From a virus (Duplodnaviria > Heunggongvirae > Uroviricota > Caudoviricetes): 24,547 bases of DNA. The stretch is from the IMG/VR virus record IMGVR_UViG_2706794689_000010. One strand, given 5' to 3'. Below the pieces are notes generated by a model that saw nothing but the letters and a program-made list of their open reading frames with translations, was not told where the DNA came from and did no database searches. Positions within the stretch are counted from its first letter, which is position 1. Every line of letters starts with the position of its first letter. This document shows, piece after piece, positions 1 through 24,547 of this stretch. Made by a program: the position numbers and the translations under genes.

Positions 1-485
1 GCATTAAGTTCATCATGCTGTTGTTCAAGATTTCTTAGCGCCGCAGCCAGAGGGTCGATCTTGTCCAGCATTCTTTGAAAGGCCTGAGCCTGCGCTTCCT
101 GCTGGGCGGCAGCAAGTTTTCCGGCCTTCTCGGCTTCTCTCTGCGCTTGCGCAACCCCGCTCAATTCCTCTGTGGTTTCATTAAGTTTACGGACAAGAAA
201 TTCATATTCTTCTTTATCAATAAGCCCTTTATCGAAAAATTTCTTTAATTCAGAATAGCGTCGACCGACAGTATCAATTGCGGCACCAACTGGATCAATA
301 GCTGCTTTTAATTTTGCGAGCGCGTTCTTCTCATCTTCTGTTGCCTTAGTCACTTTCCCTGCGCTATTTGCAGCAGTTTCCCCAGCCTGCGTCATTTTGA
401 CTAATGAGGAGGTCAGATTGTCAGCATTATTTTTCGCTCCAGTGCTATCAATAATTATTGCGAGACGCGAGGTTTGCTCTGCCAT
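1..485 (-). CDS. tail tape measure protein, N-terminal part (gene continues past window start)
   Basis: Minus-strand ORF open from ATG at 485 (AGGAG about 10 nt upstream) to the window edge; translation begins [24 protein letters not shown] and is Ala/Gln-rich and coiled-coil-like; lies directly after the G/G-T chaperone pair, as lambda H does. Confidence 0.55.
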
Positions 486-502
486 TTATTAAAACTCCTG
501 AC

Positions 503-529
503 AACAAAAAACCCACCGCGAAGTGGGTT
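503..529 (-). terminator. rho-independent terminator between G-T and tape measure genes
   Basis: Stem acccac/gtgggt (511-516 / 523-528) with 6-nt loop, followed on the minus-strand transcript by a U-run (plus 504-510). Confidence 0.45.
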
Positions 530-650
530 TCAGGCGACATAATAGTAGATATAGCGATTACGAGGCCACGCAATGCTTTTCTCCAGGAGCATCATCGATT
601 TAATTAAAGACACCATCACATCTCTGTAACAGAGTGTACGTAATTAACAA

Positions 651-971
651 CTACACACACTGCTCCTGAAAATACTGGTCATCCAGTGCAAAGATCACTG
701 CTTCAAATTCATCGCGCTCAATCAATACCGGATGAGTGGCTAAATATTCATTTATCTCTGTCAGAGATAAAGGCAAAGGCACCCCAGCCATTCCAGCATA
801 ACGTCGGGCACGGGATATTACCGAATAGGCGTACAACAACTCCTTAAGCACCGGGTCTATTTCTGGTTCCGGTATCGGTGGCAACCTGAGTTTTTCTCGC
901 TTCCATCTTGCCTTTTCCCCCCTTTCTCCCCCGAACTCCGATAACCACCGCTGGGCAGCTATGGCTTTTTT
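651..971 (-). CDS. tail assembly chaperone G-T, -1 frameshift extension (T domain)
   Basis: The -1 frame relative to the G ORF stays open for about 105 codons downstream of the slippery heptamer A-AAA-AAG (minus strand, plus coords 965-971) at the 3' end of G; the extension reads ...PPIPEPEIDPVLKELLYAYSVISRARRYAG...; the track's 651..884 ORF is the part after an internal TTG. Confidence 0.5.
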   Translation of the reverse strand, partial: KKAIAAQRWLSEFGGERGEKARWKREKLRLPPIPEPEIDPVLKELLYAYSVISRARRYAGMAGVPLPLSLTEINEYLATHPVLIERDEFEAVIFALDDQYFQEQCV

Positions 972-1420
972 ATCGTATCCTGCTTCTGCTGCTCTTTACC
1001 CTGGGCGATGCTGGCTGCTTCTGCAAGGATCTGCCAGTACAACTCTGGATTCTGCTTAAGCAGCGCGATCCCTCGTTCTGCCGTATATTCCAGTGCAACC
1101 TCAACACCATTAACCAGTTCACCAACCCCTTTCCAGTCTTTCAGCAGATAACGAGCGGCATTATCAATGAGTAAATCATCAACAGAATCCACCTCGGAAA
1201 CCTTTGAAATATCAAACTCCTTCGTTCCGACGTGCAAACTGGCATCCATTTTCTCAATGTGGCGACGGATTAATGCATTACGGGAGCGATACTGATCGTT
1301 ATCGCTGCTTGCCACCAACAGTTTTAACCCGTCTACAGGTTTTAAGTCCTTCATTGGCGTAAACCAGCGTTCTCCACCAATGATAATTTTCTGATTAAGA
1401 ATAAACATCCATAACCTCAT
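959..1420 (-). CDS. tail assembly chaperone (gpG-like)
   Basis: 153-aa ORF; GGGGGA RBS 8 nt upstream of ATG at 1420; position between tail tube gene and tape measure; ends in slippery sequence AAAAAAG just before the stop. Confidence 0.55.
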   Translation of the reverse strand: MRLWMFILNQKIIIGGERWFTPMKDLKPVDGLKLLVASSDNDQYRSRNALIRRHIEKMDASLHVGTKEFDISKVSEVDSVDDLLIDNAARYLLKDWKGVGELVNGVEVALEYTAERGIALLKQNPELYWQILAEAASIAQGKEQQKQDTIKKP

Positions 1421-1530
1421 TCAATGCGTCCCCCTGTAGGGCAGTACCACAGGAGGAATAACGGAAAATCAACTAATCGCCTCAGCACTGGCTTTTGCGA
1501 TCACGGCAGCCGGGGAATTTTTTTTTCTGG

Positions 1531-2120
1531 TTATCGTAGGTGCTNNNNNNNNNNNNNNNNNNNNNNNNNNNNNNNNNNNNNNNNNNNNNNNNNNNNNNNN
1601 NNNNNNNNNNNNNNNNNNNNNNNNNNNNNNNNNNNNNNNNNNNNNNNNNNNNNNNNNNNNNNNNNNNNNNNNNNNNNNNNNNNNNNNNNNNNNNNNNNNN
1701 NNNNNNNNNNNNNNNNNNNNNNNNNNNNNNNNNNNNNNNNNNNNNNNNNNNNNNNNNNNNNNNNNNNNNNNNNNNNNNNNNNNNNNNNNNNNNNNNAAGG
1801 CGAGCCAGTCCCGATACAACGCTGTGTCTGGAGTTTGTTATCGAACTGAATATCAAAACTGTCGATACAAAAACCGTTACCTCCGGCAACACCATTCAGG
1901 CTTACTGCTGAAACCTCCTTAAACGAATAACGTAGCTTTCCTGCACTATCCACAGGTTCGCCTTTGATAAAATTCGTATCATCGGCCTTTGATTCCCAGT
2001 CCAGTCCGGCAAAGGTTACGGTCGCTGTAATATCGCCGTCGTTAGGGATCTGCATTTTCCATGAGCCAACCTGCGCTCCTCTGACGACAGAGGCAATTCC
2101 GACATCGGACGCATAGGTCG
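1531..2120 (-). CDS. putative major tail (tube) protein, partly N-masked (visible segment 1797-2120, C-terminus 1531-1544)
   Basis: Protein-like open frame ...TYASDVGIASVVRGAQVGSWKMQIPNDGDITATVTFAGLDWESKADDTNFIKGEPVDSAGKLRYSF...; position between tail-terminator-like gene and G chaperone. Start lies in masked block 2121-2371. Confidence 0.4.
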
Positions 2121-2371
2121 NNNNNNNNNNNNNNNNNNNNNNNNNNNNNNNNNNNNNNNNNNNNNNNNNNNNNNNNNNNNNNNNNNNNNNNNNNNNNNNN
2201 NNNNNNNNNNNNNNNNNNNNNNNNNNNNNNNNNNNNNNNNNNNNNNNNNNNNNNNNNNNNNNNNNNNNNNNNNNNNNNNNNNNNNNNNNNNNNNNNNNNN
2301 NNNNNNNNNNNNNNNNNNNNNNNNNNNNNNNNNNNNNNNNNNNNNNNNNNNNNNNNNNNNNNNNNNNNNNN

Positions 2372-2431
2372 CGTAGTGCCTGCAACCGTCTCCCGGATAA
2401 ATGCCGAGATAACCTTTGCACCTGAACTCAC
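2372..2431 (-). CDS. 5' end of a gene with strong RBS (AGGAGG, 5-nt spacer, GTG start); body hidden in N block
   Basis: Reads MSSGAKVISAFIRETVAGTT and then enters mask 2121-2371; frame differs from the visible tail-tube segment, so either a separate small gene or the tail protein start with an unseen frame change. Confidence 0.3.
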
Positions 2432-2457
2432 AGGAGCCTCCTATGTCATTAATTGCG

Positions 2458-2850
2458 CTAGAGCGCGCGATATGGAATTTGAAGATTAAGCTGGAACCAG
2501 CCATTCTTTTCGCCAACGGCTATTGAGGAAACAGCCTGGTAACTGAGACGATCGTCATCCTGAAACTCAAACAGTTCCCGCAATTTATCGGCTGTCTCAG
2601 TAATGAGTTTTGAACCAGAACCTGCGGGGACAAATAACTGAATAATGATTATCCCCGTGCGATAAACAACCGGCCCCGCGCCAATTTCATTAACTCCAGC
2701 CTGCCCGGGAATATTACTTAACCGCGCCCAGATTAACTTACCGGAAGGATCGAACGTTGGCCCGTTCGGATACAATACGTCTTTTCCATCAATAATCGTC
2801 TGTGCCGTCATTCTGGAAATAACCGTATTTCTGATTTCAGTAAACTTCAT
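2458..2850 (-). CDS. tail terminator / tail component protein
   Basis: 130-aa ORF MKFTEIRNTVISRMTAQTIIDGKDVLYPNGPTFDPSGKL...; overlaps upstream gene by 4 nt (translational coupling); position in neck/tail module. Confidence 0.5.
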   Translation of the reverse strand: MKFTEIRNTVISRMTAQTIIDGKDVLYPNGPTFDPSGKLIWARLSNIPGQAGVNEIGAGPVVYRTGIIIIQLFVPAGSGSKLITETADKLRELFEFQDDDRLSYQAVSSIAVGEKNGWFQLNLQIPYRAL

Positions 2851-3227
2851 TTGTAAGCCTGTAAAACACCATGAAAAGCGTTGGCATACACGCCAGTTGG
2901 CGCTTGTTGTGAATGACCGTTTTCAAGAGCCTCTGCATAAGGAAGGTTATTCTGGATATAAATAACCCCGTAATTTGCAGCTTTCGAAATAACCCCGATC
3001 CCACGCTGAACAGCAATCGTACCGTTCGGATCCACGTTATCAGATATACCAAAATCGGGATGCTGTAACGACACCAGGTTGTTATTTCTGAAACGTCCGG
3101 TATCAACCGGAGCAGCAATATCAATAGCAGTAAGAATCTGCATAGCGATGTAGCGAATCTTCAGCCCTACATCTTCCTCAATCATCCCGGCAAATATTGA
3201 CGGTTCTATATCCCATGCCTTTGCCAT
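2847..3227 (-). CDS. HK97 gp10-like head-tail joining protein
   Basis: 126 aa; C-terminal NNLPYAEALENGHSQQAPTGV resembles the HK97 gp10 family signature; tightly packed with neighbours. Confidence 0.5.
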   Translation of the reverse strand: MAKAWDIEPSIFAGMIEEDVGLKIRYIAMQILTAIDIAAPVDTGRFRNNNLVSLQHPDFGISDNVDPNGTIAVQRGIGVISKAANYGVIYIQNNLPYAEALENGHSQQAPTGVYANAFHGVLQAYK

Positions 3228-3611
3228 TTACGCTCTCCTTAACTGGATAGAGTAAACTGATGCGGAAGGATCTACACTTGCTGTAATTACCTCGTATCGT
3301 TGTAACTGCCTTGATACAGGATCATAAATCTCAATAATATGGTCGACAGCTGGTTTATCCGTAACCTCGCATACCAGAGCGGTTAATTTAAGGTCACCAT
3401 GCAAAATATTAATCCCATCAATTCTGCCCAGCTTATAACGTGTCAACACGCCTCGCCCGGTATAGATTGCGGTTGATTCGCCGCCAGTTTCCGTCACAGG
3501 ATCCCAGTGCCGGTGCGTAACGTAAGAACCAGAAAAATCACTCACGGCGTCCGCTAAATCCTCATCAAAAGCAGCGGCAACCTCTGACTGAATCTCTTCA
3601 CGAAGCCCCAT
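3228..3611 (-). CDS. head closure / head-tail connector protein
   Basis: 127-aa ORF directly abutting neighbours (stop/start overlap at 3611); position between connector and gp10-like gene. Confidence 0.45.
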   Translation of the reverse strand: MGLREEIQSEVAAAFDEDLADAVSDFSGSYVTHRHWDPVTETGGESTAIYTGRGVLTRYKLGRIDGINILHGDLKLTALVCEVTDKPAVDHIIEIYDPVSRQLQRYEVITASVDPSASVYSIQLRRA

Positions 3612-4006
3612 TATCCCCCCCTCACAACCCTGACTTGTGAGCGACTAAGTCCGTACGGTTTCAGCAGTGCTATCGCAAGCTGTAAATCGGGTTCAAGCAA
3701 TGCAGTGCTGTTTGCTGGCAACTCAGAAAATGATTTCGATACACTGACCCCGTCAGCCGACACGGCTTTACTGATAACAACGCCAGAATCATTTTTCTGC
3801 TGAAACAACTTACCGAATGAGGCAATTCTGGCTGCATATGCTCCCGCAAGTTTTACCTCTTCCGGAATACGGGATGGGTTAATTTTCAGGTTGAAGCCAT
3901 TAAGCCAGGCATTAGCCATTAAAACAGCTTTATTTTTAGCGTTCTCACTCGTCCAGGCGTTCCCAAACGCATTATCAACGTCATCACAGGTCACGTAAGT
4001 GATCAT
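3611..4006 (-). CDS. head-tail adaptor (connector) protein
   Basis: 131-aa ORF MITYVTCDDVDNAFGNAWTSENAKNKAV...; first gene after capsid and small ORF; typical adaptor position. Confidence 0.45.
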   Translation of the reverse strand: MITYVTCDDVDNAFGNAWTSENAKNKAVLMANAWLNGFNLKINPSRIPEEVKLAGAYAARIASFGKLFQQKNDSGVVISKAVSADGVSVSKSFSELPANSTALLEPDLQLAIALLKPYGLSRSQVRVVRGG

Positions 4007-4009
4007 GTG

Positions 4010-4186
4010 TTACTCCTGAGTTTTCCAGCCCATAGCCTTCCAGTTGTCAACTTCATCAGGATGAACATTAGCGATAGTTGGTGCGCCGGGAAACATCTGA
4101 TAATCGGTCACCATAACCACTAACTCAATTTGCGTTTTTTGTGCGGCTTCACGCTGTGCTCTTTGCTCTTTAGTTAATCCGGCCAT
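4010..4186 (-). CDS. small head-module protein (58 aa), unknown function
   Basis: ORF MAGLTKEQRAQREAAQKTQIELVVMVTDYQMFPGAPTIANVHPDEVDNWKAMGWKTQE fills the gap between capsid terminator and adaptor gene; G-rich RBS with a short spacer; below the 60-aa cutoff of the ORF track. Confidence 0.35.
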   Translation of the reverse strand: MAGLTKEQRAQREAAQKTQIELVVMVTDYQMFPGAPTIANVHPDEVDNWKAMGWKTQE

Positions 4187-4196
4187 ATGCCCCCCA

Positions 4197-4218
4197 TTAA
4201 AAATGGGGCCGAAGCCCC
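4197..4218 (-). terminator. rho-independent terminator after major capsid gene (UUCG tetraloop)
   Basis: Minus-strand transcript: ggggc-uucg-gcccc followed by auuuuua; lies between capsid stop (4229) and the next start (4186). Confidence 0.5.
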
Positions 4219-4228
4219 GTTTGAATGT

Positions 4229-5367
4229 TTAACCAAGAATCAGACAACCATGTGCCGGCTTCACTGATGAAACACCCCATGCCAGTCCAACTTCATAGCG
4301 CACCTGGCGATACTGACGATACAGTGCAATCTGGAACGTAATCCCTGAAATCGGGTCCGTAACATTCATTACATCATCAGCATTATCGCCACCTTCCGGC
4401 ATTGCCGGAGTACGGGATGCCAGCAGAAACGCGTTGCGATCAAACGCCATATTTGCAGTAAAGGCCCCAACAACTGTGATGGCAGTATCATCGGCCAGAT
4501 CCTGACGCAGTCCGGGCGCTGCAAGAGTAATCAGATTGCTGGTCGCTGCTGCCACAACATACTGATTCGGATCACCAGCGAACGTAACAATCTGACCTGC
4601 AGAAATACTCCCCGAACCAGTATCAATGGAAATAAGAACATCGCCTTCTTTTTTCTCTCCATTCACGAGATAACCAGTTGCAGCAACCTTTGGCGCTCGT
4701 TTCACACCTGCCGAACTGTGAATATTGAATCCCTCCAGACGCCCCAACACGCCCTCACGCAGTAGCTGTTCAGTGCCGGATTCATTCACTTTAAACAATA
4801 CAGACTGTTTTCCGCGCAAATTAGCAATGGCAGTGGAGCCAAGCACCATCTGCAGATCGGTTGTCGGTGCGCCGTTATCCTCCAGAACCTGACGAGCCAG
4901 AGCAGCATCAGAAAGATCATCTTTAACACCAAACGGCGTTGTCCCTGCGGTTCCCACGGCGCGGGAAGCACCGAAATACAACGCACCAAGATCAGCCTCA
5001 ACCTCGTTTGCAAGGGCGCGAAAAGCCTGCTTGAACTGATCAGCCAGAATGGTGTTGTAAGTCCCTGAAGGGCCAAGAGCCAGTTGTTCTTCACCATTCC
5101 ATTTAACCGGTGCCATTTTGGATTTAGTAATTTTTACATCAACAGTGCCAATATTTTGATCACCGGTATTCGGAGCTGACGGCCCCGGTACGATATCTTC
5201 GGTTTTCGCCTCAGGCGCAACTGGCGCGGTTACCGTCTGATCTTTTGCTGCGGCGTCAGCTTTTGCGTTTTTTGCTACCGCAGGGATAAAACCTACCTGC
5301 TCACGGGATACAACATCCAGGGCGGTATAAATAGTCGGGATCAACCCGGTCAGGGTATTTCCAGCCA
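4229..5367 (-). CDS. major capsid protein
   Basis: 379 aa from ATG at 5367 (AAGGAA 9 nt upstream), MAGNTLTGLIPTIYTALDVVSREQVGF...; the track's longer ORF (to 5461) has no RBS; strong terminator immediately downstream; sits after the scaffold-like gene. Confidence 0.7.
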
Positions 5368-5466
5368 TAATTAAATATTCCTTAAAAATTTGCGTAATTG
5401 TGAATAGATGGAGTAATGAGCTATCCAGCCCTGACACCAGCTCCCATCCGGAAGCTGACAAATGTG

Positions 5467-6011
5467 TTAATCAACGATTGTGATACCGTCTTTCAATGCG
5501 TTTTGCTTACCTGCAACATCCAGTGCATCAAAAGCAGAGCGTTTCATCGTTTTCTGACCAATATCATGCTGTGTCGGACGGGAGCCGCCGCCATTGTTGC
5601 CACTGGCTTTCAGGATGTAGTCTTTCTGAGGGTAATTTTCGACAAGGAACTCCAGCGCCTCATCAAACTGCGCCAGTTCGCCAGGCTTCGCGCGGGAATA
5701 AATTTTGTTGCCGGAAGCGTCATAAGCAACGATCCTCCCTTCTTCCACTTTGAATGCCTGCCCGAAGCGGGCTTGTAATAAATCTGCCGGAATCGCAATT
5801 TTATCGGCAATATATTTTGAACCCGCAAAACTACCGCCAATCATAGAATCGTAAAGCTGCTTCTCCAGCATCTGAGAGCGTTGCTTTTCTTCATCTAATT
5901 GCTGCTGAAAATTTTTCGTAATTTCTGCCTTAACCTGGTCAACCTGTCCCGCATCGAGCAGCTTTTTCTGGTCGATTTTTGACAGCATTTCCAGTGCCTC
6001 GATCGCCTTCT
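5467..6011 (-). CDS. putative scaffolding protein (N-terminus hidden in N block 6012-6285)
   Basis: Visible 181 aa are charged and coiled-coil-like (KAIEALEMLSKIDQKKLLDAGQVDQVKAEITKNFQQQLDEEKQRSQMLEKQLYD...); position between Mu-F-like gene and major capsid gene. Confidence 0.45.
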
Positions 6012-6301
6012 NNNNNNNNNNNNNNNNNNNNNNNNNNNNNNNNNNNNNNNNNNNNNNNNNNNNNNNNNNNNNNNNNNNNNNNNNNNNNNNNNNNNNNNNN
6101 NNNNNNNNNNNNNNNNNNNNNNNNNNNNNNNNNNNNNNNNNNNNNNNNNNNNNNNNNNNNNNNNNNNNNNNNNNNNNNNNNNNNNNNNNNNNNNNNNNNN
6201 NNNNNNNNNNNNNNNNNNNNNNNNNNNNNNNNNNNNNNNNNNNNNNNNNNNNNNNNNNNNNNNNNNNNNNNNNNNNNNNNNNNNNCCATCCGGATCGCAG
6301 C

Positions 6302-6329
6302 AATAAAAAAGGCCACCCGAAGGTAGCCT
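6302..6329 (-). terminator. rho-independent terminator (UUCG tetraloop) between Mu-F-like and scaffold genes
   Basis: Minus-strand transcript: aggcuacc-uucg-gguggccu (8-bp stem with one G-U pair) followed by uuuuuuauu. Confidence 0.5.
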
Positions 6330-6348
6330 GTTGTAATAAATGATTTAT

Positions 6349-7464
6349 TTAAATCCCTGCTTTTCTGAATACCTGTGCATCACGCTCACGGAGCTGCTTC
6401 AGCGTCAGCCATTCGCCTTTATCGGTGTAAAATTCATCTGGCGACATACCACCATCCCGAATCAGCTTTGCTCGGCTTTCCCCCACAATCTGTTTTTGTC
6501 TGGTGTAAGGCTGACGCAAAAACCATTCCCTGTAGGTTGTATCTCCGGCCACCACGCCATCCATGCTGGCCCGCTCAGCCGGGGAAATATCGCGAACATC
6601 AATACCCAGTTCCTTCGCTGATTTCAGAATGAACGTTTCCGTTGAGCGGCAGCAGAAATGAATTTTTCCCGGCCCCTGCAAATAAGGCACGCTGTGACCT
6701 ACAGGTTTATTATTCAGCGTATATTTGAGGCGATCCCTGATTCGACATTGTGGCGTAGTACGATTATCAAGCGTTGATAACCATTGCTTACCCTTAATCA
6801 AATCATTATTCGCGCTGGCAAAACTCTCACGGGCAGTAGCAGCAAGATGTCCAACCGCTGTTTTTGCAATGCTGGCCGCATTAGCCCGGCTCATCTGCAA
6901 TGCACCATCCTGAAATCCCTTACTGACATGTCCCCGAATTTTTCTTGCGATCTGCTCATTGGTATCCCCCAGCAAAAAACCCTGACGCACTGTATTTGTT
7001 ATGCGTCTGAGCCGATCCGCCTCAAGATCTGAGGCCCACTCACTGAGCAGTCGTCCCTGGAATGGTCGCGCCATTGCAGCGGCATAAAGTGCATCAGGAG
7101 AGATACCAACCAGAGGGTGAACATCAGCAACAAAATCAGGTAGCATAGAATCAAACAGACTTAACTGATAACCAGCCTCATAAATTGCCAGCTCGTTCAG
7201 CTCTCCGGAGAGACTGGTAAACATGCTGTTAATAGCAGTGCGGTTAACCTCTCTGACGCTCGCCAGAAGTGACTCCAGGCGCTTAACGGTAAAACTACCT
7301 GGATCGAGGCTGTCCAGTGCTATCAGCAGGCGAGCAGTAAGTTCCGCATCGCTGTCATTCAGTATTTTCACCATTCTGGCAGCCACGCCAGTGCTATAGC
7401 GGGATATCCAGACTGCATGAGCAATTGATTCATCACGCAGCCGTTCATTCACGGTTTGCATCAT
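6349..7464 (-). CDS. phage Mu F-like minor head (head morphogenesis) protein
   Basis: 371 aa; contains STLDNRTTPQCRIRDRLKY, typical of the Mu gpF / SPP1 gp7 family; directly follows the portal gene with a 20-nt overlap. Confidence 0.75.
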   Translation of the reverse strand: MMQTVNERLRDESIAHAVWISRYSTGVAARMVKILNDSDAELTARLLIALDSLDPGSFTVKRLESLLASVREVNRTAINSMFTSLSGELNELAIYEAGYQLSLFDSMLPDFVADVHPLVGISPDALYAAAMARPFQGRLLSEWASDLEADRLRRITNTVRQGFLLGDTNEQIARKIRGHVSKGFQDGALQMSRANAASIAKTAVGHLAATARESFASANNDLIKGKQWLSTLDNRTTPQCRIRDRLKYTLNNKPVGHSVPYLQGPGKIHFCCRSTETFILKSAKELGIDVRDISPAERASMDGVVAGDTTYREWFLRQPYTRQKQIVGESRAKLIRDGGMSPDEFYTDKGEWLTLKQLRERDAQVFRKAGI

Positions 7465-8851
7465 TGATTTCCATCAGCATTACACTCTGATTTTTTAATT
7501 CATCGATCACTTCCTCTGGACGGGAATCCTGATCGATAAATTTCAACGCCTGCAACACCCGAACCGCATCAATCTGACGTATATCACCGCCCTGACGCAA
7601 TGACTGAACAGCCAGCGCGGAGGATGAGTCAAACACCTGGGCAGATACATCCAGTTCAGTGCGCACATCCACATTGCCACCGCAACTCTCTCCGATCCAT
7701 TCCGCCATTATCTGGAGAATATTATCGAGGGCATCTTCGAGGGAGTTCGCCATTGTATAAAGCGGCGAGTTTTCCTGCATTCGCTCTTCATTAGTCTGAT
7801 CAACAGATTTGGTGGATGTATTTTCAGCACGCAGAAGTTTAGCGCCGGCATGACGCATCTGATTTTCCAGCTTCTCAAGTGATGTTTCGCCAGATTCTAT
7901 CGCTGCGCCACTATGTTCAACATATTCGAGGCCATTTTTTGTTCTGTCCTCAAAAATCGTAGCGGTGGATGCACCAACCGTCAGTTCTTCATTCCTGTCC
8001 AGCCCGTAGGCCACCAGCAATGGAACGCGGGCAACATGAAGAATATTGTCCTGCTCGCTCTGGCTTTGCCAGTGCTTGATATTCAGCAAGCCAAGATTAA
8101 GCAATGGCGGTGTACCACGCATAAATCCTGTTTTCTTCGTGTACAGTGTTACCAGAGGAATATCATCACGGCTGGTATTCCATGACTCATGAAGCGTCCA
8201 GACAGATTCGCCATTAGTGCCTTCGCTACGTCGATAAATTTCAACTCGACGGGGCATAATATGGCGGATCTGCTCCACCTTCTTCTGCCCGAAATCATCA
8301 CCATCAATAATGATGACCTCTTTTATACGCAAATCAGTGAGAACAACTTTCCCTTTTTCAACTTTCGATTTCCATCCAATAACCTGGCGTGGATTCAGCA
8401 TCGTAACGTACGGACGACCACCGGTCGCGTTTTCATCGGCTTTTGTCCGAATCTCTTTCATATCCGTTCGTGGATAGTCCACCAGCGCATGTGCCACACC
8501 ATACTGAAATGCGAGGCTGAAAAATTGCTGCGCCCACACATCCAGTCGGCTCCCCTCCATGTCGATATTTTCTGCATATTCCCTGATTTTTGCCGGCGTT
8601 TCCTCACTCAATACTGTCGGCTCTGCAAATATGCGCCCAATATTTTGCTTGATGCTTTCTTCATACACAGGAAGTAGCGTAGCCACAGACAGGCGTTTTT
8701 TATAAGCGTCTTCATCTTCGTTAGGCCATTTTGGGAGATAATTTTCCCCCTGCCTGCGCATTTCAAGCGTACCGCCCATCAGTGCGTCGTTAATATCCCA
8801 CGCCTCCAGCATATCGTTATAGTCGAGGTTGGGTGTTGATATATCAGCCAT
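7445..8851 (-). CDS. portal protein
   Basis: 468 aa, acidic; starts 3 nt after the TerL stop; size and position (TerL - portal - MuF) are canonical. Confidence 0.75.
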   Translation of the reverse strand: MADISTPNLDYNDMLEAWDINDALMGGTLEMRRQGENYLPKWPNEDEDAYKKRLSVATLLPVYEESIKQNIGRIFAEPTVLSEETPAKIREYAENIDMEGSRLDVWAQQFFSLAFQYGVAHALVDYPRTDMKEIRTKADENATGGRPYVTMLNPRQVIGWKSKVEKGKVVLTDLRIKEVIIIDGDDFGQKKVEQIRHIMPRRVEIYRRSEGTNGESVWTLHESWNTSRDDIPLVTLYTKKTGFMRGTPPLLNLGLLNIKHWQSQSEQDNILHVARVPLLVAYGLDRNEELTVGASTATIFEDRTKNGLEYVEHSGAAIESGETSLEKLENQMRHAGAKLLRAENTSTKSVDQTNEERMQENSPLYTMANSLEDALDNILQIMAEWIGESCGGNVDVRTELDVSAQVFDSSSALAVQSLRQGGDIRQIDAVRVLQALKFIDQDSRPEEVIDELKNQSVMLMEINDANRE

Positions 8852-8853
8852 AA

Positions 8854-10164
8854 TTAAATCCGAAGTGATGTGACTCTTCCGGTCGGTTTGACAATAGGGA
8901 ATTGCTTAACGATGAAATAACCTCCGGCATCATTCGGGTGATCATTGCCAGATTTTTTATCAGGCTCCCCCTTCTCATCCCAGACCTGTTGCTCCAGAGA
9001 TTCGGCATATAACGGGCAACGCTTCACATTAACTTTATAGCGACGCTCACCATTGGCATTGCAGAACATTGCATTCATTGAGTTAACGCGATCTTTTACT
9101 GGCGGGTTCGAGCTGTTCACCACAACGTTAAAACCAGCCTGCTTAAGCTGGGCTATATCCGTCGTACTTGCGTTACTTGATTTTCTGGAATCCCCGGAAG
9201 CATCTGGATAAATATAAATTTCCCTCACTTTCCGGTAATCATTCCCATCATACAGCCAGAAGCGTTCTTTAATGATGCGGATCATATCCGGCGTATCGTA
9301 GGCATTGATGATTTCAGTTACCGCACATGGAAGCCCCAAACGCAGCACATGGACGATTCCCGCCATCTTTCCAACGTTAAAATCCATCCCAATATAAATC
9401 GGCTCCCCTGGCTGCTCCACTTCTTCGCAATTATTCAGTTTCCGGTCAAACTGATGGTAAACAGTACCACTTGTCAGGTTAGTAAACTGTCCTCGAAGAT
9501 AGGCTTTAATCAGCTCTGGAGGGTATGATTCAAGAAGCGAAGGAATGTAATCTGCTGGCAGGTTCTTTTCATTATCGAAAGTAGATGCCTGCACCAGACC
9601 ATACAGTGAGGCCAGCTCTGTTTTTTCACGCACGGCTTTAACAAACTGCTCGTAGACAAATTTGAATCCTTCCGGCGTGGTTGTAACGTCAATACCGTTG
9701 CGAAGTCCATCAATCTTATAACGCATACGTGCAATTATCTTGCGCCACGCCGTTCTGGCTTTTTCCTTCGGCAAAATGTCCAGTTCATCCACCAACGCAT
9801 TACCAATTTTGAAACCGACGATCGTTTGTGGCTTCTCCATCGATCTGCAGATAGTGGTTCCCCGATACTGGCGTCCGTAATAAAAGTGAACCTCTTTATT
9901 TCCCTCATTAATTTTTACGTTCAATCCCCAGTCAGCAGCAACTTCTTCCACTGTAGGGTAAAAAATATCGCGAATTTGGGGATACGTTGGCGCAAAATAT
10001 CCCTGATTTATACCTGGATGCTCCCAAATCCCCTTGCATATGCCGCCACACCCAACCCATGTTTTGCCCGAGCCAAAACCAGCAATATAGGCTTTAAATT
10101 TATGGGGCATTGAAAGAAATCGCGCCTGAGGCACATTAAGCGTCGGAGAGATCATCTTCATCAC
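8854..10164 (-). CDS. terminase large subunit
   Basis: 436 aa with N-terminal Walker A P-loop (AYIAGFGSGKTWVG) and acidic C-terminal nuclease-like region (DHPNDAGGYF); overlaps TerS end. Confidence 0.85.
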   Translation of the reverse strand: MMKMISPTLNVPQARFLSMPHKFKAYIAGFGSGKTWVGCGGICKGIWEHPGINQGYFAPTYPQIRDIFYPTVEEVAADWGLNVKINEGNKEVHFYYGRQYRGTTICRSMEKPQTIVGFKIGNALVDELDILPKEKARTAWRKIIARMRYKIDGLRNGIDVTTTPEGFKFVYEQFVKAVREKTELASLYGLVQASTFDNEKNLPADYIPSLLESYPPELIKAYLRGQFTNLTSGTVYHQFDRKLNNCEEVEQPGEPIYIGMDFNVGKMAGIVHVLRLGLPCAVTEIINAYDTPDMIRIIKERFWLYDGNDYRKVREIYIYPDASGDSRKSSNASTTDIAQLKQAGFNVVVNSSNPPVKDRVNSMNAMFCNANGERRYKVNVKRCPLYAESLEQQVWDEKGEPDKKSGNDHPNDAGGYFIVKQFPIVKPTGRVTSLRI

Positions 10165-11230
10165 TCCTTACTCTGGCATCAACCACATTAATATTGATCG
10201 CCACAGGCTGGGGATGTTCATTATCTTCCACCGTTTCGATCTCTTTGCGCAGCTTCTGGTTTTCCATTCTGCGCCGTTCAATTTCCAGTTCCCGTAGCCG
10301 CTTATCTGCACATAAAGCCCCGCCAGCAGAAAACAAACGCAACAATTCACGCCGGGCGGCAGCCTTATCCTCCAGCAGGATCTCAACGCCGAATTTTCCG
10401 AATTTTGCCCCTGCATATAATTGCCGCGCATCCCCATCAAGCAGAGTGGTATCAGCCATATAAAGCTGTCCCGTTCCCTCACCGCAGCACTTCGGGCAGT
10501 CCGGATTGGGTATGGCGTTATCAACAAAGCCGAGGCCTCCATATTCCGGTTCGGGTTTGCCATCTCTGGAAGCCTGCGCCGCTGCCTTGTCGAATTCTGC
10601 TATATCGCGCCACTGGTAGAGATGATTCTCGCCCCAGCAATAACGGCAGTTAACACGGCGAAATTGTGCAAGCTGATTGGGGTCGGCCAGGACAATAGCC
10701 ATCAACTGACTCACTAGTAAATCCAGGTCTGCGGTATAGCGTTTCTGGTACTGATTGCGGAAGTAGCTGATAGCGCGAAAAACCCTGGCATTTCTAAGCA
10801 TACGACTGGCGTTGCTGTTAGCTGTCGCACCTTGCCCCTCATAACCGGCTAGTCGGTACGCCTCTGTCGGCTTTTTACCCTGAGCAACAAGCATCGCAAA
10901 CTTAGCCTGCTGGTCAGAAATGCCGAATTCATCGGGACAGAACGAAAATTCCTCCGCGTCGCCCTCATTCAGGCCCGCATCGAATACTGGCTTTTTTTCC
11001 TGAGATTTTTCGTTCCGCTTTTGTGCAGTCTGCGCAGATTTTTTCTGCGCACTTTTTTGCGCAGTTTTGCACATTTCTGTCTGCGCATTTTTCGGAGTTT
11101 TTTTGATGTAACGACGGGCTGTTGCGTAATTCAGTCCCCTTGCTTCACACCATGCCACCGGAGATATACCGGAGCGGGTGTATTCAGCAATATACTCCTG
11201 CTGCAACGCCCCCCAGTCCGGTCTGCTCAT
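10136..11230 (-). CDS. terminase small subunit (HTH N-terminus, Lys/Gln-rich linker, Cys4 zinc-ribbon-like motif)
   Basis: 364 aa; N-terminal HTH-like LQQEYIAEYTRSGISPVAWCEARGLNYATARRYIKK; CRYC...CPKCC cysteine pairs; immediately upstream of and overlapping TerL. Confidence 0.55.
   Translation of the reverse strand: MSRPDWGALQQEYIAEYTRSGISPVAWCEARGLNYATARRYIKKTPKNAQTEMCKTAQKSAQKKSAQTAQKRNEKSQEKKPVFDAGLNEGDAEEFSFCPDEFGISDQQAKFAMLVAQGKKPTEAYRLAGYEGQGATANSNASRMLRNARVFRAISYFRNQYQKRYTADLDLLVSQLMAIVLADPNQLAQFRRVNCRYCWGENHLYQWRDIAEFDKAAAQASRDGKPEPEYGGLGFVDNAIPNPDCPKCCGEGTGQLYMADTTLLDGDARQLYAGAKFGKFGVEILLEDKAAARRELLRLFSAGGALCADKRLRELEIERRRMENQKLRKEIETVEDNEHPQPVAININVVDARVRSDEDDLSDA
11025..11095. repeat. 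imperfect tandem repeats (c)tgcgca-N-tttttt, about 13-bp period, 4-5 copies, inside TerS 5' region
   Basis: Plus strand 11029-11092 reads tctgcgcagattttttctgcgcacttttttgcgcagttttgc...ctgcgcattttt; encodes the AQK-type protein repeat on the minus strand. Confidence 0.5.
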
Positions 11231-11233
11231 CAG

Positions 11234-11485
11234 TTAGTCCTGATTTTTATCCACCCTGAGTAGTTCGCGCAGAGCAAAGGCATCCCCTTTTCTGGCAAGC
11301 TTAAACAATGCCGCTCGTAACTCGGCTTCACCTTTCGCTCTGCCCTTACGGATGGCCGCATAAAAATCTGTCATTGCTTCCCGATTTTCTTTCAGTCGGT
11401 TCAGATCAACATCCAGAACGTCAGCGATTTGTTGTGCAGTCATCCGGCACGCTGCCAGAGACTCGACTTTCGAATACGGAATCAT
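11234..11485 (-). CDS. small HTH DNA-binding protein upstream of terminase
   Basis: 83 aa, MIPYSKVESLAACRMTAQQIADVLDVDLNRLKENREAMTDFYAAIRKGRAKGEAELRAALFKLARKG; GGGGGTGA RBS 4 nt upstream of ATG at 11485. Confidence 0.45.
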   Translation of the reverse strand: MIPYSKVESLAACRMTAQQIADVLDVDLNRLKENREAMTDFYAAIRKGRAKGEAELRAALFKLARKGDAFALRELLRVDKNQD

Positions 11486-12114
11486 TTGTCACCCCCATTG
11501 ATATGCAGGGTGTCTTCTTCCTGTATTTTTCGTGAAGGATTTTTACTGCAGCGTTGTTCCAGGTGACCTGATGGTGAATGCGTTTATGACTGGCACCCAT
11601 AAGTGAGATTTTTACGCACGACGGCGCATACATGACGGAGTAAAAACTTTTAACGTAGGTTCCGGAATCCAGATACAGCTCGGTCATTCCGCCGCTGTTT
11701 TTCTGCGTCTGTTTCTGCCCTAACTGGACAGCACCGATCGTCATAAACAATTCACCACAGCGACCGAGATTCGTGTACGTATTCACATCCTCGTTAATGC
11801 GCCCCATGAATGAGAACGGTCGATCAACCGAACAGATAAAGCTGTTCATTGCCTTGCGTTTCACCCACGAAGCATGGCCGCCATTGTCACCAAGAAAATC
11901 CCCGCCCTGCGACATAGCGATGGAAAGAGCAGGTATTGATTCGTAGTACGCAAGCATTTCAGAAAGGATCTCATCCAGTTTCCTTATCGGGAAATAGGCC
12001 TGGTCATAGTTGCGATCCACCCGAAACTGGAACTCGTGATAATCATCATCGAGCTGAATGAAGTATTTACACCCGACCAGTTTTGCCTGGTCGAAACAGG
12101 CATTACGGGCGTAA
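11421..12114 (-). CDS. hypothetical protein with DxD-like motif (FIQLDDDY); N-terminus hidden in N block 12115-12370
   Basis: Frame is open from the mask edge: ...YARNACFDQAKLVGCKYFIQLDDDYHEFQFRVDRNYDQAYFPIRKLDEILSEMLAYYESIPALSIAMSQGGDFLGDNGG...; the GTG start given by the track is internal. Confidence 0.4.
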
Positions 12115-12370
12115 NNNNNNNNNNNNNNNNNNNNNNNNNNNNNNNNNNNNNNNNNNNNNNNNNNNNNNNNNNNNNNNNNNNNNNNNNNNNNNNNNNNNNN
12201 NNNNNNNNNNNNNNNNNNNNNNNNNNNNNNNNNNNNNNNNNNNNNNNNNNNNNNNNNNNNNNNNNNNNNNNNNNNNNNNNNNNNNNNNNNNNNNNNNNNN
12301 NNNNNNNNNNNNNNNNNNNNNNNNNNNNNNNNNNNNNNNNNNNNNNNNNNNNNNNNNNNNNNNNNNNNNN

Positions 12371-12842
12371 CTCCCCGCCATGCATGATCTCCACCATGCG
12401 CTGCGTCATTCGGACAAATCCATTTTCAATAGCCTGCTGATAATCAATGATCACCAGCGCCGACTCCTCGAAAAGGCACTGAATTTCAGCGGGGGCATGA
12501 GCGTAATAGTCCGCAATTCTGCTGAAATTAAACACCGTGTGACGTTCTGCTGCACACAGGAGGAATTTCTCAATATCAGGATCAAGGGACGCCGAACGTA
12601 TCCGGCTGATCAGCTCCTGAGTTTTCGTATCGTCGTACAGTTCACTGATATCCGGTTTACCGCCTGACGGCTCATAAACAGGCGTATCAATTTTCGTCGT
12701 ATACGGCTCCTCCTCATTTCCTGTACCGGGCAAAACATCCGTCAACAGTTCATCAATTTCTGCCGGGATGAAGCCTGTCAGGGAGACATCAAAATCAGCA
12801 TTGATTAGGTCCGACAGCTCCATCCGCAACAGATCTTCATCC
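12371..12842 (-). CDS. hypothetical protein (both ends in N blocks)
   Basis: Open frame ...DEDLLRMELSDLINADFDVSLTGFIPAEIDELLTDVLPGTGNEEEPYTTKIDTPVYEPSGGKPDISELYDD...VRMTQRMVEIMHGGE; the TTG start given by the track is internal. Confidence 0.35.
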
Positions 12843-13142
12843 NNNNNNNNNNNNNNNNNNNNNNNNNNNNNNNNNNNNNNNNNNNNNNNNNNNNNNNNNN
12901 NNNNNNNNNNNNNNNNNNNNNNNNNNNNNNNNNNNNNNNNNNNNNNNNNNNNNNNNNNNNNNNNNNNNNNNNNNNNNNNNNNNNNNNNNNNNNNNNNNNN
13001 NNNNNNNNNNNNNNNNNNNNNNNNNNNNNNNNNNNNNNNNNNNNNNNNNNNNNNNNNNNNNNNNNNNNNNNNNNNNNNNNNNNNNNNNNNNNGGTGACAA
13101 TTCTTGTAATGGGCGATAGACTATCTTTAATTTCTCGCTCAT
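12837..13142 (-). CDS. ParB-like nuclease-domain protein, N-terminal gene or gene fragment
   Basis: ATG at 13142 with AAGG upstream; MSEKLKIVYRPLQELSP... resembles the start of ParB/Srx-fold nuclease domains; the rest is masked and the frame stops at 12837, out of frame with the downstream ORF. Confidence 0.3.
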   Translation of the reverse strand: MSEKLKIVYRPLQELSXXXXXXXXXXXXXXXXXXXXXXXXXXXXXXXXXXXXXXXXXXXXXXXXXXXXXXXXXXXXXXXXXXXXXXXXXXXXXXXXXXXXG

Positions 13143-13279
13143 ACAGCCTTGCTTTATGAATAAAACGCACCCCAGCAGCCAGTGCTACTGGGGGCGGAGG
13201 TGTTGCTGGTAAAGTTAGGTATTGGATCAATGAGTGAGTCAACATAATATTAAACTCACAATTATAAATCAGCCATATA

Positions 13280-14632
13280 TTAGGAGCGCCAAAAAAAACC
13301 TGAAAACAATATAATAACAGGATAAATTTCAAGGCGACCAAGAATCATAGCTATGCACATTAAATATTTTGCAATGTCATTAAGCACTCCGAATGACGAT
13401 GCAGTAGCCCCAAAACCTAATCCCATATTATTAATACATGCAGCCACTGTTGCAAATGATGTAAGAAAATCATATCCCATACCATTTAACACCAGTATAA
13501 AAAACACCGTGAAGAGAGTATAAAGAAAAAAGAAACTCCATACAGACCTCATTACACGATCTGTAACTATCTTCCCTCCTACATTTACACTCAACAACGC
13601 TCTGGGATGAGAAAGCTGATTTATCTCGTGTTTGCTTTGTTTGAAAAGTATAAGAAATCGAAGTGACTTAATTCCACCACAGGTTGAACCTATACATCCC
13701 CCAAAGAAACTTGACAACAGCAAAAACACTATCGTGTGCGTGGGCCAGTTTGCATAATCCTGCGTAGCTAAACCATTATCAGTGAGCATGGAGCTGGCAA
13801 GAAAAAACGAATGAATAAAACTTCCATGCAAGTCATACATACCTATATGCCAGACCTGGAAAGAGGTAACAATGATCACCCCTAAGGCTATTAACAGAAA
13901 GAAACGAAGTTCAATATCTCTGATTAAAGGTTTTATCGTTTTTCTGCTAATAACAATATACCAAAGAGTGAAGTTGAAAGCCGATAGCAGGGAAAAAGAA
14001 CCAGCCACCAGCTCAACCAAATAGTTATTAAAATATCCGATACTCTCGCTATGAGTTGAGAAACCACCAAGCGAAACTGTGGAAATCCCGTGACAAATAG
14101 CATCAAACAAAGGCATTCCTGCAAGTCTATAACAGACAATACAAGCAATACCTAATAAAGAATAAGTTATCCACAGTGTCCGTGACGTATCGGCCAGGCG
14201 GGGAGTGAGTTTGTCATCCTTAAATGGCCCCGGCATTTCTGACTGATAAAGCTTTGCACCACCAATACCCAATAATGGCAATACTGCAACCGCCAGAACA
14301 ATAACTCCTAAACCACCTATAAAATTTAACTGTGACCGATAGTACAAATATGCCCGAGGTAATGAACTAACATCATCAATTACAGTTGCTCCTGTTGTTG
14401 TTATTCCAGAAACCCCTTCAAACAGAGCATCAATGAACGTTAAATTAAGTTCTGAGTCAATCCATAAAGGGAATGCACTAATAACAGAAAACAAAATCCA
14501 AAACATTACAATTATAATAAACCCATCACGGGTACGTAATTGAATGCCAGATTTCTTAGTTGTATACCACGCTCCGCCACCAATGCAAAAAAATATAACG
14601 AAAGTTATAAAGAAAACGAACAGGCTTTTTTC
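13280..14632 (-). CDS. trkG: Trk-system K+ uptake protein TrkG/TrkH family (N-terminus in N block 14633-14885)
   Basis: Polytopic membrane protein with repeated pore-loop glycine motifs (SGITTTGATV, GGLGVIVLAVAVLPLLGIGGAKLYQSEMPGP, GGFSTH, FGGCIGSTCGGIKSLRFLILFKQ) typical of TrkH/TrkG; A/T-rich codon usage; sits directly downstream of Rz/Rz1 as trkG does in Rac. Confidence 0.8.
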   Translation of the reverse strand, partial: EKSLFVFFITFVIFFCIGGGAWYTTKKSGIQLRTRDGFIIIVMFWILFSVISAFPLWIDSELNLTFIDALFEGVSGITTTGATVIDDVSSLPRAYLYYRSQLNFIGGLGVIVLAVAVLPLLGIGGAKLYQSEMPGPFKDDKLTPRLADTSRTLWITYSLLGIACIVCYRLAGMPLFDAICHGISTVSLGGFSTHSESIGYFNNYLVELVAGSFSLLSAFNFTLWYIVISRKTIKPLIRDIELRFFLLIALGVIIVTSFQVWHIGMYDLHGSFIHSFFLASSMLTDNGLATQDYANWPTHTIVFLLLSSFFGGCIGSTCGGIKSLRFLILFKQSKHEINQLSHPRALLSVNVGGKIVTDRVMRSVWSFFFLYTLFTVFFILVLNGMGYDFLTSFATVAACINNMGLGFGATASSFGVLNDIAKYLMCIAMILGRLEIYPVIILFSGFFWRS

Positions 14633-14886
14633 NNNNNNNNNNNNNNNNNNNNNNNNNNNNNNNNNNNNNNNNNNNNNNNNNNNNNNNNNNNNNNNNNNNN
14701 NNNNNNNNNNNNNNNNNNNNNNNNNNNNNNNNNNNNNNNNNNNNNNNNNNNNNNNNNNNNNNNNNNNNNNNNNNNNNNNNNNNNNNNNNNNNNNNNNNNN
14801 NNNNNNNNNNNNNNNNNNNNNNNNNNNNNNNNNNNNNNNNNNNNNNNNNNNNNNNNNNNNNNNNNNNNNNNNNNNNNNNNNNNNNT

Positions 14887-15351
14887 TTACTTTAAACACT
14901 GCTCGGTTATGTATTGCTGAGCACCTTCAAGTTGGGCCTGCATCATTACCAGTCGTTCCCGGAGGGTGAAATAATCCCGTTCAGCGGTGTCTGCCAGTCG
15001 GGGGGAGGCTGCATTATCCACGCCGGAGGCGGTGGTGGCTTCACGCACTGACTGACAGACTGCTTTGATGTGCAACCGACGACGACCAGCGGCAACATCA
15101 TCACGCAGAGCATCATTTTCAGCTTTCGCATCAGCTAACTCCTTCGTGTATTTTGCATCGAGCGCAGCAACATCACGCTGACGCATCTGCATGTCAGTAA
15201 TTGCCGCGTTCGCCAGCTTCAGTTCTCTGGCATTTTTGTCGCGCTGGGCTTTGTAGGTAATGGCGTTATCACGGTAATGATTAACAGCCCATGACAGGCA
15301 GACGATGATGCAGATAACCAGAGCGGAGATAATCGCGGTTACTCTGTTCAT
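14887..15351 (-). CDS. Rz: Rz i-spanin
   Basis: [68 protein letters not shown]... is near-identical to lambda Rz as recalled; N-terminal TM segment; start overlaps the endolysin stop. Confidence 0.9.
14946..15131 (-). CDS. Rz1: Rz1 o-spanin lipoprotein (embedded in Rz, +1 frame)
   Basis: [57 protein letters not shown]: lipobox VVGC plus proline-rich stretch, matching lambda Rz1. Confidence 0.85.
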
Positions 15352-15845
15352 TGCTGACCCCACAAACAGATTTCACGCTCAATCTCACGACGAGTCATGA
15401 GACCTTTCCATTGCTTACCGCCAGCATATGTCCAGCGACGTAGCTGATCACATGCGCCTTTGATATCGCCCTGGTTTATTTTGCGAAGAAGCGTCGATGT
15501 TCTGAAATTACCAGCACCCACGTTGTAAACGAACGAGTAAAGAGCGCCGCGCGTTGTTTCCGGTATATCGACTTTGATGTACGGGTTAATTTGTCTGGCG
15601 ACAGTGGCAAGGTCTTTATTCAAGAGTGTTTTGCATTCTGCTTTGGTATACGTTTTACCGAGCATGATGTCTTTTCCTGTATGCCCGTGACATACAGTCC
15701 ATACACCAACAATATCTTTGTATGGTATGTAGCTGACACCTTCCAGACCATCGTTACCACTTGGGCCAGTGATTAACACTGATGCTATAGCAATTGCTCC
15801 GCCACCAATAGCAGCAGCAACGACTTTTCGTAATGATGGAGGCAT
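15348..15845 (-). CDS. R: SAR endolysin (phage 21 R-type lysozyme)
   Basis: [44 protein letters not shown]...: Gly/Ala-rich N-terminal signal-arrest-release segment followed by a lysozyme domain; start overlaps holin stop. Confidence 0.9.
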
Positions 15846-16060
15846 TATTCACCTCTCGCAGCCTTGCGCTTATCTTCTTTAATCTTGAAATAAAGGTTTG
15901 TCAGGTACGTCAGCAGGCCAAATACCAGACTACCCAGCACACCGATTGCAGCCCACTGTGACGGAGTTACTCTATCGAGCAACTGTAAAAACCAGTAGCC
16001 AGCACTGCCTGCGGAGGTGCCGTAGGCAATGCCTGTTGAAATTTTGTCCATGGATTTCAT
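15845..16060 (-). CDS. S: class II holin / pinholin (phage 21 S-type) with dual-start motif MKSM
   Basis: 71 aa [71 protein letters not shown]; two TM segments; GGAGG RBS; the track's longer N-terminal extension has no RBS. Confidence 0.9.
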
Positions 16061-16162
16061 AGCCTCACCTCCGCACGGAACGGATGGCATAGTTATTATG
16101 TGTAGGCTTTCAGACACATCAATCAGAGCCTTAATTGATATATATGCTGGAGACGATGCAAT

Positions 16163-16187
16163 ATAAAAAGCTCGCCGTAGCGAGCTA
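16163..16187 (-). terminator. rho-independent terminator downstream of the TolA-domain gene pair
   Basis: Stem gctcgc/gcgagc (16170-16175 / 16180-16185) with cgta loop; U-run follows on the minus-strand transcript. Confidence 0.5.
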
Positions 16188-16311
16188 ATAAAATGTATTT
16201 CTCTGATATTATGTTTATTTGTATTAGCTCAGACTTGACATCACAGGTTTCGTATATAGAACATCATCAAATCTGTCAGTTTGCTATGAATGAGATATAG
16301 TAATTGAAGAG

Positions 16312-16551
16312 CTAACCTCGCATGTCAAAGCCAGATTTCTGAAAATCTCTGTAGACTTCCGGATTGTTGAAGGCCGGAAATTTGGCTTTATGAGCTGCGG
16401 ACTTTATCGCTTCGCAATAGGCTTTATCACCGTTACTGGTAGATATTTTTAACGCCGTGCCATCCTGAGAGAATTCCATATGCAACCTGCATTTTTTCCC
16501 TTTCCAGTTATGCGGCTCATCAAGTTTGGCATTAATTGCAGCTCTGATTCC
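16312..16551 (-). CDS. TolA C-terminal (domain III)-like protein, second copy; N-terminus hidden in N block
   Basis: Visible C-terminal 79 aa GIRAAINAKLDEPHNWKGKKCRLHMEFSQDGTALKISTSNGDKAYCEAIKSAAHKAKFPAFNNPEVYRDFQ align with the TolA domain III pattern (GK.C.L......G.L......GD...C.A...A..KA..P....VY..F). Confidence 0.55.
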   Translation of the reverse strand, partial: GIRAAINAKLDEPHNWKGKKCRLHMEFSQDGTALKISTSNGDKAYCEAIKSAAHKAKFPAFNNPEVYRDFQKSGFDMRG

Positions 16552-16804
16552 NNNNNNNNNNNNNNNNNNNNNNNNNNNNNNNNNNNNNNNNNNNNNNNNN
16601 NNNNNNNNNNNNNNNNNNNNNNNNNNNNNNNNNNNNNNNNNNNNNNNNNNNNNNNNNNNNNNNNNNNNNNNNNNNNNNNNNNNNNNNNNNNNNNNNNNNN
16701 NNNNNNNNNNNNNNNNNNNNNNNNNNNNNNNNNNNNNNNNNNNNNNNNNNNNNNNNNNNNNNNNNNNNNNNNNNNNNNNNNNNNNNNNNNNNNNNNNNNN
16801 NNNN

Positions 16805-17212
16805 CCCATTTTGAAATACTTTATATACTTCCGGCGAAGGGGGGGCAGGTATATCAGCATTCTTTATCGCATTCATCGCTTCACGACATAAATCGAGGTC
16901 TCCACTTTCTCTTTTAACCTCCAGTAGAAGGCCATTCGGGGCCATATGCATTCTCAGTGTACACTCTTTTCCTGAATACTTACTCGCATCCCCGAACTGT
17001 TTTTCGATGGCGCTCTTGATTTGATGGGCATACAGACGGATATCCTCACTAACATCAGAAGTACGTTCAGATGAACTCACATACTGTGTCTCTATTGCTT
17101 TATCGGAGTAATATGATGTACGGTCATGATAATTTGTCGATACAGCATCAGTGCACCCGATAATAATCCCACTAATAATCAACGTAAGAATTGATGCGCT
17201 ACGAAAACCCAT
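16805..17212 (-). CDS. lipoprotein with TolA C-terminal (domain III)-like domain; C-terminus hidden in N block
   Basis: Signal peptide and lipobox MGFRSASILTLIISGIIIGC; then LYAHQIKSAIEKQFGDASKYSGKECTLRMHMAPNGLLLEVKRESGDLDLCREAMNAIKNADIPAPPSPEVYKVFQNG, which matches the remembered E. coli TolA C-terminus (YAGQIKSAIESKFYDASSYAGKTCTLRIKLAPDGMLLDIKPEGGDPALCQAALAAAKLAKIPKPPSQAVYEVFKN); GAGGAAAA RBS. Confidence 0.65.
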
Positions 17213-17241
17213 TTTTCCTCACATATGTCATATAGTAAAGG

Positions 17242-17271
17242 ATTATATATACCGTTGTTTTGGACGCTCAA
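17242..17271 (-). promoter_or_regulatory. candidate sigma70 promoter for the TolA-domain genes
   Basis: On the minus strand TTGAGC (plus 17266-17271), 18-bp spacer, TATAAT (plus 17242-17247), about 30 nt upstream of the ATG at 17212. Confidence 0.3.
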
Positions 17272-17801
17272 ACAGCGAATCAGATCAAATAAAACGCACA
17301 TTTGTTAACATTTACACAAAGTCTGCGTGGGATATTCTGAAAGAATATCCATAATGTGGAGAGAATCTATTGAAGTGCATGGTGCCGGGTGCCTCCCGGT
17401 GAACAAAATGTTCGTGATACCTGTCGGCGACAGAAAAGGTTAATGGTATCACCCCACCGCACAGGGGGATTCACCATGCAGGAGTTTTCTTAGCAAACTC
17501 ACTGCGCGCCCGGCAACTCCCAACCACATAAAATGCGGAGTTTGTGGCATTTATGCATATAACTCGCAGGAATTATCTTAAAAAACTGATGTCGATCCGG
17601 ATTAAAAAGAAGCAGGTCATCATCAGATGACTGGAAAAAAGGAAAACAAAAAATACTCATCATACAGTTTTGATTGCAGGGATGAGCCTGCTATGCACAA
17701 TATGCAGAATATAAGCAAGATAAAAATATGCAGGCATATTATTTCGGATCTTGTTATTAACACAACCTTTTTAATAATCATTTGGCATACAATAAACCAG
17801 C

Positions 17802-17829
17802 CCAAAAAGAACCGCCTAAACAGGCGGTT
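17802..17829 (-). terminator. rho-independent terminator inside the Q-S intergenic region
   Basis: Stem aaccgcc/ggcggtt (17810-17816 / 17823-17829) with 6-nt loop; cuuuuu follows on the minus-strand transcript only. Confidence 0.4.
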
Positions 17830-18149
17830 GGTCAATACAAAGGATGCTTCGTCTTTATTATAGTAATCTGAGGCGTCGGGTGTCTTGTATCAGACAACAT
17901 ATTGTCCCGCTAAACAGCGAATTACAAACCACCCTGCAATGATCTCTCATCTCATTTTATATGAGTTGACGACATCAGGATAACGCATCATCAGCCCCTG
18001 CCAAGAAATATCAAAACTCCCGCCAGCAATGTGTTATCACAATATTGTAAAAAAAACACAGCACCGAAACTATAACTGGTCTCTGTTATAATTTGGAGCA
18101 GAAAGACCAGTTGCCCAACTAGCAGCATTCTCCCCTGCTTTCCTGACGT

Positions 18150-18177
18150 AAAAAAACCGCATTAAGCGGTTTTTTTA
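18150..18177. terminator. bidirectional rho-independent terminator (tR'-like) about 80 nt downstream of the Q-like gene
   Basis: aaaaaa-accgc-attaa-gcggt-tttttt: perfect hairpin flanked by an A-run and a T-run. Confidence 0.6.
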
Positions 18178-18231
18178 CGATGTCCATGTCTGCAATCCGC
18201 CTCGCGATACAGCTTTGCGAAGCATAGCAAA

Positions 18232-18260
18232 ATTGAAGCAGTTTATACGTAAGAAATCAA
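18232..18260 (-). promoter_or_regulatory. candidate late promoter PR' (Q-dependent), overlapping the Q stop codon
   Basis: Minus strand TTGATT, 17 bp, TTCAAT; a transcript from here would reach the tR'-like hairpin after about 55-70 nt, like the lambda PR'-6S-tR' arrangement. Confidence 0.3.
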
Positions 18261-18799
18261 GCCATTTTCTCAGCAAATGATTCACGCATGGGAATATATA
18301 GGGCATACTCAGCAACAGCTAACCAATTAGCAATCCGTTTTTCGCATGTGCTAAAACACCACTCTGGGTGTGCATCATTTAGCAATTCAGCCATTTTGCG
18401 CTTAGTCATCCCCCGCCCTTCATAGCGTTGCCGGAGAATGCAAATCAATCCTGGATGCTCTGCCAGCACCTCACTTATGACTCGATCAATACATAACGCC
18501 TCTGCATCAGTACAATGCGCCAGCCAGCTCTTTTGCTTGCCGTTGATCATCTCTCGCAAAAACGCTTCCAGCTCAGCTTTCTCTATTCCCGCTTTTTTCA
18601 TTCTGCGCAGGGCTTCATTAATGGCTGTTTTCGTCAGTTTTTTGGATGCCAACAACTGATTGAACATATTCCCTGACCTGCCACCGCCAATATACGACCA
18701 GCGCCCCCACATACGTAGTTTTCCCTGAATCCAGACACTTTCCAGCGTGGTGAGGCGAAGGTGTTCTCCGCTTTTTCCTGTATTCGTTGGGTAAATCAT
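18257..18799 (-). CDS. putative antiterminator Q-like protein
   Basis: 180 aa, MIYPTNTGKSGEHLRLTTLESVWIQGKLRMWGRWSYIGGG...; located between a ybcO-like nin gene and a promoter/terminator pair just upstream of the lysis cassette. Family assignment is by position and a weak WGxW-type resemblance only. Confidence 0.45.
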   Translation of the reverse strand: MIYPTNTGKSGEHLRLTTLESVWIQGKLRMWGRWSYIGGGRSGNMFNQLLASKKLTKTAINEALRRMKKAGIEKAELEAFLREMINGKQKSWLAHCTDAEALCIDRVISEVLAEHPGLICILRQRYEGRGMTKRKMAELLNDAHPEWCFSTCEKRIANWLAVAEYALYIPMRESFAEKMA

Positions 18800-18968
18800 A
18801 AATGACCTTTCTTTCTCCAGATTTCTTGTGTGCGAAAAACCCCTTCAGCATGCATCAGGCGCAATTCTTCTTTGGTGTAATCGCTGGTTTTTACCCGCCC
18901 GTCGATTAGATCGTGGCATGAGCTACAGGCTATCGCCGCCTGCATATCATGTGGTTTTGTCGCTGTTC
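18796..18968 (-). CDS. YbcO-like (DUF1364) nin-region protein, C-terminal part (start in N block)
   Basis: ...RLAGTCGTATKPHDMQAAIACSSCHDLIDGRVKTSDYTKEELRLMHAEGVFRTQEIWRKKGHL matches the remembered DLP12 YbcO C-terminus (CGTGTKPPDLIATIACSACHDEIDRR...EGMARTQVIWLKEG); stop overlaps the Q-like start. Confidence 0.55.
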
Positions 18969-19770
18969 CGCACGTCCCCGCCAGCCTGNNNNNNNNNNNN
19001 NNNNNNNNNNNNNNNNNNNNNNNNNNNNNNNNNNNNNNNNNNNNNNNNNNNNNNNNNNNNNNNNNNNNNNNNNNNNNNNNNNNNNNNNNNNNNNNNNNNN
19101 NNNNNNNNNNNNNNNNNNNNNNNNNNNNNNNNNNNNNNNNNNNNNNNNNNNNNNNNNNNNNNNNNNNNNNNNNNNNNNNNNNNNNNNNNNNNNNNNNNNN
19201 NNNNNNNNNNNNNNNNNNNNNNNNNNNNNNNNNNNNNNNNNNNNNNNNNNNNNNNNNNNNNNNNNNNNNNNNNNNNNNNNNAACGAAACCAGACAGCAGT
19301 TCTCGTTCGCGAGGCGTGNNNNNNNNNNNNNNNNNNNNNNNNNNNNNNNNNNNNNNNNNNNNNNNNNNNNNNNNNNNNNNNNNNNNNNNNNNNNNNNNNN
19401 NNNNNNNNNNNNNNNNNNNNNNNNNNNNNNNNNNNNNNNNNNNNNNNNNNNNNNNNNNNNNNNNNNNNNNNNNNNNNNNNNNNNNNNNNNNNNNNNNNNN
19501 NNNNNNNNNNNNNNNNNNNNNNNNNNNNNNNNNNNNNNNNNNNNNNNNNNNNNNNNNNNNNNNNNNNNNNNGTAAAGCCCCACATAGCATGAACAAACAC
19601 TACATATCAAATAGCTGGTACAAGGATAGAAATACGACACTTATTATTAAAAACGATTAGATAAATTACATTTTAATGTTATGCAAAAGTTCTTTTTTAT
19701 CATAACATTTCAATAAAAGCATTACAGATGCAATCATCCCGTCATCATCAATTATTTAAGGTGGTTAAAC

Positions 19771-19857
19771 ATGGAAAATAACAAGTTCGCACATCTCGCT
19801 CCTTTTTTATCCGTAATCCTTTTCGCTTGTTGTTTTATATGGGCATTATTTTTATAA
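19771..19857 (+). CDS. candidate small hydrophobic peptide (28 aa)
   Basis: AAGGTGG RBS 6 nt upstream of ATG; MENNKFAHLAPFLSVILFACCFIWALFL; in an A/T-rich intergenic island on the plus strand. Confidence 0.3.
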   Translation: MENNKFAHLAPFLSVILFACCFIWALFL

Positions 19858-20258
19858 AGTAGCCACATGATAAGTTGCTGGAATCATATTTCCCACTCAA
19901 GTCATTAACATTTGATAAGATATATCTAAAAGGACGCCTTTACATTATTTATGCGTNNNNNNNNNNNNNNNNNNNNNNNNNNNNNNNNNNNNNNNNNNNN
20001 NNNNNNNNNNNNNNNNNNNNNNNNNNNNNNNNNNNNNNNNNNNNNNNNNNNNNNNNNNNNNNNNNNNNNNNNNNNNNNNNNNNNNNNNNNNNNNNNNNNN
20101 NNNNNNNNNNNNNNNNNNNNNNNNNNNNNNNNNNNNNNNNNNNNNNNNNNNNNNNNNNNNNNNNNNNNNNNNNNNNNNNNNNNNNNNNNNNNNNNNNNNN
20201 NNNNNNNNNNNCTATCTTCTCCTCTAATCAACATATCAATTATGTGTTTCATAACAGC

Positions 20259-20300
20259 TTGACATAACCCTCCAAAAGATGCATTTTTAATGCATGTTTT
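20259..20300 (+). promoter_or_regulatory. promoter (-35 TTGACA at 20259-20264) with overlapping NsrR-type inverted-repeat operator
   Basis: AAGATGCATTT-T-TAATGCATGTT (20276-20298), core ATGCATT-ttt-AATGCAT, resembles the remembered NsrR consensus; ends 15 nt upstream of the yeaR-like start codon. Confidence 0.45.
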
Positions 20301-20313
20301 GGAGGAGGTGGTT

Positions 20314-20652
20314 ATGACACACAAGAGAATTCCTAAAGATTGGGTAATCAAACGCTCAACTCCGTTCTTCACAAAAGAGAACGTACCTTCAGCGTTATTA
20401 ACACATCATAATACAGCAGCAGGTGTTTTTGGGCAGTTGTGCGTAATGGAAGGCACTGTAACATATTATGGTTTTACTGATGAGAATGCTACTGAACCGG
20501 AGATAAAAGTAGTCATTAATGCTGGCGCTTTTGCAACAAGCCCACCACAATACTGGCACCGTGTTGAACTAAGCGATGATGCTCAGTTTAATATTAACTT
20601 TTGGGTCGCTCCAGACTTTTCGGGCGAAAAAGTCTATAGCACCAAAAAATAG
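20314..20652 (+). CDS. YeaR-like protein (DUF1971, TehB C-terminal-domain family)
   Basis: GGAGGAGG RBS 5 nt upstream; MTHKRIPKDWVIKRSTPFFTKENVPSALLTHHNTAAGVFGQLCVMEGTVTYYGFTDENATEPEIKVVINAGAFATSPPQYWHRVELSDDAQFNINFWVAPDF parallels remembered E. coli YeaR; only substantial plus-strand gene in the window. Confidence 0.6.
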   Translation: MTHKRIPKDWVIKRSTPFFTKENVPSALLTHHNTAAGVFGQLCVMEGTVTYYGFTDENATEPEIKVVINAGAFATSPPQYWHRVELSDDAQFNINFWVAPDFSGEKVYSTKK

Positions 20653-20681
20653 ATGATCATATTAAAAATGCTTTAACAGTC

Positions 20682-20718
20682 AGACCCGGCAGGGCTATCC
20701 CCGACGGGTCTCATTTTT
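20682..20718 (+). terminator. rho-independent terminator after yeaR-like gene
   Basis: agacccg...cgggtct hairpin followed by cattttt. Confidence 0.5.
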
Positions 20719-20870
20719 GTAAATATATTGGTTCTACATTGACAGGAGACTTCAACCATAAGAAGTAATCTGAATACTTGAGCAATAAATTTACTTAAGA
20801 TTAATGAGCGCACCTTGCCGGACAAAGATAAACCAAGGTAACACCTTTTTTCTAGCCAGTATGTAATCAA

Positions 20871-21089
20871 TCAGAAAGCCGCTCCATAAGAACAACAGCA
20901 AGACAATAAATTGCCATTACAGCCGCAATAGCCAGCGCACATTTGAGAACCAGCACGACAACCCCCTGTATTAGACGCACACCAGTCCTGATAAATATGA
21001 GGCTGTCTCGTCAGTGATTCAATACAACTATTGGGTATAGTTTCTGTGATTTTATTCTGTAGAAATGGAACACAACAACCAGTCACCAC
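20871..21089 (-). CDS. candidate Cys/Gly-rich small protein (about 72 aa)
   Basis: AAGGAA then GTG 6 nt downstream; ...VVTGCCVPFLQNKITETIPNSCIESLTRQPHIYQDWCASNTGGCRAGSQMCAGYCGCNGNLLSCCCSYGAAF (about 12 Cys); could equally be a chance ORF. Confidence 0.2.
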   Translation of the reverse strand: MVTGCCVPFLQNKITETIPNSCIESLTRQPHIYQDWCASNTGGCRAGSQMCAGYCGCNGNLLSCCCSYGAAF

Positions 21090-21272
21090 CAGCACTTCCT
21101 TAAATGCTCTAAGTCAGAAACAAGCCAACATTTTAGTCCGCTTTGAGCGATCTGCAGACATTGCTAGCAGCCTTCTGTGTGAATTCTCAGGGAGCAGGTC
21201 GGCATAGCATCACGTTGAGGCTCTTACCCTACTTGTTCACACCAACCCTAACTCCACAGACTGATTCATAAA

Positions 21273-22274
21273 TTAGTAATCTGCGTGTTTCGCACTTTTC
21301 AGAAATGCTTTCATATTTTCATTAGGTCGCTCAATTTCGAAGTTACTTCCATATAACTCTTGTAATTTTGGCCATAACTTACTTAATAACCCTCTCCTGC
21401 GATAAAATGGATGTATCCAAACGGTAGATAGGTACGGAGAATTTGCATTTGAATTGTTTATTGTGACCAGCCCAACTAAACATTGTCGATAACCACTATT
21501 ATCCATTGATTGTATTTCTTCGACGAATGGATACGCGATTACATCAGTCCAACCATGATCGGTTGTATCCCATTGCATTCCGTCATGACATTCCTTCGAC
21601 TGATAGCGGCGTAAAGCTACACACGCGAGCTTTTGCCAATCTGGAGAATTAATTGTGATCTCTTCATCGTATGACGCGCCTATTGGAGCGGGTATTGGTC
21701 TGATTAATCCAGCATGGCATTCATCATAGAACTTCATGTTTCCCTCAGAAACGTTGTGTACGTTGGGTTGCTCCATGTGTGCGCCATTCAAAAATAGCTC
21801 TGATAGTAGTGTATCTACACTGTAATCTTTATTGATTATTGTCGGCTTAGAGTTTTTCTTATTAAGGCCGCGAGTAACGATTTTTTGATCAATGTTAACA
21901 ACATGGAATAATCCGTCGGGGAGGCTAGCGAACCACGATGGGGCATCGGACCAGAATAGCATGCCTTTTGTACTTCTTAAGAGTTTAATTAAGTTAATAC
22001 AAGCTTCTTCACTAGTCTTGCCGTTGATGCGAAGTATGTTAGGACTAAAGTAATATTCATCCATATCAGGGAATGCAGCTTCGCAAAACTCCTGTACATA
22101 ATTTAGCACCTGGATTCTACAGAGATCATCATAGCTGGTAATAACTAAGGGGGTATCTTCATTACTATTATGATTATCAATAATGCAATCTATAGCGAGA
22201 CTTACTGCTTTGCGTATCACTTCAGTTGAATCTAACGACTCTAAAAATTTTGTCTTTCGTGTGCGAATATCCAT
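21273..22274 (-). CDS. two-domain protein: unknown N-terminal domain plus C-terminal GNAT-fold acetyltransferase-like domain
   Basis: 333 aa; C-terminal CLVGLVTINNSNANSPYLSTVWIHPFYRRRGLLSKLWPKLQELYGSNFEIERPNENMKAFLKS has the GNAT motif-A pattern (beta strand, then R/Q-x-x-G-x-G/A-type loop RRRGLLSKL); A/T-rich; starts 15 nt after the upstream gene stop. Confidence 0.55.
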   Translation of the reverse strand: MDIRTRKTKFLESLDSTEVIRKAVSLAIDCIIDNHNSNEDTPLVITSYDDLCRIQVLNYVQEFCEAAFPDMDEYYFSPNILRINGKTSEEACINLIKLLRSTKGMLFWSDAPSWFASLPDGLFHVVNIDQKIVTRGLNKKNSKPTIINKDYSVDTLLSELFLNGAHMEQPNVHNVSEGNMKFYDECHAGLIRPIPAPIGASYDEEITINSPDWQKLACVALRRYQSKECHDGMQWDTTDHGWTDVIAYPFVEEIQSMDNSGYRQCLVGLVTINNSNANSPYLSTVWIHPFYRRRGLLSKLWPKLQELYGSNFEIERPNENMKAFLKSAKHADY

Positions 22275-22289
22275 GTATGACCTGCGCTA

Positions 22290-23123
22290 TTAAAATTCAT
22301 GAATGAACGGTTTGTCATCTGGTTGCAAAATGGTGGTTTTATTCGTTGCTACATTTAAACTGTTGTAGAGCATAATTGCCAGGTTCGATGCATTTTCAAT
22401 CAGCGTTTCAAGATCCTGGTCTGTAATCACTACGAGGTTCCCTTCTTTATCCTTTCCACCACGATGCACTAAGTGATTTCGATTGAGGGTTGCCAATTCA
22501 ATAGCTTCTATCGGACAGTCTTTTTGTACTTTTATATCGAATGTAGCTTCATAGCGGTCGATTACCTTTTTAGTGCTATGCCAGCTTGCACTGATCAAGT
22601 GTTCCTTGATTGACCTGATTAGCTCTCCCCTAATTTTCTCGATGGGTTCACCCTTGAAAGGCAACGCAGCAATATCTTTGCTTACTTTAAATTCAGTCTT
22701 ACCTTTTTCTATACAATTGGCTATGTAGACATCATCTTTCTCTATAGAATTAATGAATAGCTCAACATAAAGCGTTTCCAAAGCTGTAATAACATTCGTG
22801 TAGAGCAAACTAAGCAAGTGGTTTTTTTGCTGTTGTTCAGTTTTATCTTTTGCAAGTTTTTTTATTTTATCGATATTATCAATGAATTTTAAATACGGAT
22901 TACCGGAAGACGTTACAGCGTCGTAGATATCATCATCGTACCAATCATCTATATTATTTGAGTTTCCAGACCAGTCAAAACATTGTGTTTGTAATTCATC
23001 TACTAATTCCTCAATATACTCAGATTTAACATATTGACCGAAGATGGATTGTAGTTCTTCGCTCGCATCATACGGCCCGCCATATATGTAAGCATAGCCA
23101 CCTTCTCTACTTTCATACGGACA
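22290..23123 (-). CDS. HEPN-like (Rx4H motif) protein, N-terminus hidden in N block 23124-23381
   Basis: Open frame from the mask edge to the stop at 22290; contains ELATLNRNHLVHRGGKDKEG (R-x4-H, HEPN-type RNase signature) within a predicted helical C-terminal region; strongly A/T-rich; same-frame stop at 23382-23384 places the start inside the mask. Confidence 0.5.
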   Translation of the reverse strand, partial: CPYESREGGYAYIYGGPYDASEELQSIFGQYVKSEYIEELVDELQTQCFDWSGNSNNIDDWYDDDIYDAVTSSGNPYLKFIDNIDKIKKLAKDKTEQQQKNHLLSLLYTNVITALETLYVELFINSIEKDDVYIANCIEKGKTEFKVSKDIAALPFKGEPIEKIRGELIRSIKEHLISASWHSTKKVIDRYEATFDIKVQKDCPIEAIELATLNRNHLVHRGGKDKEGNLVVITDQDLETLIENASNLAIMLYNSLNVATNKTTILQPDDKPFIHEF

Positions 23124-23475
23124 NNNNNNNNNNNNNNNNNNNNNNNNNNNNNNNNNNNNNNNNNNNNNNNNNNNNNNNNNNNNNNNNNNNNNNNNNNNNN
23201 NNNNNNNNNNNNNNNNNNNNNNNNNNNNNNNNNNNNNNNNNNNNNNNNNNNNNNNNNNNNNNNNNNNNNNNNNNNNNNNNNNNNNNNNNNNNNNNNNNNN
23301 NNNNNNNNNNNNNNNNNNNNNNNNNNNNNNNNNNNNNNNNNNNNNNNNNNNNNNNNNNNNNNNNNNNNNNNNNNNNNNNNNCTATTGGCACAAAGCGGAC
23401 AACCACGCTAGCTCTCCCCTGTGCCAGAAAAATGTCAATTTACATATGAACTAATGCTCTTTGATCTAGTAACGT

Positions 23476-24444
23476 CTATAAATACCGAAGATTTCCTTGA
23501 TAAAATGCCAGTACACGTTTCATAACTTCACTCTTCCGGCACTCGCGACAGATTATGTTCTGACGCCTGTCATAGCGGCGTATTTCTCCGTCTGGTAATG
23601 ACCAGATNNNNNNNNNNNNNNNNNNNNNNNNNNNNNNNNNNNNNNNNNNNNNNNNNNNNNNNNNNNNNNNNNNNNNNNNNNNNNNNNNNNNNNNNNNNNN
23701 NNNNNNNNNNNNNNNNNNNNNNNNNNNNNNNNNNNNNNNNNNNNNNNNNNNNNNNNNNNNNNNNNNNNNNNNNNNNNNNNNNNNNNNNNNNNNNNNNNNN
23801 NNNNNNNNNNNNNNNNNNNNNNNNNNNNNNNNNNNNNNNNNNNNNNNNNNNNNNNNNNNNNNNNNNNNNNNNNNNNNNNNCGACTGCACAATGTCCGCCA
23901 CAGTTTCTGTTTTAATATCTTCCTGTGTTGCCGCTTCCTGTACTGGTAACGCAACACCGGCTGGCTGAGGAAAGGCTTTACCATCAGTTTCCGCTACCGA
24001 TGCAGCTTTCGGCTCTGCTGGTAAATTATCGCCCGGCATGCAGTAACGAAATTTACTGTTCTGGTTTACGCGAATCAGGCGTCCTTTGCTGATTGCCATT
24101 GCCAGCGTTGAAGCAACTTTGCGGGATGTTGTACCGAACAGCGTAGCCAGTTCATCCGCCGTTTGTGGTCCGCGTTGTTCAATCGTCGCGGTTAAATCGC
24201 ACTCTGAGATTTTCACTACAGTTGCCGTGGTGGTTTCTTCCGGCAGTTCTGCCTGCATTGGCTGTTCCTGCTGAACGTTGTTATCAGCCACACGCCAGGT
24301 GTACGCGCTTTTATCAACGAAACCAGCTTTTTTCAGTTCCCATAGTTCGTTCAGCACTTCTTCACGACTGATATCAAGTCGCGCAGCAAGTTCTATGGAT
24401 GTGGCTTTTCCCATTGCTTTCAGTGCGTCAAAAACAGTCTCCAT
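23476..24444 (-). CDS. early-region protein with two winged-helix-like segments (middle hidden in N block 23608-23880)
   Basis: Start at ATG 24444 (GGAGGAAA, 7-nt spacer): [52 protein letters not shown]...; second wHTH-like stretch [31 protein letters not shown]; the track's N-terminal extension overlaps the upstream gene and has no RBS. Confidence 0.5.
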
Positions 24445-24467
24445 AAAAATTTCCTCCCGGTAAAAAT

Positions 24468-24547
24468 TACTTCTCAATTCCTGGCTGGACGACATTCGGA
24501 CGCCAGCTCTCCCAGTTAAAATTCACCCATCGCCCGCCGTTCATGGT
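24468..24547 (-). CDS. 3' end of an upstream early gene (partial)
   Basis: Minus-strand frame open from the window edge, ...[26 protein letters not shown] stop; ends 23 nt before the next start. Confidence 0.35.

Follow-up and report, generated by a model that had tools for sequence, protein, structure and literature searches.

The K+ transporter gene trkG as low-GC cargo at the lysis/packaging junction of a full-size Rac prophage

Overview of the trkG Locus

The window analysed here, a stretch of 24,547 nt of viral DNA, carries the ion transporter gene trkG between phage lysis genes and phage packaging genes. This gene is almost certainly a single-gene, low-GC cargo at the lysis/packaging junction of full-size Rac, and it encodes the ion-conducting membrane subunit of the second Trk K+ uptake system of E. 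coli. Judged by its match to sequenced genomes, the window is the Rac prophage itself in its full-size form. The genes all lie on the same (minus) strand, with Rz/Rz1 upstream of trkG and the ParB-like, terminase, portal and head genes downstream. The coordinates of the main features are listed in Table 1.

Table 1. Features around trkG in the window, and the three deletions of K-12 Rac in coordinates of the E. coli NCTC10444 prophage locus (L002)
Feature	Coordinates	Strand	Description
Holin (essD-like, P21 S family)	15845..16060	minus	Pfam PF04971, E = 4.5e-35; essD in NCTC10444 (L002)
Endolysin (rrrD-like lysozyme)	15348..15845	minus	Pfam PF00959, E = 1.8e-45; rrrD in NCTC10444 (L002)
Rz (i-spanin)	14887..15351	minus	Pfam PF03245 Phage_lysis, E = 3.7e-53; "lysis protein" in NCTC10444 (L002)
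Rz1 (o-spanin lipoprotein), within Rz	14946..15131	minus	61-aa ORF in another frame; corresponds to rzoR of K-12 (L003 15401-15586) by aligned position
N mask	14633..14885	minus	hides trkG codons 1-35 and the 137-nt AT-rich Rz-trkG spacer (candidate promoter region)
trkG, visible part	13280..14632	minus	codons 36-485 and stop; 450 open codons, 1353 nt
trkG stop codon	13280-13282	minus	
trkG-ParB spacer	13143..13279	minus	137 nt, from trkG stop to ParB-like start; right cassette edge at about 13196-13212
GC-rich hairpin with T-run, terminator-like	13160..13193	minus	close upstream of the ParB-like gene; stem of 10 pairs (7 G-C), tail TGCGTTTTAT
ParB/Srx-like gene, intact form of K-12 ynaK	12356..13142	minus	partly masked, lower coordinate approximate; Pfam ParB_N, phrog_620
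Terminase small subunit	10136-11230	minus	Pfam, NCTC10444 (L002) annotation
Terminase large subunit	8854-10155	minus	Pfam, NCTC10444 (L002) annotation
K-12 deletion	L002 27299-36421		9123 bp; first 20 nt of Rz, endolysin, holin and Q-like gene, as far as ydaW
K-12 deletion	L002 13311-24867		11557 bp; most of the ParB-like gene, terminase, portal, head and tail-tube genes, up to ydaY
K-12 deletion	L002 3183-11550		8368 bp; tape measure to lom

Full-Size Rac Prophage and Its K-12 Counterpart

The whole window matched E. coli NCTC10444 at 99.9%, with every unmasked base included in the match. The matching region is a prophage of approximately 47 kb at ttcA, where intR, xisR, recE and recT abut ttcA. 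The prophage begins with intR, xisR, ralR, recT, recE, racC, kilR and sieB, followed by the immunity region, ydaT, ydaU, ydaV, nin-like genes and a Q-like gene (DUF1133). The lysis genes essD, rrrD and Rz/Rz1 come next, and then trkG. The genes for the ParB-like protein, a TAGT-like protein, TerS, TerL, portal, minor head protein, scaffold-like protein and P22-type capsid protein follow, and the order ends with head-tail genes, tail tube, ydaY, tape measure, tail tip protein J, lom and a tail-fibre gene. Seven genomes covered at least 80% of the whole window at 99.6–99.9% identity, and trkG was annotated in each match. The ParB-like gene encodes 262 aa; it is open in NCTC10444 and in all visible parts of the window. 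The terminase genes (8854..11230), with the Pfam domains Terminase_2, Terminase_6N and Terminase_6C, form the start of the packaging/head module. The TAGT-like protein and two low-GC hypothetical proteins gave no match to a defence system in PADLOC.

The Rac prophage of E. coli K-12 was collinear with the NCTC10444 prophage at 98–99.9% identity, except for a swapped immunity region and the three deletions in Table 1. Positions 1-1310, 13093-14632, 14886-15331 and 23995-24547 of the window matched K-12 Rac at 94.6–99.9% in the same order, and positions 1311-12888 and 15332-23994 are absent from K-12. Two of the deletions flank a kept piece of 2.4 kb, Rz'-trkG-ynaK', which corresponds to window positions of approximately 12889-15331 (2431 real bp). 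The terminase region falls within the 11.6-kb deletion, and its module is lost from K-12 Rac. K-12 trkG (b1363) is the same gene with an identical 137-nt leader, and it shares its neighbours Rz/Rz1 upstream and ynaK downstream. Around this shared core, K-12 Rac has only 'rzpR and an 87-aa ynaK and is without the endolysin, holin, Q-like, terminase, portal, head and tail genes, whereas the full-size Rac described here has a complete Rz, endolysin, holin, Q-like gene, 262-aa ParB-like gene, terminase, portal, head and tail genes.

Truncated genes were found at every K-12 junction, namely the pseudogene rzpR, ynaK (87 of 262 aa) and ynaA, a tape-measure remnant. Because all junctions carry truncated genes, the K-12 form appears to be the derived one, by loss in K-12 and not by gain in the window. 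K-12 Rac would be a deletion derivative that lost DNA on both sides of the 2.4-kb Rz'-trkG-ynaK' piece. An earlier note on this DNA had suggested that the window may show the ancestral, complete context of the Rac trkG gene. The 99.9% match to a full-size Rac and the K-12 deletions with their truncated genes bear out the complete context, and from the truncations we infer that the full-size form is ancestral to K-12 Rac.

Frequency of trkG and Its Context

The trkG gene was present in 1551 of 5426 complete E. coli genomes. Among these 5426 genomes, the sequence was uninterrupted across the K-12 ynaK junction in 990, the K-12-type ynaK'/ydaY junction was found in 348 and the K-12-type ydaW'/'rzpR junction in 338. 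The complete context is thus commoner than the K-12 form at the ynaK junction. To cover trkG together with the packaging/head module, a 12.4-kb query was used, which extends from ydaY across the tail-tube, head, packaging and ParB genes and includes the 3' end of trkG. At least 80% of this query was held by 709 of the 5426 genomes, which carry trkG and most of the module.

The Rz-trkG-ParB-terminase arrangement was also seen in ten GenBank phage records, all of them in-silico prophage predictions from clinical isolates. The IMG/VR collection contained 80 loci encoding the ParB-like protein, and 71 of them carried trkG. The Rz-trkG spacer was 137 nt in all Rac loci of this collection (68/68), and the trkG-ParB spacer was likewise 137 nt in 70 of 70 loci.

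Base Composition and the Cargo Slot

The GC content of trkG was 0.379 (37.9%) and its GC3 was 0.322 (32.2%). The flanking phage genes had a GC content of 45.5–51.8% and a GC3 of 40–54%, and K-12 trkH had 53.1% and 62.7%, respectively. The 137-nt leader of trkG was lower still in GC (0.255). Codon usage was compared by GC3 and by the fraction of rare codons. The description of trkG as low-GC cargo in the earlier note therefore stands, with trkG below its flanking genes in both GC and GC3. The GC content of 38% (vs 53%) and the location in Rac have been used in the literature to argue for a foreign origin of trkG (PMC9898762).

In the related ParB/terminase loci, 9 of 80 were without trkG. These nine carry another lysis cassette (holin_8, holin_3_7, M15 endolysin), their slot holds other small ORFs, and they are homologous to Rac only from L002 25175-25191, that is, window positions 13196-13212, 54–70 nt upstream of the ParB start. 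This places the right edge of the cassette. On the left side, the Rac Rz is near-identical to rzpD of DLP12 until approximately 70 nt before the stop codon, then diverges, and no similarity remains past the stop. An exact empty site, in which the same Rz is joined directly to ParB, was searched for and none was found, so the left boundary is only approximate. The cassette would measure about 1.66 kb, made up of the 137-nt AT-rich leader, the 1458-nt gene and a trailer of about 67 nt. The terminator-like hairpin at 13160-13193 (fold −25.5 kcal/mol, z = −3.8) belongs to the backbone, on the packaging-module side of the point where homology resumes, so the trkG cassette may have no terminator of its own.

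The earlier note had placed trkG immediately after the spanin genes, as in Rac. The position downstream of Rz/Rz1 was confirmed. In NCTC10444, however, a spacer of 137 nt with 25.5% GC separates the Rz stop codon from trkG, so that trkG does not directly abut Rz.

The trkG cassette has a composition off the backbone and is absent from some otherwise homologous phage loci, as expected of a moron or lysogenic-conversion cassette. Other morons at the lysis/packaging junction of lambdoid phages likewise occupy the slot between the lysis genes and terminase, differ in composition from the backbone and are missing from related phages. The LT-IIa toxin genes of Rac-SA53 lie in the same lysis-to-terminase slot as trkG, and so does borD, which follows rzpD in DLP12. 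Cargo genes are thus already known from the lysis/packaging junction. The cargo itself is of another kind: in contrast to toxin or surface lipoprotein morons, trkG encodes a large polytopic ion transporter that joins a host complex (TrkA).

Proposed Expression and Role of trkG

Identity, composition, synteny, deletions, distribution and cassette boundaries are results of this analysis; transport activity, TrkA dependence, H-NS control and promoter activity are taken from published work on K-12. In that work, K-12 TrkG requires the host protein TrkA, can replace TrkH, conducts Na+, and mediates a Na+-activated K+ uptake with half-activation at approximately 2 mM Na+ (PMC9898762). The K-12 gene is partly repressed by H-NS and StpA, and a reporter was driven by a cloned K-12 fragment that the authors named the trkG promoter (PMC9898762).

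We propose that in the lysogen trkG has a promoter of its own within the AT-rich leader, from which it is transcribed under partial repression by H-NS. TrkG would insert in the inner membrane and use the host TrkA gating ring, which would give Na+-activated K+ uptake. The effect of carrying trkG would be lysogenic conversion. The 137-nt leader does not differ between K-12 and the full-size prophage of NCTC10444, which makes expression from the leader in the lysogen the best-supported model. A sigma-70 consensus scan of the region showed no enrichment (6 sites vs 6.2 expected from shuffles). In lytic growth, Q-antiterminated late transcription would be expected to read through trkG too, because trkG is part of the late operon and points the same way as the genes beside it.

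The same position raises the question of whether trkG serves mainly the phage in lytic growth, as a late gene that adjusts K+/Na+ flux or the membrane potential at about the time when DNA is packaged and the holin triggers. Such a role would fit its place in the late operon, where Rz on one side and the packaging genes on the other share its orientation, and also its retention, at constant spacer lengths, in prophages with apparently intact late genes. We nevertheless consider a mainly lytic role unlikely. The gene is equally conserved and functional in K-12 Rac, which is without Q, holin, endolysin and structural genes (PMC9898762), and without induction its promoter is active and its expression steady (PMC9898762).

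Reading Frame of trkG and the N Mask

The translation of the visible part of trkG was open throughout, with 450 uninterrupted codons. The window contains twelve N masks of approximately 250 nt each, and one of them (14633-14885) lies inside the ORF of 13280-14899 to which the earlier note had assigned the gene. Alignment to near-identical genomes showed that the 253 N of this mask stand for 241 real nt (NCTC10444, L002 26612-26852), and that the 273 N of another mask stand for 498 nt. Because mask length does not equal real length, reading frames across a mask are meaningless. The ORF of 539 codons with a GTG start at 13280-14899 was rejected as an artefact, since a run of N cannot hold a stop codon and the mask has the wrong length; the run happens to link trkG to a GTG beside the Rz stop codon. 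The family and the lower end at 13280 given in the earlier note were correct, and the upper end at 14899 was produced by the mask.

The trkG gene of the 99.9% identical NCTC10444 locus is 1458 nt long and encodes 485 aa, with an ATG 105 nt inside the mask. The earlier note had called the gene full-length. The window alone shows 450 open codons, with codons 1-35 hidden, and the length of 485 aa is that in NCTC10444. Both the intactness of these codons and the promoter in the leader are readable only from near-identical genomes.

It is very unlikely that the copy in the window is a pseudogene broken in its masked 5' end. The mask does cover 105 nt of coding sequence, and 4 of 70 full-length trkG copies in the Rac-like loci of IMG/VR were frameshifted. 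The other 66 of these 70 copies were intact, however, and all 450 codons that can be read are open and match an intact allele exactly. The seven genomes at 99.6–99.9% identity over at least 80% of the window, with trkG annotated in all of them, also point to an intact gene.

Identity of TrkG and Its Family

The 450 visible residues were 100% identical to TrkG of E. coli H1 and NCTC10444 (WP_001097893.1). Compared with K-12 TrkG, 448 of the 450 visible residues were identical, and the only changes were N330S and Y458C. Over the full length, TrkG of NCTC10444 and of K-12 shared 483 of 485 residues, and the two genes differed by 10 nt and 2 aa. Both alleles, N330/Y458 in the window and S330/C458 in K-12, are common. 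Residue 330 reportedly makes contact with D327. Window positions 13100-14632, from the visible trkG to just upstream of the ParB-like start, matched the 1551 complete genomes counted above and were at least 99% identical in 1516 records, all annotated as trkG. The identity to TrkH of E. coli K-12 was 41%. The closest homologues are thus the trkG copies of Rac (99–100%) and not chromosomal trkH genes. On this level of identity, the gene in the window is trkG itself, the orthologue of b1363, and not merely a trkG-like gene.

The family profiles were run on the complete TrkG protein of NCTC10444 (locus identity 99.9%), of which the window shows residues 36-485. The protein matched Pfam PF02386 (TrkH) over residues 40-483 with 483 bits (cut-off 27) and TIGR00933 with 415 bits (cut-off 331). 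The score for the NCBIfam TrkH equivalog NF008020 was 452 bits, below the cut-off of 866. TrkG aligned end to end with the solved TrkH structures of Vibrio parahaemolyticus (E = 2e-121). The pore-loop glycines of the four loops, G116 (TTTG), G225 (LGGFS), G322 (TDNG) and G439 (NNMG), are all unmasked, as are D327 and R468. The four glycines and R468, which lies in the ILGRLE motif near the C-terminus, align with TrkH of E. coli and V. parahaemolyticus. TrkG therefore shares the family, the fold-level architecture, the four glycine pore loops and R468 with TrkH of these two species (PDB 3PJZ, 4J9U), and it differs from E. coli TrkH in its 41% identity and its score under the TrkH equivalog cut-off. 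By profile and alignment, TrkG is a paralogue of TrkH and a member of the TrkH/TrkG cation transporter family. The published contrasts with TrkH are the Na+-dependent K+ uptake and the Na+ permeation of TrkG, in which D327 is implicated (PMC9898762). A search of the trkG region against Rfam had no match at E ≤ 0.1.

The closest proteins outside Rac were TrkG-clade paralogues of the same length with 62–79% identity, far closer than TrkH. They were found in E. fergusonii (79%, beside porin genes), Citrobacter (77%, in a variable island), a Pectobacterium-like genome (76%, after ychF), Enterobacter (70%, near parC), Serratia (66%, in a mobile island) and Xenorhabdus (62%, between lipB and dacA). 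Each stands at a different chromosomal site and none in a prophage, and no phage genes are nearby except for the Serratia mobile island. Their GC content (42–57%) is always above the 38% of Rac trkG. These varied non-prophage sites suggest that Rac picked up a member of a widespread second clade of Trk paralogues. A protein search of phage collections for other phage-borne Trk genes returned only Rac-type records; the remaining matches were unannotated short contigs or bacterial contigs with TrkH at 30–43% identity.

That the gene is an orthologue of chromosomal trkH, or some TrkH-family gene that lies beside phage genes by chance and not as cargo, has next to no probability left: the next-closest relatives outside Rac are indeed chromosomal and non-prophage, with the Serratia copy in its mobile island, but the 41% identity to E. 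coli TrkH, the equivalog score, the same-strand phage late genes on both sides in a prophage bounded by intR/ttcA (NCTC10444), and the 71 of 80 related phage loci that carry trkG with identical spacers refute it.

The reading of trkG as lysogen-expressed cargo of Rac leaves room for two wider speculations, which we hold with low confidence. In a full-size and possibly inducible Rac, trkG may function as a late gene and help the phage through its Na+-activated K+ conductance, for example by sustaining K+ and membrane potential in packaging or by tuning the timing of the holin. Alternatively, the TrkG clade may be a self-contained single-gene cassette that has inserted repeatedly, at different sites, in the chromosomes of Enterobacterales and was brought into E. 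coli by Rac.

Relation to Earlier Work and Significance

The Rac location, the low GC content and the function of trkG have been textbook knowledge for decades. Schlosser reportedly described the Rac location and the foreign origin of trkG in 1991. That work on trkG is reference 33 of PMC9898762. The content of Rac is mosaic and variable, and trkG and recE are its best-conserved genes (PMC5700373). Sp10 and CP-933R are among the Rac-like prophages that have been reported at ttcA (PMC4632033), and "full-sized Rac-like prophages" have been described by Jobling (PMC5917428).

The arrangement found in the window is already known, since it appears in the annotation of hundreds of RefSeq genomes as well as of GenBank prophage records, and the presence of trkG in full-size Rac is real but ordinary. 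The analysis has three by-products for the biology of Rac. It gives a clean map of the three deletions that turn full-size Rac into the K-12 remnant, it provides approximate boundaries for the trkG cassette, and its counts place the complete context above the K-12 form in frequency.

Distribution and alleles of trkG

A Rac fragment is present on the C. freundii plasmid pA18-1 (NZ_CP022274.1, 112564-114295) with 99.5% identity. The same fragment occurs on 14 other plasmids, giving 15 in all, with E. coli, Citrobacter, Klebsiella, and Enterobacter as hosts. It contains Rz, the 137-nt leader, and an intact trkG, with a tail-fibre assembly gene nearby, and is surrounded by Tn3, IS26, and IS5 elements. 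These plasmids are large, and 12 of the 15 were predicted to be conjugative.

The chromosomal paralogues of the TrkG clade in other Enterobacterales (L006, L009, L010, L011, L013, and L015) had 62–79% identity to Rac TrkG and a GC content of 42% to 57%. Their site differs for each genus examined, and none of the six loci lies in a prophage; the Serratia copy is inside a mobile island. A TrkG with 88% identity was found at the edge of an E. albertii-type contig (L098). The genes after it (NleF-like, metallophosphatase, and DUF1482) are typical of lambdoid prophages. Because these lambdoid-type genes adjoin it, the diverged trkG may be carried by another prophage in E. albertii.

Two TrkG residues distinguish the alleles: the window encodes N330/Y458, and K-12 encodes S330/C458. 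Among 70 IMG/VR copies, 27 were N/Y, 30 were S/C, and 9 were S/Y. Residue 330 is reported to contact D327, the residue implicated in Na+ activation (PMC9898762).

Rac-SA53 (KU052037.1) is a Rac-like prophage that is also integrated at ttcA. Its lysis-to-terminase slot, where Rac has trkG, is occupied by LT-IIa enterotoxin genes (23488-24628). The two prophages share the cargo position; the late region of Rac-SA53 is unrelated.

The ParB-like and glycosyltransferase-like genes

Two genes lie between trkG and the terminase genes. The first encodes a ParB/Srx-like protein of 262 aa that is also similar to phage DNA methyltransferases, namely to their N-terminal portion (phrog_498; PADLOC MTase_II, E = 1.5e-38). 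The other gene encodes a 310-aa protein that matches the TET-associated glycosyltransferase family over its full length (PF20691, E = 3.7e-34; phrog_842). The pair could be a DNA-modification module of the full-size Rac prophage. In K-12, only an 87-aa ynaK stub of the pair is left.

The RefSeq annotation of NCTC10444, which carries the full-size prophage (L002), lists ynaK as a C-terminally truncated pseudogene. The ParB-like ORF of 262 codons is actually intact in that strain, and in the window it is open wherever the sequence is unmasked. The truncated K-12 YnaK seems to have been taken as the reference for the pseudogene call.

The window contains 12 N masks of approximately 250 nt each. 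Mask length does not equal the length of the real sequence replaced; for example, one mask of 273 N replaces 498 nt and one of 253 N replaces 241 nt. ORFs, frames, and GC values are unreliable where they cross masks, and the points of very low GC along the composition profile are mask artefacts.

Coordinates of features in the window and in the full-size Rac prophage of E. coli NCTC10444 (L002)
Feature	Window	L002	Strand	Match or location
ydaY	959-1318	12959-13318	-	phrog_313 (tail assembly chaperones), E = 1e-37
ParB-like/glycosyltransferase-like pair	11421-13142	23408-25121	-	directly 3' of trkG
ynaK, RefSeq pseudogene	about 12356-13142	24333-25121
TrkG codon 458	13364-13366
TrkG codon 330	13748-13750
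TolA C-terminal-domain protein with the tolA-like pseudogene fragment	16312 onwards	28279-29085	-	PF06519 for the TolA C-terminal-domain protein, E = 1.1e-14
sRNA family STnc100	17323-17509		-	Rfam, 86.6 bits vs gathering score 47
Two adjoining hypothetical genes	21273-22274 and 22290 to about 23250	33500-35479	-	early/nin region
N masks, first six	1545-1796, 2121-2371, 6012-6285, 12115-12370, 12843-13092, 14633-14885
N masks, last six	16552-16804, 18989-19281, 19319-19571, 19957-20211, 23124-23381, 23608-23880

Other genes and candidate cargo

The ydaY gene, listed as uncharacterised in K-12, is flanked in the full-size prophage by the tail tube gene and the tape measure gene, a placement expected of a tail assembly chaperone. 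The STnc100 match has a Q-like gene on one side and the lysis genes on the other.

The two adjoining hypothetical genes of the early/nin region encode proteins of 333 and 320 aa and have low GC contents (39% and 36%). They showed only sub-threshold matches (GNAT; HEPN/RES N-terminal domain), and the PADLOC search returned no match for them. This low-GC pair may be further cargo. The TolA C-terminal-domain gene is accompanied by a tolA-like pseudogene fragment. Both lie in the interval bounded by the Q-like and holin genes, which is another cargo position.

Follow-up and report, generated by a model that had tools for sequence, protein, structure and literature searches.

A full-length Rac-family prophage of Escherichia coli carries, on the minus strand between its Q-like gene and its holin gene, two tandem genes whose products are true TolA domain-III folds, each joined by a disordered tether of 25–30 residues to a cysteine predicted to be lipid-anchored and each containing the TolA-type disulphide pair. 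Group A colicins and filamentous phages alike enter the cell by way of TolA domain III, which is also central to the stability of the outer membrane. We propose that these copies of the TolA tip may act as decoys that give the lysogen tolerance to Tol-dependent colicins and Ff-type phages, and we put the probability of this reading at roughly 45%.

The features of the locus are collected in Table 1, with positions counted in the window, that is, the whole stretch of 24,547 nucleotides that was analysed. An earlier note on this DNA, made from the letters alone, had assigned both genes to the cargo slot between Q and the holin, and the assignment stands, with the DUF1133 gene in the Q position on one side and essD on the other; past the holin the order is rrrD lysozyme, Rz and trkG. 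DUF1133 genes of the same type match PF06576, while the only similarity of the Q-position gene in the PDB was a non-significant top match to phage 21 Q (E = 0.27); we infer its Q role from position. No tRNA genes were found in the window. The STnc100 element, which ends about 110 nt upstream of gene 1, is the left edge of a block common to phage mEp460, and its position relative to gene 1 is unchanged in variant loci of 91% identity.

Table 1. Features of the cargo slot and its edges, in window coordinates.
Feature	Position	Strand	Basis and remarks
Q-position gene, DUF1133 family, 180 aa	18257..18799	-	ORF; RefSeq name in identical relatives; upstream slot edge
STnc100-family prophage sRNA element	17323..17509	-	Rfam RF02076, 86.6 bits vs gathering score 47; L001 5992-6178
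Sigma-70 promoter-like site TTGAGC-18 nt-TATAAT	17242..17271	-	Consensus scan, 10/12 matches
Gene 1, readable residues 1-136 of 142	16805..17212	-	ORF + Pfam + phmmer + AF2/Foldseek
Masked stretch, 253 N	16552..16804		True length 327 nt in identical relatives
Gene 2, readable residues 53-131 of 131	16312..16551	-	ORF + Pfam + phmmer + AF2/Foldseek
Intrinsic terminator AGCTCGC-TACG-GCGAGCT then TTTTTAT	16160..16186	-	Between gene 2 and holin; L001 7389-7406 plus tail
Holin essD	15845..16060	-	ORF + RefSeq; downstream slot edge

Both genes are intact. Their full sequences were rebuilt from a relative, L001 (NZ_CP033250); a 1.4-kb query spanning the two genes matches it at 100% identity wherever the query is unmasked. 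This recovery, which the earlier note had listed among its checks, defined both of them. In L001 the masked stretch contains the last 6 codons of gene 1 (VLDFKP) with its stop, then 150 nt of spacer, then codons 1–52 of gene 2, together with the RBS, a GTG start, the signal peptide, the lipobox and a Cys-rich tether. Mask length was rejected as a guide to gene length, as masks measure about 250–290 N regardless of the true length.

Gene 1 starts at the ATG at 17212, with GAGGA just upstream, and encodes a protein of 142 residues. Its signal peptide, MGFRSASILTLIISGIIIGC, has the lipobox IIGC with Cys20 as the lipobox cysteine, in agreement with the previous description of the first product as a lipoprotein. 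A disordered tether (approximately residues 21–48) and a TolA domain-III fold (55–142) follow; the C-terminal 88 residues are 59% identical to residues 334–421 of E. coli TolA, and the LDFKP ending is common to both. The cysteine pair C84/C109 matches C363/C388 of TolA.

Gene 2 encodes 131 residues, starts within the mask and ends at 16312. The start was placed at a GTG preceded by AGGAG, 21 nt upstream of the RefSeq ATG, where the translation matches the MG[LV]KKIV start of the homologues. The RefSeq ATG was rejected; it would yield MLTFWVGFVAGC, without a charged n-region. From the GTG, a lipoprotein signal peptide, MGLKKIVMLTFWVGFVAGC, with the lipobox VAGC is obtained, so that the second protein too is, as judged from its sequence, a probable lipoprotein, which goes beyond what had been claimed for it. 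Its domain is a diverged TolA domain III with about 32% identity to TolA, and C73/C98 correspond to the same TolA cysteine pair.

The assignment of both products to TolA domain III, proposed from the letters alone, was borne out by three comparisons. Against Pfam PF06519 (cut-off 25) gene 1 scored 80 bits (E = 1.5e-22) and gene 2 scored 54 bits (E = 1.9e-14); phmmer against TolA domain III in the PDB gave E = 5e-28 and E = 5e-9, respectively. In the Foldseek comparison with TolA-III structures, also among the suggested checks, the AF2 model of gene 1 aligned to 2x9a_B with TM 0.96 and rmsd 0.6 Å, and that of gene 2 to 3qdp with TM 0.93 and rmsd 1.0 Å; in the viral structure library BFVD nothing matched the model of gene 2 significantly. 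Within the domain pLDDT exceeds 95 in both models, and the alpha-beta-beta-alpha-alpha-beta topology superposes on solved TolA III. The fold and the disulphide pair are thus those of E. coli TolA domain III (PDB 1TOL, 1S62, 3QDP/3QDR, 2X9A; PF06519), and the two cysteines occupy invariant or near-invariant columns in alignments of 90–97 sequences.

The anchoring parts are also alike. The lipobox cysteine is kept in every variant (IVGC, TTGC, TAGC, VAGC, ITGC), and between it and the domain lie about 25–35 residues, predicted to be disordered (pLDDT 43–58). Threonine occupies position +2 in both lipoproteins, aspartate at +2 is absent from every family member listed, and by the sorting rule the threonine predicts outer-membrane localisation for both. 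No other hydrophobic segment beyond the signal peptide was found in either protein. The two products are only about 28–30% identical to each other and are not equivalent: gene 1 mimics E. coli TolA III faithfully, and gene 2 has diverged.

Neither protein is a TolA, because both lack domain I, the transmembrane part that couples to TolQ–TolR, and the long helical domain II rich in Ala, Lys and Glu. What each has in their place is a cleavable signal peptide of the lipoprotein type, followed by a short stretch of disordered tether. Whereas TolA is encoded in the tol-pal operon, both genes lie outside the ybgC-tolQRA-tolB-pal-cpoB cluster, in the late region of a prophage. The equivalog profiles agree: for NF007065 (cut-off 213) gene 1 reached 107.8 bits and gene 2 53.7 bits, and for TIGR02794 (cut-off 59.45) gene 2 reached 47.2 bits, while gene 1, at 75.6 bits, passed the cut-off yet covered only positions 265–362 of the 362 in the profile. 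In PHROGs both proteins fall only in phrog_5772, annotated as 'unknown function'; PADLOC had no model matching either, and Pfam, PHROG and PADLOC gave no Llp/Cor-type match. The earlier note knew of no characterisation of such proteins, and a search of the available literature by concept, name and accession likewise turned up no publication on them; the apparent leads concerned chromosomal tolA on a microarray, a bare RAST label and the author name 'Morona'.

Among complete E. coli genomes about 14% carry the gene pair, which occupies the cargo slot of several lambdoid prophages that differ in their Q and lysis modules; the phage GenBank collection contains a single record with these genes, mEp460_ev081. 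A 9.1-kb Rac deletion removed precisely this segment from K-12, the strain normally used as indicator, which would therefore provide a clean background for expression. The gene 1 family was found only in this slot. Homologues of gene 2 were found directly after nikA-nikB on I-complex conjugative plasmids, on IncF plasmids, pO157 among them, on Serratia chromosomes beside GmrSD/HEPN genes, and on Enterobacter chromosomes among ordinary metabolic genes, the last a setting that also fits a housekeeping role in the envelope. The gene 2 family is therefore not phage-specific. The pili of I-complex plasmids are receptors for the TolA-dependent phage If1 (PDB 2x9a, title). Apart from the Enterobacter setting, such a distribution is typical of accessory protective genes.

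According to the decoy reading, a lipid-anchored TolA-III head would hang into the periplasm, close beneath the porins and near TolB–Pal, offering the strand-addition surfaces of real TolA while being uncoupled from the TolQR motor. Ligands that require energised TolA would then be captured unproductively. For group A colicins the part captured would be the translocation domain, directly in ColN and ColA and via the N-terminus of TolB in E-type colicins; for filamentous phages it would be the N1 domain of g3p. TolA is present at 400–800 molecules per cell (PMC8928145), a number that the heads could exceed. Such a lysogen would be tolerant to Tol-dependent bacteriocins and to phages of the Ff/If1 type, perhaps with a mild tol-like envelope cost. 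Two points speak against this reading: the affinity of TolA for TolB is weak, 40–200 µM (PMC7391070, PMC4339652), and harm to the envelope would be expected from a decoy that binds TolB.

Several known systems follow a similar logic. Levengood-Freyermuth, Click and Webster reportedly showed in 1993 that exporting TolA domain III in free form to the wild-type periplasm causes tolerance to colicins E1, E2, E3 and A together with periplasmic leakage. That head was likewise uncoupled in a tolA+ cell, and its dominant-negative behaviour is the one proposed here; it was, however, a soluble, over-produced laboratory construct, whereas the present genes are natural, lipid-anchored, diverged and selected, and are carried by mobile elements. 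Llp of T5 and Cor of phi80, N15 and HK022 are also small phage-encoded lipoproteins at the inner face of the outer membrane, and they stop incoming phages or colicins that use the host import route by plugging the receptor FhuA. They are related to our proteins in neither sequence nor fold, and the latter would instead pose as the co-receptor in the periplasm, so sequestering whatever tries to enter. In cells infected by filamentous phages, g3p made inside occupies TolA, resulting in colicin tolerance and exclusion. Here the same interaction between TolA-III and its ligand would be targeted to block Tol-dependent entry, but as a mirror image and with unrelated proteins: in g3p immunity the ligand saturates the hub, and in the present case the ligand would be saturated by a copied hub.

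The ligand surfaces mapped on TolA allow a comparison of the two heads. Helix 334–349 and strand beta3 (415–420) are contacted by g3p, ColN and TolB (PMC4339652, PMC7391070); gene 1 retains 11 of the 16 helix residues, and at beta3 it reads GVLDFKP against APLDFKP in TolA. The ColA site comprises K368, L375–P380, L392 and K396 (PMC3365938), at which gene 1 has H, LLEVKR, M and K, mostly kept, and gene 2 has E, ALKIST, K and H, not kept. Gene 1 thus keeps the known site for TolB, g3p and ColN, and the ColA site for the most part; gene 2 has lost the side chains at each TolA ligand surface that has been mapped, so the decoy case for gene 2 would depend mainly on strand addition through the backbone. 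We suppose gene 2 to be the older paralogue, widely mobile, with altered surfaces that probably confer a different ligand range.

The beta3/helix site kept in gene 1 is also the one used by TolB, and the strong conservation of the gene 2 homologues across genera, as well as their occurrence in Enterobacter as stable single genes in non-mobile chromosomal contexts, would suit a modulator of the Tol-Pal system. In this case the tethered heads would bind the N-terminus of TolB (or CpoB/Pal) and tune Pal mobilisation, outer-membrane tethering or vesicles for the host or the element, with colicin and phage tolerance as a side effect. Regulation of vesicle production through the TolB–TolA or TolB–Pal interactions has been considered in a review (PMC7391070). 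The repeated siting of the genes beside defence genes, on conjugative plasmids and in the cargo slots of prophages fits conflict better than housekeeping, and we regard modulation as unlikely, with a chance large enough to be kept in view.

The divergence of gene 2 raises a further question, namely whether the TolA fold serves here as a scaffold for another periplasmic ligand, the short TolA-C lipoproteins being a separate family functionally unrelated to Tol-dependent import. A HMMER scan of 1.84 billion cluster representatives returned many TolA-C proteins of 120–150 aa, and 51 of the 74 full-length short ones carry a lipobox; the gene 2 family, to which this explanation would apply especially, has its own conserved cysteine motif, C-x-PLHPxxCHKxTAxxSC, and an invariant C-terminal stretch, KAKFPAFNNPEVYRDFQKSGFDMRG, which differs from TolA. 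Gene 1, however, is too near E. coli TolA III, and precisely at the ligand surfaces, and the gene neighbourhood suggests no alternative ligand. We consider the scaffold explanation rather improbable.

A candidate promoter precedes the pair and a terminator follows it. An own promoter had been proposed for it, and a site with the tabulated consensus match does end 30 nt upstream of the gene 1 ATG; it is a consensus match only, and such sites are common locally, with 11 in the 2.4-kb region where shuffled sequence gave 6.0 ± 2.3. The 91% variant retains the -35 and has TGTAAT as its -10; in the 66% variant the upstream region is unrelated and the site is absent. The proposed downstream terminator was confirmed as a 7-bp stem with 5 GC pairs, a 4-nt loop and a TTTTTAT tail, separating gene 2 from the lysis genes. 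Under the decoy reading, expression in the lysogen is assumed from a promoter upstream of gene 1 to this terminator before the holin, and upon induction Q-dependent late transcription would read through.

The Q-to-lysis slot is the classical site of lysogen-benefit cargo such as stx. Its contents vary: genes 1 and 2 in Rac-type prophages and mEp460, and in other lambdoid prophages gene 1 alone with STnc100 copies, PmrD-like, nanS-p or DUF826 genes; gene 1 variants also occur after tRNAs and before nanS-p, the position of stx in Stx phages. The logic is that of the lambdoid late cargo known as morons (stx, bor, lom), a replaceable insert between Q and lysis with its own terminator and a candidate promoter, although the products of stx, bor and lom are unrelated to TolA-III lipoproteins. 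Base composition does not set the genes apart from their neighbours, the GC content being 42% in gene 1 and 46% in gene 2 against 46.5% for the locus.

The pair lies within the late operon and immediately precedes the lysis cassette, a placement that could also suggest a helper of lysis: transcribed late under Q, a flood of TolA-III would uncouple Tol-Pal, loosen the outer membrane and speed or complete lysis. The pair and the holin travel as a single block between Rac-type prophages and mEp460, and the restriction of gene 1 to this slot points in the same direction. A good intrinsic terminator before the holin, the promoter-like site ahead of the pair, the lysogen-benefit character of the slot and the absence of nearby lysis genes around the closest relatives of gene 2, which are plasmid-borne or chromosomal, all weigh against this role, which we judge quite improbable.

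The two genes are under purifying selection, with dN/dS of about 0.1–0.3. Gene 2 gave 0.08–0.11 against its plasmid, Enterobacter and Serratia homologues; the gene 1 domain gave 0.09–0.34 between variants and about 0.17 against tolA, and its tether is relaxed (0.4–0.8). A recent capture of host tolA was rejected: nucleotide identity is 59% and synonymous sites are saturated (pS 0.72), indicating that gene 1 is old and maintained. In RefSeq the two genes already have homology-based names, gene 1 being wrongly entered as an incomplete tolA, a pseudogene fragment 'missing N-terminus', but the view that the two are decaying, functionless fragments of a captured tolA is scarcely credible and is contradicted by these values, by complete ORFs each with an RBS, a start and a lipoprotein signal peptide, by identity of at least 99% for both genes in about 780 genomes, and by intact copies in 78 of 79 (gene 1) and 80 of 80 (gene 2, on prophage contigs, the full protein being 100% identical in all 80) from IMG/VR.

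The decoy reading also has a broader and more tentative form. Short outer-membrane-anchored copies of the TolA tip may be widespread, unrecognised 'import-hub decoys' on prophages, on plasmids of the I-complex and IncF groups (pO157 included), and on the chromosomes of several Enterobacterales. Translocation domains bound by them would not reach the TolQRA motor, and the carrier would become broadly tolerant to bacteriocins that depend on Tol and to pilus-specific filamentous phages; on conjugative plasmids they would shield the piliated donor from phages that exploit its pilus. We hold this generalisation to be possible, with the odds somewhat against it.

If it is true, differences between strains in sensitivity to colicins and to Ff/If1 phages, and variation in vesicle production, could be explained, as could part of the fitness benefit of keeping Rac-type prophages, pO157 and I-complex plasmids. 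It would also be relevant to therapeutics based on bacteriocins or phages that enter through Tol, and mimicry of a periplasmic co-receptor, as opposed to the blocking of a surface receptor, would be a new principle of exclusion.

The products of gene 1 and gene 2, two tandem genes on the minus strand between the Q-position gene and the holin gene, are TolA domain-III proteins by both sequence profile and structural model. The TolA C-terminal profile PF06519 (Pfam, gathering score 25) matches gene 1 with 80 bits and gene 2 with 54 bits, and phmmer against all PDB chains returned only TolA domain-III entries for both proteins: residues 55-142 of gene 1 give an ungapped alignment with E. coli TolA 334-421, including a shared LDFKP end (E = 5e-28), and gene 2 matches domain III with E = 5e-9. 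AlphaFold2 models built from alignments of 90-97 sequences have pLDDT >95 across the whole domain and <60 in the N-terminal 45-50 residues in both cases. With Foldseek, the gene 1 model superimposes on 2x9a_B (TM 0.96, rmsd 0.6 Å) and the gene 2 model on 3qdp (TM 0.93, rmsd 1.0 Å), with TonB-family C-terminal domains as distant matches only; the TolA disulphide pair C363/C388 falls in invariant and near-invariant alignment columns. The TolA-III likeness that the earlier note had seen in both products is thus borne out by all three methods.

Because part of the region is masked, the genes were completed from a relative. Among complete E. coli genomes, megablast found many records 100% identical at every unmasked base of the gene region, and we chose NZ_CP033250 (L001) to fill the mask. 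The mask lengths are not true: in L001, five intervals masked by 250-293 N are 241-454 nt long, with 327 nt for the one between the genes, so any listed ORF that crosses a mask is an artefact. After filling, both ORFs are complete, gene 1 with 142 aa and gene 2, whose start had been hidden, with 131 aa, a GTG start, and AGGAG upstream. RefSeq/PGAP labels gene 1 'tolA, incomplete, missing N-terminus' (pseudogene), whereas the ORF is in fact a complete lipoprotein, and for gene 2 it takes an internal ATG as the start, 21 nt past the GTG, by which the charged n-region would be lost; we consider both calls annotation artefacts.

Features of the gene 1-gene 2 region and of loci compared with it (L001, NZ_CP033250; other L-numbers, loci from database genomes or plasmids)
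Feature	Window	Strand	Other record	Remark
trkG (potassium transporter)	13280-14740	minus		directly after Rz
Holin essD	15845-16060	minus		then lysozyme rrrD, Rz, trkG
Hairpin then T-run (terminator)	16160-16186	minus		after gene 2, before essD
Gene 2, readable 3' part	stop at 16312	minus		ORF
Gene 2 Cys motif, residues 19-36	masked		L001 6922-6975	
RefSeq features for the two genes	16312-17212		L001 6457-6717 and 6889-7263	
Mask, 253 N	16552-16804			between readable parts of genes 1 and 2
N runs (examples)	16552-16804, 18989-19281			
Gene 1	ATG at 17212	minus		ORF, downstream of DUF1133 gene
Promoter-like TTGAGC-18-TATAAT	17242-17271			
STnc100 (RF02076) match	17323-17509	minus	L001 5992-6178	86.6 bits vs 47
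Elements downstream of Q-like gene	about 17810-17886 and about 18149-18176	minus	L001 5615-5691 and 5325-5352	
Q-position gene, DUF1133, 180 aa	18257-18799	minus		ORF in lambdoid late region
9.1-kb Rac deletion			MG1655 NC_000913.3 about 1423200 (L104 4201/4202) vs L015 3553-12677	
Serratia marcescens homologue and adjoining pair			L008-L011 about 6950-8740	
Third TolA-C type after thioredoxin-fold gene			L014 4217-5246	K. pneumoniae IncF plasmid pMR0617ctx

In place of the TolA membrane anchor, the N-termini are lipoprotein signal peptides, MGFRSASILTLIISGIIIGC followed by T in gene 1 and MGLKKIVMLTFWVGFVAGC followed by T in gene 2. The earlier note had called the first product a lipoprotein, which its signal peptide and lipobox support; behind the mask, the start of the second has a lipobox as well. 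Thr at +2 is the rule predicting Lol-dependent sorting to the outer membrane, and predicts this location for both lipoproteins. Neither of the reconstructed sequences contains the long Ala/Lys/Glu helical domain II, the NCBIfam TolA equivalogs align only over their last ~80-100 profile positions, and the NF007065 score is far under cut-off for both; judged by this architecture, the products are not TolA. Straight after the lipidated Cys, the gene 2 family carries the tether motif C-x-PLHPxxCHKxTAxxSC, absent from gene 1 and TolA, which may form a second disulphide (a small loop in the tether). When 1.84 billion cluster representatives were scanned exhaustively with HMMER, many TolA-C proteins of 120-150 aa came up, and 51/74 full-length short ones have a lipobox, indicating that a lipoprotein with a TolA-III head is a widespread architecture.

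TolA III has two mapped strand-addition sites (PMC4339652, PMC7391070, PMC3365938). At one of them, g3p-N1, ColN, and the TolB N-terminus bind to the first helix (334-349) and to strand beta3 (A415-K420), and with either D418P or K420P in TolA, killing by ColN is lost and a tol phenotype appears (PMC4339652, PMC7391070); ColA binds the opposite edge, at beta2 L375-P380 plus K368, L392, and K396 (PMC3365938). Relative to TolA, gene 1 keeps 11/16 residues of the first helix and gene 2 keeps 4/9 aligned residues. The beta3 and C-terminal segment APLDFKP of TolA reads GVLDFKP in gene 1 and SGFDMRG in gene 2, and the ColA site (K368, L375-P380, L392, K396; K, LLDIKP, L, K) reads H, LLEVKR, M, K in gene 1 and E, ALKIST, K, H in gene 2. 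With ligand-site residues largely kept, gene 1 closely mimics the E. coli hub.

We give a probability of about 0.45 to the reading that the heads are decoys, capturing Tol-dependent ligands and conferring tolerance. It starts from what the analysis shows, namely the fold, the lipoprotein signal, the conservation and location of the genes, and the lack of domains I and II; the remaining steps we infer. Tethers of ~25-30 residues would suspend the heads from the outer membrane's inner face, in the place where colicin translocation domains come out of the porins, g3p arrives, and TolB-Pal sits, and the heads would be unable to transmit TolQR force. As TolA is present at 400-800 copies per cell (PMC8928145), modest decoy expression would outnumber it. 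The decoy would keep the ligands it holds from being imported, and the predicted outcome is tolerance to Tol-dependent colicins and Ff/If1-type phages. Free TolA III in the periplasm of wild-type E. coli reportedly produced such tolerance (Levengood-Freyermuth et al., 1993), together with leaky cells. A role as modulator of Tol-Pal or of vesicles seems unlikely. Somewhat less likely still is a different ligand on the same scaffold; this concerns mainly gene 2, which by alignment keeps the fold and strand-forming C-terminus and has lost the ligand-site side chains, while gene 1 retains most of them.

The gene 2 family is much wider than that of gene 1, with 370 clusters at 78-89% identity in Citrobacter, Enterobacter, Serratia, Klebsiella, Raoultella, and Shigella. 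In I-complex conjugative plasmids (IncI1/B/O, IncK2/Z), an 88% identical homologue is a backbone gene that follows the relaxase gene nikB at a distance of 68 nt, in the same orientation (L002, L022, L023); this homologue is found on ~600 E. coli and Shigella plasmids. I-complex plasmids specify the pili used by If1. Since If1 g3p binds TolA (title of PDB 2x9a), one might speculate that the place of the gene 2 homologue in the nikAB transfer operon fits a protective role. The 88% identical homologue is present on pO157 (L013) too, with psiA/hok on one side and toxB on the other. In Enterobacter the family has a single chromosomal gene amid metabolic genes, and in the Serratia marcescens chromosome the homologue adjoins a GmrSD-type + HEPN-domain gene pair and may be part of a defence island. 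A third TolA-C type of 144 aa, 33-35% identical to genes 1 and 2, occurs on Klebsiella IncF plasmids. About 300 plasmids carry this type, mainly from Klebsiella, also from Enterobacter and others; at the one locus examined, the gene before it encodes a thioredoxin-fold protein, a hint that it may have a disulphide partner of its own.

In the window, ~1 kb of non-coding DNA separates the DUF1133 gene from gene 1. Of the transcription signals claimed earlier, the downstream terminator is convincing by its sequence. The proposed own promoter is a consensus match: this promoter-like site, whose end is the upper coordinate of the interval first reported, lies in AT-rich DNA, in which matches of this kind are common, and is only partly conserved among gene 1 variants. 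Immediately upstream of it is a strong match to STnc100, a prophage-encoded sRNA related to PasD (2026 preprint), ending ~110 nt upstream of gene 1; the same arrangement is found at the 91% variant. Prophages with this variant have several STnc100 copies in the Q-to-holin slot (four each in L019/L021, three in L020), where they flank the cargo genes in the manner of module junctions. About 80 nt past the stop of the Q-like gene there is a hairpin followed by a T-run; further on comes a promoter-like AAGACA-18-TATAAT, with another terminator-like hairpin no more than ~30 nt behind it. These elements may be the late promoter and its terminator. The gene 1 transcript may come from its own promoter, STnc100 read-through, or the Q-dependent late promoter alone. 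A late-expressed lysis helper, for which the last source and the neighbouring holin would be suitable, is improbable; the gene 2 family is also at home on plasmids and chromosomes.

The whole window matches full-length Rac-family prophage, e.g., in E. coli NCTC10444, where unnamed helix-turn-helix regulator genes, ydaT/ydaU/ydaV, DUF1133, gene 1, and gene 2 are followed by essD, rrrD, Rz, trkG, ynaK, terminase, P22-type capsid, ydaY, and tape measure. The trkG gene directly after Rz, as in K-12 Rac, is another late-region cargo gene. K-12 Rac is collinear with the full-length prophage except for a 9.1-kb deletion fusing ydaW to rzpR, which removed the Q-like gene, the STnc100 element, both TolA-like genes, holin, and lysozyme, so that the standard laboratory strain is without the pair; a second deletion in this cryptic prophage takes out head genes. 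Among 5,426 complete E. coli genomes, gene 1 occurs in 888 (782 at >=99% identity) and gene 2 in 1,269 (784 records at >=99%, ~515 at 80-90%, the latter in close agreement with 525 plasmid-borne places). The sole isolated phage with the pair in the GenBank phage set, mEp460_ev081, has a different Q gene and one 1.7-kb block in common with L001 (STnc100 element at its left edge, gene 1, gene 2, terminator, holin), beyond which no DNA similarity between the two was detectable. Gene 1 variants without gene 2 occupy the same slot in other lambdoid prophages with lambda-type Q, some after tRNA genes and before nanS-p, DUF826, and holin. The tRNA-to-holin position is the site of stx in Stx phages.

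Over 88 shared codons, gene 1 and host tolA are 59% identical in protein and nucleotide alike, with synonymous sites saturated (pS 0.72) and dN/dS ~0.17; by this measure the split is an old divergence, and the saturation rules out recent capture of host tolA. In comparisons among the gene 1 variants (91% and 66% identical), dN/dS is 0.09-0.34 in the domain and 0.4-0.8 in signal peptide and tether, the pattern expected of a folded head on a floppy linker. For gene 2, it is 0.11, 0.08, and 0.08 against the plasmid, Enterobacter, and Serratia homologues (dS 0.5-1.05). The gene 2 protein is identical in 80/80 IMG/VR prophage contigs, with gene 1 upstream in 79 and intact in 78, and that the genes are dead fragments, as the pseudogene label would have it, is very improbable.

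RefSeq already shows the homology in the names it gives the products ('cell envelope integrity TolA C-terminal domain-containing protein'), and PHROGs places both proteins in phrog_5772, 'unknown function'. In agreement with the earlier note, which knew of no characterisation, no functional study of these proteins was found in the literature searched, nor an entry for either in PADLOC. Taken together, the TolA-III lipoprotein pair stands as a real finding: the genes are common, amenable to testing, and so far uncharacterised, and their function is what we infer from these features. Whereas Llp and Cor block a surface receptor, these lipoproteins would mimic the periplasmic import hub, and such a lipid-anchored mimic would, in its mechanism, be a new variation among exclusion and tolerance lipoproteins.

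Follow-up and report, generated by a model that had tools for sequence, protein, structure and literature searches.

A probable late-gene switch and a partly decayed RNA module between the Q-like gene and the lysis genes of a Rac-like E. coli prophage

Between the Q-like antiterminator gene of this prophage and the next gene lies a long intergenic gap of 1044 nt. What does this gap encode? A direct check of the window (the whole stretch of DNA that was analysed, 24,547 nt) places all of the relevant genes of the 17802–18260 region on the minus strand, the strand of the late genes. The region had been described as an A/T-rich non-coding stretch. It is indeed mildly A/T-rich (GC of 0.40–0.44 across 17800–18260, against 0.475–0.50 in the Q gene, with the lowest values, 0.32–0.36, at 17600–17900), but it is not mere spacer, as much of it belongs to a structured non-coding module. 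We distinguish two consecutive units on the minus strand, unit 1 at 18260–18147 and unit 2 at about 18146–17804. We consider it likely that unit 1 is the usual on/off switch for the late genes of a Rac-like lambdoid E. coli prophage and that unit 2 is a partly decayed copy of a structured-RNA module. Copies of the window type are found at >99% identity in 444 of 5426 complete E. coli genomes; because this lineage is nearly clonal, its conservation is uninformative about selection. Among phage records, BLAST matches to the region are limited to the block at the end of Q and to a part related to the small RNA (sRNA) STnc100.

Unit 1 and the gene before it comprise the following features.

18257–18799, minus strand: Q-like antiterminator gene of the DUF1133 family, 180 amino acids (Pfam DUF1133, 2.5e-107)
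18232–18260, minus strand: predicted promoter PR', with −35 TTGATT (18260–18255), a 17-nt spacer, and −10 TTCAAT (18237–18232), by direct reading
18195–18229, minus strand: leader start region, with a predicted start at about 18225–18223, in a block that recurs at 92–95% identity (the roles given to its parts are putative)
18147–18179, both strands: terminator tR', a perfect 14-bp stem (CGTAAAAAAACCGC/GCGGTTTTTTTACG) with loop TTAAT, by folding

The gene immediately upstream of the promoter belongs to a family of Q antiterminators. Besides its DUF1133 match, the protein has a borderline match to PF06530 in Pfam (26.1 bits, with a cut-off of 26), and a profile of the DUF1133 family finds the Q21 chains 6P18_P/6JNX_P among PDB sequences (E = 2.8e-8). 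A single-sequence search of the PDB with the protein did not reach significance for Q21 (E = 0.27). From the profile match, the DUF1133 Q-like protein is a distant relative of Q21. An AlphaFold2 model of the protein, made from a 29-sequence alignment, was too poor for use (mean pLDDT of 58.8). Also, Q genes that are 84–89% identical to the window's Q lie directly upstream of isrK, which is the position of AntQ in Gifsy-1.

The original prediction placed a PR'-like promoter over the stop codon of the Q-like gene, and this is what the sequence contains: the TGA (18259–18257) lies inside the −35-like TTGATT, and TTCAAT follows 17 nt on. The site is not listed by a generic promoter scan, because TTCAAT lacks the A at position 2. 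Its support is thus comparative and does not come from consensus matching. Among E. coli relatives, both the TTG and the TTCAAT are invariant, and near-consensus hexamers occur in the same place in Providencia (TTGACT-16-TATAGT), in Edwardsiella (TTGACA-16-TAGTAT), and in the Salmonella isrK promoter (TTGACT-17-CTATAT). Relatives also share the spacer motif TTACG.A.AAAC, a candidate Q-binding element. The whole block from the Q stop to 18195 is 92–95% identical in many other prophages with a Q of the DUF1133 family and with different sequence downstream. Within the leader start region, TGcTATGCT (18229–18221) is a candidate sigma-dependent pause element (TAnGCT at about −2 to +4, absent from isrK-type relatives) or an alternative extended −10. 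It could be the true −10, with the start then displaced by about 11 nt. The conserved GCTTCGCAAAGCTGTATCGCGAGGCG in this region folds into a 7-bp hairpin.

A perfect bidirectional terminator had been predicted about 55–70 nt after the promoter. The 14-bp stem of tR' does begin 55 nt past the −10 hexamer, and it folds at −19.7 kcal/mol on the minus strand (z = −5.8) and at −19.5 kcal/mol on the plus strand (z = −5.5); it is thus bidirectional. The terminator scan missed tR' because its T-run is absorbed into the stem. In EHEC relatives the position is kept, with compensating changes in the stem, and a hairpin with a T-run starts 47–114 nt past the Q stop in 30 of 34 relatives. The full layout of promoter, leader, and terminator past the Q stop is found in 30–32 of the 34 distinct relatives and is conserved across Enterobacterales. 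In the window, tR' stands shortly after the promoter and ahead of the same-strand late genes, with the P21-type holin, lysozyme, and Rz genes downstream of it on the minus strand.

A transcript that ends at tR' would be about 75 nt long (18223–18150). The Rfam model of isrK (RF01394) aligns to this leader over the full length of the model, beginning at 18223, with a score of 21.6 bits, which is below the gathering threshold of 50 bits, so the Rfam score does not identify the leader as IsrK. In two relatives, one from Salmonella and one from E. coli (L154 and L158), isrK scores 75.6 and 67.1 bits, 36 nt past the Q stop. On this comparative evidence, the window leader is IsrK-like in position and architecture and is not a member by the curated score. 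As the leader is the known sRNA IsrK in these relatives, we read unit 1 as a divergent form of the Gifsy-1 antQ-isrK cassette. The PR'/tR' logic that the original prediction saw downstream of the Q-like gene is supported by the profile match to Q21, the conserved layout, and the identity of the leader in close relatives.

We propose that unit 1 would work as follows. A constitutive PR' promoter, with its −35 overlapping the Q stop, would begin transcription at about 18224 and yield a leader of about 75 nt. In the absence of Q, this leader would terminate at the hairpin 18179–18147. With Q, the protein would be expected to load onto RNA polymerase in the promoter-proximal region, and the Q-loaded polymerase would then ignore tR' and the terminators at 17829–17804 and 16186–16169 to reach the TolA-domain cargo genes and the lysis genes. 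It had been argued that late transcripts must pass at least three terminators, and three minus-strand terminators do precede the holin gene (18179–18147, 17829–17810, and 16186–16169).

The second of these, a terminator specific to the minus strand, was placed correctly at about 320 nt further on: it follows tR' by 321 nt and ends unit 2, which has the following parts.

18097–18146, minus strand: 5' flank of the module, with about 77% identity to what follows tR' in EHEC O103/O157 prophages, and homologous to the 5' region of the module in other lineages
18068–18081, minus strand: small hairpin P1, a GAC/GUU stem within GAGAC-CAGUUAUA-GUUUC, with 3 of 3 pairs in the window
17966–18058, minus strand: U8 run (18058–18051) and the position of hairpin P2 (arms 18051–18023 and 17994–17966), degenerate
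17804–17961, minus strand: 3' domain of the module, an STnc100/PasD-like body, from the match to model R1
17804–17829, minus strand only: terminator P7, AACCGCC-TGTTTA-GGCGGTT followed by C-TTTTT, from the terminator scan

These parts belong to a family of non-coding sequences with about 300–370 nt of homology, represented by at least 18 lineages that are each <96% identical to the others. The shared structure has 60 pairs, with 95.1% of cells paired. It contains 18 compensated pairs, compared with 9.5 ± 2.0 in shuffled alignments (0 of 500 reached this number), a control that ignores phylogeny, and with 4–9 in slid controls. For a second statistic, further pair types, the alignment did not exceed the shuffles (369 of 500). 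Pairing is 95.1% on the late-gene strand and 82.5% on the opposite strand, and G·U cells outnumber A·C cells by 148 to 13, which assigns the structure to the late-gene strand. The most prominent element is P2, a hairpin of 29–31 bp (28 pairs, 95.4% of cells paired, 8 compensated) that has a folding energy of −40 to −51 kcal/mol in 15 of the 17 other lineages. A short ORF in its 3' arm (MMRYPDVV... by hand translation) varies from 8 to >60 codons between lineages, and we read it as a by-product of the helix. Two of the three pairs of P1 show compensatory change across lineages, and the stem of P7 is kept in 18 of 18 lineages with a variable loop.

The module is present in many lambdoid prophages, with a well-preserved copy in phage 683R6, for example. 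It usually lies after a tRNA-Gly gene and before a holin gene, and it occurs twice in SerU-LTIIb. A tRNA scan of the window found no tRNA genes. A search with a copy of the L007 type gave 435 matches among complete E. coli genomes, and two phage records matched the L007 module by BLAST. In RefSeq, the family is unannotated or overlaid by ORFs for hypothetical proteins.

In the window, the module copy is degenerate, with the long hairpin and the core helices mostly gone. P2 retains 26 of 31 pairs and folds at only −19.9 kcal/mol, no better than shuffled sequences (z = −0.5). The 3' domain keeps the long-range helix P3 (17953–17948 with 17875–17870, 5 of 6 pairs), part of P5 (4 of 6), and an intact P7 (7 of 7), together with an A/U-rich linker that contains TATAAT (17862–17857), and it has lost P4 (0 of 3) and most of P6 (1 of 4). 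We dropped the idea that the T-run at 18058–18051 is a third terminator, because the family uses this run as the 5' strand of P2. That the second terminated unit could be a small RNA was right as to kinship, in that unit 2 is a structured module whose 3' half resembles STnc100/PasD, but the window's copy is without most of the conserved helices. It probably serves mainly as an extra terminator and is at most a weakened sRNA. With the copy this decayed, the local biological consequence is probably small.

Could unit 2 instead be an independent short sRNA gene? The linker suggests a promoter, AAGACA-18-TATAAT (17886–17857), that would give an RNA of about 45–50 nt ending at 17829–17804. No other sequence in the region matches a promoter as well (10 of 12 positions), nearly all module lineages have a −10-like hexamer (TATAAT, TACAAT, or CATAAT) in the same place, and UGACCAACCGCC directly before the terminator is conserved. 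However, AAGACA is the decayed loop of the CGGG-AGGCA-CCCG hairpin, where other lineages have GCACCC, which is not a −35, and the promoter lacks a TG extension. Also, the hexamer lies in the single-stranded A/U-rich linker, where conservation could equally mean a seed, an Hfq site, or an RNase E site. We therefore think it unlikely that unit 2 is such a gene, and we retain the reading of a decayed module.

Two further readings concern the stretch between the two terminators, where the original prediction had also noted an inverted repeat and a small ORF.

18074–18112, no strand assigned: 9-bp perfect inverted repeat with a 21-nt loop (aactggtct at 18074–18082, agaccagtt at 18104–18112), by direct check
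17991–18128, minus strand: hydrophobic ORF of 45 codons, with no Pfam match, judged to be non-coding

The loop of the repeat reads TGtTATAAT on the plus strand (18084–18092), an extended −10-like motif. It could start a plus-strand antisense sRNA of about 80 nt at about 18099 that stops at 18147–18179 and opposes the late transcript just past tR'. An A-tract lies upstream of the motif, which matches TGnTATAAT perfectly and is kept as TGtTATAGT in the L005 lineage; tR' is bidirectional; and 18093–18180 folds well on the plus strand (z = −5.6), although mostly because of the terminator, on which the plus-strand Rfam matches also solely rest. Against this, most module lineages no longer have the motif (the L007 type reads CATAGC, and L262 has CG for TG), the EHEC relatives that share 18097–18150 lack the promoter, the L005 lineage has the promoter without the downstream terminator, and the G·U pairs favor the minus strand for the conserved structure. 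We consider the antisense RNA quite improbable.

The inverted repeat, with tgttataat in its loop, is present as described, and the fact that perfect arms bracket a −10-like motif could suggest an operator or an RNA hairpin. However, perfect inverted repeats of 9 bp or more with a loop of 3–40 nt number 9 in the window and 2.5 ± 1.6 in shuffled sequences, so a single 9-bp repeat is not above chance. Moreover, it folds on the minus strand with a z of only −1.8. It is also lineage-specific, with other lineages lacking the left arm, and the right arm contributes to the conserved hairpin P1, so we abandoned the repeat as a functional element. Similarly, the ORF that had been given as 48 codons at 17982–18128 exists and is hydrophobic, but it runs from 17991 to 18128 with 45 codons. 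A small hydrophobic peptide, such as a type I toxin, would be compatible with this product, but the frame is not conserved among relatives: it shifts with a T8/T7 length polymorphism among copies that are 99.8% identical and with a 4-nt indel in the L005 lineage. The ORF also spans a mosaic junction, with its start in a different block from the remainder. With these indels and no Pfam match, the peptide gene is not supported. That the repeat is an operator or functional hairpin, or that the ORF encodes a peptide, is in our view the least probable of these explanations, and hardly credible. Unit 2 is better read as the degenerate module.

Which known RNA does the module resemble? Searching Rfam with the 17802–18260 region gave only sub-threshold, terminator-driven matches (Thr leader, AgrB, OrzO-P, and isrK). 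For STnc100 (RF02076), whose gathering threshold is 47 bits, the window's 3' domain (17804–17961) stayed below the threshold, with no match at E values up to 5, and the L007 counterpart matched over the full length at 22.9 bits, also below the threshold. In the other direction, model R1, built from 16 other lineages of the module, finds the window's 3' domain (46.3 bits, E = 1.2e-10), canonical STnc100 copies (E = 1e-8 to 4e-5), and the position of PasD2 in E2348/69. As covariance models match both ways, the 3' half of the module is, by sequence and predicted structure, STnc100/PasD-like. A canonical STnc100 copy lies 300 nt beyond the module (17323–17509, 86.6 bits), so that two elements of the STnc100 superfamily occupy the seemingly empty kilobase that separates Q from the cargo genes.

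The module family as a whole would be a mobile RNA module made of a small hairpin, a hairpin of 29–31 bp, an STnc100/PasD-like body, and its own intrinsic terminator. Inspection of the alignments by eye found no conserved −35/−10 pair that would give the module its own sigma-70 promoter. Its RNA may instead be made by read-through of the upstream terminator or as a tRNA co-transcript, and the long P2 duplex may, judging by its length, be an RNase III-type processing site that releases the sRNA. Tentatively, then, the module may represent an undescribed class of lambdoid-prophage RNA that is promoterless, arises from read-through or tRNA co-transcripts, is cleaved at the duplex, and acts as an Hfq-type regulator in lysogens; we rate this as a possibility, and a somewhat doubtful one. 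If it were true, the output of the sRNA would be tied to the leakiness of the late-gene terminator. The family, with its clear covariation and unusually long duplex, could reasonably be proposed to Rfam, either as a family of its own or as an extension of STnc100/PasD. The locus combines a known kind of switch with a new variant of a known sRNA family. DUF1133 proteins are common in prophages of E. coli, Salmonella, Klebsiella, and other Enterobacterales. The IsrK link matters because it joins these uncharacterised proteins to AntQ of Gifsy-1, the one studied member, and to Q21, and it provides a concrete template of promoter, leader, and terminator for tests of antitermination by DUF1133 proteins.

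How does the locus compare with known systems? Prophage sRNAs of the STnc100/PasD type have been described (Zhu, Shabalina & Storz 2026, 10.64898/2026.05.13.724894; Pearl Mizrahi et al. 2021, PMC8550237), and they share with the module both their place, between Q and the lysis genes, and their architecture: a long-range helix encloses the CGGG-AGGCA-CCCG hairpin and is followed by an A/U-rich linker and a terminator. The module family shows this architecture, of which the window's copy keeps P3 (5 of 6 pairs) and the terminator (7 of 7) and not P4 or P6. The module differs from canonical STnc100 copies in its extra 5' domain (P1 and the 29–31-bp P2); no 5' hairpin domain was found upstream of the canonical copies. 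PasA and PasC, prophage sRNAs released by cleavage of longer transcripts, are encoded ahead of the holin gene (10.64898/2026.05.13.724894), and the module also occupies a pre-holin region. We rejected the module as PasA/PasC, because its profile (nhmmer) has no similarity to the pasA or pasC locus of E2348/69 (L183 and L184). Furthermore, pasA is on the minus strand in the supplementary tables (10.64898/2026.05.13.724894), whereas the late genes are on the plus strand in the E2348/69 record.

For unit 1, the gene order of Q, promoter, short terminated leader, and late genes is that of lambda (6S RNA), of phages 21 and 82, and of the Stx phages, where the PR' leader StxS is an Hfq-bound sRNA (PMC7547250). 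Searches found no sequence similarity between the window leader and those of lambda, phage 21, phage 82, or StxS. As in other lambdoid Q-PR'-tR' cassettes, several terminators precede the lysis genes, and the window's Q is distantly homologous to Q21, for which structures are available (10.1101/651190, PMC9388147). The Q families named for lambdoid phages are PF06530, PF03589, and PF06323 (PMC9388147); DUF1133 is not among these and touches PF06530 at the threshold.

The closest parallel is the antQ-isrK cassette of Gifsy-1, which has a Q of the same family as the window's. Both loci place a TTGAnT −35 across the TGA codon, and both have a leader of about 75 nt in which a linker separates a 5' hairpin from an intrinsic terminator. 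A single promoter just downstream of antQ gives rise in Gifsy-1 to IsrK and to a read-through mRNA, and the longer RNA made by partial read-through is processed to a stable downstream RNA, STnc1160 (Hershko-Shalev et al. 2016, PMC4825925). The two loci part company past the terminator: Gifsy-1 continues with C4 antisense RNA (also detected in the isrK-type relatives), orf45, and anrP, whereas the window continues with a hairpin and the STnc100-like module.

The late region of this Rac-like lambdoid prophage of E. coli lies on the minus strand and is arranged as follows.

18799-18257, minus strand: Q-like gene
1044 nt: gap between the Q-like gene and the next gene
17212-16312, minus strand: two cargo genes with TolA C-terminal domains
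Beyond the cargo genes, minus strand, in order: P21-type holin, lysozyme, Rz/Rz1, and trkG

All of the sequence features named in the original prediction exist here, with four corrections, and the stretch described as A/T-rich is only mildly so (GC 0.40-0.44 in 17800-18260). Copies of 17213-18260 (1048 bases) with 99.8-99.9% identity occur in RefSeq E. coli chromosomes, and at least 80% of this interval is present in 446 RefSeq E. coli genomes. The RefSeq annotation of these copies is empty between "DUF1133 family protein" and "TolA".

The TolA-domain pair (16312-17212, minus strand) sits in the "moron" slot that separates Q from the lysis genes and that in relatives holds Stx or LT-II/pertussis-like toxin genes. 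The first gene of the pair begins MGFRSASILTLIISGIIIGC, which resembles a lipoprotein signal; its product could act in the periplasm as a TolA-domain decoy against phages or colicins that depend on TolA. Upstream of this gene, a promoter-like TTGAGC-18-TATAAT (17271-17242) might permit expression in lysogens. (Several places in the window are masked by N, e.g., 16600-16800, 18989-19300, and 19950-20200; these runs break up both the TolA-domain genes and those upstream of Q, where ORF calls are therefore unreliable.) In a near-identical RefSeq locus (L001), the DUF1133 Q gene is preceded, at a distance of about 5 kb, by a second one annotated "antiterminator Q family protein" (11915-12433, or about 23100-23650 in the window). 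Between the two are genes for Hok/Gef and for a nucleoid-associated protein, and two late-control modules may have been combined in this region.

The Q protein belongs to Pfam DUF1133 (E 2.5e-107), with a borderline match to PF06530, which is the Q21 family (family names follow PMC9388147). As a single sequence it has no significant match to any solved structure (E 0.27). A profile of 32 family members matches the Q21 chains 6P18_P and 6JNX_P (E 2.8e-8), and the match covers the W..G.L..WG.W motif near the N terminus as well as the C-terminal half. An AlphaFold model was unusable (pLDDT 58.8).

The PR'/tR' logic that had been proposed after this gene is supported by a comparison of 34 distinct relatives (E. 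coli, Salmonella, Citrobacter, Klebsiella, Enterobacter, Serratia, Providencia, Edwardsiella, and others): in the DNA directly 3' of the Q stop codon, the promoter-leader-terminator layout recurs. The stop TGA is embedded in a conserved GCTTGA(A/T)T, and a hairpin with a T-run starts 47-114 nt past the stop in 30 of the 34 relatives (and in two more by eye). Within the E. coli group, the -35 TTG, the TTCAAT 17 nt on, and the leader GCTTCGCAAAGCTGTA.CGCGAGGCG are invariant, and the terminator stem shows a compensated change from A-U to G-C. Phages of Providencia and Edwardsiella have near-consensus hexamers at the same position (TTGACT-16-TATAGT and TTGACA-16-TAGTAT, respectively). Generic promoter and terminator scans listed neither PR' nor tR': PR' was missed because its -10 does not have A at position 2, and tR' because its T-run is absorbed into a 14-bp stem. 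The 66 bases from 18260 to 18195 recur as 92-95% identical copies beside Q genes with unrelated downstream DNA, which looks like the signature of a Q-plus-loading-site module. Judging from the isrK alignment and the promoter geometry, transcription probably starts near 18224. The conserved spacer TTACG.A.AAAC and the -10-like TGcTATGCT (18229-18221) are candidate Q-binding and pause elements; alternatively, TGcTATGCT could be the true -10.

In the relatives from EHEC O103/O157 and strain 4621 (L002-L004), a homologous Q-leader-terminator is followed by a 65-aa ORF ("hypothetical protein"), then by an HTH protein or a DNA methyltransferase, and then by tRNA-Ile/Arg genes. In L003 and L004, a canonical STnc100 directly follows the last tRNA.

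IsrK is a small RNA of Gifsy-1 whose promoter lies just 3' of the antiterminator gene antQ (PMC4825925). In one Salmonella and one E. coli relative whose Q genes are 84-89% identical to the window's, the leader is Rfam isrK (67.1 and 75.6 bits) and begins 36 nt past the Q stop. The window's leader (18223-18150) aligns across the entire isrK model and shares its plan of 5' hairpin, linker, and terminator, but its score of 21.6 bits falls short of the Rfam threshold for membership, which makes it a divergent relative. The late switch is one more antQ-isrK / Q-PR'-tR' cassette. Leaders of this kind can be regulators themselves, as with StxS (PMC7547250). In the isrK-type relatives (L154 2575-2776 and L158 2588-2768), a C4 antisense RNA (RF01695) directly follows isrK, and in L154 it coincides in part with a match to the c4-a1b1 target. 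Such an arrangement is that of a P1-type immI (c4-icd-ant) region, here directly after a Q gene.

The second terminated unit (about 18146-17804; the module) had been suggested to be a small RNA. It is homologous to a structured STnc100-like RNA module, but the window's copy is decayed. A 125-nt block (18093-17969) matches a prophage in which it follows tRNA-Gly and whose antitermination gene (250 aa) is of another, unrelated type; the final 82 nt match phage 683R6 and E. ruysiae; and alignment shows homology across the full 300-370 nt. Pattern scans of IMG/VR and profile searches gave 59 distinct full-length sequences, in 18 lineages that are mutually less than 96% identical. Among 5426 complete E. 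coli genomes, 444 contain the window-type copy, and a 683R6-like copy used as the query has matches in 435; the annotation beneath the matches is "none" or "hypothetical protein". In SerU-LTIIb (L287), the order tRNA-Gly, module, holin occurs twice. Two diverged copies in tandem cassettes are present in L223 (2069-2435 and 2879-3206), L186 (2515-2858 and 3306-3635), and L287. The 5' hairpin domain is alone in L053 and L070, and the 3' domain is alone, directly after PR'-tR', in L049-L051, so the two domains shuffle independently.

RNAalifold on the 18 lineages gave these elements.

P1: small hairpin
P2: 29-31-bp hairpin whose 5' strand begins in a U-run
P3: long-range helix, GAGGUG/CACCUC
Within P3: three hairpins, CGGG-AGGCA-CCCG among them
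P7: terminator (17829-17804 in the window)

The pair counts support this predicted structure: 95.1% of cells have a standard pair, versus 37-53% with partners slid by 1-3 columns, and 18 pairs changed on both sides, versus 9.5±2.0 in shuffles (0 of 500 reach 18) and 4-9 when slid. G·U cells outnumber A·C cells (148 versus 13), so pairing is better on the late-gene strand (95.1% of cells, versus 82.5% on the opposite strand). This asymmetry implies that the module is an RNA read in the late direction. An antisense RNA on the plus strand, from TGtTATAAT to the bidirectional terminator, is a possible alternative, but it is poorly conserved. For the late-direction RNA, P2 reaches -40 to -51 kcal/mol (z of -6 to -11) in 15 of the 17 non-window lineages; the opposite strand gives a much weaker fold. 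In the apical part of P2 (GGUGGAGAUUUUGUAUUUCCUGGCAGGG; columns 76-106 of module alignment A5, window about 18022-17995), the sequence itself is conserved, beyond pairing, which suggests a binding site or seed. The 3' arm has an SD-like AGGG and then AUG/GUG; the short ORF after them differs in length, between 8 and more than 60 codons.

Rfam STnc100 aligns over its full length to the 3' half of the 683R6 copy, which shares its architecture; the score, 22.9 bits, is below the threshold of 47. A covariance model based on the 3' half of the module in 16 lineages other than the window's matches the window's copy (17961-17804; 46.3 bits, E 1e-10), canonical STnc100 in loci of EHEC and Klebsiella (38.9, 37.2, and 26.9 bits), the window's own canonical STnc100 at 17484-17340 (25.9 bits), and a site just upstream of an esterase gene in E2348/69 (22.5 bits), which is where pasD has been placed (10.64898/2026.05.13.724894). 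Comparison with the pasA and pasC loci of E2348/69 ruled out PasA and PasC as identities for the module. We looked for the 5' hairpin domain upstream of the canonical STnc100 copies and did not find it. The module belongs with STnc100/PasD, as a variant that carries an extra hairpin domain; at threshold it is absent from Rfam 15, and it has no RNA annotation. The canonical STnc100 (RF02076; 17323-17509, minus strand; 86.6 bits) lies about 300 nt downstream of the module, so two elements of the STnc100 superfamily stand in tandem in the gap. After the terminal hairpin of the canonical copy (GGAUAUUCUUUCAGAAUAUCC) comes CACGCAG, without a U-run; this copy may therefore not terminate and could belong to the 5' UTR of the TolA-domain gene.

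The window's copy is an outlier in the family. It retains P1 (3/3), P3 (5/6), and the terminator (7/7) and has lost P4 (0/3) and P6 (1/4); its P2 has 26 of 31 nominal pairs, yet folds at -19.9 kcal/mol (z of -0.5), which is the level of shuffles. Conservation within the window's lineage is uninformative about selection because the lineage is nearly clonal. The predicted 9-bp inverted repeat (aactggtct at 18074-18082 and agaccagtt at 18104-18112) is present, but a single such repeat is no more than chance (the window has 9, versus 2.5±1.6 in shuffles). Its right arm overlaps P1 and its left arm sits in a block that differs in other lineages, and we interpret it as incidental to a junction between mosaic blocks. 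The ORF, which had been offered as a peptide gene, is there with corrected bounds (17991-18128, minus strand, 45 codons). It is excluded as a coding gene: it crosses the same junction, has a T8/T7 polymorphism between 99.8% identical copies, and has a 4-nt indel in the next lineage.

Given the observed features, their conservation, and the module's structure, strand, and family links, we propose that PR' is constitutive and that most transcripts end at tR', yielding an IsrK-like RNA of about 75 nt. Q, when made, would let polymerase pass three terminators on its way to the lysis genes: tR', that of the module, and the one at 16186-16169. In the well-preserved lineages, the module has no visible promoter. 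The most serious rival is a nested promoter (AAGACA-18-TATAAT) that would give a ~50-nt RNA; its TAYAAT hexamer is conserved across the family, but its -35 is not. We favor a module RNA that, in those lineages, probably comes from read-through or from tRNA co-transcripts and is freed by cleavage at the long duplex. The window's module most likely persists as an extra terminator and is at best a weakened sRNA. The finding in this window is largely explained, and the RNA family reached via its copy is the part worth pursuing. In Gifsy-1, a fraction of transcripts passes the IsrK terminator, and STnc1160, a stable RNA downstream of IsrK, has been suggested to derive from processing of the read-through transcript (PMC4825925), which is a parallel for the proposed release of the module.

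What the first reader, a model, noticed from the sequence alone, without database searches (positions are those of the whole stretch)
20259..20718. Plus-strand yeaR-like gene with an NsrR-type operator: a nitric-oxide-responsive gene embedded in the prophage
This is the only gene transcribed opposite to the phage genes. It has a perfect -35 (TTGACA) followed by an inverted repeat, AAGATGCATTT-T-TAATGCATGTT, that resembles the NsrR binding motif as I recall it, and its product is a YeaR/DUF1971-family protein. The chromosomal yeaR-yoaG operon is known to be activated by NarL and repressed by NsrR. A prophage therefore appears to have captured a nitrosative-stress-regulated module with its operator intact, which would make expression in the lysogen depend on host NO signalling.
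Basis: partly seen in the sequence, partly recalled or inferred. Interest (0 to 1): 0.6.

Follow-up and report, generated by a model that had tools for sequence, protein, structure and literature searches.

The report
NO-sensor-controlled accessory gene in prophage
A Rac-like E. coli prophage carries a small stress gene (a relative of Salmonella STM1808, not of yeaR) whose promoter is covered by a near-perfect binding site for the host nitric-oxide sensor NsrR, so the lysogen probably switches it on only under nitrosative stress.

Summary
TTGACA lies at 20259-20264. The repeat AAGATGCATTT-T-TAATGCATGTT lies at 20276-20298. A 112-aa DUF1971 gene runs 20314-20652 on the + strand, with a terminator-like hairpin at 20682-20718.

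The repeat scores 26.7 bits on a matrix built from published NsrR ChIP-seq sites. Only ytfE scores higher. About 0.0007 such sites are expected per E. coli genome.

The interpretation needs correcting. The gene is not derived from yeaR (41% identity, no yoaG, different promoter layout, no NarL site above chance). It belongs to the subfamily of the Salmonella gene after dsbB (STM1808 position, 79% identical; PDB 3DL3).

Of 54 enterobacterial chromosomal orthologues, 51 carry an NsrR box of at least 19.8 bits (49 of them 23.8 bits or more) at a fixed distance from a conserved -35, over the -10. Homology to the prophage copy runs only from about the -35 to the stop codon.

The gene sits antisense between the replication and antiterminator-Q modules. 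It is in 464 of 5426 complete E. coli genomes and 3 isolated phages.

Most likely it is an NsrR-repressed, NO-induced moron. NsrR binding and NO induction are inferred, not shown.

An unexplained extra: the palindrome extends into the Shine-Dalgarno sequence and is a polymorphism hotspot among phage alleles.

The parts
20259..20264 (+). -35 hexamer TTGACA (perfect consensus)
   Evidence: Read directly. It lies 28-23 nt left of the box centre. In 50 enterobacterial orthologues the T at centre-28 is invariant and the consensus there is TTTACA/TTGACG.
20276..20298 (.). NsrR-type operator, 11-1-11 inverted repeat AAGATGCATTT-T-TAATGCATGTT (centre 20287)
   Evidence: 26.7 bits on a PWM from Mehta et al. 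2015 Table 4. P=1.3e-10. A homologous box is present in 51 of 54 enterobacterial orthologues at 19.8 bits or more and in all 36 phage-borne alleles with readable upstream sequence at 18 bits or more.
20282..20291 (+). Candidate -10 elements inside the operator: CATTTT (20282-20287, 17-bp spacer) or TTTAAT (20286-20291, 21-bp spacer)
   Evidence: Inference from spacing. Orthologues have TATTTT or TATATT at the first position. Not called by the consensus scan. The transcription start was not mapped.
20269..20305 (.). Extended quasi-palindrome CCTCCAA[box]TTGGAGG; the right arm is the first GGAGG of the SD
   Evidence: RNA hairpin of -25.1 kcal/mol, z=-5.3, if transcribed from upstream. It is the polymorphism hotspot among phage alleles.
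20301..20311 (+). Shine-Dalgarno region GGAGGAGGTGG
   Evidence: Read directly. 3-8 nt upstream of the ATG.
20314..20652 (+). DUF1971 gene, 112 aa, STM1808/3DL3 subfamily (RefSeq WP_000149055.1)
   Evidence: Pfam PF09313, E=2.3e-26. PDB 3DL3, E=3.5e-59. 79% identical to the Salmonella protein encoded after dsbB. H32 and H82 are invariant. PHROG 34268.
20682..20718 (+). Intrinsic-terminator-like hairpin AGACCCG...CGGGTCT followed by CATTTTTG
   Evidence: Fold -19.4 kcal/mol, z=-2.6. Not called by the simple scan because of its long, structured loop.
19597..20258 (.). AT-rich (26-36% GC) non-coding spacer upstream, including masked block 19957-20211 (readable in L001 12258-12512)
   Evidence: No NarL or FNR site beyond chance. 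No Rfam family.

Best explanation
This is a phage 'moron': a self-contained host-type transcription unit (promoter, operator, SD, gene, terminator). It is inserted antisense between the replication/nin-like genes and the DUF1367-DUF1364-antiterminator Q genes of a Rac-like lambdoid prophage.

Its product is a small cupin-like DUF1971 protein. It belongs to the subfamily of Salmonella STM1808, a gene E. coli does not have on its own chromosome.

Proposed mechanism:
1. In the lysogen, the host [4Fe-4S] repressor NsrR binds the 23-bp operator. The operator covers the -10 region and the likely transcription start, so NsrR occludes RNA polymerase.
2. Nitric oxide nitrosylates the NsrR cluster and NsrR leaves.
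3. Sigma-70 polymerase starts from the TTGACA promoter. A short leader with a strong SD gives rapid synthesis of the protein.
4. By analogy with STM1808, the protein helps growth under nitrosative stress.

Shown here: the anatomy, the site's quality and rarity, conservation of the site and its spacing in orthologues, subfamily membership, and prophage context and distribution.

Inferred: NsrR binding, NO induction, the exact -10 and transcription start, and the protein's function.
For: Site quality
- The box scores 26.7 bits. It is second only to ytfE (30.9) and above hcp, yeaR, tehA, ygbA and hmp among published CFT073 sites.
- P = 1.3e-10.

Phylogenetic footprint
- 51 of 54 enterobacterial chromosomal orthologues have a box of at least 19.8 bits; 49 of them score 23.8 bits or more. 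The box lies 15-27 nt upstream of the ATG.
- Information content is 1.69 bits per column inside the box against 0.57 outside. The -35 sits at a fixed distance.
- In 626 kb of orthologue flanks, 51 of 57 hits of at least 18 bits lie exactly there.

Link to an experimentally regulated gene
- The Salmonella orthologue lies in the order fadR-nhaB-dsbB-DUF1971, which is the STM1808 position.
- It carries AAGGTGTATATTAAATACATCTT.
- STM1808 is cited as NsrR-regulated and virulence-related (PMC7527575).
- tehB homologues were predicted as NsrR regulon members in 2005 (PMC1274295).

Module boundaries
- Homology of the prophage copy to chromosomal orthologues runs from about the -35 to the stop codon.

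Context and distribution
- The same position and orientation are seen in phage vB_EcoS-666R9 and in another strain.
- The gene is in 464 of 5426 genomes, while the flanking phage DNA is in 1854.
- All 36 phage-borne alleles with readable upstream sequence keep a box of at least 18 bits at the same place.
Against: - There is no experimental evidence for this copy, and no paper on it in the searchable library.
- The -10 is weak or ambiguous, and the consensus promoter scan did not call the promoter.
- The commonest phage allele has a weaker left half-site (AACACGCATTT, 19.8 bits).
- The upstream DNA is 26-36% GC, so H-NS silencing could dominate (inference).
- The biochemical function of the DUF1971 protein is unknown.
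- STM1808 details (zinc binding, H32/H82) rest on my recollection of Karlinsey et al. 2012, which was not readable here.
Confidence: 0.8

Rival explanations
1. One reading: a captured copy of the chromosomal yeaR(-yoaG) module, activated by NarL and repressed by NsrR.
For: Both proteins are DUF1971. yeaR has an NsrR box, AAATGGTATTTAAAATGCAAATT.
Against: - Only 41% protein identity, and no DNA similarity to yeaR in a 'distant' search of E. coli genomes.
- No + strand ORF of 25 aa or more lies after the stop codon, so there is no yoaG.
- No perfect NarL heptamer. 7-2-7 matches occur at chance frequency: 7 observed against 5.3 expected.
- The box lies over the -10, not over the -35/NarL region as it would in yeaR.
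Confidence: 0.04
2. The palindrome works mainly as a nucleic-acid structure. It could be an mRNA hairpin that sequesters the SD in transcripts starting upstream (translational control or insulation from read-through), or a DNA cruciform at the promoter. NsrR resemblance would be secondary.
For: - The palindrome extends 7 bp beyond the box on each side into GGAGG. As RNA it folds at -25.1 kcal/mol, z=-5.3.
- In Citrobacter, Yokenella and Salmonella orthologues, an 8-10 bp extension of different sequence shows 5 pairs changed on both sides; 0 of 500 shuffles reached this.
Against: - The left arm lies in the -35/-10 spacer, so it is absent from the mRNA of the predicted promoter. That short leader is unstructured (z=+0.4).
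- The extension is absent in Kluyvera, Leclercia and Klebsiella orthologues and broken in phage alleles C and D. Covariation among phage alleles is weak.
- The 23-bp core is conserved in sequence, not merely in pairing.
- There is no T-run after the hairpin, so it is not a terminator.
Confidence: 0.08
3. The operator is a decaying relic. The gene would be silent (H-NS) or constitutive in E. coli lysogens and of no consequence.
For: - The operator region is the most polymorphic stretch of the module: pi 0.12 against 0.0175 in the CDS.
- The commonest allele lost consensus bases in the left half-site.
- The flanks are AT-rich.
Against: - Every readable allele keeps at least 18 bits at the same position, and the right half-site is almost invariant.
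- The CDS is intact in the 34 phage-borne loci where it is 97-100% identical over all 112 residues, plus 2 more divergent loci and 3 isolated phages.
- The -35 and SD flanks are invariant.
Confidence: 0.08

Closest known systems
Salmonella enterica STM1808 (NsrR-regulated DUF1971 gene downstream of dsbB; Karlinsey et al. 2012)
   Same: - 79% protein identity, with H32 and H82 conserved.
- A single-gene unit.
- The NsrR box sits immediately upstream, over the -10.
   Different: - Chromosomal in Salmonella, phage-borne here.
- The box lies 27 nt from the ATG there against 15 nt here.
- The arm extensions differ in sequence.
- Nucleotide identity between the prophage CDS and any sampled orthologue is at most 75%, and synonymous sites are saturated, so this is not a recent transfer.
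E. coli yeaR-yoaG operon (NarL-activated, NsrR-repressed; Lin et al. 2007)
   Same: Same Pfam domain (DUF1971) and the same repressor family logic.
   Different: - 41% identity.
- No yoaG.
- No detectable NarL site.
- Different operator position.
Kluyvera/Leclercia/Pseudescherichia/Buttiauxella chromosomal orthologues
   Same: - Highest identity: 80-82% at protein level. Kluyvera intermedia is highest at nucleotide level (75%).
- Same layout: -35, 11 nt, box, 16-18 nt, ATG.
   Different: They carry a Fur-box-like element (13-17 of 19) just upstream of the -35. The prophage lacks it (11 of 19, chance level). They have TTTACA rather than TTGACA.
PDB 3DL3 ('tellurite resistance protein B', structural-genomics entry) and 3BB6 (YeaR)
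   Same: Sequence homologues with solved structures: E=3.5e-59 and E=1.6e-24.
   Different: No function was established by those entries. The name 'tellurite resistance' comes from the N-terminal domain of some TehB proteins.
Phage morons under host regulators (lambda bor/lom type accessory genes)
   Same: Own promoter and terminator, placement between phage modules, and presence only in a subset of related prophages.
   Different: The controlling host factor here would be the NO sensor NsrR. I found no described example in the searchable literature.

Membership tests
NsrR operator (Enterobacteriaceae 11-1-11 motif) | Match to a matrix of experimentally supported sites at or above the level of known sites | tested here: met
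   26.7 bits. The leave-one-out range of the training sites is 8.7-29.8 bits. P=1.3e-10.
NsrR operator (Enterobacteriaceae 11-1-11 motif) | Position overlapping the core promoter of the regulated gene | tested here: inconclusive
   The box starts 11 nt after a perfect -35 and covers both candidate -10s. This spacing is conserved in 50 orthologues. The transcription start is unmapped, and the consensus scan did not call the promoter.
NsrR operator (Enterobacteriaceae 11-1-11 motif) | Conservation upstream of orthologous genes | tested here: met
   51 of 54 enterobacterial orthologues at 19.8 bits or more. All 36 phage alleles with readable upstream sequence at 18 bits or more. Specificity control.
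NsrR operator (Enterobacteriaceae 11-1-11 motif) | NsrR binding, and derepression by NO or in an nsrR mutant | not testable with these tools
   Needs EMSA, ChIP or reporter assays.
DUF1971 (PF09313) | Score above the Pfam gathering threshold over the full domain | tested here: met
   92 bits against a cutoff of 23.1; profile positions 1-80 of 80.
STM1808 / 3DL3 subfamily of DUF1971 | High identity to the Salmonella gene downstream of dsbB and to 3DL3, clearly above identity to YeaR | tested here: met
   79% to P0014/P0019. 3DL3 E=3.5e-59 against YeaR E=1.6e-24. Gene order fadR-nhaB-dsbB-DUF1971. That this locus is 'STM1808' rests on my knowledge of LT2 locus-tag order.
STM1808 / 3DL3 subfamily of DUF1971 | Conserved His32 and His82 (reported metal ligands) | tested here: met
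   Invariant in a 15-sequence alignment. Their role is recalled from Karlinsey et al. 2012, not read here.
STM1808 / 3DL3 subfamily of DUF1971 | Zinc binding and a contribution to NO resistance | not testable with these tools
   Needs biochemistry or genetics.
yeaR-yoaG operon | Orthology to YeaR | tested here: not met
   41% identity. No DNA match to yeaR.
yeaR-yoaG operon | Downstream yoaG (DUF1869) | tested here: not met
   A terminator follows the stop codon. There is no + strand ORF of 25 aa or more before 21031.
yeaR-yoaG operon | NarL 7-2-7 site upstream of the promoter | tested here: inconclusive
   No perfect heptamer. Matches of 10 of 14 or better occur at chance frequency (7 against 5.3). 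However, the same crude pattern gives the real yeaR site only 10 of 14.
Phage moron | Autonomous promoter and terminator, placement between phage modules, presence in only some related phages | tested here: met
   Anatomy. Antisense placement between the replication and Q modules. The flanks are in 1854 genomes and the gene in 464.

The most novel reading that the evidence does not exclude
A family of temperate E. coli phages performs lysogenic conversion for nitrosative-stress tolerance. They supply an STM1808-type gene that the E. coli chromosome lacks, and they wire it directly to the host NO sensor NsrR. The unusually variable, arm-compensated palindrome around the operator would tune the NO threshold or add a structure-based layer of control.
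Probability: 0.3. Interest if true: 0.65.

Novelty: new member of a known kind. Interest (0 to 1): 0.45.

Why it matters
NO from host inflammation and from nitrate/nitrite respiration is a major stress for gut and urinary E. coli. In Salmonella the homologous gene is part of the NsrR regulon and has been linked to virulence.

About 8.5% of complete E. coli genomes carry this gene, on Rac-like prophages wherever I checked the context. If it is NsrR-controlled and protective, it would be a clear case of a phage extending a host stress regulon. It is easy to test with reporter fusions and competition assays.

The finding also corrects a likely annotation shortcut: 'YeaR-like' or 'TehB family' hides the STM1808 relationship.

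Tried and rejected
- NarL heptamers and 7-2-7 sites, and FNR sites, in the unmasked upstream block: nothing above chance.
- Rfam on the 2-kb region: only a chance miRNA hit at E=0.12.
- Consensus promoter/terminator scan: called neither the promoter nor the terminator because of its strict rules.
- Terminator role for the palindrome: rejected, because no T-run follows it on either strand.
- Phage-repressor operator: rejected, because non-phage chromosomal orthologues carry the same box.
- RNA-hairpin covariation among phage alleles: weak. Three pairs changed on both sides, and 32 of 500 shuffles reached the covariation score.
- Donor identification: no sampled species exceeds 75% nucleotide identity, and synonymous sites are saturated.
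- Literature: Karlinsey et al. 2012 was not held. There are no papers on the phage copy.
- Pfam and NCBIfam on the two small hydrophobic ORFs: no hits.

Full report
**1. What is in the sequence**

The window matches a Rac-like lambdoid prophage of E. coli. It is 100% identical over the region of interest to NZ_CP084096.1. It contains 12 masked blocks of about 250 N each. The block upstream of the finding (19957-20211) can be read in the identical record (L001 12258-12512).

On the + strand I read the following:
- TTGACA at 20259-20264.
- An 11-nt gap.
- The inverted repeat AAGATGCATTT-T-TAATGCATGTT at 20276-20298.
- GGAGGAGGTGG at 20301-20311.
- ATG at 20314 and a stop codon ending at 20652 (112 aa).
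- A hairpin plus T-run at 20682-20718 (-19.4 kcal/mol, z=-2.6).

The product matches Pfam DUF1971 over the whole domain (E=2.3e-26). In the annotated identical record, this is the only CDS on that strand across the window's span.

Two corrections apply. First, the palindrome is longer than described: CCTCCAA[box]TTGGAGG, 20269-20305. Second, the -10 is weak or ambiguous: CATTTT at a 17-bp spacer, or TTTAAT at 21 bp. The simple sigma-70 scan did not call the promoter.

**2. Is the repeat an NsrR site?**

I built a symmetric position weight matrix from 18 sites in Table 4 of Mehta et al. 2015 (PMC5320621). These were the ChIP-seq-positive sites plus yeaR and ygbA.
- The window site scores 26.7 bits. 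It is second only to ytfE (30.9) and above hcp (24.9), tehA (24.4), yeaR (24.1), ygbA (23.3) and hmp (20.8).
- The exact tail probability is 1.3e-10 per position at E. coli composition. That is about 7e-4 expected per 5.2 Mb. It is 2.8e-9 even at 68% AT.
- The next best hit in the window is 14 bits.

**3. What the gene is**

- It is only 41% identical to K-12 YeaR.
- It is 79% identical to a 113-aa Salmonella protein and 73-82% identical to proteins of Kluyvera, Leclercia, Klebsiella, Citrobacter, Vibrio, Aliivibrio and Shewanella.
- The closest solved structure is 3DL3 (E=3.5e-59). YeaR (3BB6) is far behind (E=1.6e-24).
- In Salmonella the gene follows fadR-nhaB-dsbB. By LT2 locus-tag order (my knowledge) this is STM1808.
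- STM1808 is cited as an NsrR-regulon gene with a role in virulence (PMC7527575, citing Karlinsey et al. 2012, which I could not open).
- His32 and His82 are invariant in the alignment. I recall these as the residues needed for zinc binding and NO resistance in STM1808.
- tehB homologues were already predicted as NsrR-regulon members in enterobacteria and Photobacterium in 2005 (PMC1274295).

**4. Phylogenetic footprint**

A scan of one genome per species returned 80 loci.
- Of 54 Enterobacteriaceae orthologues, 51 carry an NsrR box of at least 19.8 bits, and 49 of these score 23.8 bits or more. The box lies 15-27 nt upstream of the start codon. The exceptions are Leclercia adecarboxylata, which has a 1-nt deletion in the box, and two loci whose upstream sequence differs.
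- Most Vibrionaceae orthologues lack a box. Two Photobacterium loci have one.
- Anchored on the box centre, 50 chromosomal orthologues show 1.69 bits per column inside the box against 0.57 outside. T at centre-28 is invariant within a TTTACA/TTGACG -35. TATTTT or TATATT sits at centre-5..0.
- In 626 kb of flanking DNA, 51 of 57 hits of at least 18 bits lie within 80 nt upstream of the gene. The other six are near the gene in Oceanospirillales.
- S. enterica itself carries AAGGTGTATATTAAATACATCTT.

The operator is therefore an ancestral, conserved part of this gene's promoter.

**5. What the phage carries**

- Alignment with the closest orthologues shows homology from about the -35 hexamer to the stop codon and none beyond.
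- The Kluyvera/Leclercia clade has a Fur-box-like element (13-17 of 19) just upstream of the -35. The prophage has only a chance-level match there (11 of 19).
- No NarL 7-2-7 site, perfect heptamer or FNR site above chance is present in the 500 bp upstream.
- No yoaG follows the gene.
- The CDS is 41% GC (GC3 34.5%). It is at most 75% identical at nucleotide level to any sampled orthologue, and synonymous sites are saturated. Capture is therefore old or from an unsampled donor. Kluyvera intermedia is nearest and shares the TTTTTAAT box centre.

**6. Context and distribution**

- The unit lies antisense to the phage genes, between two hypothetical genes next to the replication module and DUF1367-DUF1364-antiterminator Q (PHROG 753).
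- The same arrangement is found in the isolated phage vB_EcoS-666R9 and in strain B20105.
- The gene occurs in 464 of 5426 complete E. coli genomes, all at 90% identity or more, and in three isolated phages.
- The flanking phage DNA occurs in 1854 genomes. The gene is therefore accessory.
- A 'distant' search found no more divergent copy in E. coli. The species thus appears to lack a native orthologue.
- PHROGs lists the family as 'unknown function'.

**7. Mechanism proposed**

Holo-NsrR binds 20276-20298, which covers the -10 and the start site. NO releases it. Sigma-70 polymerase then transcribes a short, unstructured leader (z=+0.4) with a strong SD.

The protein probably acts as in Salmonella, by an unknown biochemical route. 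During lytic growth, convergent early-right transcription would run antisense to the gene (inference).

Confidence that NsrR regulates this unit is about 0.8.

**8. Unexplained**

- The palindrome extends 7 bp on each side into the SD. As RNA it would fold at -25.1 kcal/mol (z=-5.3) and hide the first GGAGG. However, the left arm lies in the -35/-10 spacer, so it should not be in the native mRNA.
- Among 36 phage-borne alleles with readable upstream sequence there are at least 12 haplotypes. Nearly all differences fall in positions -49..-10: pi is 0.12 there, against 0.025 just upstream and 0.0175 in the CDS.
- Some changes are paired across the arms, but alleles C and D break the outer arms, and overall covariation is weak.
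- In Citrobacter, Yokenella and Salmonella, an 8-10 bp extension of a different sequence is kept by changes on both sides. Five pairs changed on both sides, and 0 of 500 shuffles matched this.
- Kluyvera and Klebsiella have no extension.
- Candidate explanations are neutral quasi-palindrome template-switch homogenisation (a known mutational process, from my own knowledge) or a selected hairpin or cruciform.

**9. Verdict**

The NsrR operator and the phage-borne stress module hold. The yeaR origin and the NarL link do not.

This is a new member of a known kind: an NsrR-regulon DUF1971 gene, here as a phage moron. It is moderately interesting and directly testable.

Noticed in passing
window 20269-20305; loci L084-L120; L026-L060, L123: The NsrR box sits inside a longer palindrome whose outer arms differ between lineages. 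The outer arms are a polymorphism hotspot among phage alleles (pi 0.12 against 0.0175 in the CDS). They show compensatory changes in Citrobacter and Salmonella (0 of 500 shuffles).
   Followed up: partly
L004-L025, about 64-66 nt upstream of the ATG (e.g. L004 ~3916-3934): A Fur-box-like element, GATAATGAGATT(C/T)ATTATC (13-17 of 19 to the Fur consensus), lies immediately upstream of the -35 in Kluyvera, Leclercia, Pseudescherichia, Buttiauxella, Enterobacter and Pantoea orthologues. It is absent from the prophage copy and from the Citrobacter/Klebsiella/Salmonella clade. This suggests dual Fur and NsrR control in one clade.
   Followed up: partly
window 19772-19858 (+): An unannotated 28-aa hydrophobic ORF, MENNKFAHLAPFLSVILFACCFIWALFL, has AAGGTGG 7 nt upstream. 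It is open in 39 related loci with only 3 variants. It has no Pfam or NCBIfam match. It could be a small membrane peptide or toxin.
   Followed up: partly
window 20867-20980 (-): An unannotated 37-aa hydrophobic ORF (…VVVLVLKCALAIAAVMAIYCLAVVLMERLSD) lies convergent with the DUF1971 gene and is open in 30 related loci. In other alleles (L122) a truncated Hok/Gef (HokD-like) gene lies just downstream of the DUF1971 gene, in 3' flanking DNA that shows no clear homology to the window's.
   Followed up: partly
window ~13280-14899 (-): trkG (Trk potassium transporter), the classic Rac-prophage cargo gene, lies between the lysis genes and ynaK. So the same prophage carries at least two host-type accessory genes.
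   Followed up: no
window 21273-22274 (-) and 22290-22817 (-): Two conserved phage proteins of unknown function (PHROG 16994 and 17908). The first has a marginal C-terminal GNAT acetyltransferase match (E=9e-4, just below the Pfam cutoff).
   Followed up: no
window 21440-21462: A second, weak NsrR-like match (AATTTGCATTTGAATTGTTTATT, 14 bits) lies inside the 333-aa ORF. It is probably chance.
   Followed up: no
L067, L070, L077 (Neptunomonas, Parendozoicomonas): NsrR-like boxes of 18-23 bits lie 0.7-1 kb upstream or about 1 kb downstream of the DUF1971 gene. This suggests the gene lies in or next to NsrR-controlled operons there too.
   Followed up: no
window 1545-23880: Twelve runs of about 250 N are spaced through the window. 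Relative to NZ_CP084096.1, the window has intact head/portal genes (2372-7742) and lacks the IS2 insertion.
   Followed up: partly

Follow-up and report, generated by a model that had tools for sequence, protein, structure and literature searches.

A palindrome-bounded prophage cassette encoding a HEPN protein and a separable GNAT-fold protein, probably anti-phage cargo

Two neighbouring A/T-rich genes in an Escherichia coli prophage raise the questions of what their products are, whether they form one system and how they came to lie where they do. The window, by which the whole analysed stretch of 24,547 nucleotides is meant, holds a low-GC cassette of 2.3 kb (about 2.27 kb, 21136-23400) in a Rac-like lambdoid prophage, with replication genes and DUF1627/DUF977 genes upstream and DUF1367, DUF1364 and DUF1133 (Q-like) genes downstream. 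The two genes, termed A and B in the following, are co-oriented on the minus strand, as are all features reported here, and are separated by exactly 15 nt (22275-22289), a spacer which contains a weak Shine-Dalgarno sequence (GCAGG) and keeps its length in all paired copies. GC content is 38.2% at 21273-23123 versus 45.8% across the remaining unmasked window, and in a second copy (L129) it amounts to 36% in A and 39% in B compared with 47-53% in the neighbouring replication and Q-region genes. The DUF977 gene was found in 3923 of 5426 E. coli genomes and A-B in just 211 of them, while a DUF5677 protein, a hydrolase or small ORFs are alternative cargo at the post-DUF977 position. An initial annotation of this DNA had described the genes as a co-oriented pair 15 nt apart, lower in GC than the phage backbone and acquired between the replication genes and the nin/Q region; these data agree with it in every one of those respects and support the view of the cassette as acquired accessory cargo within a variable prophage slot.

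The ends of the cassette, to which the initial annotation did not refer, are formed by two palindromes of 24 nt each, which have the stem GTCCGCT-N10-AGCGGAC in common and are inverted relative to one another. At the left end lies type P (23377-23400), GTCCGCT-TTGTGCCAAT-AGCGGAC, the last 5 nt of which are masked; at the right end lies type Q (21136-21159), which reads GTCCGCT-TTGAGCGATC-TGCAGAC on the plus strand and has two stem mismatches. The search for the Q palindrome gave one match versus 0.03 expected by chance. The loops are of the types yTGTGCCArn in P and wTGAGCGArn in Q. Among cassette copies in unrelated contexts, homology starts exactly at P and stops exactly at Q. A reading as two kinds of direct repeats was rejected, as comparison of the reverse complements revealed a single element that occurs in inverted orientation and with two forms of the loop. 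Likewise, attC sites, REP/BIME elements and intrinsic terminators were discarded: no GTTRRRY/RYYYAAC core, GTAG-type REP head or T-run is present, and the palindromes were therefore assigned to none of these.

Between P and gene A lies a leader (23253-23376), which is masked in the window and 25 nt longer than in another E. coli copy (L001). In unmasked copies it displays an extended -10 element, TGTGGTA[T/C]AAT, and the Shine-Dalgarno sequence of A, conserved in 10 of 12 aligned copies from different contexts. A consensus sigma-70 scan called no promoter upstream of A because the leader is devoid of a -35 element; the extended -10 element was recognised only through its conservation in the alignment. 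The cassette presumably carries its own promoter.

The same pair of palindromes is not confined to A and B. In lambdoid and P2 slots it encloses at least 57 further types of cargo, many of which resemble defence genes. Among them are Gabija, a reverse-transcriptase gene, TIR, RelA/SpoT-like and other HEPN genes as well as fun(Z) of P2, which has the same P palindrome at one end and a degenerate Q palindrome at the other. Non-defence cargo comprises NUDIX+HAD genes and an MFS transporter, and a secreted repeat protein is also carried. Cassettes were located in the lambdoid post-DUF977 slot, the Z/fun slot of P2-like phages and chromosomal defence islands, where they may stack in arrays with junctions of the form Q-(16-18 nt)-P, and the orientation of the cargo relative to P and Q varies. 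We tentatively suggest that A-B is one cargo of a widespread, apparently little-described class of P/Q-delimited, promoter-carrying and precisely exchanged cassettes. Nilsson and co-workers reportedly may have glimpsed such cassettes in P2-like phages as early as 2004 (Mol Biol Evol 21:1-13). Exchange might be brought about by a dedicated site-specific enzyme, by a hairpin-recognising transposase acting in trans or by short-homology Red/RecET recombination; no integrase or transposase linked to the P/Q cassettes was found. The arrays resemble integron cassettes in their structured repeats at the junctions and their defence-rich cargo, but the P/Q cassettes possess two complete inverted 24-nt palindromes within the cassette instead of one attC split at GTTRRRY, and neither an attC core (RYYYAAC...GTTRRRY, inspected by eye at the cassette ends) nor a linked intI integrase was detected. 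The cargo genes, which probably have a promoter of their own, replace one another at a constant position of the phage genome, as do the accessory genes known from the Z/fun hotspot of P2 and from lambdoid hotspots (Rousset et al., 2022).

Gene A (22290-23252, stop codon at 22290-22292) encodes a protein of 320 aa, identical to WP_014639476.1 across the 277 visible residues, with codons 1-43 (23124-23252) masked. Its frame is open up to the start of the N-run at 23123, where the gene had been taken to end in the initial annotation; this has to be corrected, as the unmasked identical E. coli copies L001 and L129 contain a 320-aa A that starts with GTG downstream of a GGGAG Shine-Dalgarno sequence, and the gene in the window presumably reaches to about 23252. 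The AF2 model (pLDDT 86.6) contains an all-alpha, up-and-down helical bundle whose last core helix begins with R-x4-6-H, the features by which HEPN domains are recognised. This domain comprises residues 119-308 approximately (22329-22898) and includes the catalytic-type motif R258-N-H-L-V-H263-R264 (22461-22481, codons checked) within the stretch LNRNHLVHRGG. When 59 homologues, 25-87% identical to the first sequence, are aligned, only 12 columns are invariant, and R258, H263 and R264 occupy three of them; a chance occurrence of R-x4-H can therefore be dismissed. Residues 26-92 (22977-23177, partly masked) probably correspond to the HEPN/RES-NTD1 domain, PF18870, which scores 22.2 bits against E. 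coli A, below the cut-off of 27.4, and matches 54 of the 59 homologues at E<=0.01 (best 1e-6). The second model, PF18735 (RiboL-PSP-HEPN), has no match to E. coli A and matches 29 of the 59 homologues (best 7e-11), so that membership of A in this family follows by transitive homology. Fold, conservation of R-x4-H and family membership bear out the earlier reading of the upstream protein and support A as a HEPN protein, for which RNase activity is predicted.

The masked N-terminal domain had been overlooked in the initial annotation, and, through the matches of the homologues, it places A in an architecture catalogued in 2013. The MAE_18760 / RiboL-PSP-HEPN group, which was defined computationally only, combines HEPN/RES-NTD1 with HEPN in predicted conflict RNases (Anantharaman et al., 2013, PMC3710099). 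A shares with it a mostly helical NTD1 of about 100 aa with a W/D/P-GGP motif, followed by the R-x4-H HEPN domain, and homologues of A match both Pfam models of the group (PF18870, PF18735). An association with GNAT proteins is not recorded there: neither 'GNAT' nor 'acetyltransferase' occurs in the 2013 HEPN survey (PMC3710099).

Gene B (21273-22274, ATG at 22274) encodes a protein of 333 aa identical to WP_000354966.1, with an AF2 model of pLDDT 90.3. Residues 1-188 (21711-22274) form a family-specific alpha/beta domain, and residues from about 190 to 333 (21276-21707) adopt a GNAT (acyl-CoA N-acyltransferase) fold with the beta4-alpha3-beta5-alpha4 core and a V-shaped CoA site, ending after helix alpha4. 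PF00583 scores 19.9 bits against B, below the gathering score of 20.7, and matches 28 of 46 B homologues at E<=0.1 (best 6e-6). The segment HPFYRRRGLLSKLW, pointed out in the initial annotation, is present as residues 288-301 and contains a motif-A-like stretch, R292-R-R-G295-L-L297 (21384-21401), where the canonical form is Q/R-x-x-G-x-G/A. All homologues retain R292, several have R, K or Q in place of G295, and none has G/A at the last position, where L or M is found; moreover, a Leu occupies the usual position of the GNAT catalytic Tyr. Given this degenerate motif A and the Leu for Tyr, B may bind CoA without transfer or be a non-enzyme, and acetyl transfer is ascribed to it only provisionally. 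The N-terminal domain has no Pfam match, and its profile found 25 matches among 1.84 billion representative proteins, the significant ones being proteins or fragments of the B family; the longest (998 and 2471 aa) are marginal and repetitive. A Cys-His-Asp triad considered in this domain (D29/C30, H124, D110) was dropped, D29 and C30 being unconserved in distant members. The description of the downstream protein as an uncharacterised N-terminal domain joined to a GNAT-like C-terminus is thus upheld by fold and profile search, and a GNAT-fold C-terminus with an N-terminal domain that lacks relatives outside the B family is well supported.

Both genes are under purifying selection, with dN/dS of 0.12-0.21 in A and 0.20-0.42 in B, from which it follows that both are functional. 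Whether they function together is a different matter. The initial annotation had proposed a HEPN plus GNAT system, and the pair is real in one clade, whereas each family as a whole is overwhelmingly solo and the pair is not obligate. Pairing is confined to a single enterobacterial/Aeromonas clade (A at >=83% identity, B at >=73% identity); the next relatives of A (<=76% identity) and all B relatives at <=62% identity are solo. Among 80 A loci of species-representative genomes, B is present at only two. A is solo in 58 other species, with no neighbour family common to three or more of these 58 loci, as well as in L004-L008 and dozens of distant genomes. Distant B genes are solo in an ICE, a Mu-like prophage and marine genomes, and no recurrent neighbour was found among the B loci. 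Within the clade, one locus (L097) has lost A by a clean deletion and retains the leader and an intact B; in E. coli SF-173 an IS1 splits B next to a DNA-identical A, although the cassette leader carries one base change, by which A might be silenced there; and in MB56 A is intact and B has its 5' end replaced by IS copies.

It has been considered that A and B nevertheless constitute an integrated two-component defence in which both are required, B sensing infection or modifying the target or A (e.g., by acetylation) and A acting as the RNase effector. This is consistent with the tight operon, the conserved 15-nt spacer and the co-divergence of A and B, with their constant co-occurrence inside one palindrome-bounded unit and with the fact that B has a gene of the tRNA-nuclease type as its neighbour in two unrelated forms, A and PDC-S06. 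It is judged unlikely, as pairing is limited to close relatives of A and B while the wider families are solo, neither family has a recurrent partner and one-gene variants persist; an obligate A-B pair is not supported. The dS values of A and B are similar in most comparisons and reach 0.65. The spacing of 15 nt has remained fixed through a dS of about 0.65, together with co-transcription, which could equally mean true functional coupling within the clade.

The neighbourhood of the cassette is suggestive of a defence role. The pair adjoins GajAB in L100, lies between LeoA/LeoBC and GajAB in L094, follows a dGTPase and a methyltransferase gene in L101 and adjoins McrBC in L003. In a P2-like prophage of Yersinia, a solo A occupies the old/tin hotspot and has an ApeA-like HEPN gene as its neighbour, and the cassette of a distant solo B from a marine genome also contains the PrrC-like anticodon-nuclease candidate PDC-S06. 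A search for known defence systems, suggested in the initial annotation, recognised neither protein: the PADLOC-DB v2.0.0 models gave no significant match for A or B, and the same was true of NCBIfam, while profile searches against PDB sequences gave chance-level matches only. The PHROG families of both are annotated as function unknown. A collection of sequenced phages yielded no DNA match, no B-like protein and three weak A-like matches on unannotated faecal phage contigs. No description of the HEPN+GNAT pair was found in the searchable literature, whether by accession or by HEPN+GNAT, and the statement that this architecture is undescribed holds for PADLOC as well as for that literature.

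These blanks in the defence models would also suit cargo that is not anti-phage at all, i.e., lysogenic-conversion or selfish genes for anti-defence, stress RNA turnover or acetylation of host proteins, whose defence neighbours merely reflect shared hotspots. The NUDIX+HAD genes, the MFS transporter and the secreted repeat protein mentioned above belong to the same class of cassettes, and some GNATs, such as AcrVA5, are anti-defence enzymes of phages. We regard this as unlikely, to the same degree as the integrated system, for the pair repeatedly adjoins Gabija, Eleos, dGTPase and McrBC genes, a solo A sits in the P2 old/tin hotspot, and the overwhelming majority of HEPN domains which are encoded on mobile elements and have an intact R-x4-H are effectors in conflicts (PMC3710099). 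The cassette is probably anti-phage cargo.

A toxin-antitoxin relation fared worse. In a type VII-like arrangement A would be a constitutive HEPN toxin that B neutralises by acetylation, comparable to MNT AMPylating HepT. The partner of A is a GNAT and not a nucleotidyltransferase as in HepT/MntA, A has an extra N-terminal domain, and a toxin-first order without overlap is atypical. Natural knock-outs of either gene leave the partner intact, in SF-173 and MB56 with B disrupted, and A lives alone in 58 species without a conserved neighbour; as far as genomes can tell, this persistence of single-gene variants argues against addiction and makes the arrangement very improbable. Still harder to credit is the converse, that B is a toxin acetylating aminoacyl-tRNA, like TacT and AtaT, which A counteracts. 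GNAT toxins are common on mobile elements, and B resembles TacT, AtaT and KacT in having a GNAT fold and in residing on such an element. These toxins consist of a single domain, measure about 170 aa and are preceded by an RHH antitoxin, whereas B has 333 aa, a unique N-terminal domain and no RHH partner and is tolerated alone.

The reading we prefer is a discrete, promoter-carrying cassette in which A is a latent anti-phage HEPN RNase and B a separable module, and as a whole it is given an even chance. The best working model for A, by functional analogy only, is HepS of the Salmonella prophage Gifsy-1, a solo HEPN abortive-infection protein which is constitutively expressed, inactive by default, activated by a tail-tip protein and then cuts tRNA anticodon loops (Sargen et al., 2026, PMC13043305). 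A is likewise a single HEPN protein without an inhibitory partner, encoded in a lambdoid accessory slot between replication and late-regulation genes and tolerated alone. By this analogy A would be a self-contained ribonuclease, latent by default, with HEPN/RES-NTD1 probably serving as a sensor or autoinhibitory module and the C-terminal HEPN domain dimerising to build the R258/H263 active site. A product of the infecting phage would switch A on, as in solo prophage HEPN proteins such as HepS, and activated A would cut tRNA or mRNA, whereby the infection is aborted. B, co-transcribed as a GNAT-fold acyltransferase, would most likely be a separable second module, either an independent defence or a modulator, and neither an obligate partner nor an antitoxin of A. 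The cassette would move as a unit among prophage slots and defence islands.

Should A prove to be an abortive-infection RNase, this would be the first phenotype for the HEPN/RES-NTD1 architecture; as NTD1 also occurs in fusions with RES and PIN effectors, the trigger of A would generalise to those proteins. B is the founder of a small orphan family of GNAT proteins that is confined to mobile elements, and its substrate could expose a new acetylation-based conflict mechanism. The P/Q ends, finally, bear on the question, raised in recent work on P2/P4 hotspots, of how the exchange of defence loci can be so rapid and so clean: if the tentative cassette class is real, it would represent an integron-like shuffling system for defence genes, and the P/Q pair would offer a sequence-based handle on new defence genes in enterobacterial prophages.

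The stretch is a Rac-like lambdoid prophage of E. coli, in which the order on the minus strand runs from the DUF1627 and DUF977 genes through the upstream HEPN-type gene A and the downstream GNAT-fold gene B, an opposite-strand DUF1971 gene, DUF1367, DUF1364 and the Q-like DUF1133 to the sRNA STnc100, TolA-like and lysis genes, trkG, and the terminase, portal and coat genes. STnc100 (17323-17509, minus strand; Rfam 86.6 bits vs a gathering score of 47) lies downstream of the DUF1133 gene, and the trkG-like potassium transporter gene of the TrkH family (13280-14899, minus strand) stands between lysis and structural genes, as in Rac. Gene B occupies 21273-22274 (minus strand, 333 aa). Gene A, on the same strand, has its stop at 22290 and is open as far as a run of N at 23124, one of twelve such masked runs of about 250 nt each in the window. 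In unmasked copies A begins with GTG, preceded by GGGAG, and encodes 320 aa, and the start site is the same in homologues; In the window, A must thus extend to about 23252. The initial annotation had delimited two real genes, of which A is longer than assumed. The masked stretch 23124-23381 is 25 nt longer than its unmasked counterpart in comparison locus L001 (8768-9000); intergenic length differs among strains (192, 199 and about 224 nt), and the extra 25 nt presumably fall within the leader and outside the A reading frame.

A and B are separated by 15 nt and have a GC content of 36-39% vs 47-53% in the flanking phage genes, which confirms the low-GC two-gene cassette described from the sequence. 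Of 5426 complete E. coli genomes searched by megablast, 211 contain the same 2 kb at no less than 95% identity. Four of 212 E. coli matching places are plasmid-borne; on the 136 kb multiresistance plasmid unnamed4 of E. coli FDAARGOS_1280 (L128, 7749-9988) the cassette, accompanied by a relBE/ydfV prophage fragment, lies between qnrS1/ISKpn19 and IS26/erm(B)/mph(A). The DUF1971 (TehB-family) gene (20290-20652, plus strand), with flanks of 31-42% GC, belongs to the same variable slot outside the palindrome-bounded cassette, and other prophages have hokD/DUF968/RusA in its place.

The finding proved real and both domain calls, HEPN and GNAT, right. Full-length A scored 22.2 bits against PF18870 (HEPN/RES N-terminal domain 1, NTD1), below the Pfam cut-off of 27.4, and 54 of the 59 aligned homologues (25-87% identity to the first sequence) matched this family, while 29 of the 59 matched PF18735 (RiboL-PSP-HEPN; best E-value 7e-11). 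Only 12 columns of the alignment are invariant, among them R258, H263 and R264 of the motif LNRNHLVHRGG, on which the HEPN call had been founded, as well as E159 and W224-H225. No solved structure was matched by the A profile in a search by sequence. The architecture was catalogued with an exemplar from Klebsiella, and fusions of NTD1 to RES and other effectors are known (Anantharaman et al., 2013, PMC3710099); a fusion of NTD1 to a PIN-type protein, P0117, was seen as well. The HEPN assignment is thus confirmed, and A belongs to an already catalogued family of predicted RNases.

The GNAT fold of B is secure, whereas catalysis is not: residues 264-311 scored 19.9 bits against PF00583 (cut-off 20.7) and 28 of 46 homologues matched it, motif A is degenerate (R292 invariant, G295 not, the final G/A position taken by L or M), and the protein stops after helix alpha4. 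A profile search of 1.84 billion representative proteins with the N-terminal 188 residues gave 25 hits, the significant ones being B-family proteins or fragments thereof and the two longest (998 and 2471 aa) marginal, repetitive matches. The N-terminal domain, correctly called unknown before, is by profile comparison family-specific, and B constitutes an orphan GNAT family. A YunG-like small ORF adjoins solo B homologues at two unrelated loci (L111, 25-252; L137, 6999-7445), upstream of B in one and downstream in the other. In a marine metagenome (L116, 6001-9313; also L115) a distant solo B (46% identity) shares a palindrome-bounded cassette with a 754-aa AAA_13 protein, which matches the PADLOC candidate PDC-S06 and PrrC, carries a PrrC-like R-x3-E...H tail and represents an unrelated second neighbour of B of the tRNA-nuclease type.

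That the two genes form a novel HEPN-plus-GNAT system was weakened, since the two are separable modules that have come to lie together in a particular lineage. A scan by pattern and tblastn, with one genome per GTDB species, found 80 A loci; only in Serratia grimesii and in a contig identical to E. coli is A followed by B. A contig labelled as a Collinsella sp. MAG (L002, 3262 nt), 100% identical to the E. coli cassette, is probably a binning contaminant. A is solo at 76% identity (Aeromonas taiwanensis) and lower, and no neighbour family recurs at even three of the 58 full-length A loci. Among 46 metagenomic B loci, A precedes every B of at least 73% identity with the same spacer, with the single exception of L097, and is absent at every B locus of 56% identity or less and at a 62% Serratia locus; solo B genes sit in an ICE, a Mu-like prophage and marine genomes, where no recurrent partner was found. 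Four naturally occurring variants speak to the dependence of one gene on the other. At L097 a clean deletion has removed all of A but its last ~80 nt, which now follow the cassette leader, and B is intact; in E. coli SF-173 IS1 lies within B, while A is identical at the DNA level and the leader has one base change; in strain MB56 A has ISSen4 on either side and B lacks its first ~12 codons. Of the two ISSen4 copies of MB56 (L136, 179-3541), one sits in the leader and the other within codons 12-14 of B, a composite-transposon-like arrangement around A alone. P0147/P0148 (E. coli, 320 aa) join ~120 N-terminal residues of DnaC/YdaV to B residues 134-333, pointing to a deletion that took out DUF1627, DUF977, A and the 5' portion of B. 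Purifying selection acts on either gene (dN/dS 0.12-0.21 for A, 0.20-0.42 for B). Within the paired clade A and B have co-diverged to dS ~0.65. The sum of these observations speaks against A and B being an obligate two-gene system, and strongly against either one being a toxin to which the other is the antitoxin; a functional coupling of the two specific to this clade may nevertheless exist.

A defence role of the cassette is plausible, and the contextual evidence for it good. PADLOC, with which known defence systems were checked, and NCBIfam matched neither A nor B, both PHROG families are annotated as of unknown function, and no description of the pair was found in the literature. The slot after the DUF977 gene is, as anticipated, a hotspot of varying cargo: the DUF977 gene occurs in 3923 genomes and A-B in 211, the alternatives at this position being a DUF5677 protein, an alpha/beta hydrolase and small nin-type ORFs. 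Elsewhere in Enterobacterales the pair directly follows Gabija GajAB (L100); it also lies between Eleos LeoA/LeoBC and GajAB (L094), follows a defence dGTPase and methyltransferase (L101) or adjoins McrBC (L003). A solo A occupies the old/tin hotspot of a P2-like prophage of Yersinia alsatica (L005, 5392-7999), with replication gene A and an ApeA-like HEPN gene on one side, ogr/portal/terminase on the other and no palindromes of either loop type; the ApeA-like protein (ApeA_NTD1 and a weak HEPN_Apea hit) is a second HEPN-type gene product beside A. HepS of Gifsy-1 is produced constitutively in an inactive state until a phage tail-tip protein activates it, and cuts tRNA anticodon loops (Sargen et al., 2026, PMC13043305). 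A solo HEPN protein in the equivalent slot, it is the best mechanistic counterpart by analogy. On account of the defence contexts and of HepS we favour a reading in which A would be a latent abortive-infection RNase, NTD1 its sensor or regulator, and B a separable accessory module.

The ends of the cassette were located in alignments of the sequences on both sides of the pair, taken from 10-12 unrelated contexts. Homology begins exactly at a 24-nt palindrome, GTCCGCT-TTGTGCCAAT-AGCGGAC (P; 23377-23400, partly masked), ~110 nt ahead of the A start, and stops exactly at a related, inverted one (Q; 21136-21159), whose loop read inward is TTGAGCGATC and which lies 110-190 nt after the B stop, a distance that varies among copies and is 113 nt both in the window and in L001. 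The leader between P and A holds a conserved extended -10 TGTGGTA(T/C)AAT and a Shine-Dalgarno sequence. The DUF5677 cargo of the same E. coli slot has both palindromes and both outer flanks in common with the A-B cassette. The stem GTCCGCT/AGCGGAC is combined with the loops yTGTGCCArn (P) and wTGAGCGArn (Q), and in arrays, which occur in defence islands and in the lambdoid and P2 Z/fun slots, a junction Q-(16-18 nt)-P parts different cargo. An exact-pattern scan of IMG/VR with 18 specified bases gave at least 120 stretches, where by our own rough estimate ~1-2 are expected by chance. Among the matches listed, at least 82 pairs of P and inverted Q bound at least 57 distinct cargo types of 0.6-4.7 kb; identified by eye, they include a reverse transcriptase with a membrane protein, a RelA/SpoT-HEPN fusion, a CapRel-like RelA/SpoT protein, a TIR-TM protein, HNH with an ATPase, a large NTPase, Gabija, B with the PrrC-like PDC-S06 candidate, NUDIX with HAD, and an MFS transporter. 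The backbones are mainly two, the lambdoid DUF977...hokD/DUF968 slot and the P2 slot between genes G and FI (Z/fun position). In phage P2 itself (AF063097) a P palindrome at 15335-15358 follows gene G by 60 nt and a degenerate Q lies beyond fun(Z), which is one such cassette. A second cargo, a 269-aa protein, occurs in two contigs whose sequences are 99.7% identical from one palindrome exactly to the other and share no homology in the flanks. Exact cassette ends are marked by the palindromes in the window, at L094, L096, L100 and L131, at viral loci L140-L259 and in P2.

At L100 (6650-7773) a cassette array ends in a perfect Q palindrome with an IS110-family transposase gene immediately next to it, which recalls IS1111/IS110 elements that target REP, attC or transposon inverted repeats. 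Two key studies of P2/P4 hotspots mention neither palindromes nor hairpins, and a 2004 paper, to go by its title, may have made related observations. The most interesting result lies beyond the remit of the initial annotation: the A-B cassette is one of a class delimited by palindromes and found in classical moron slots as well as in defence islands.
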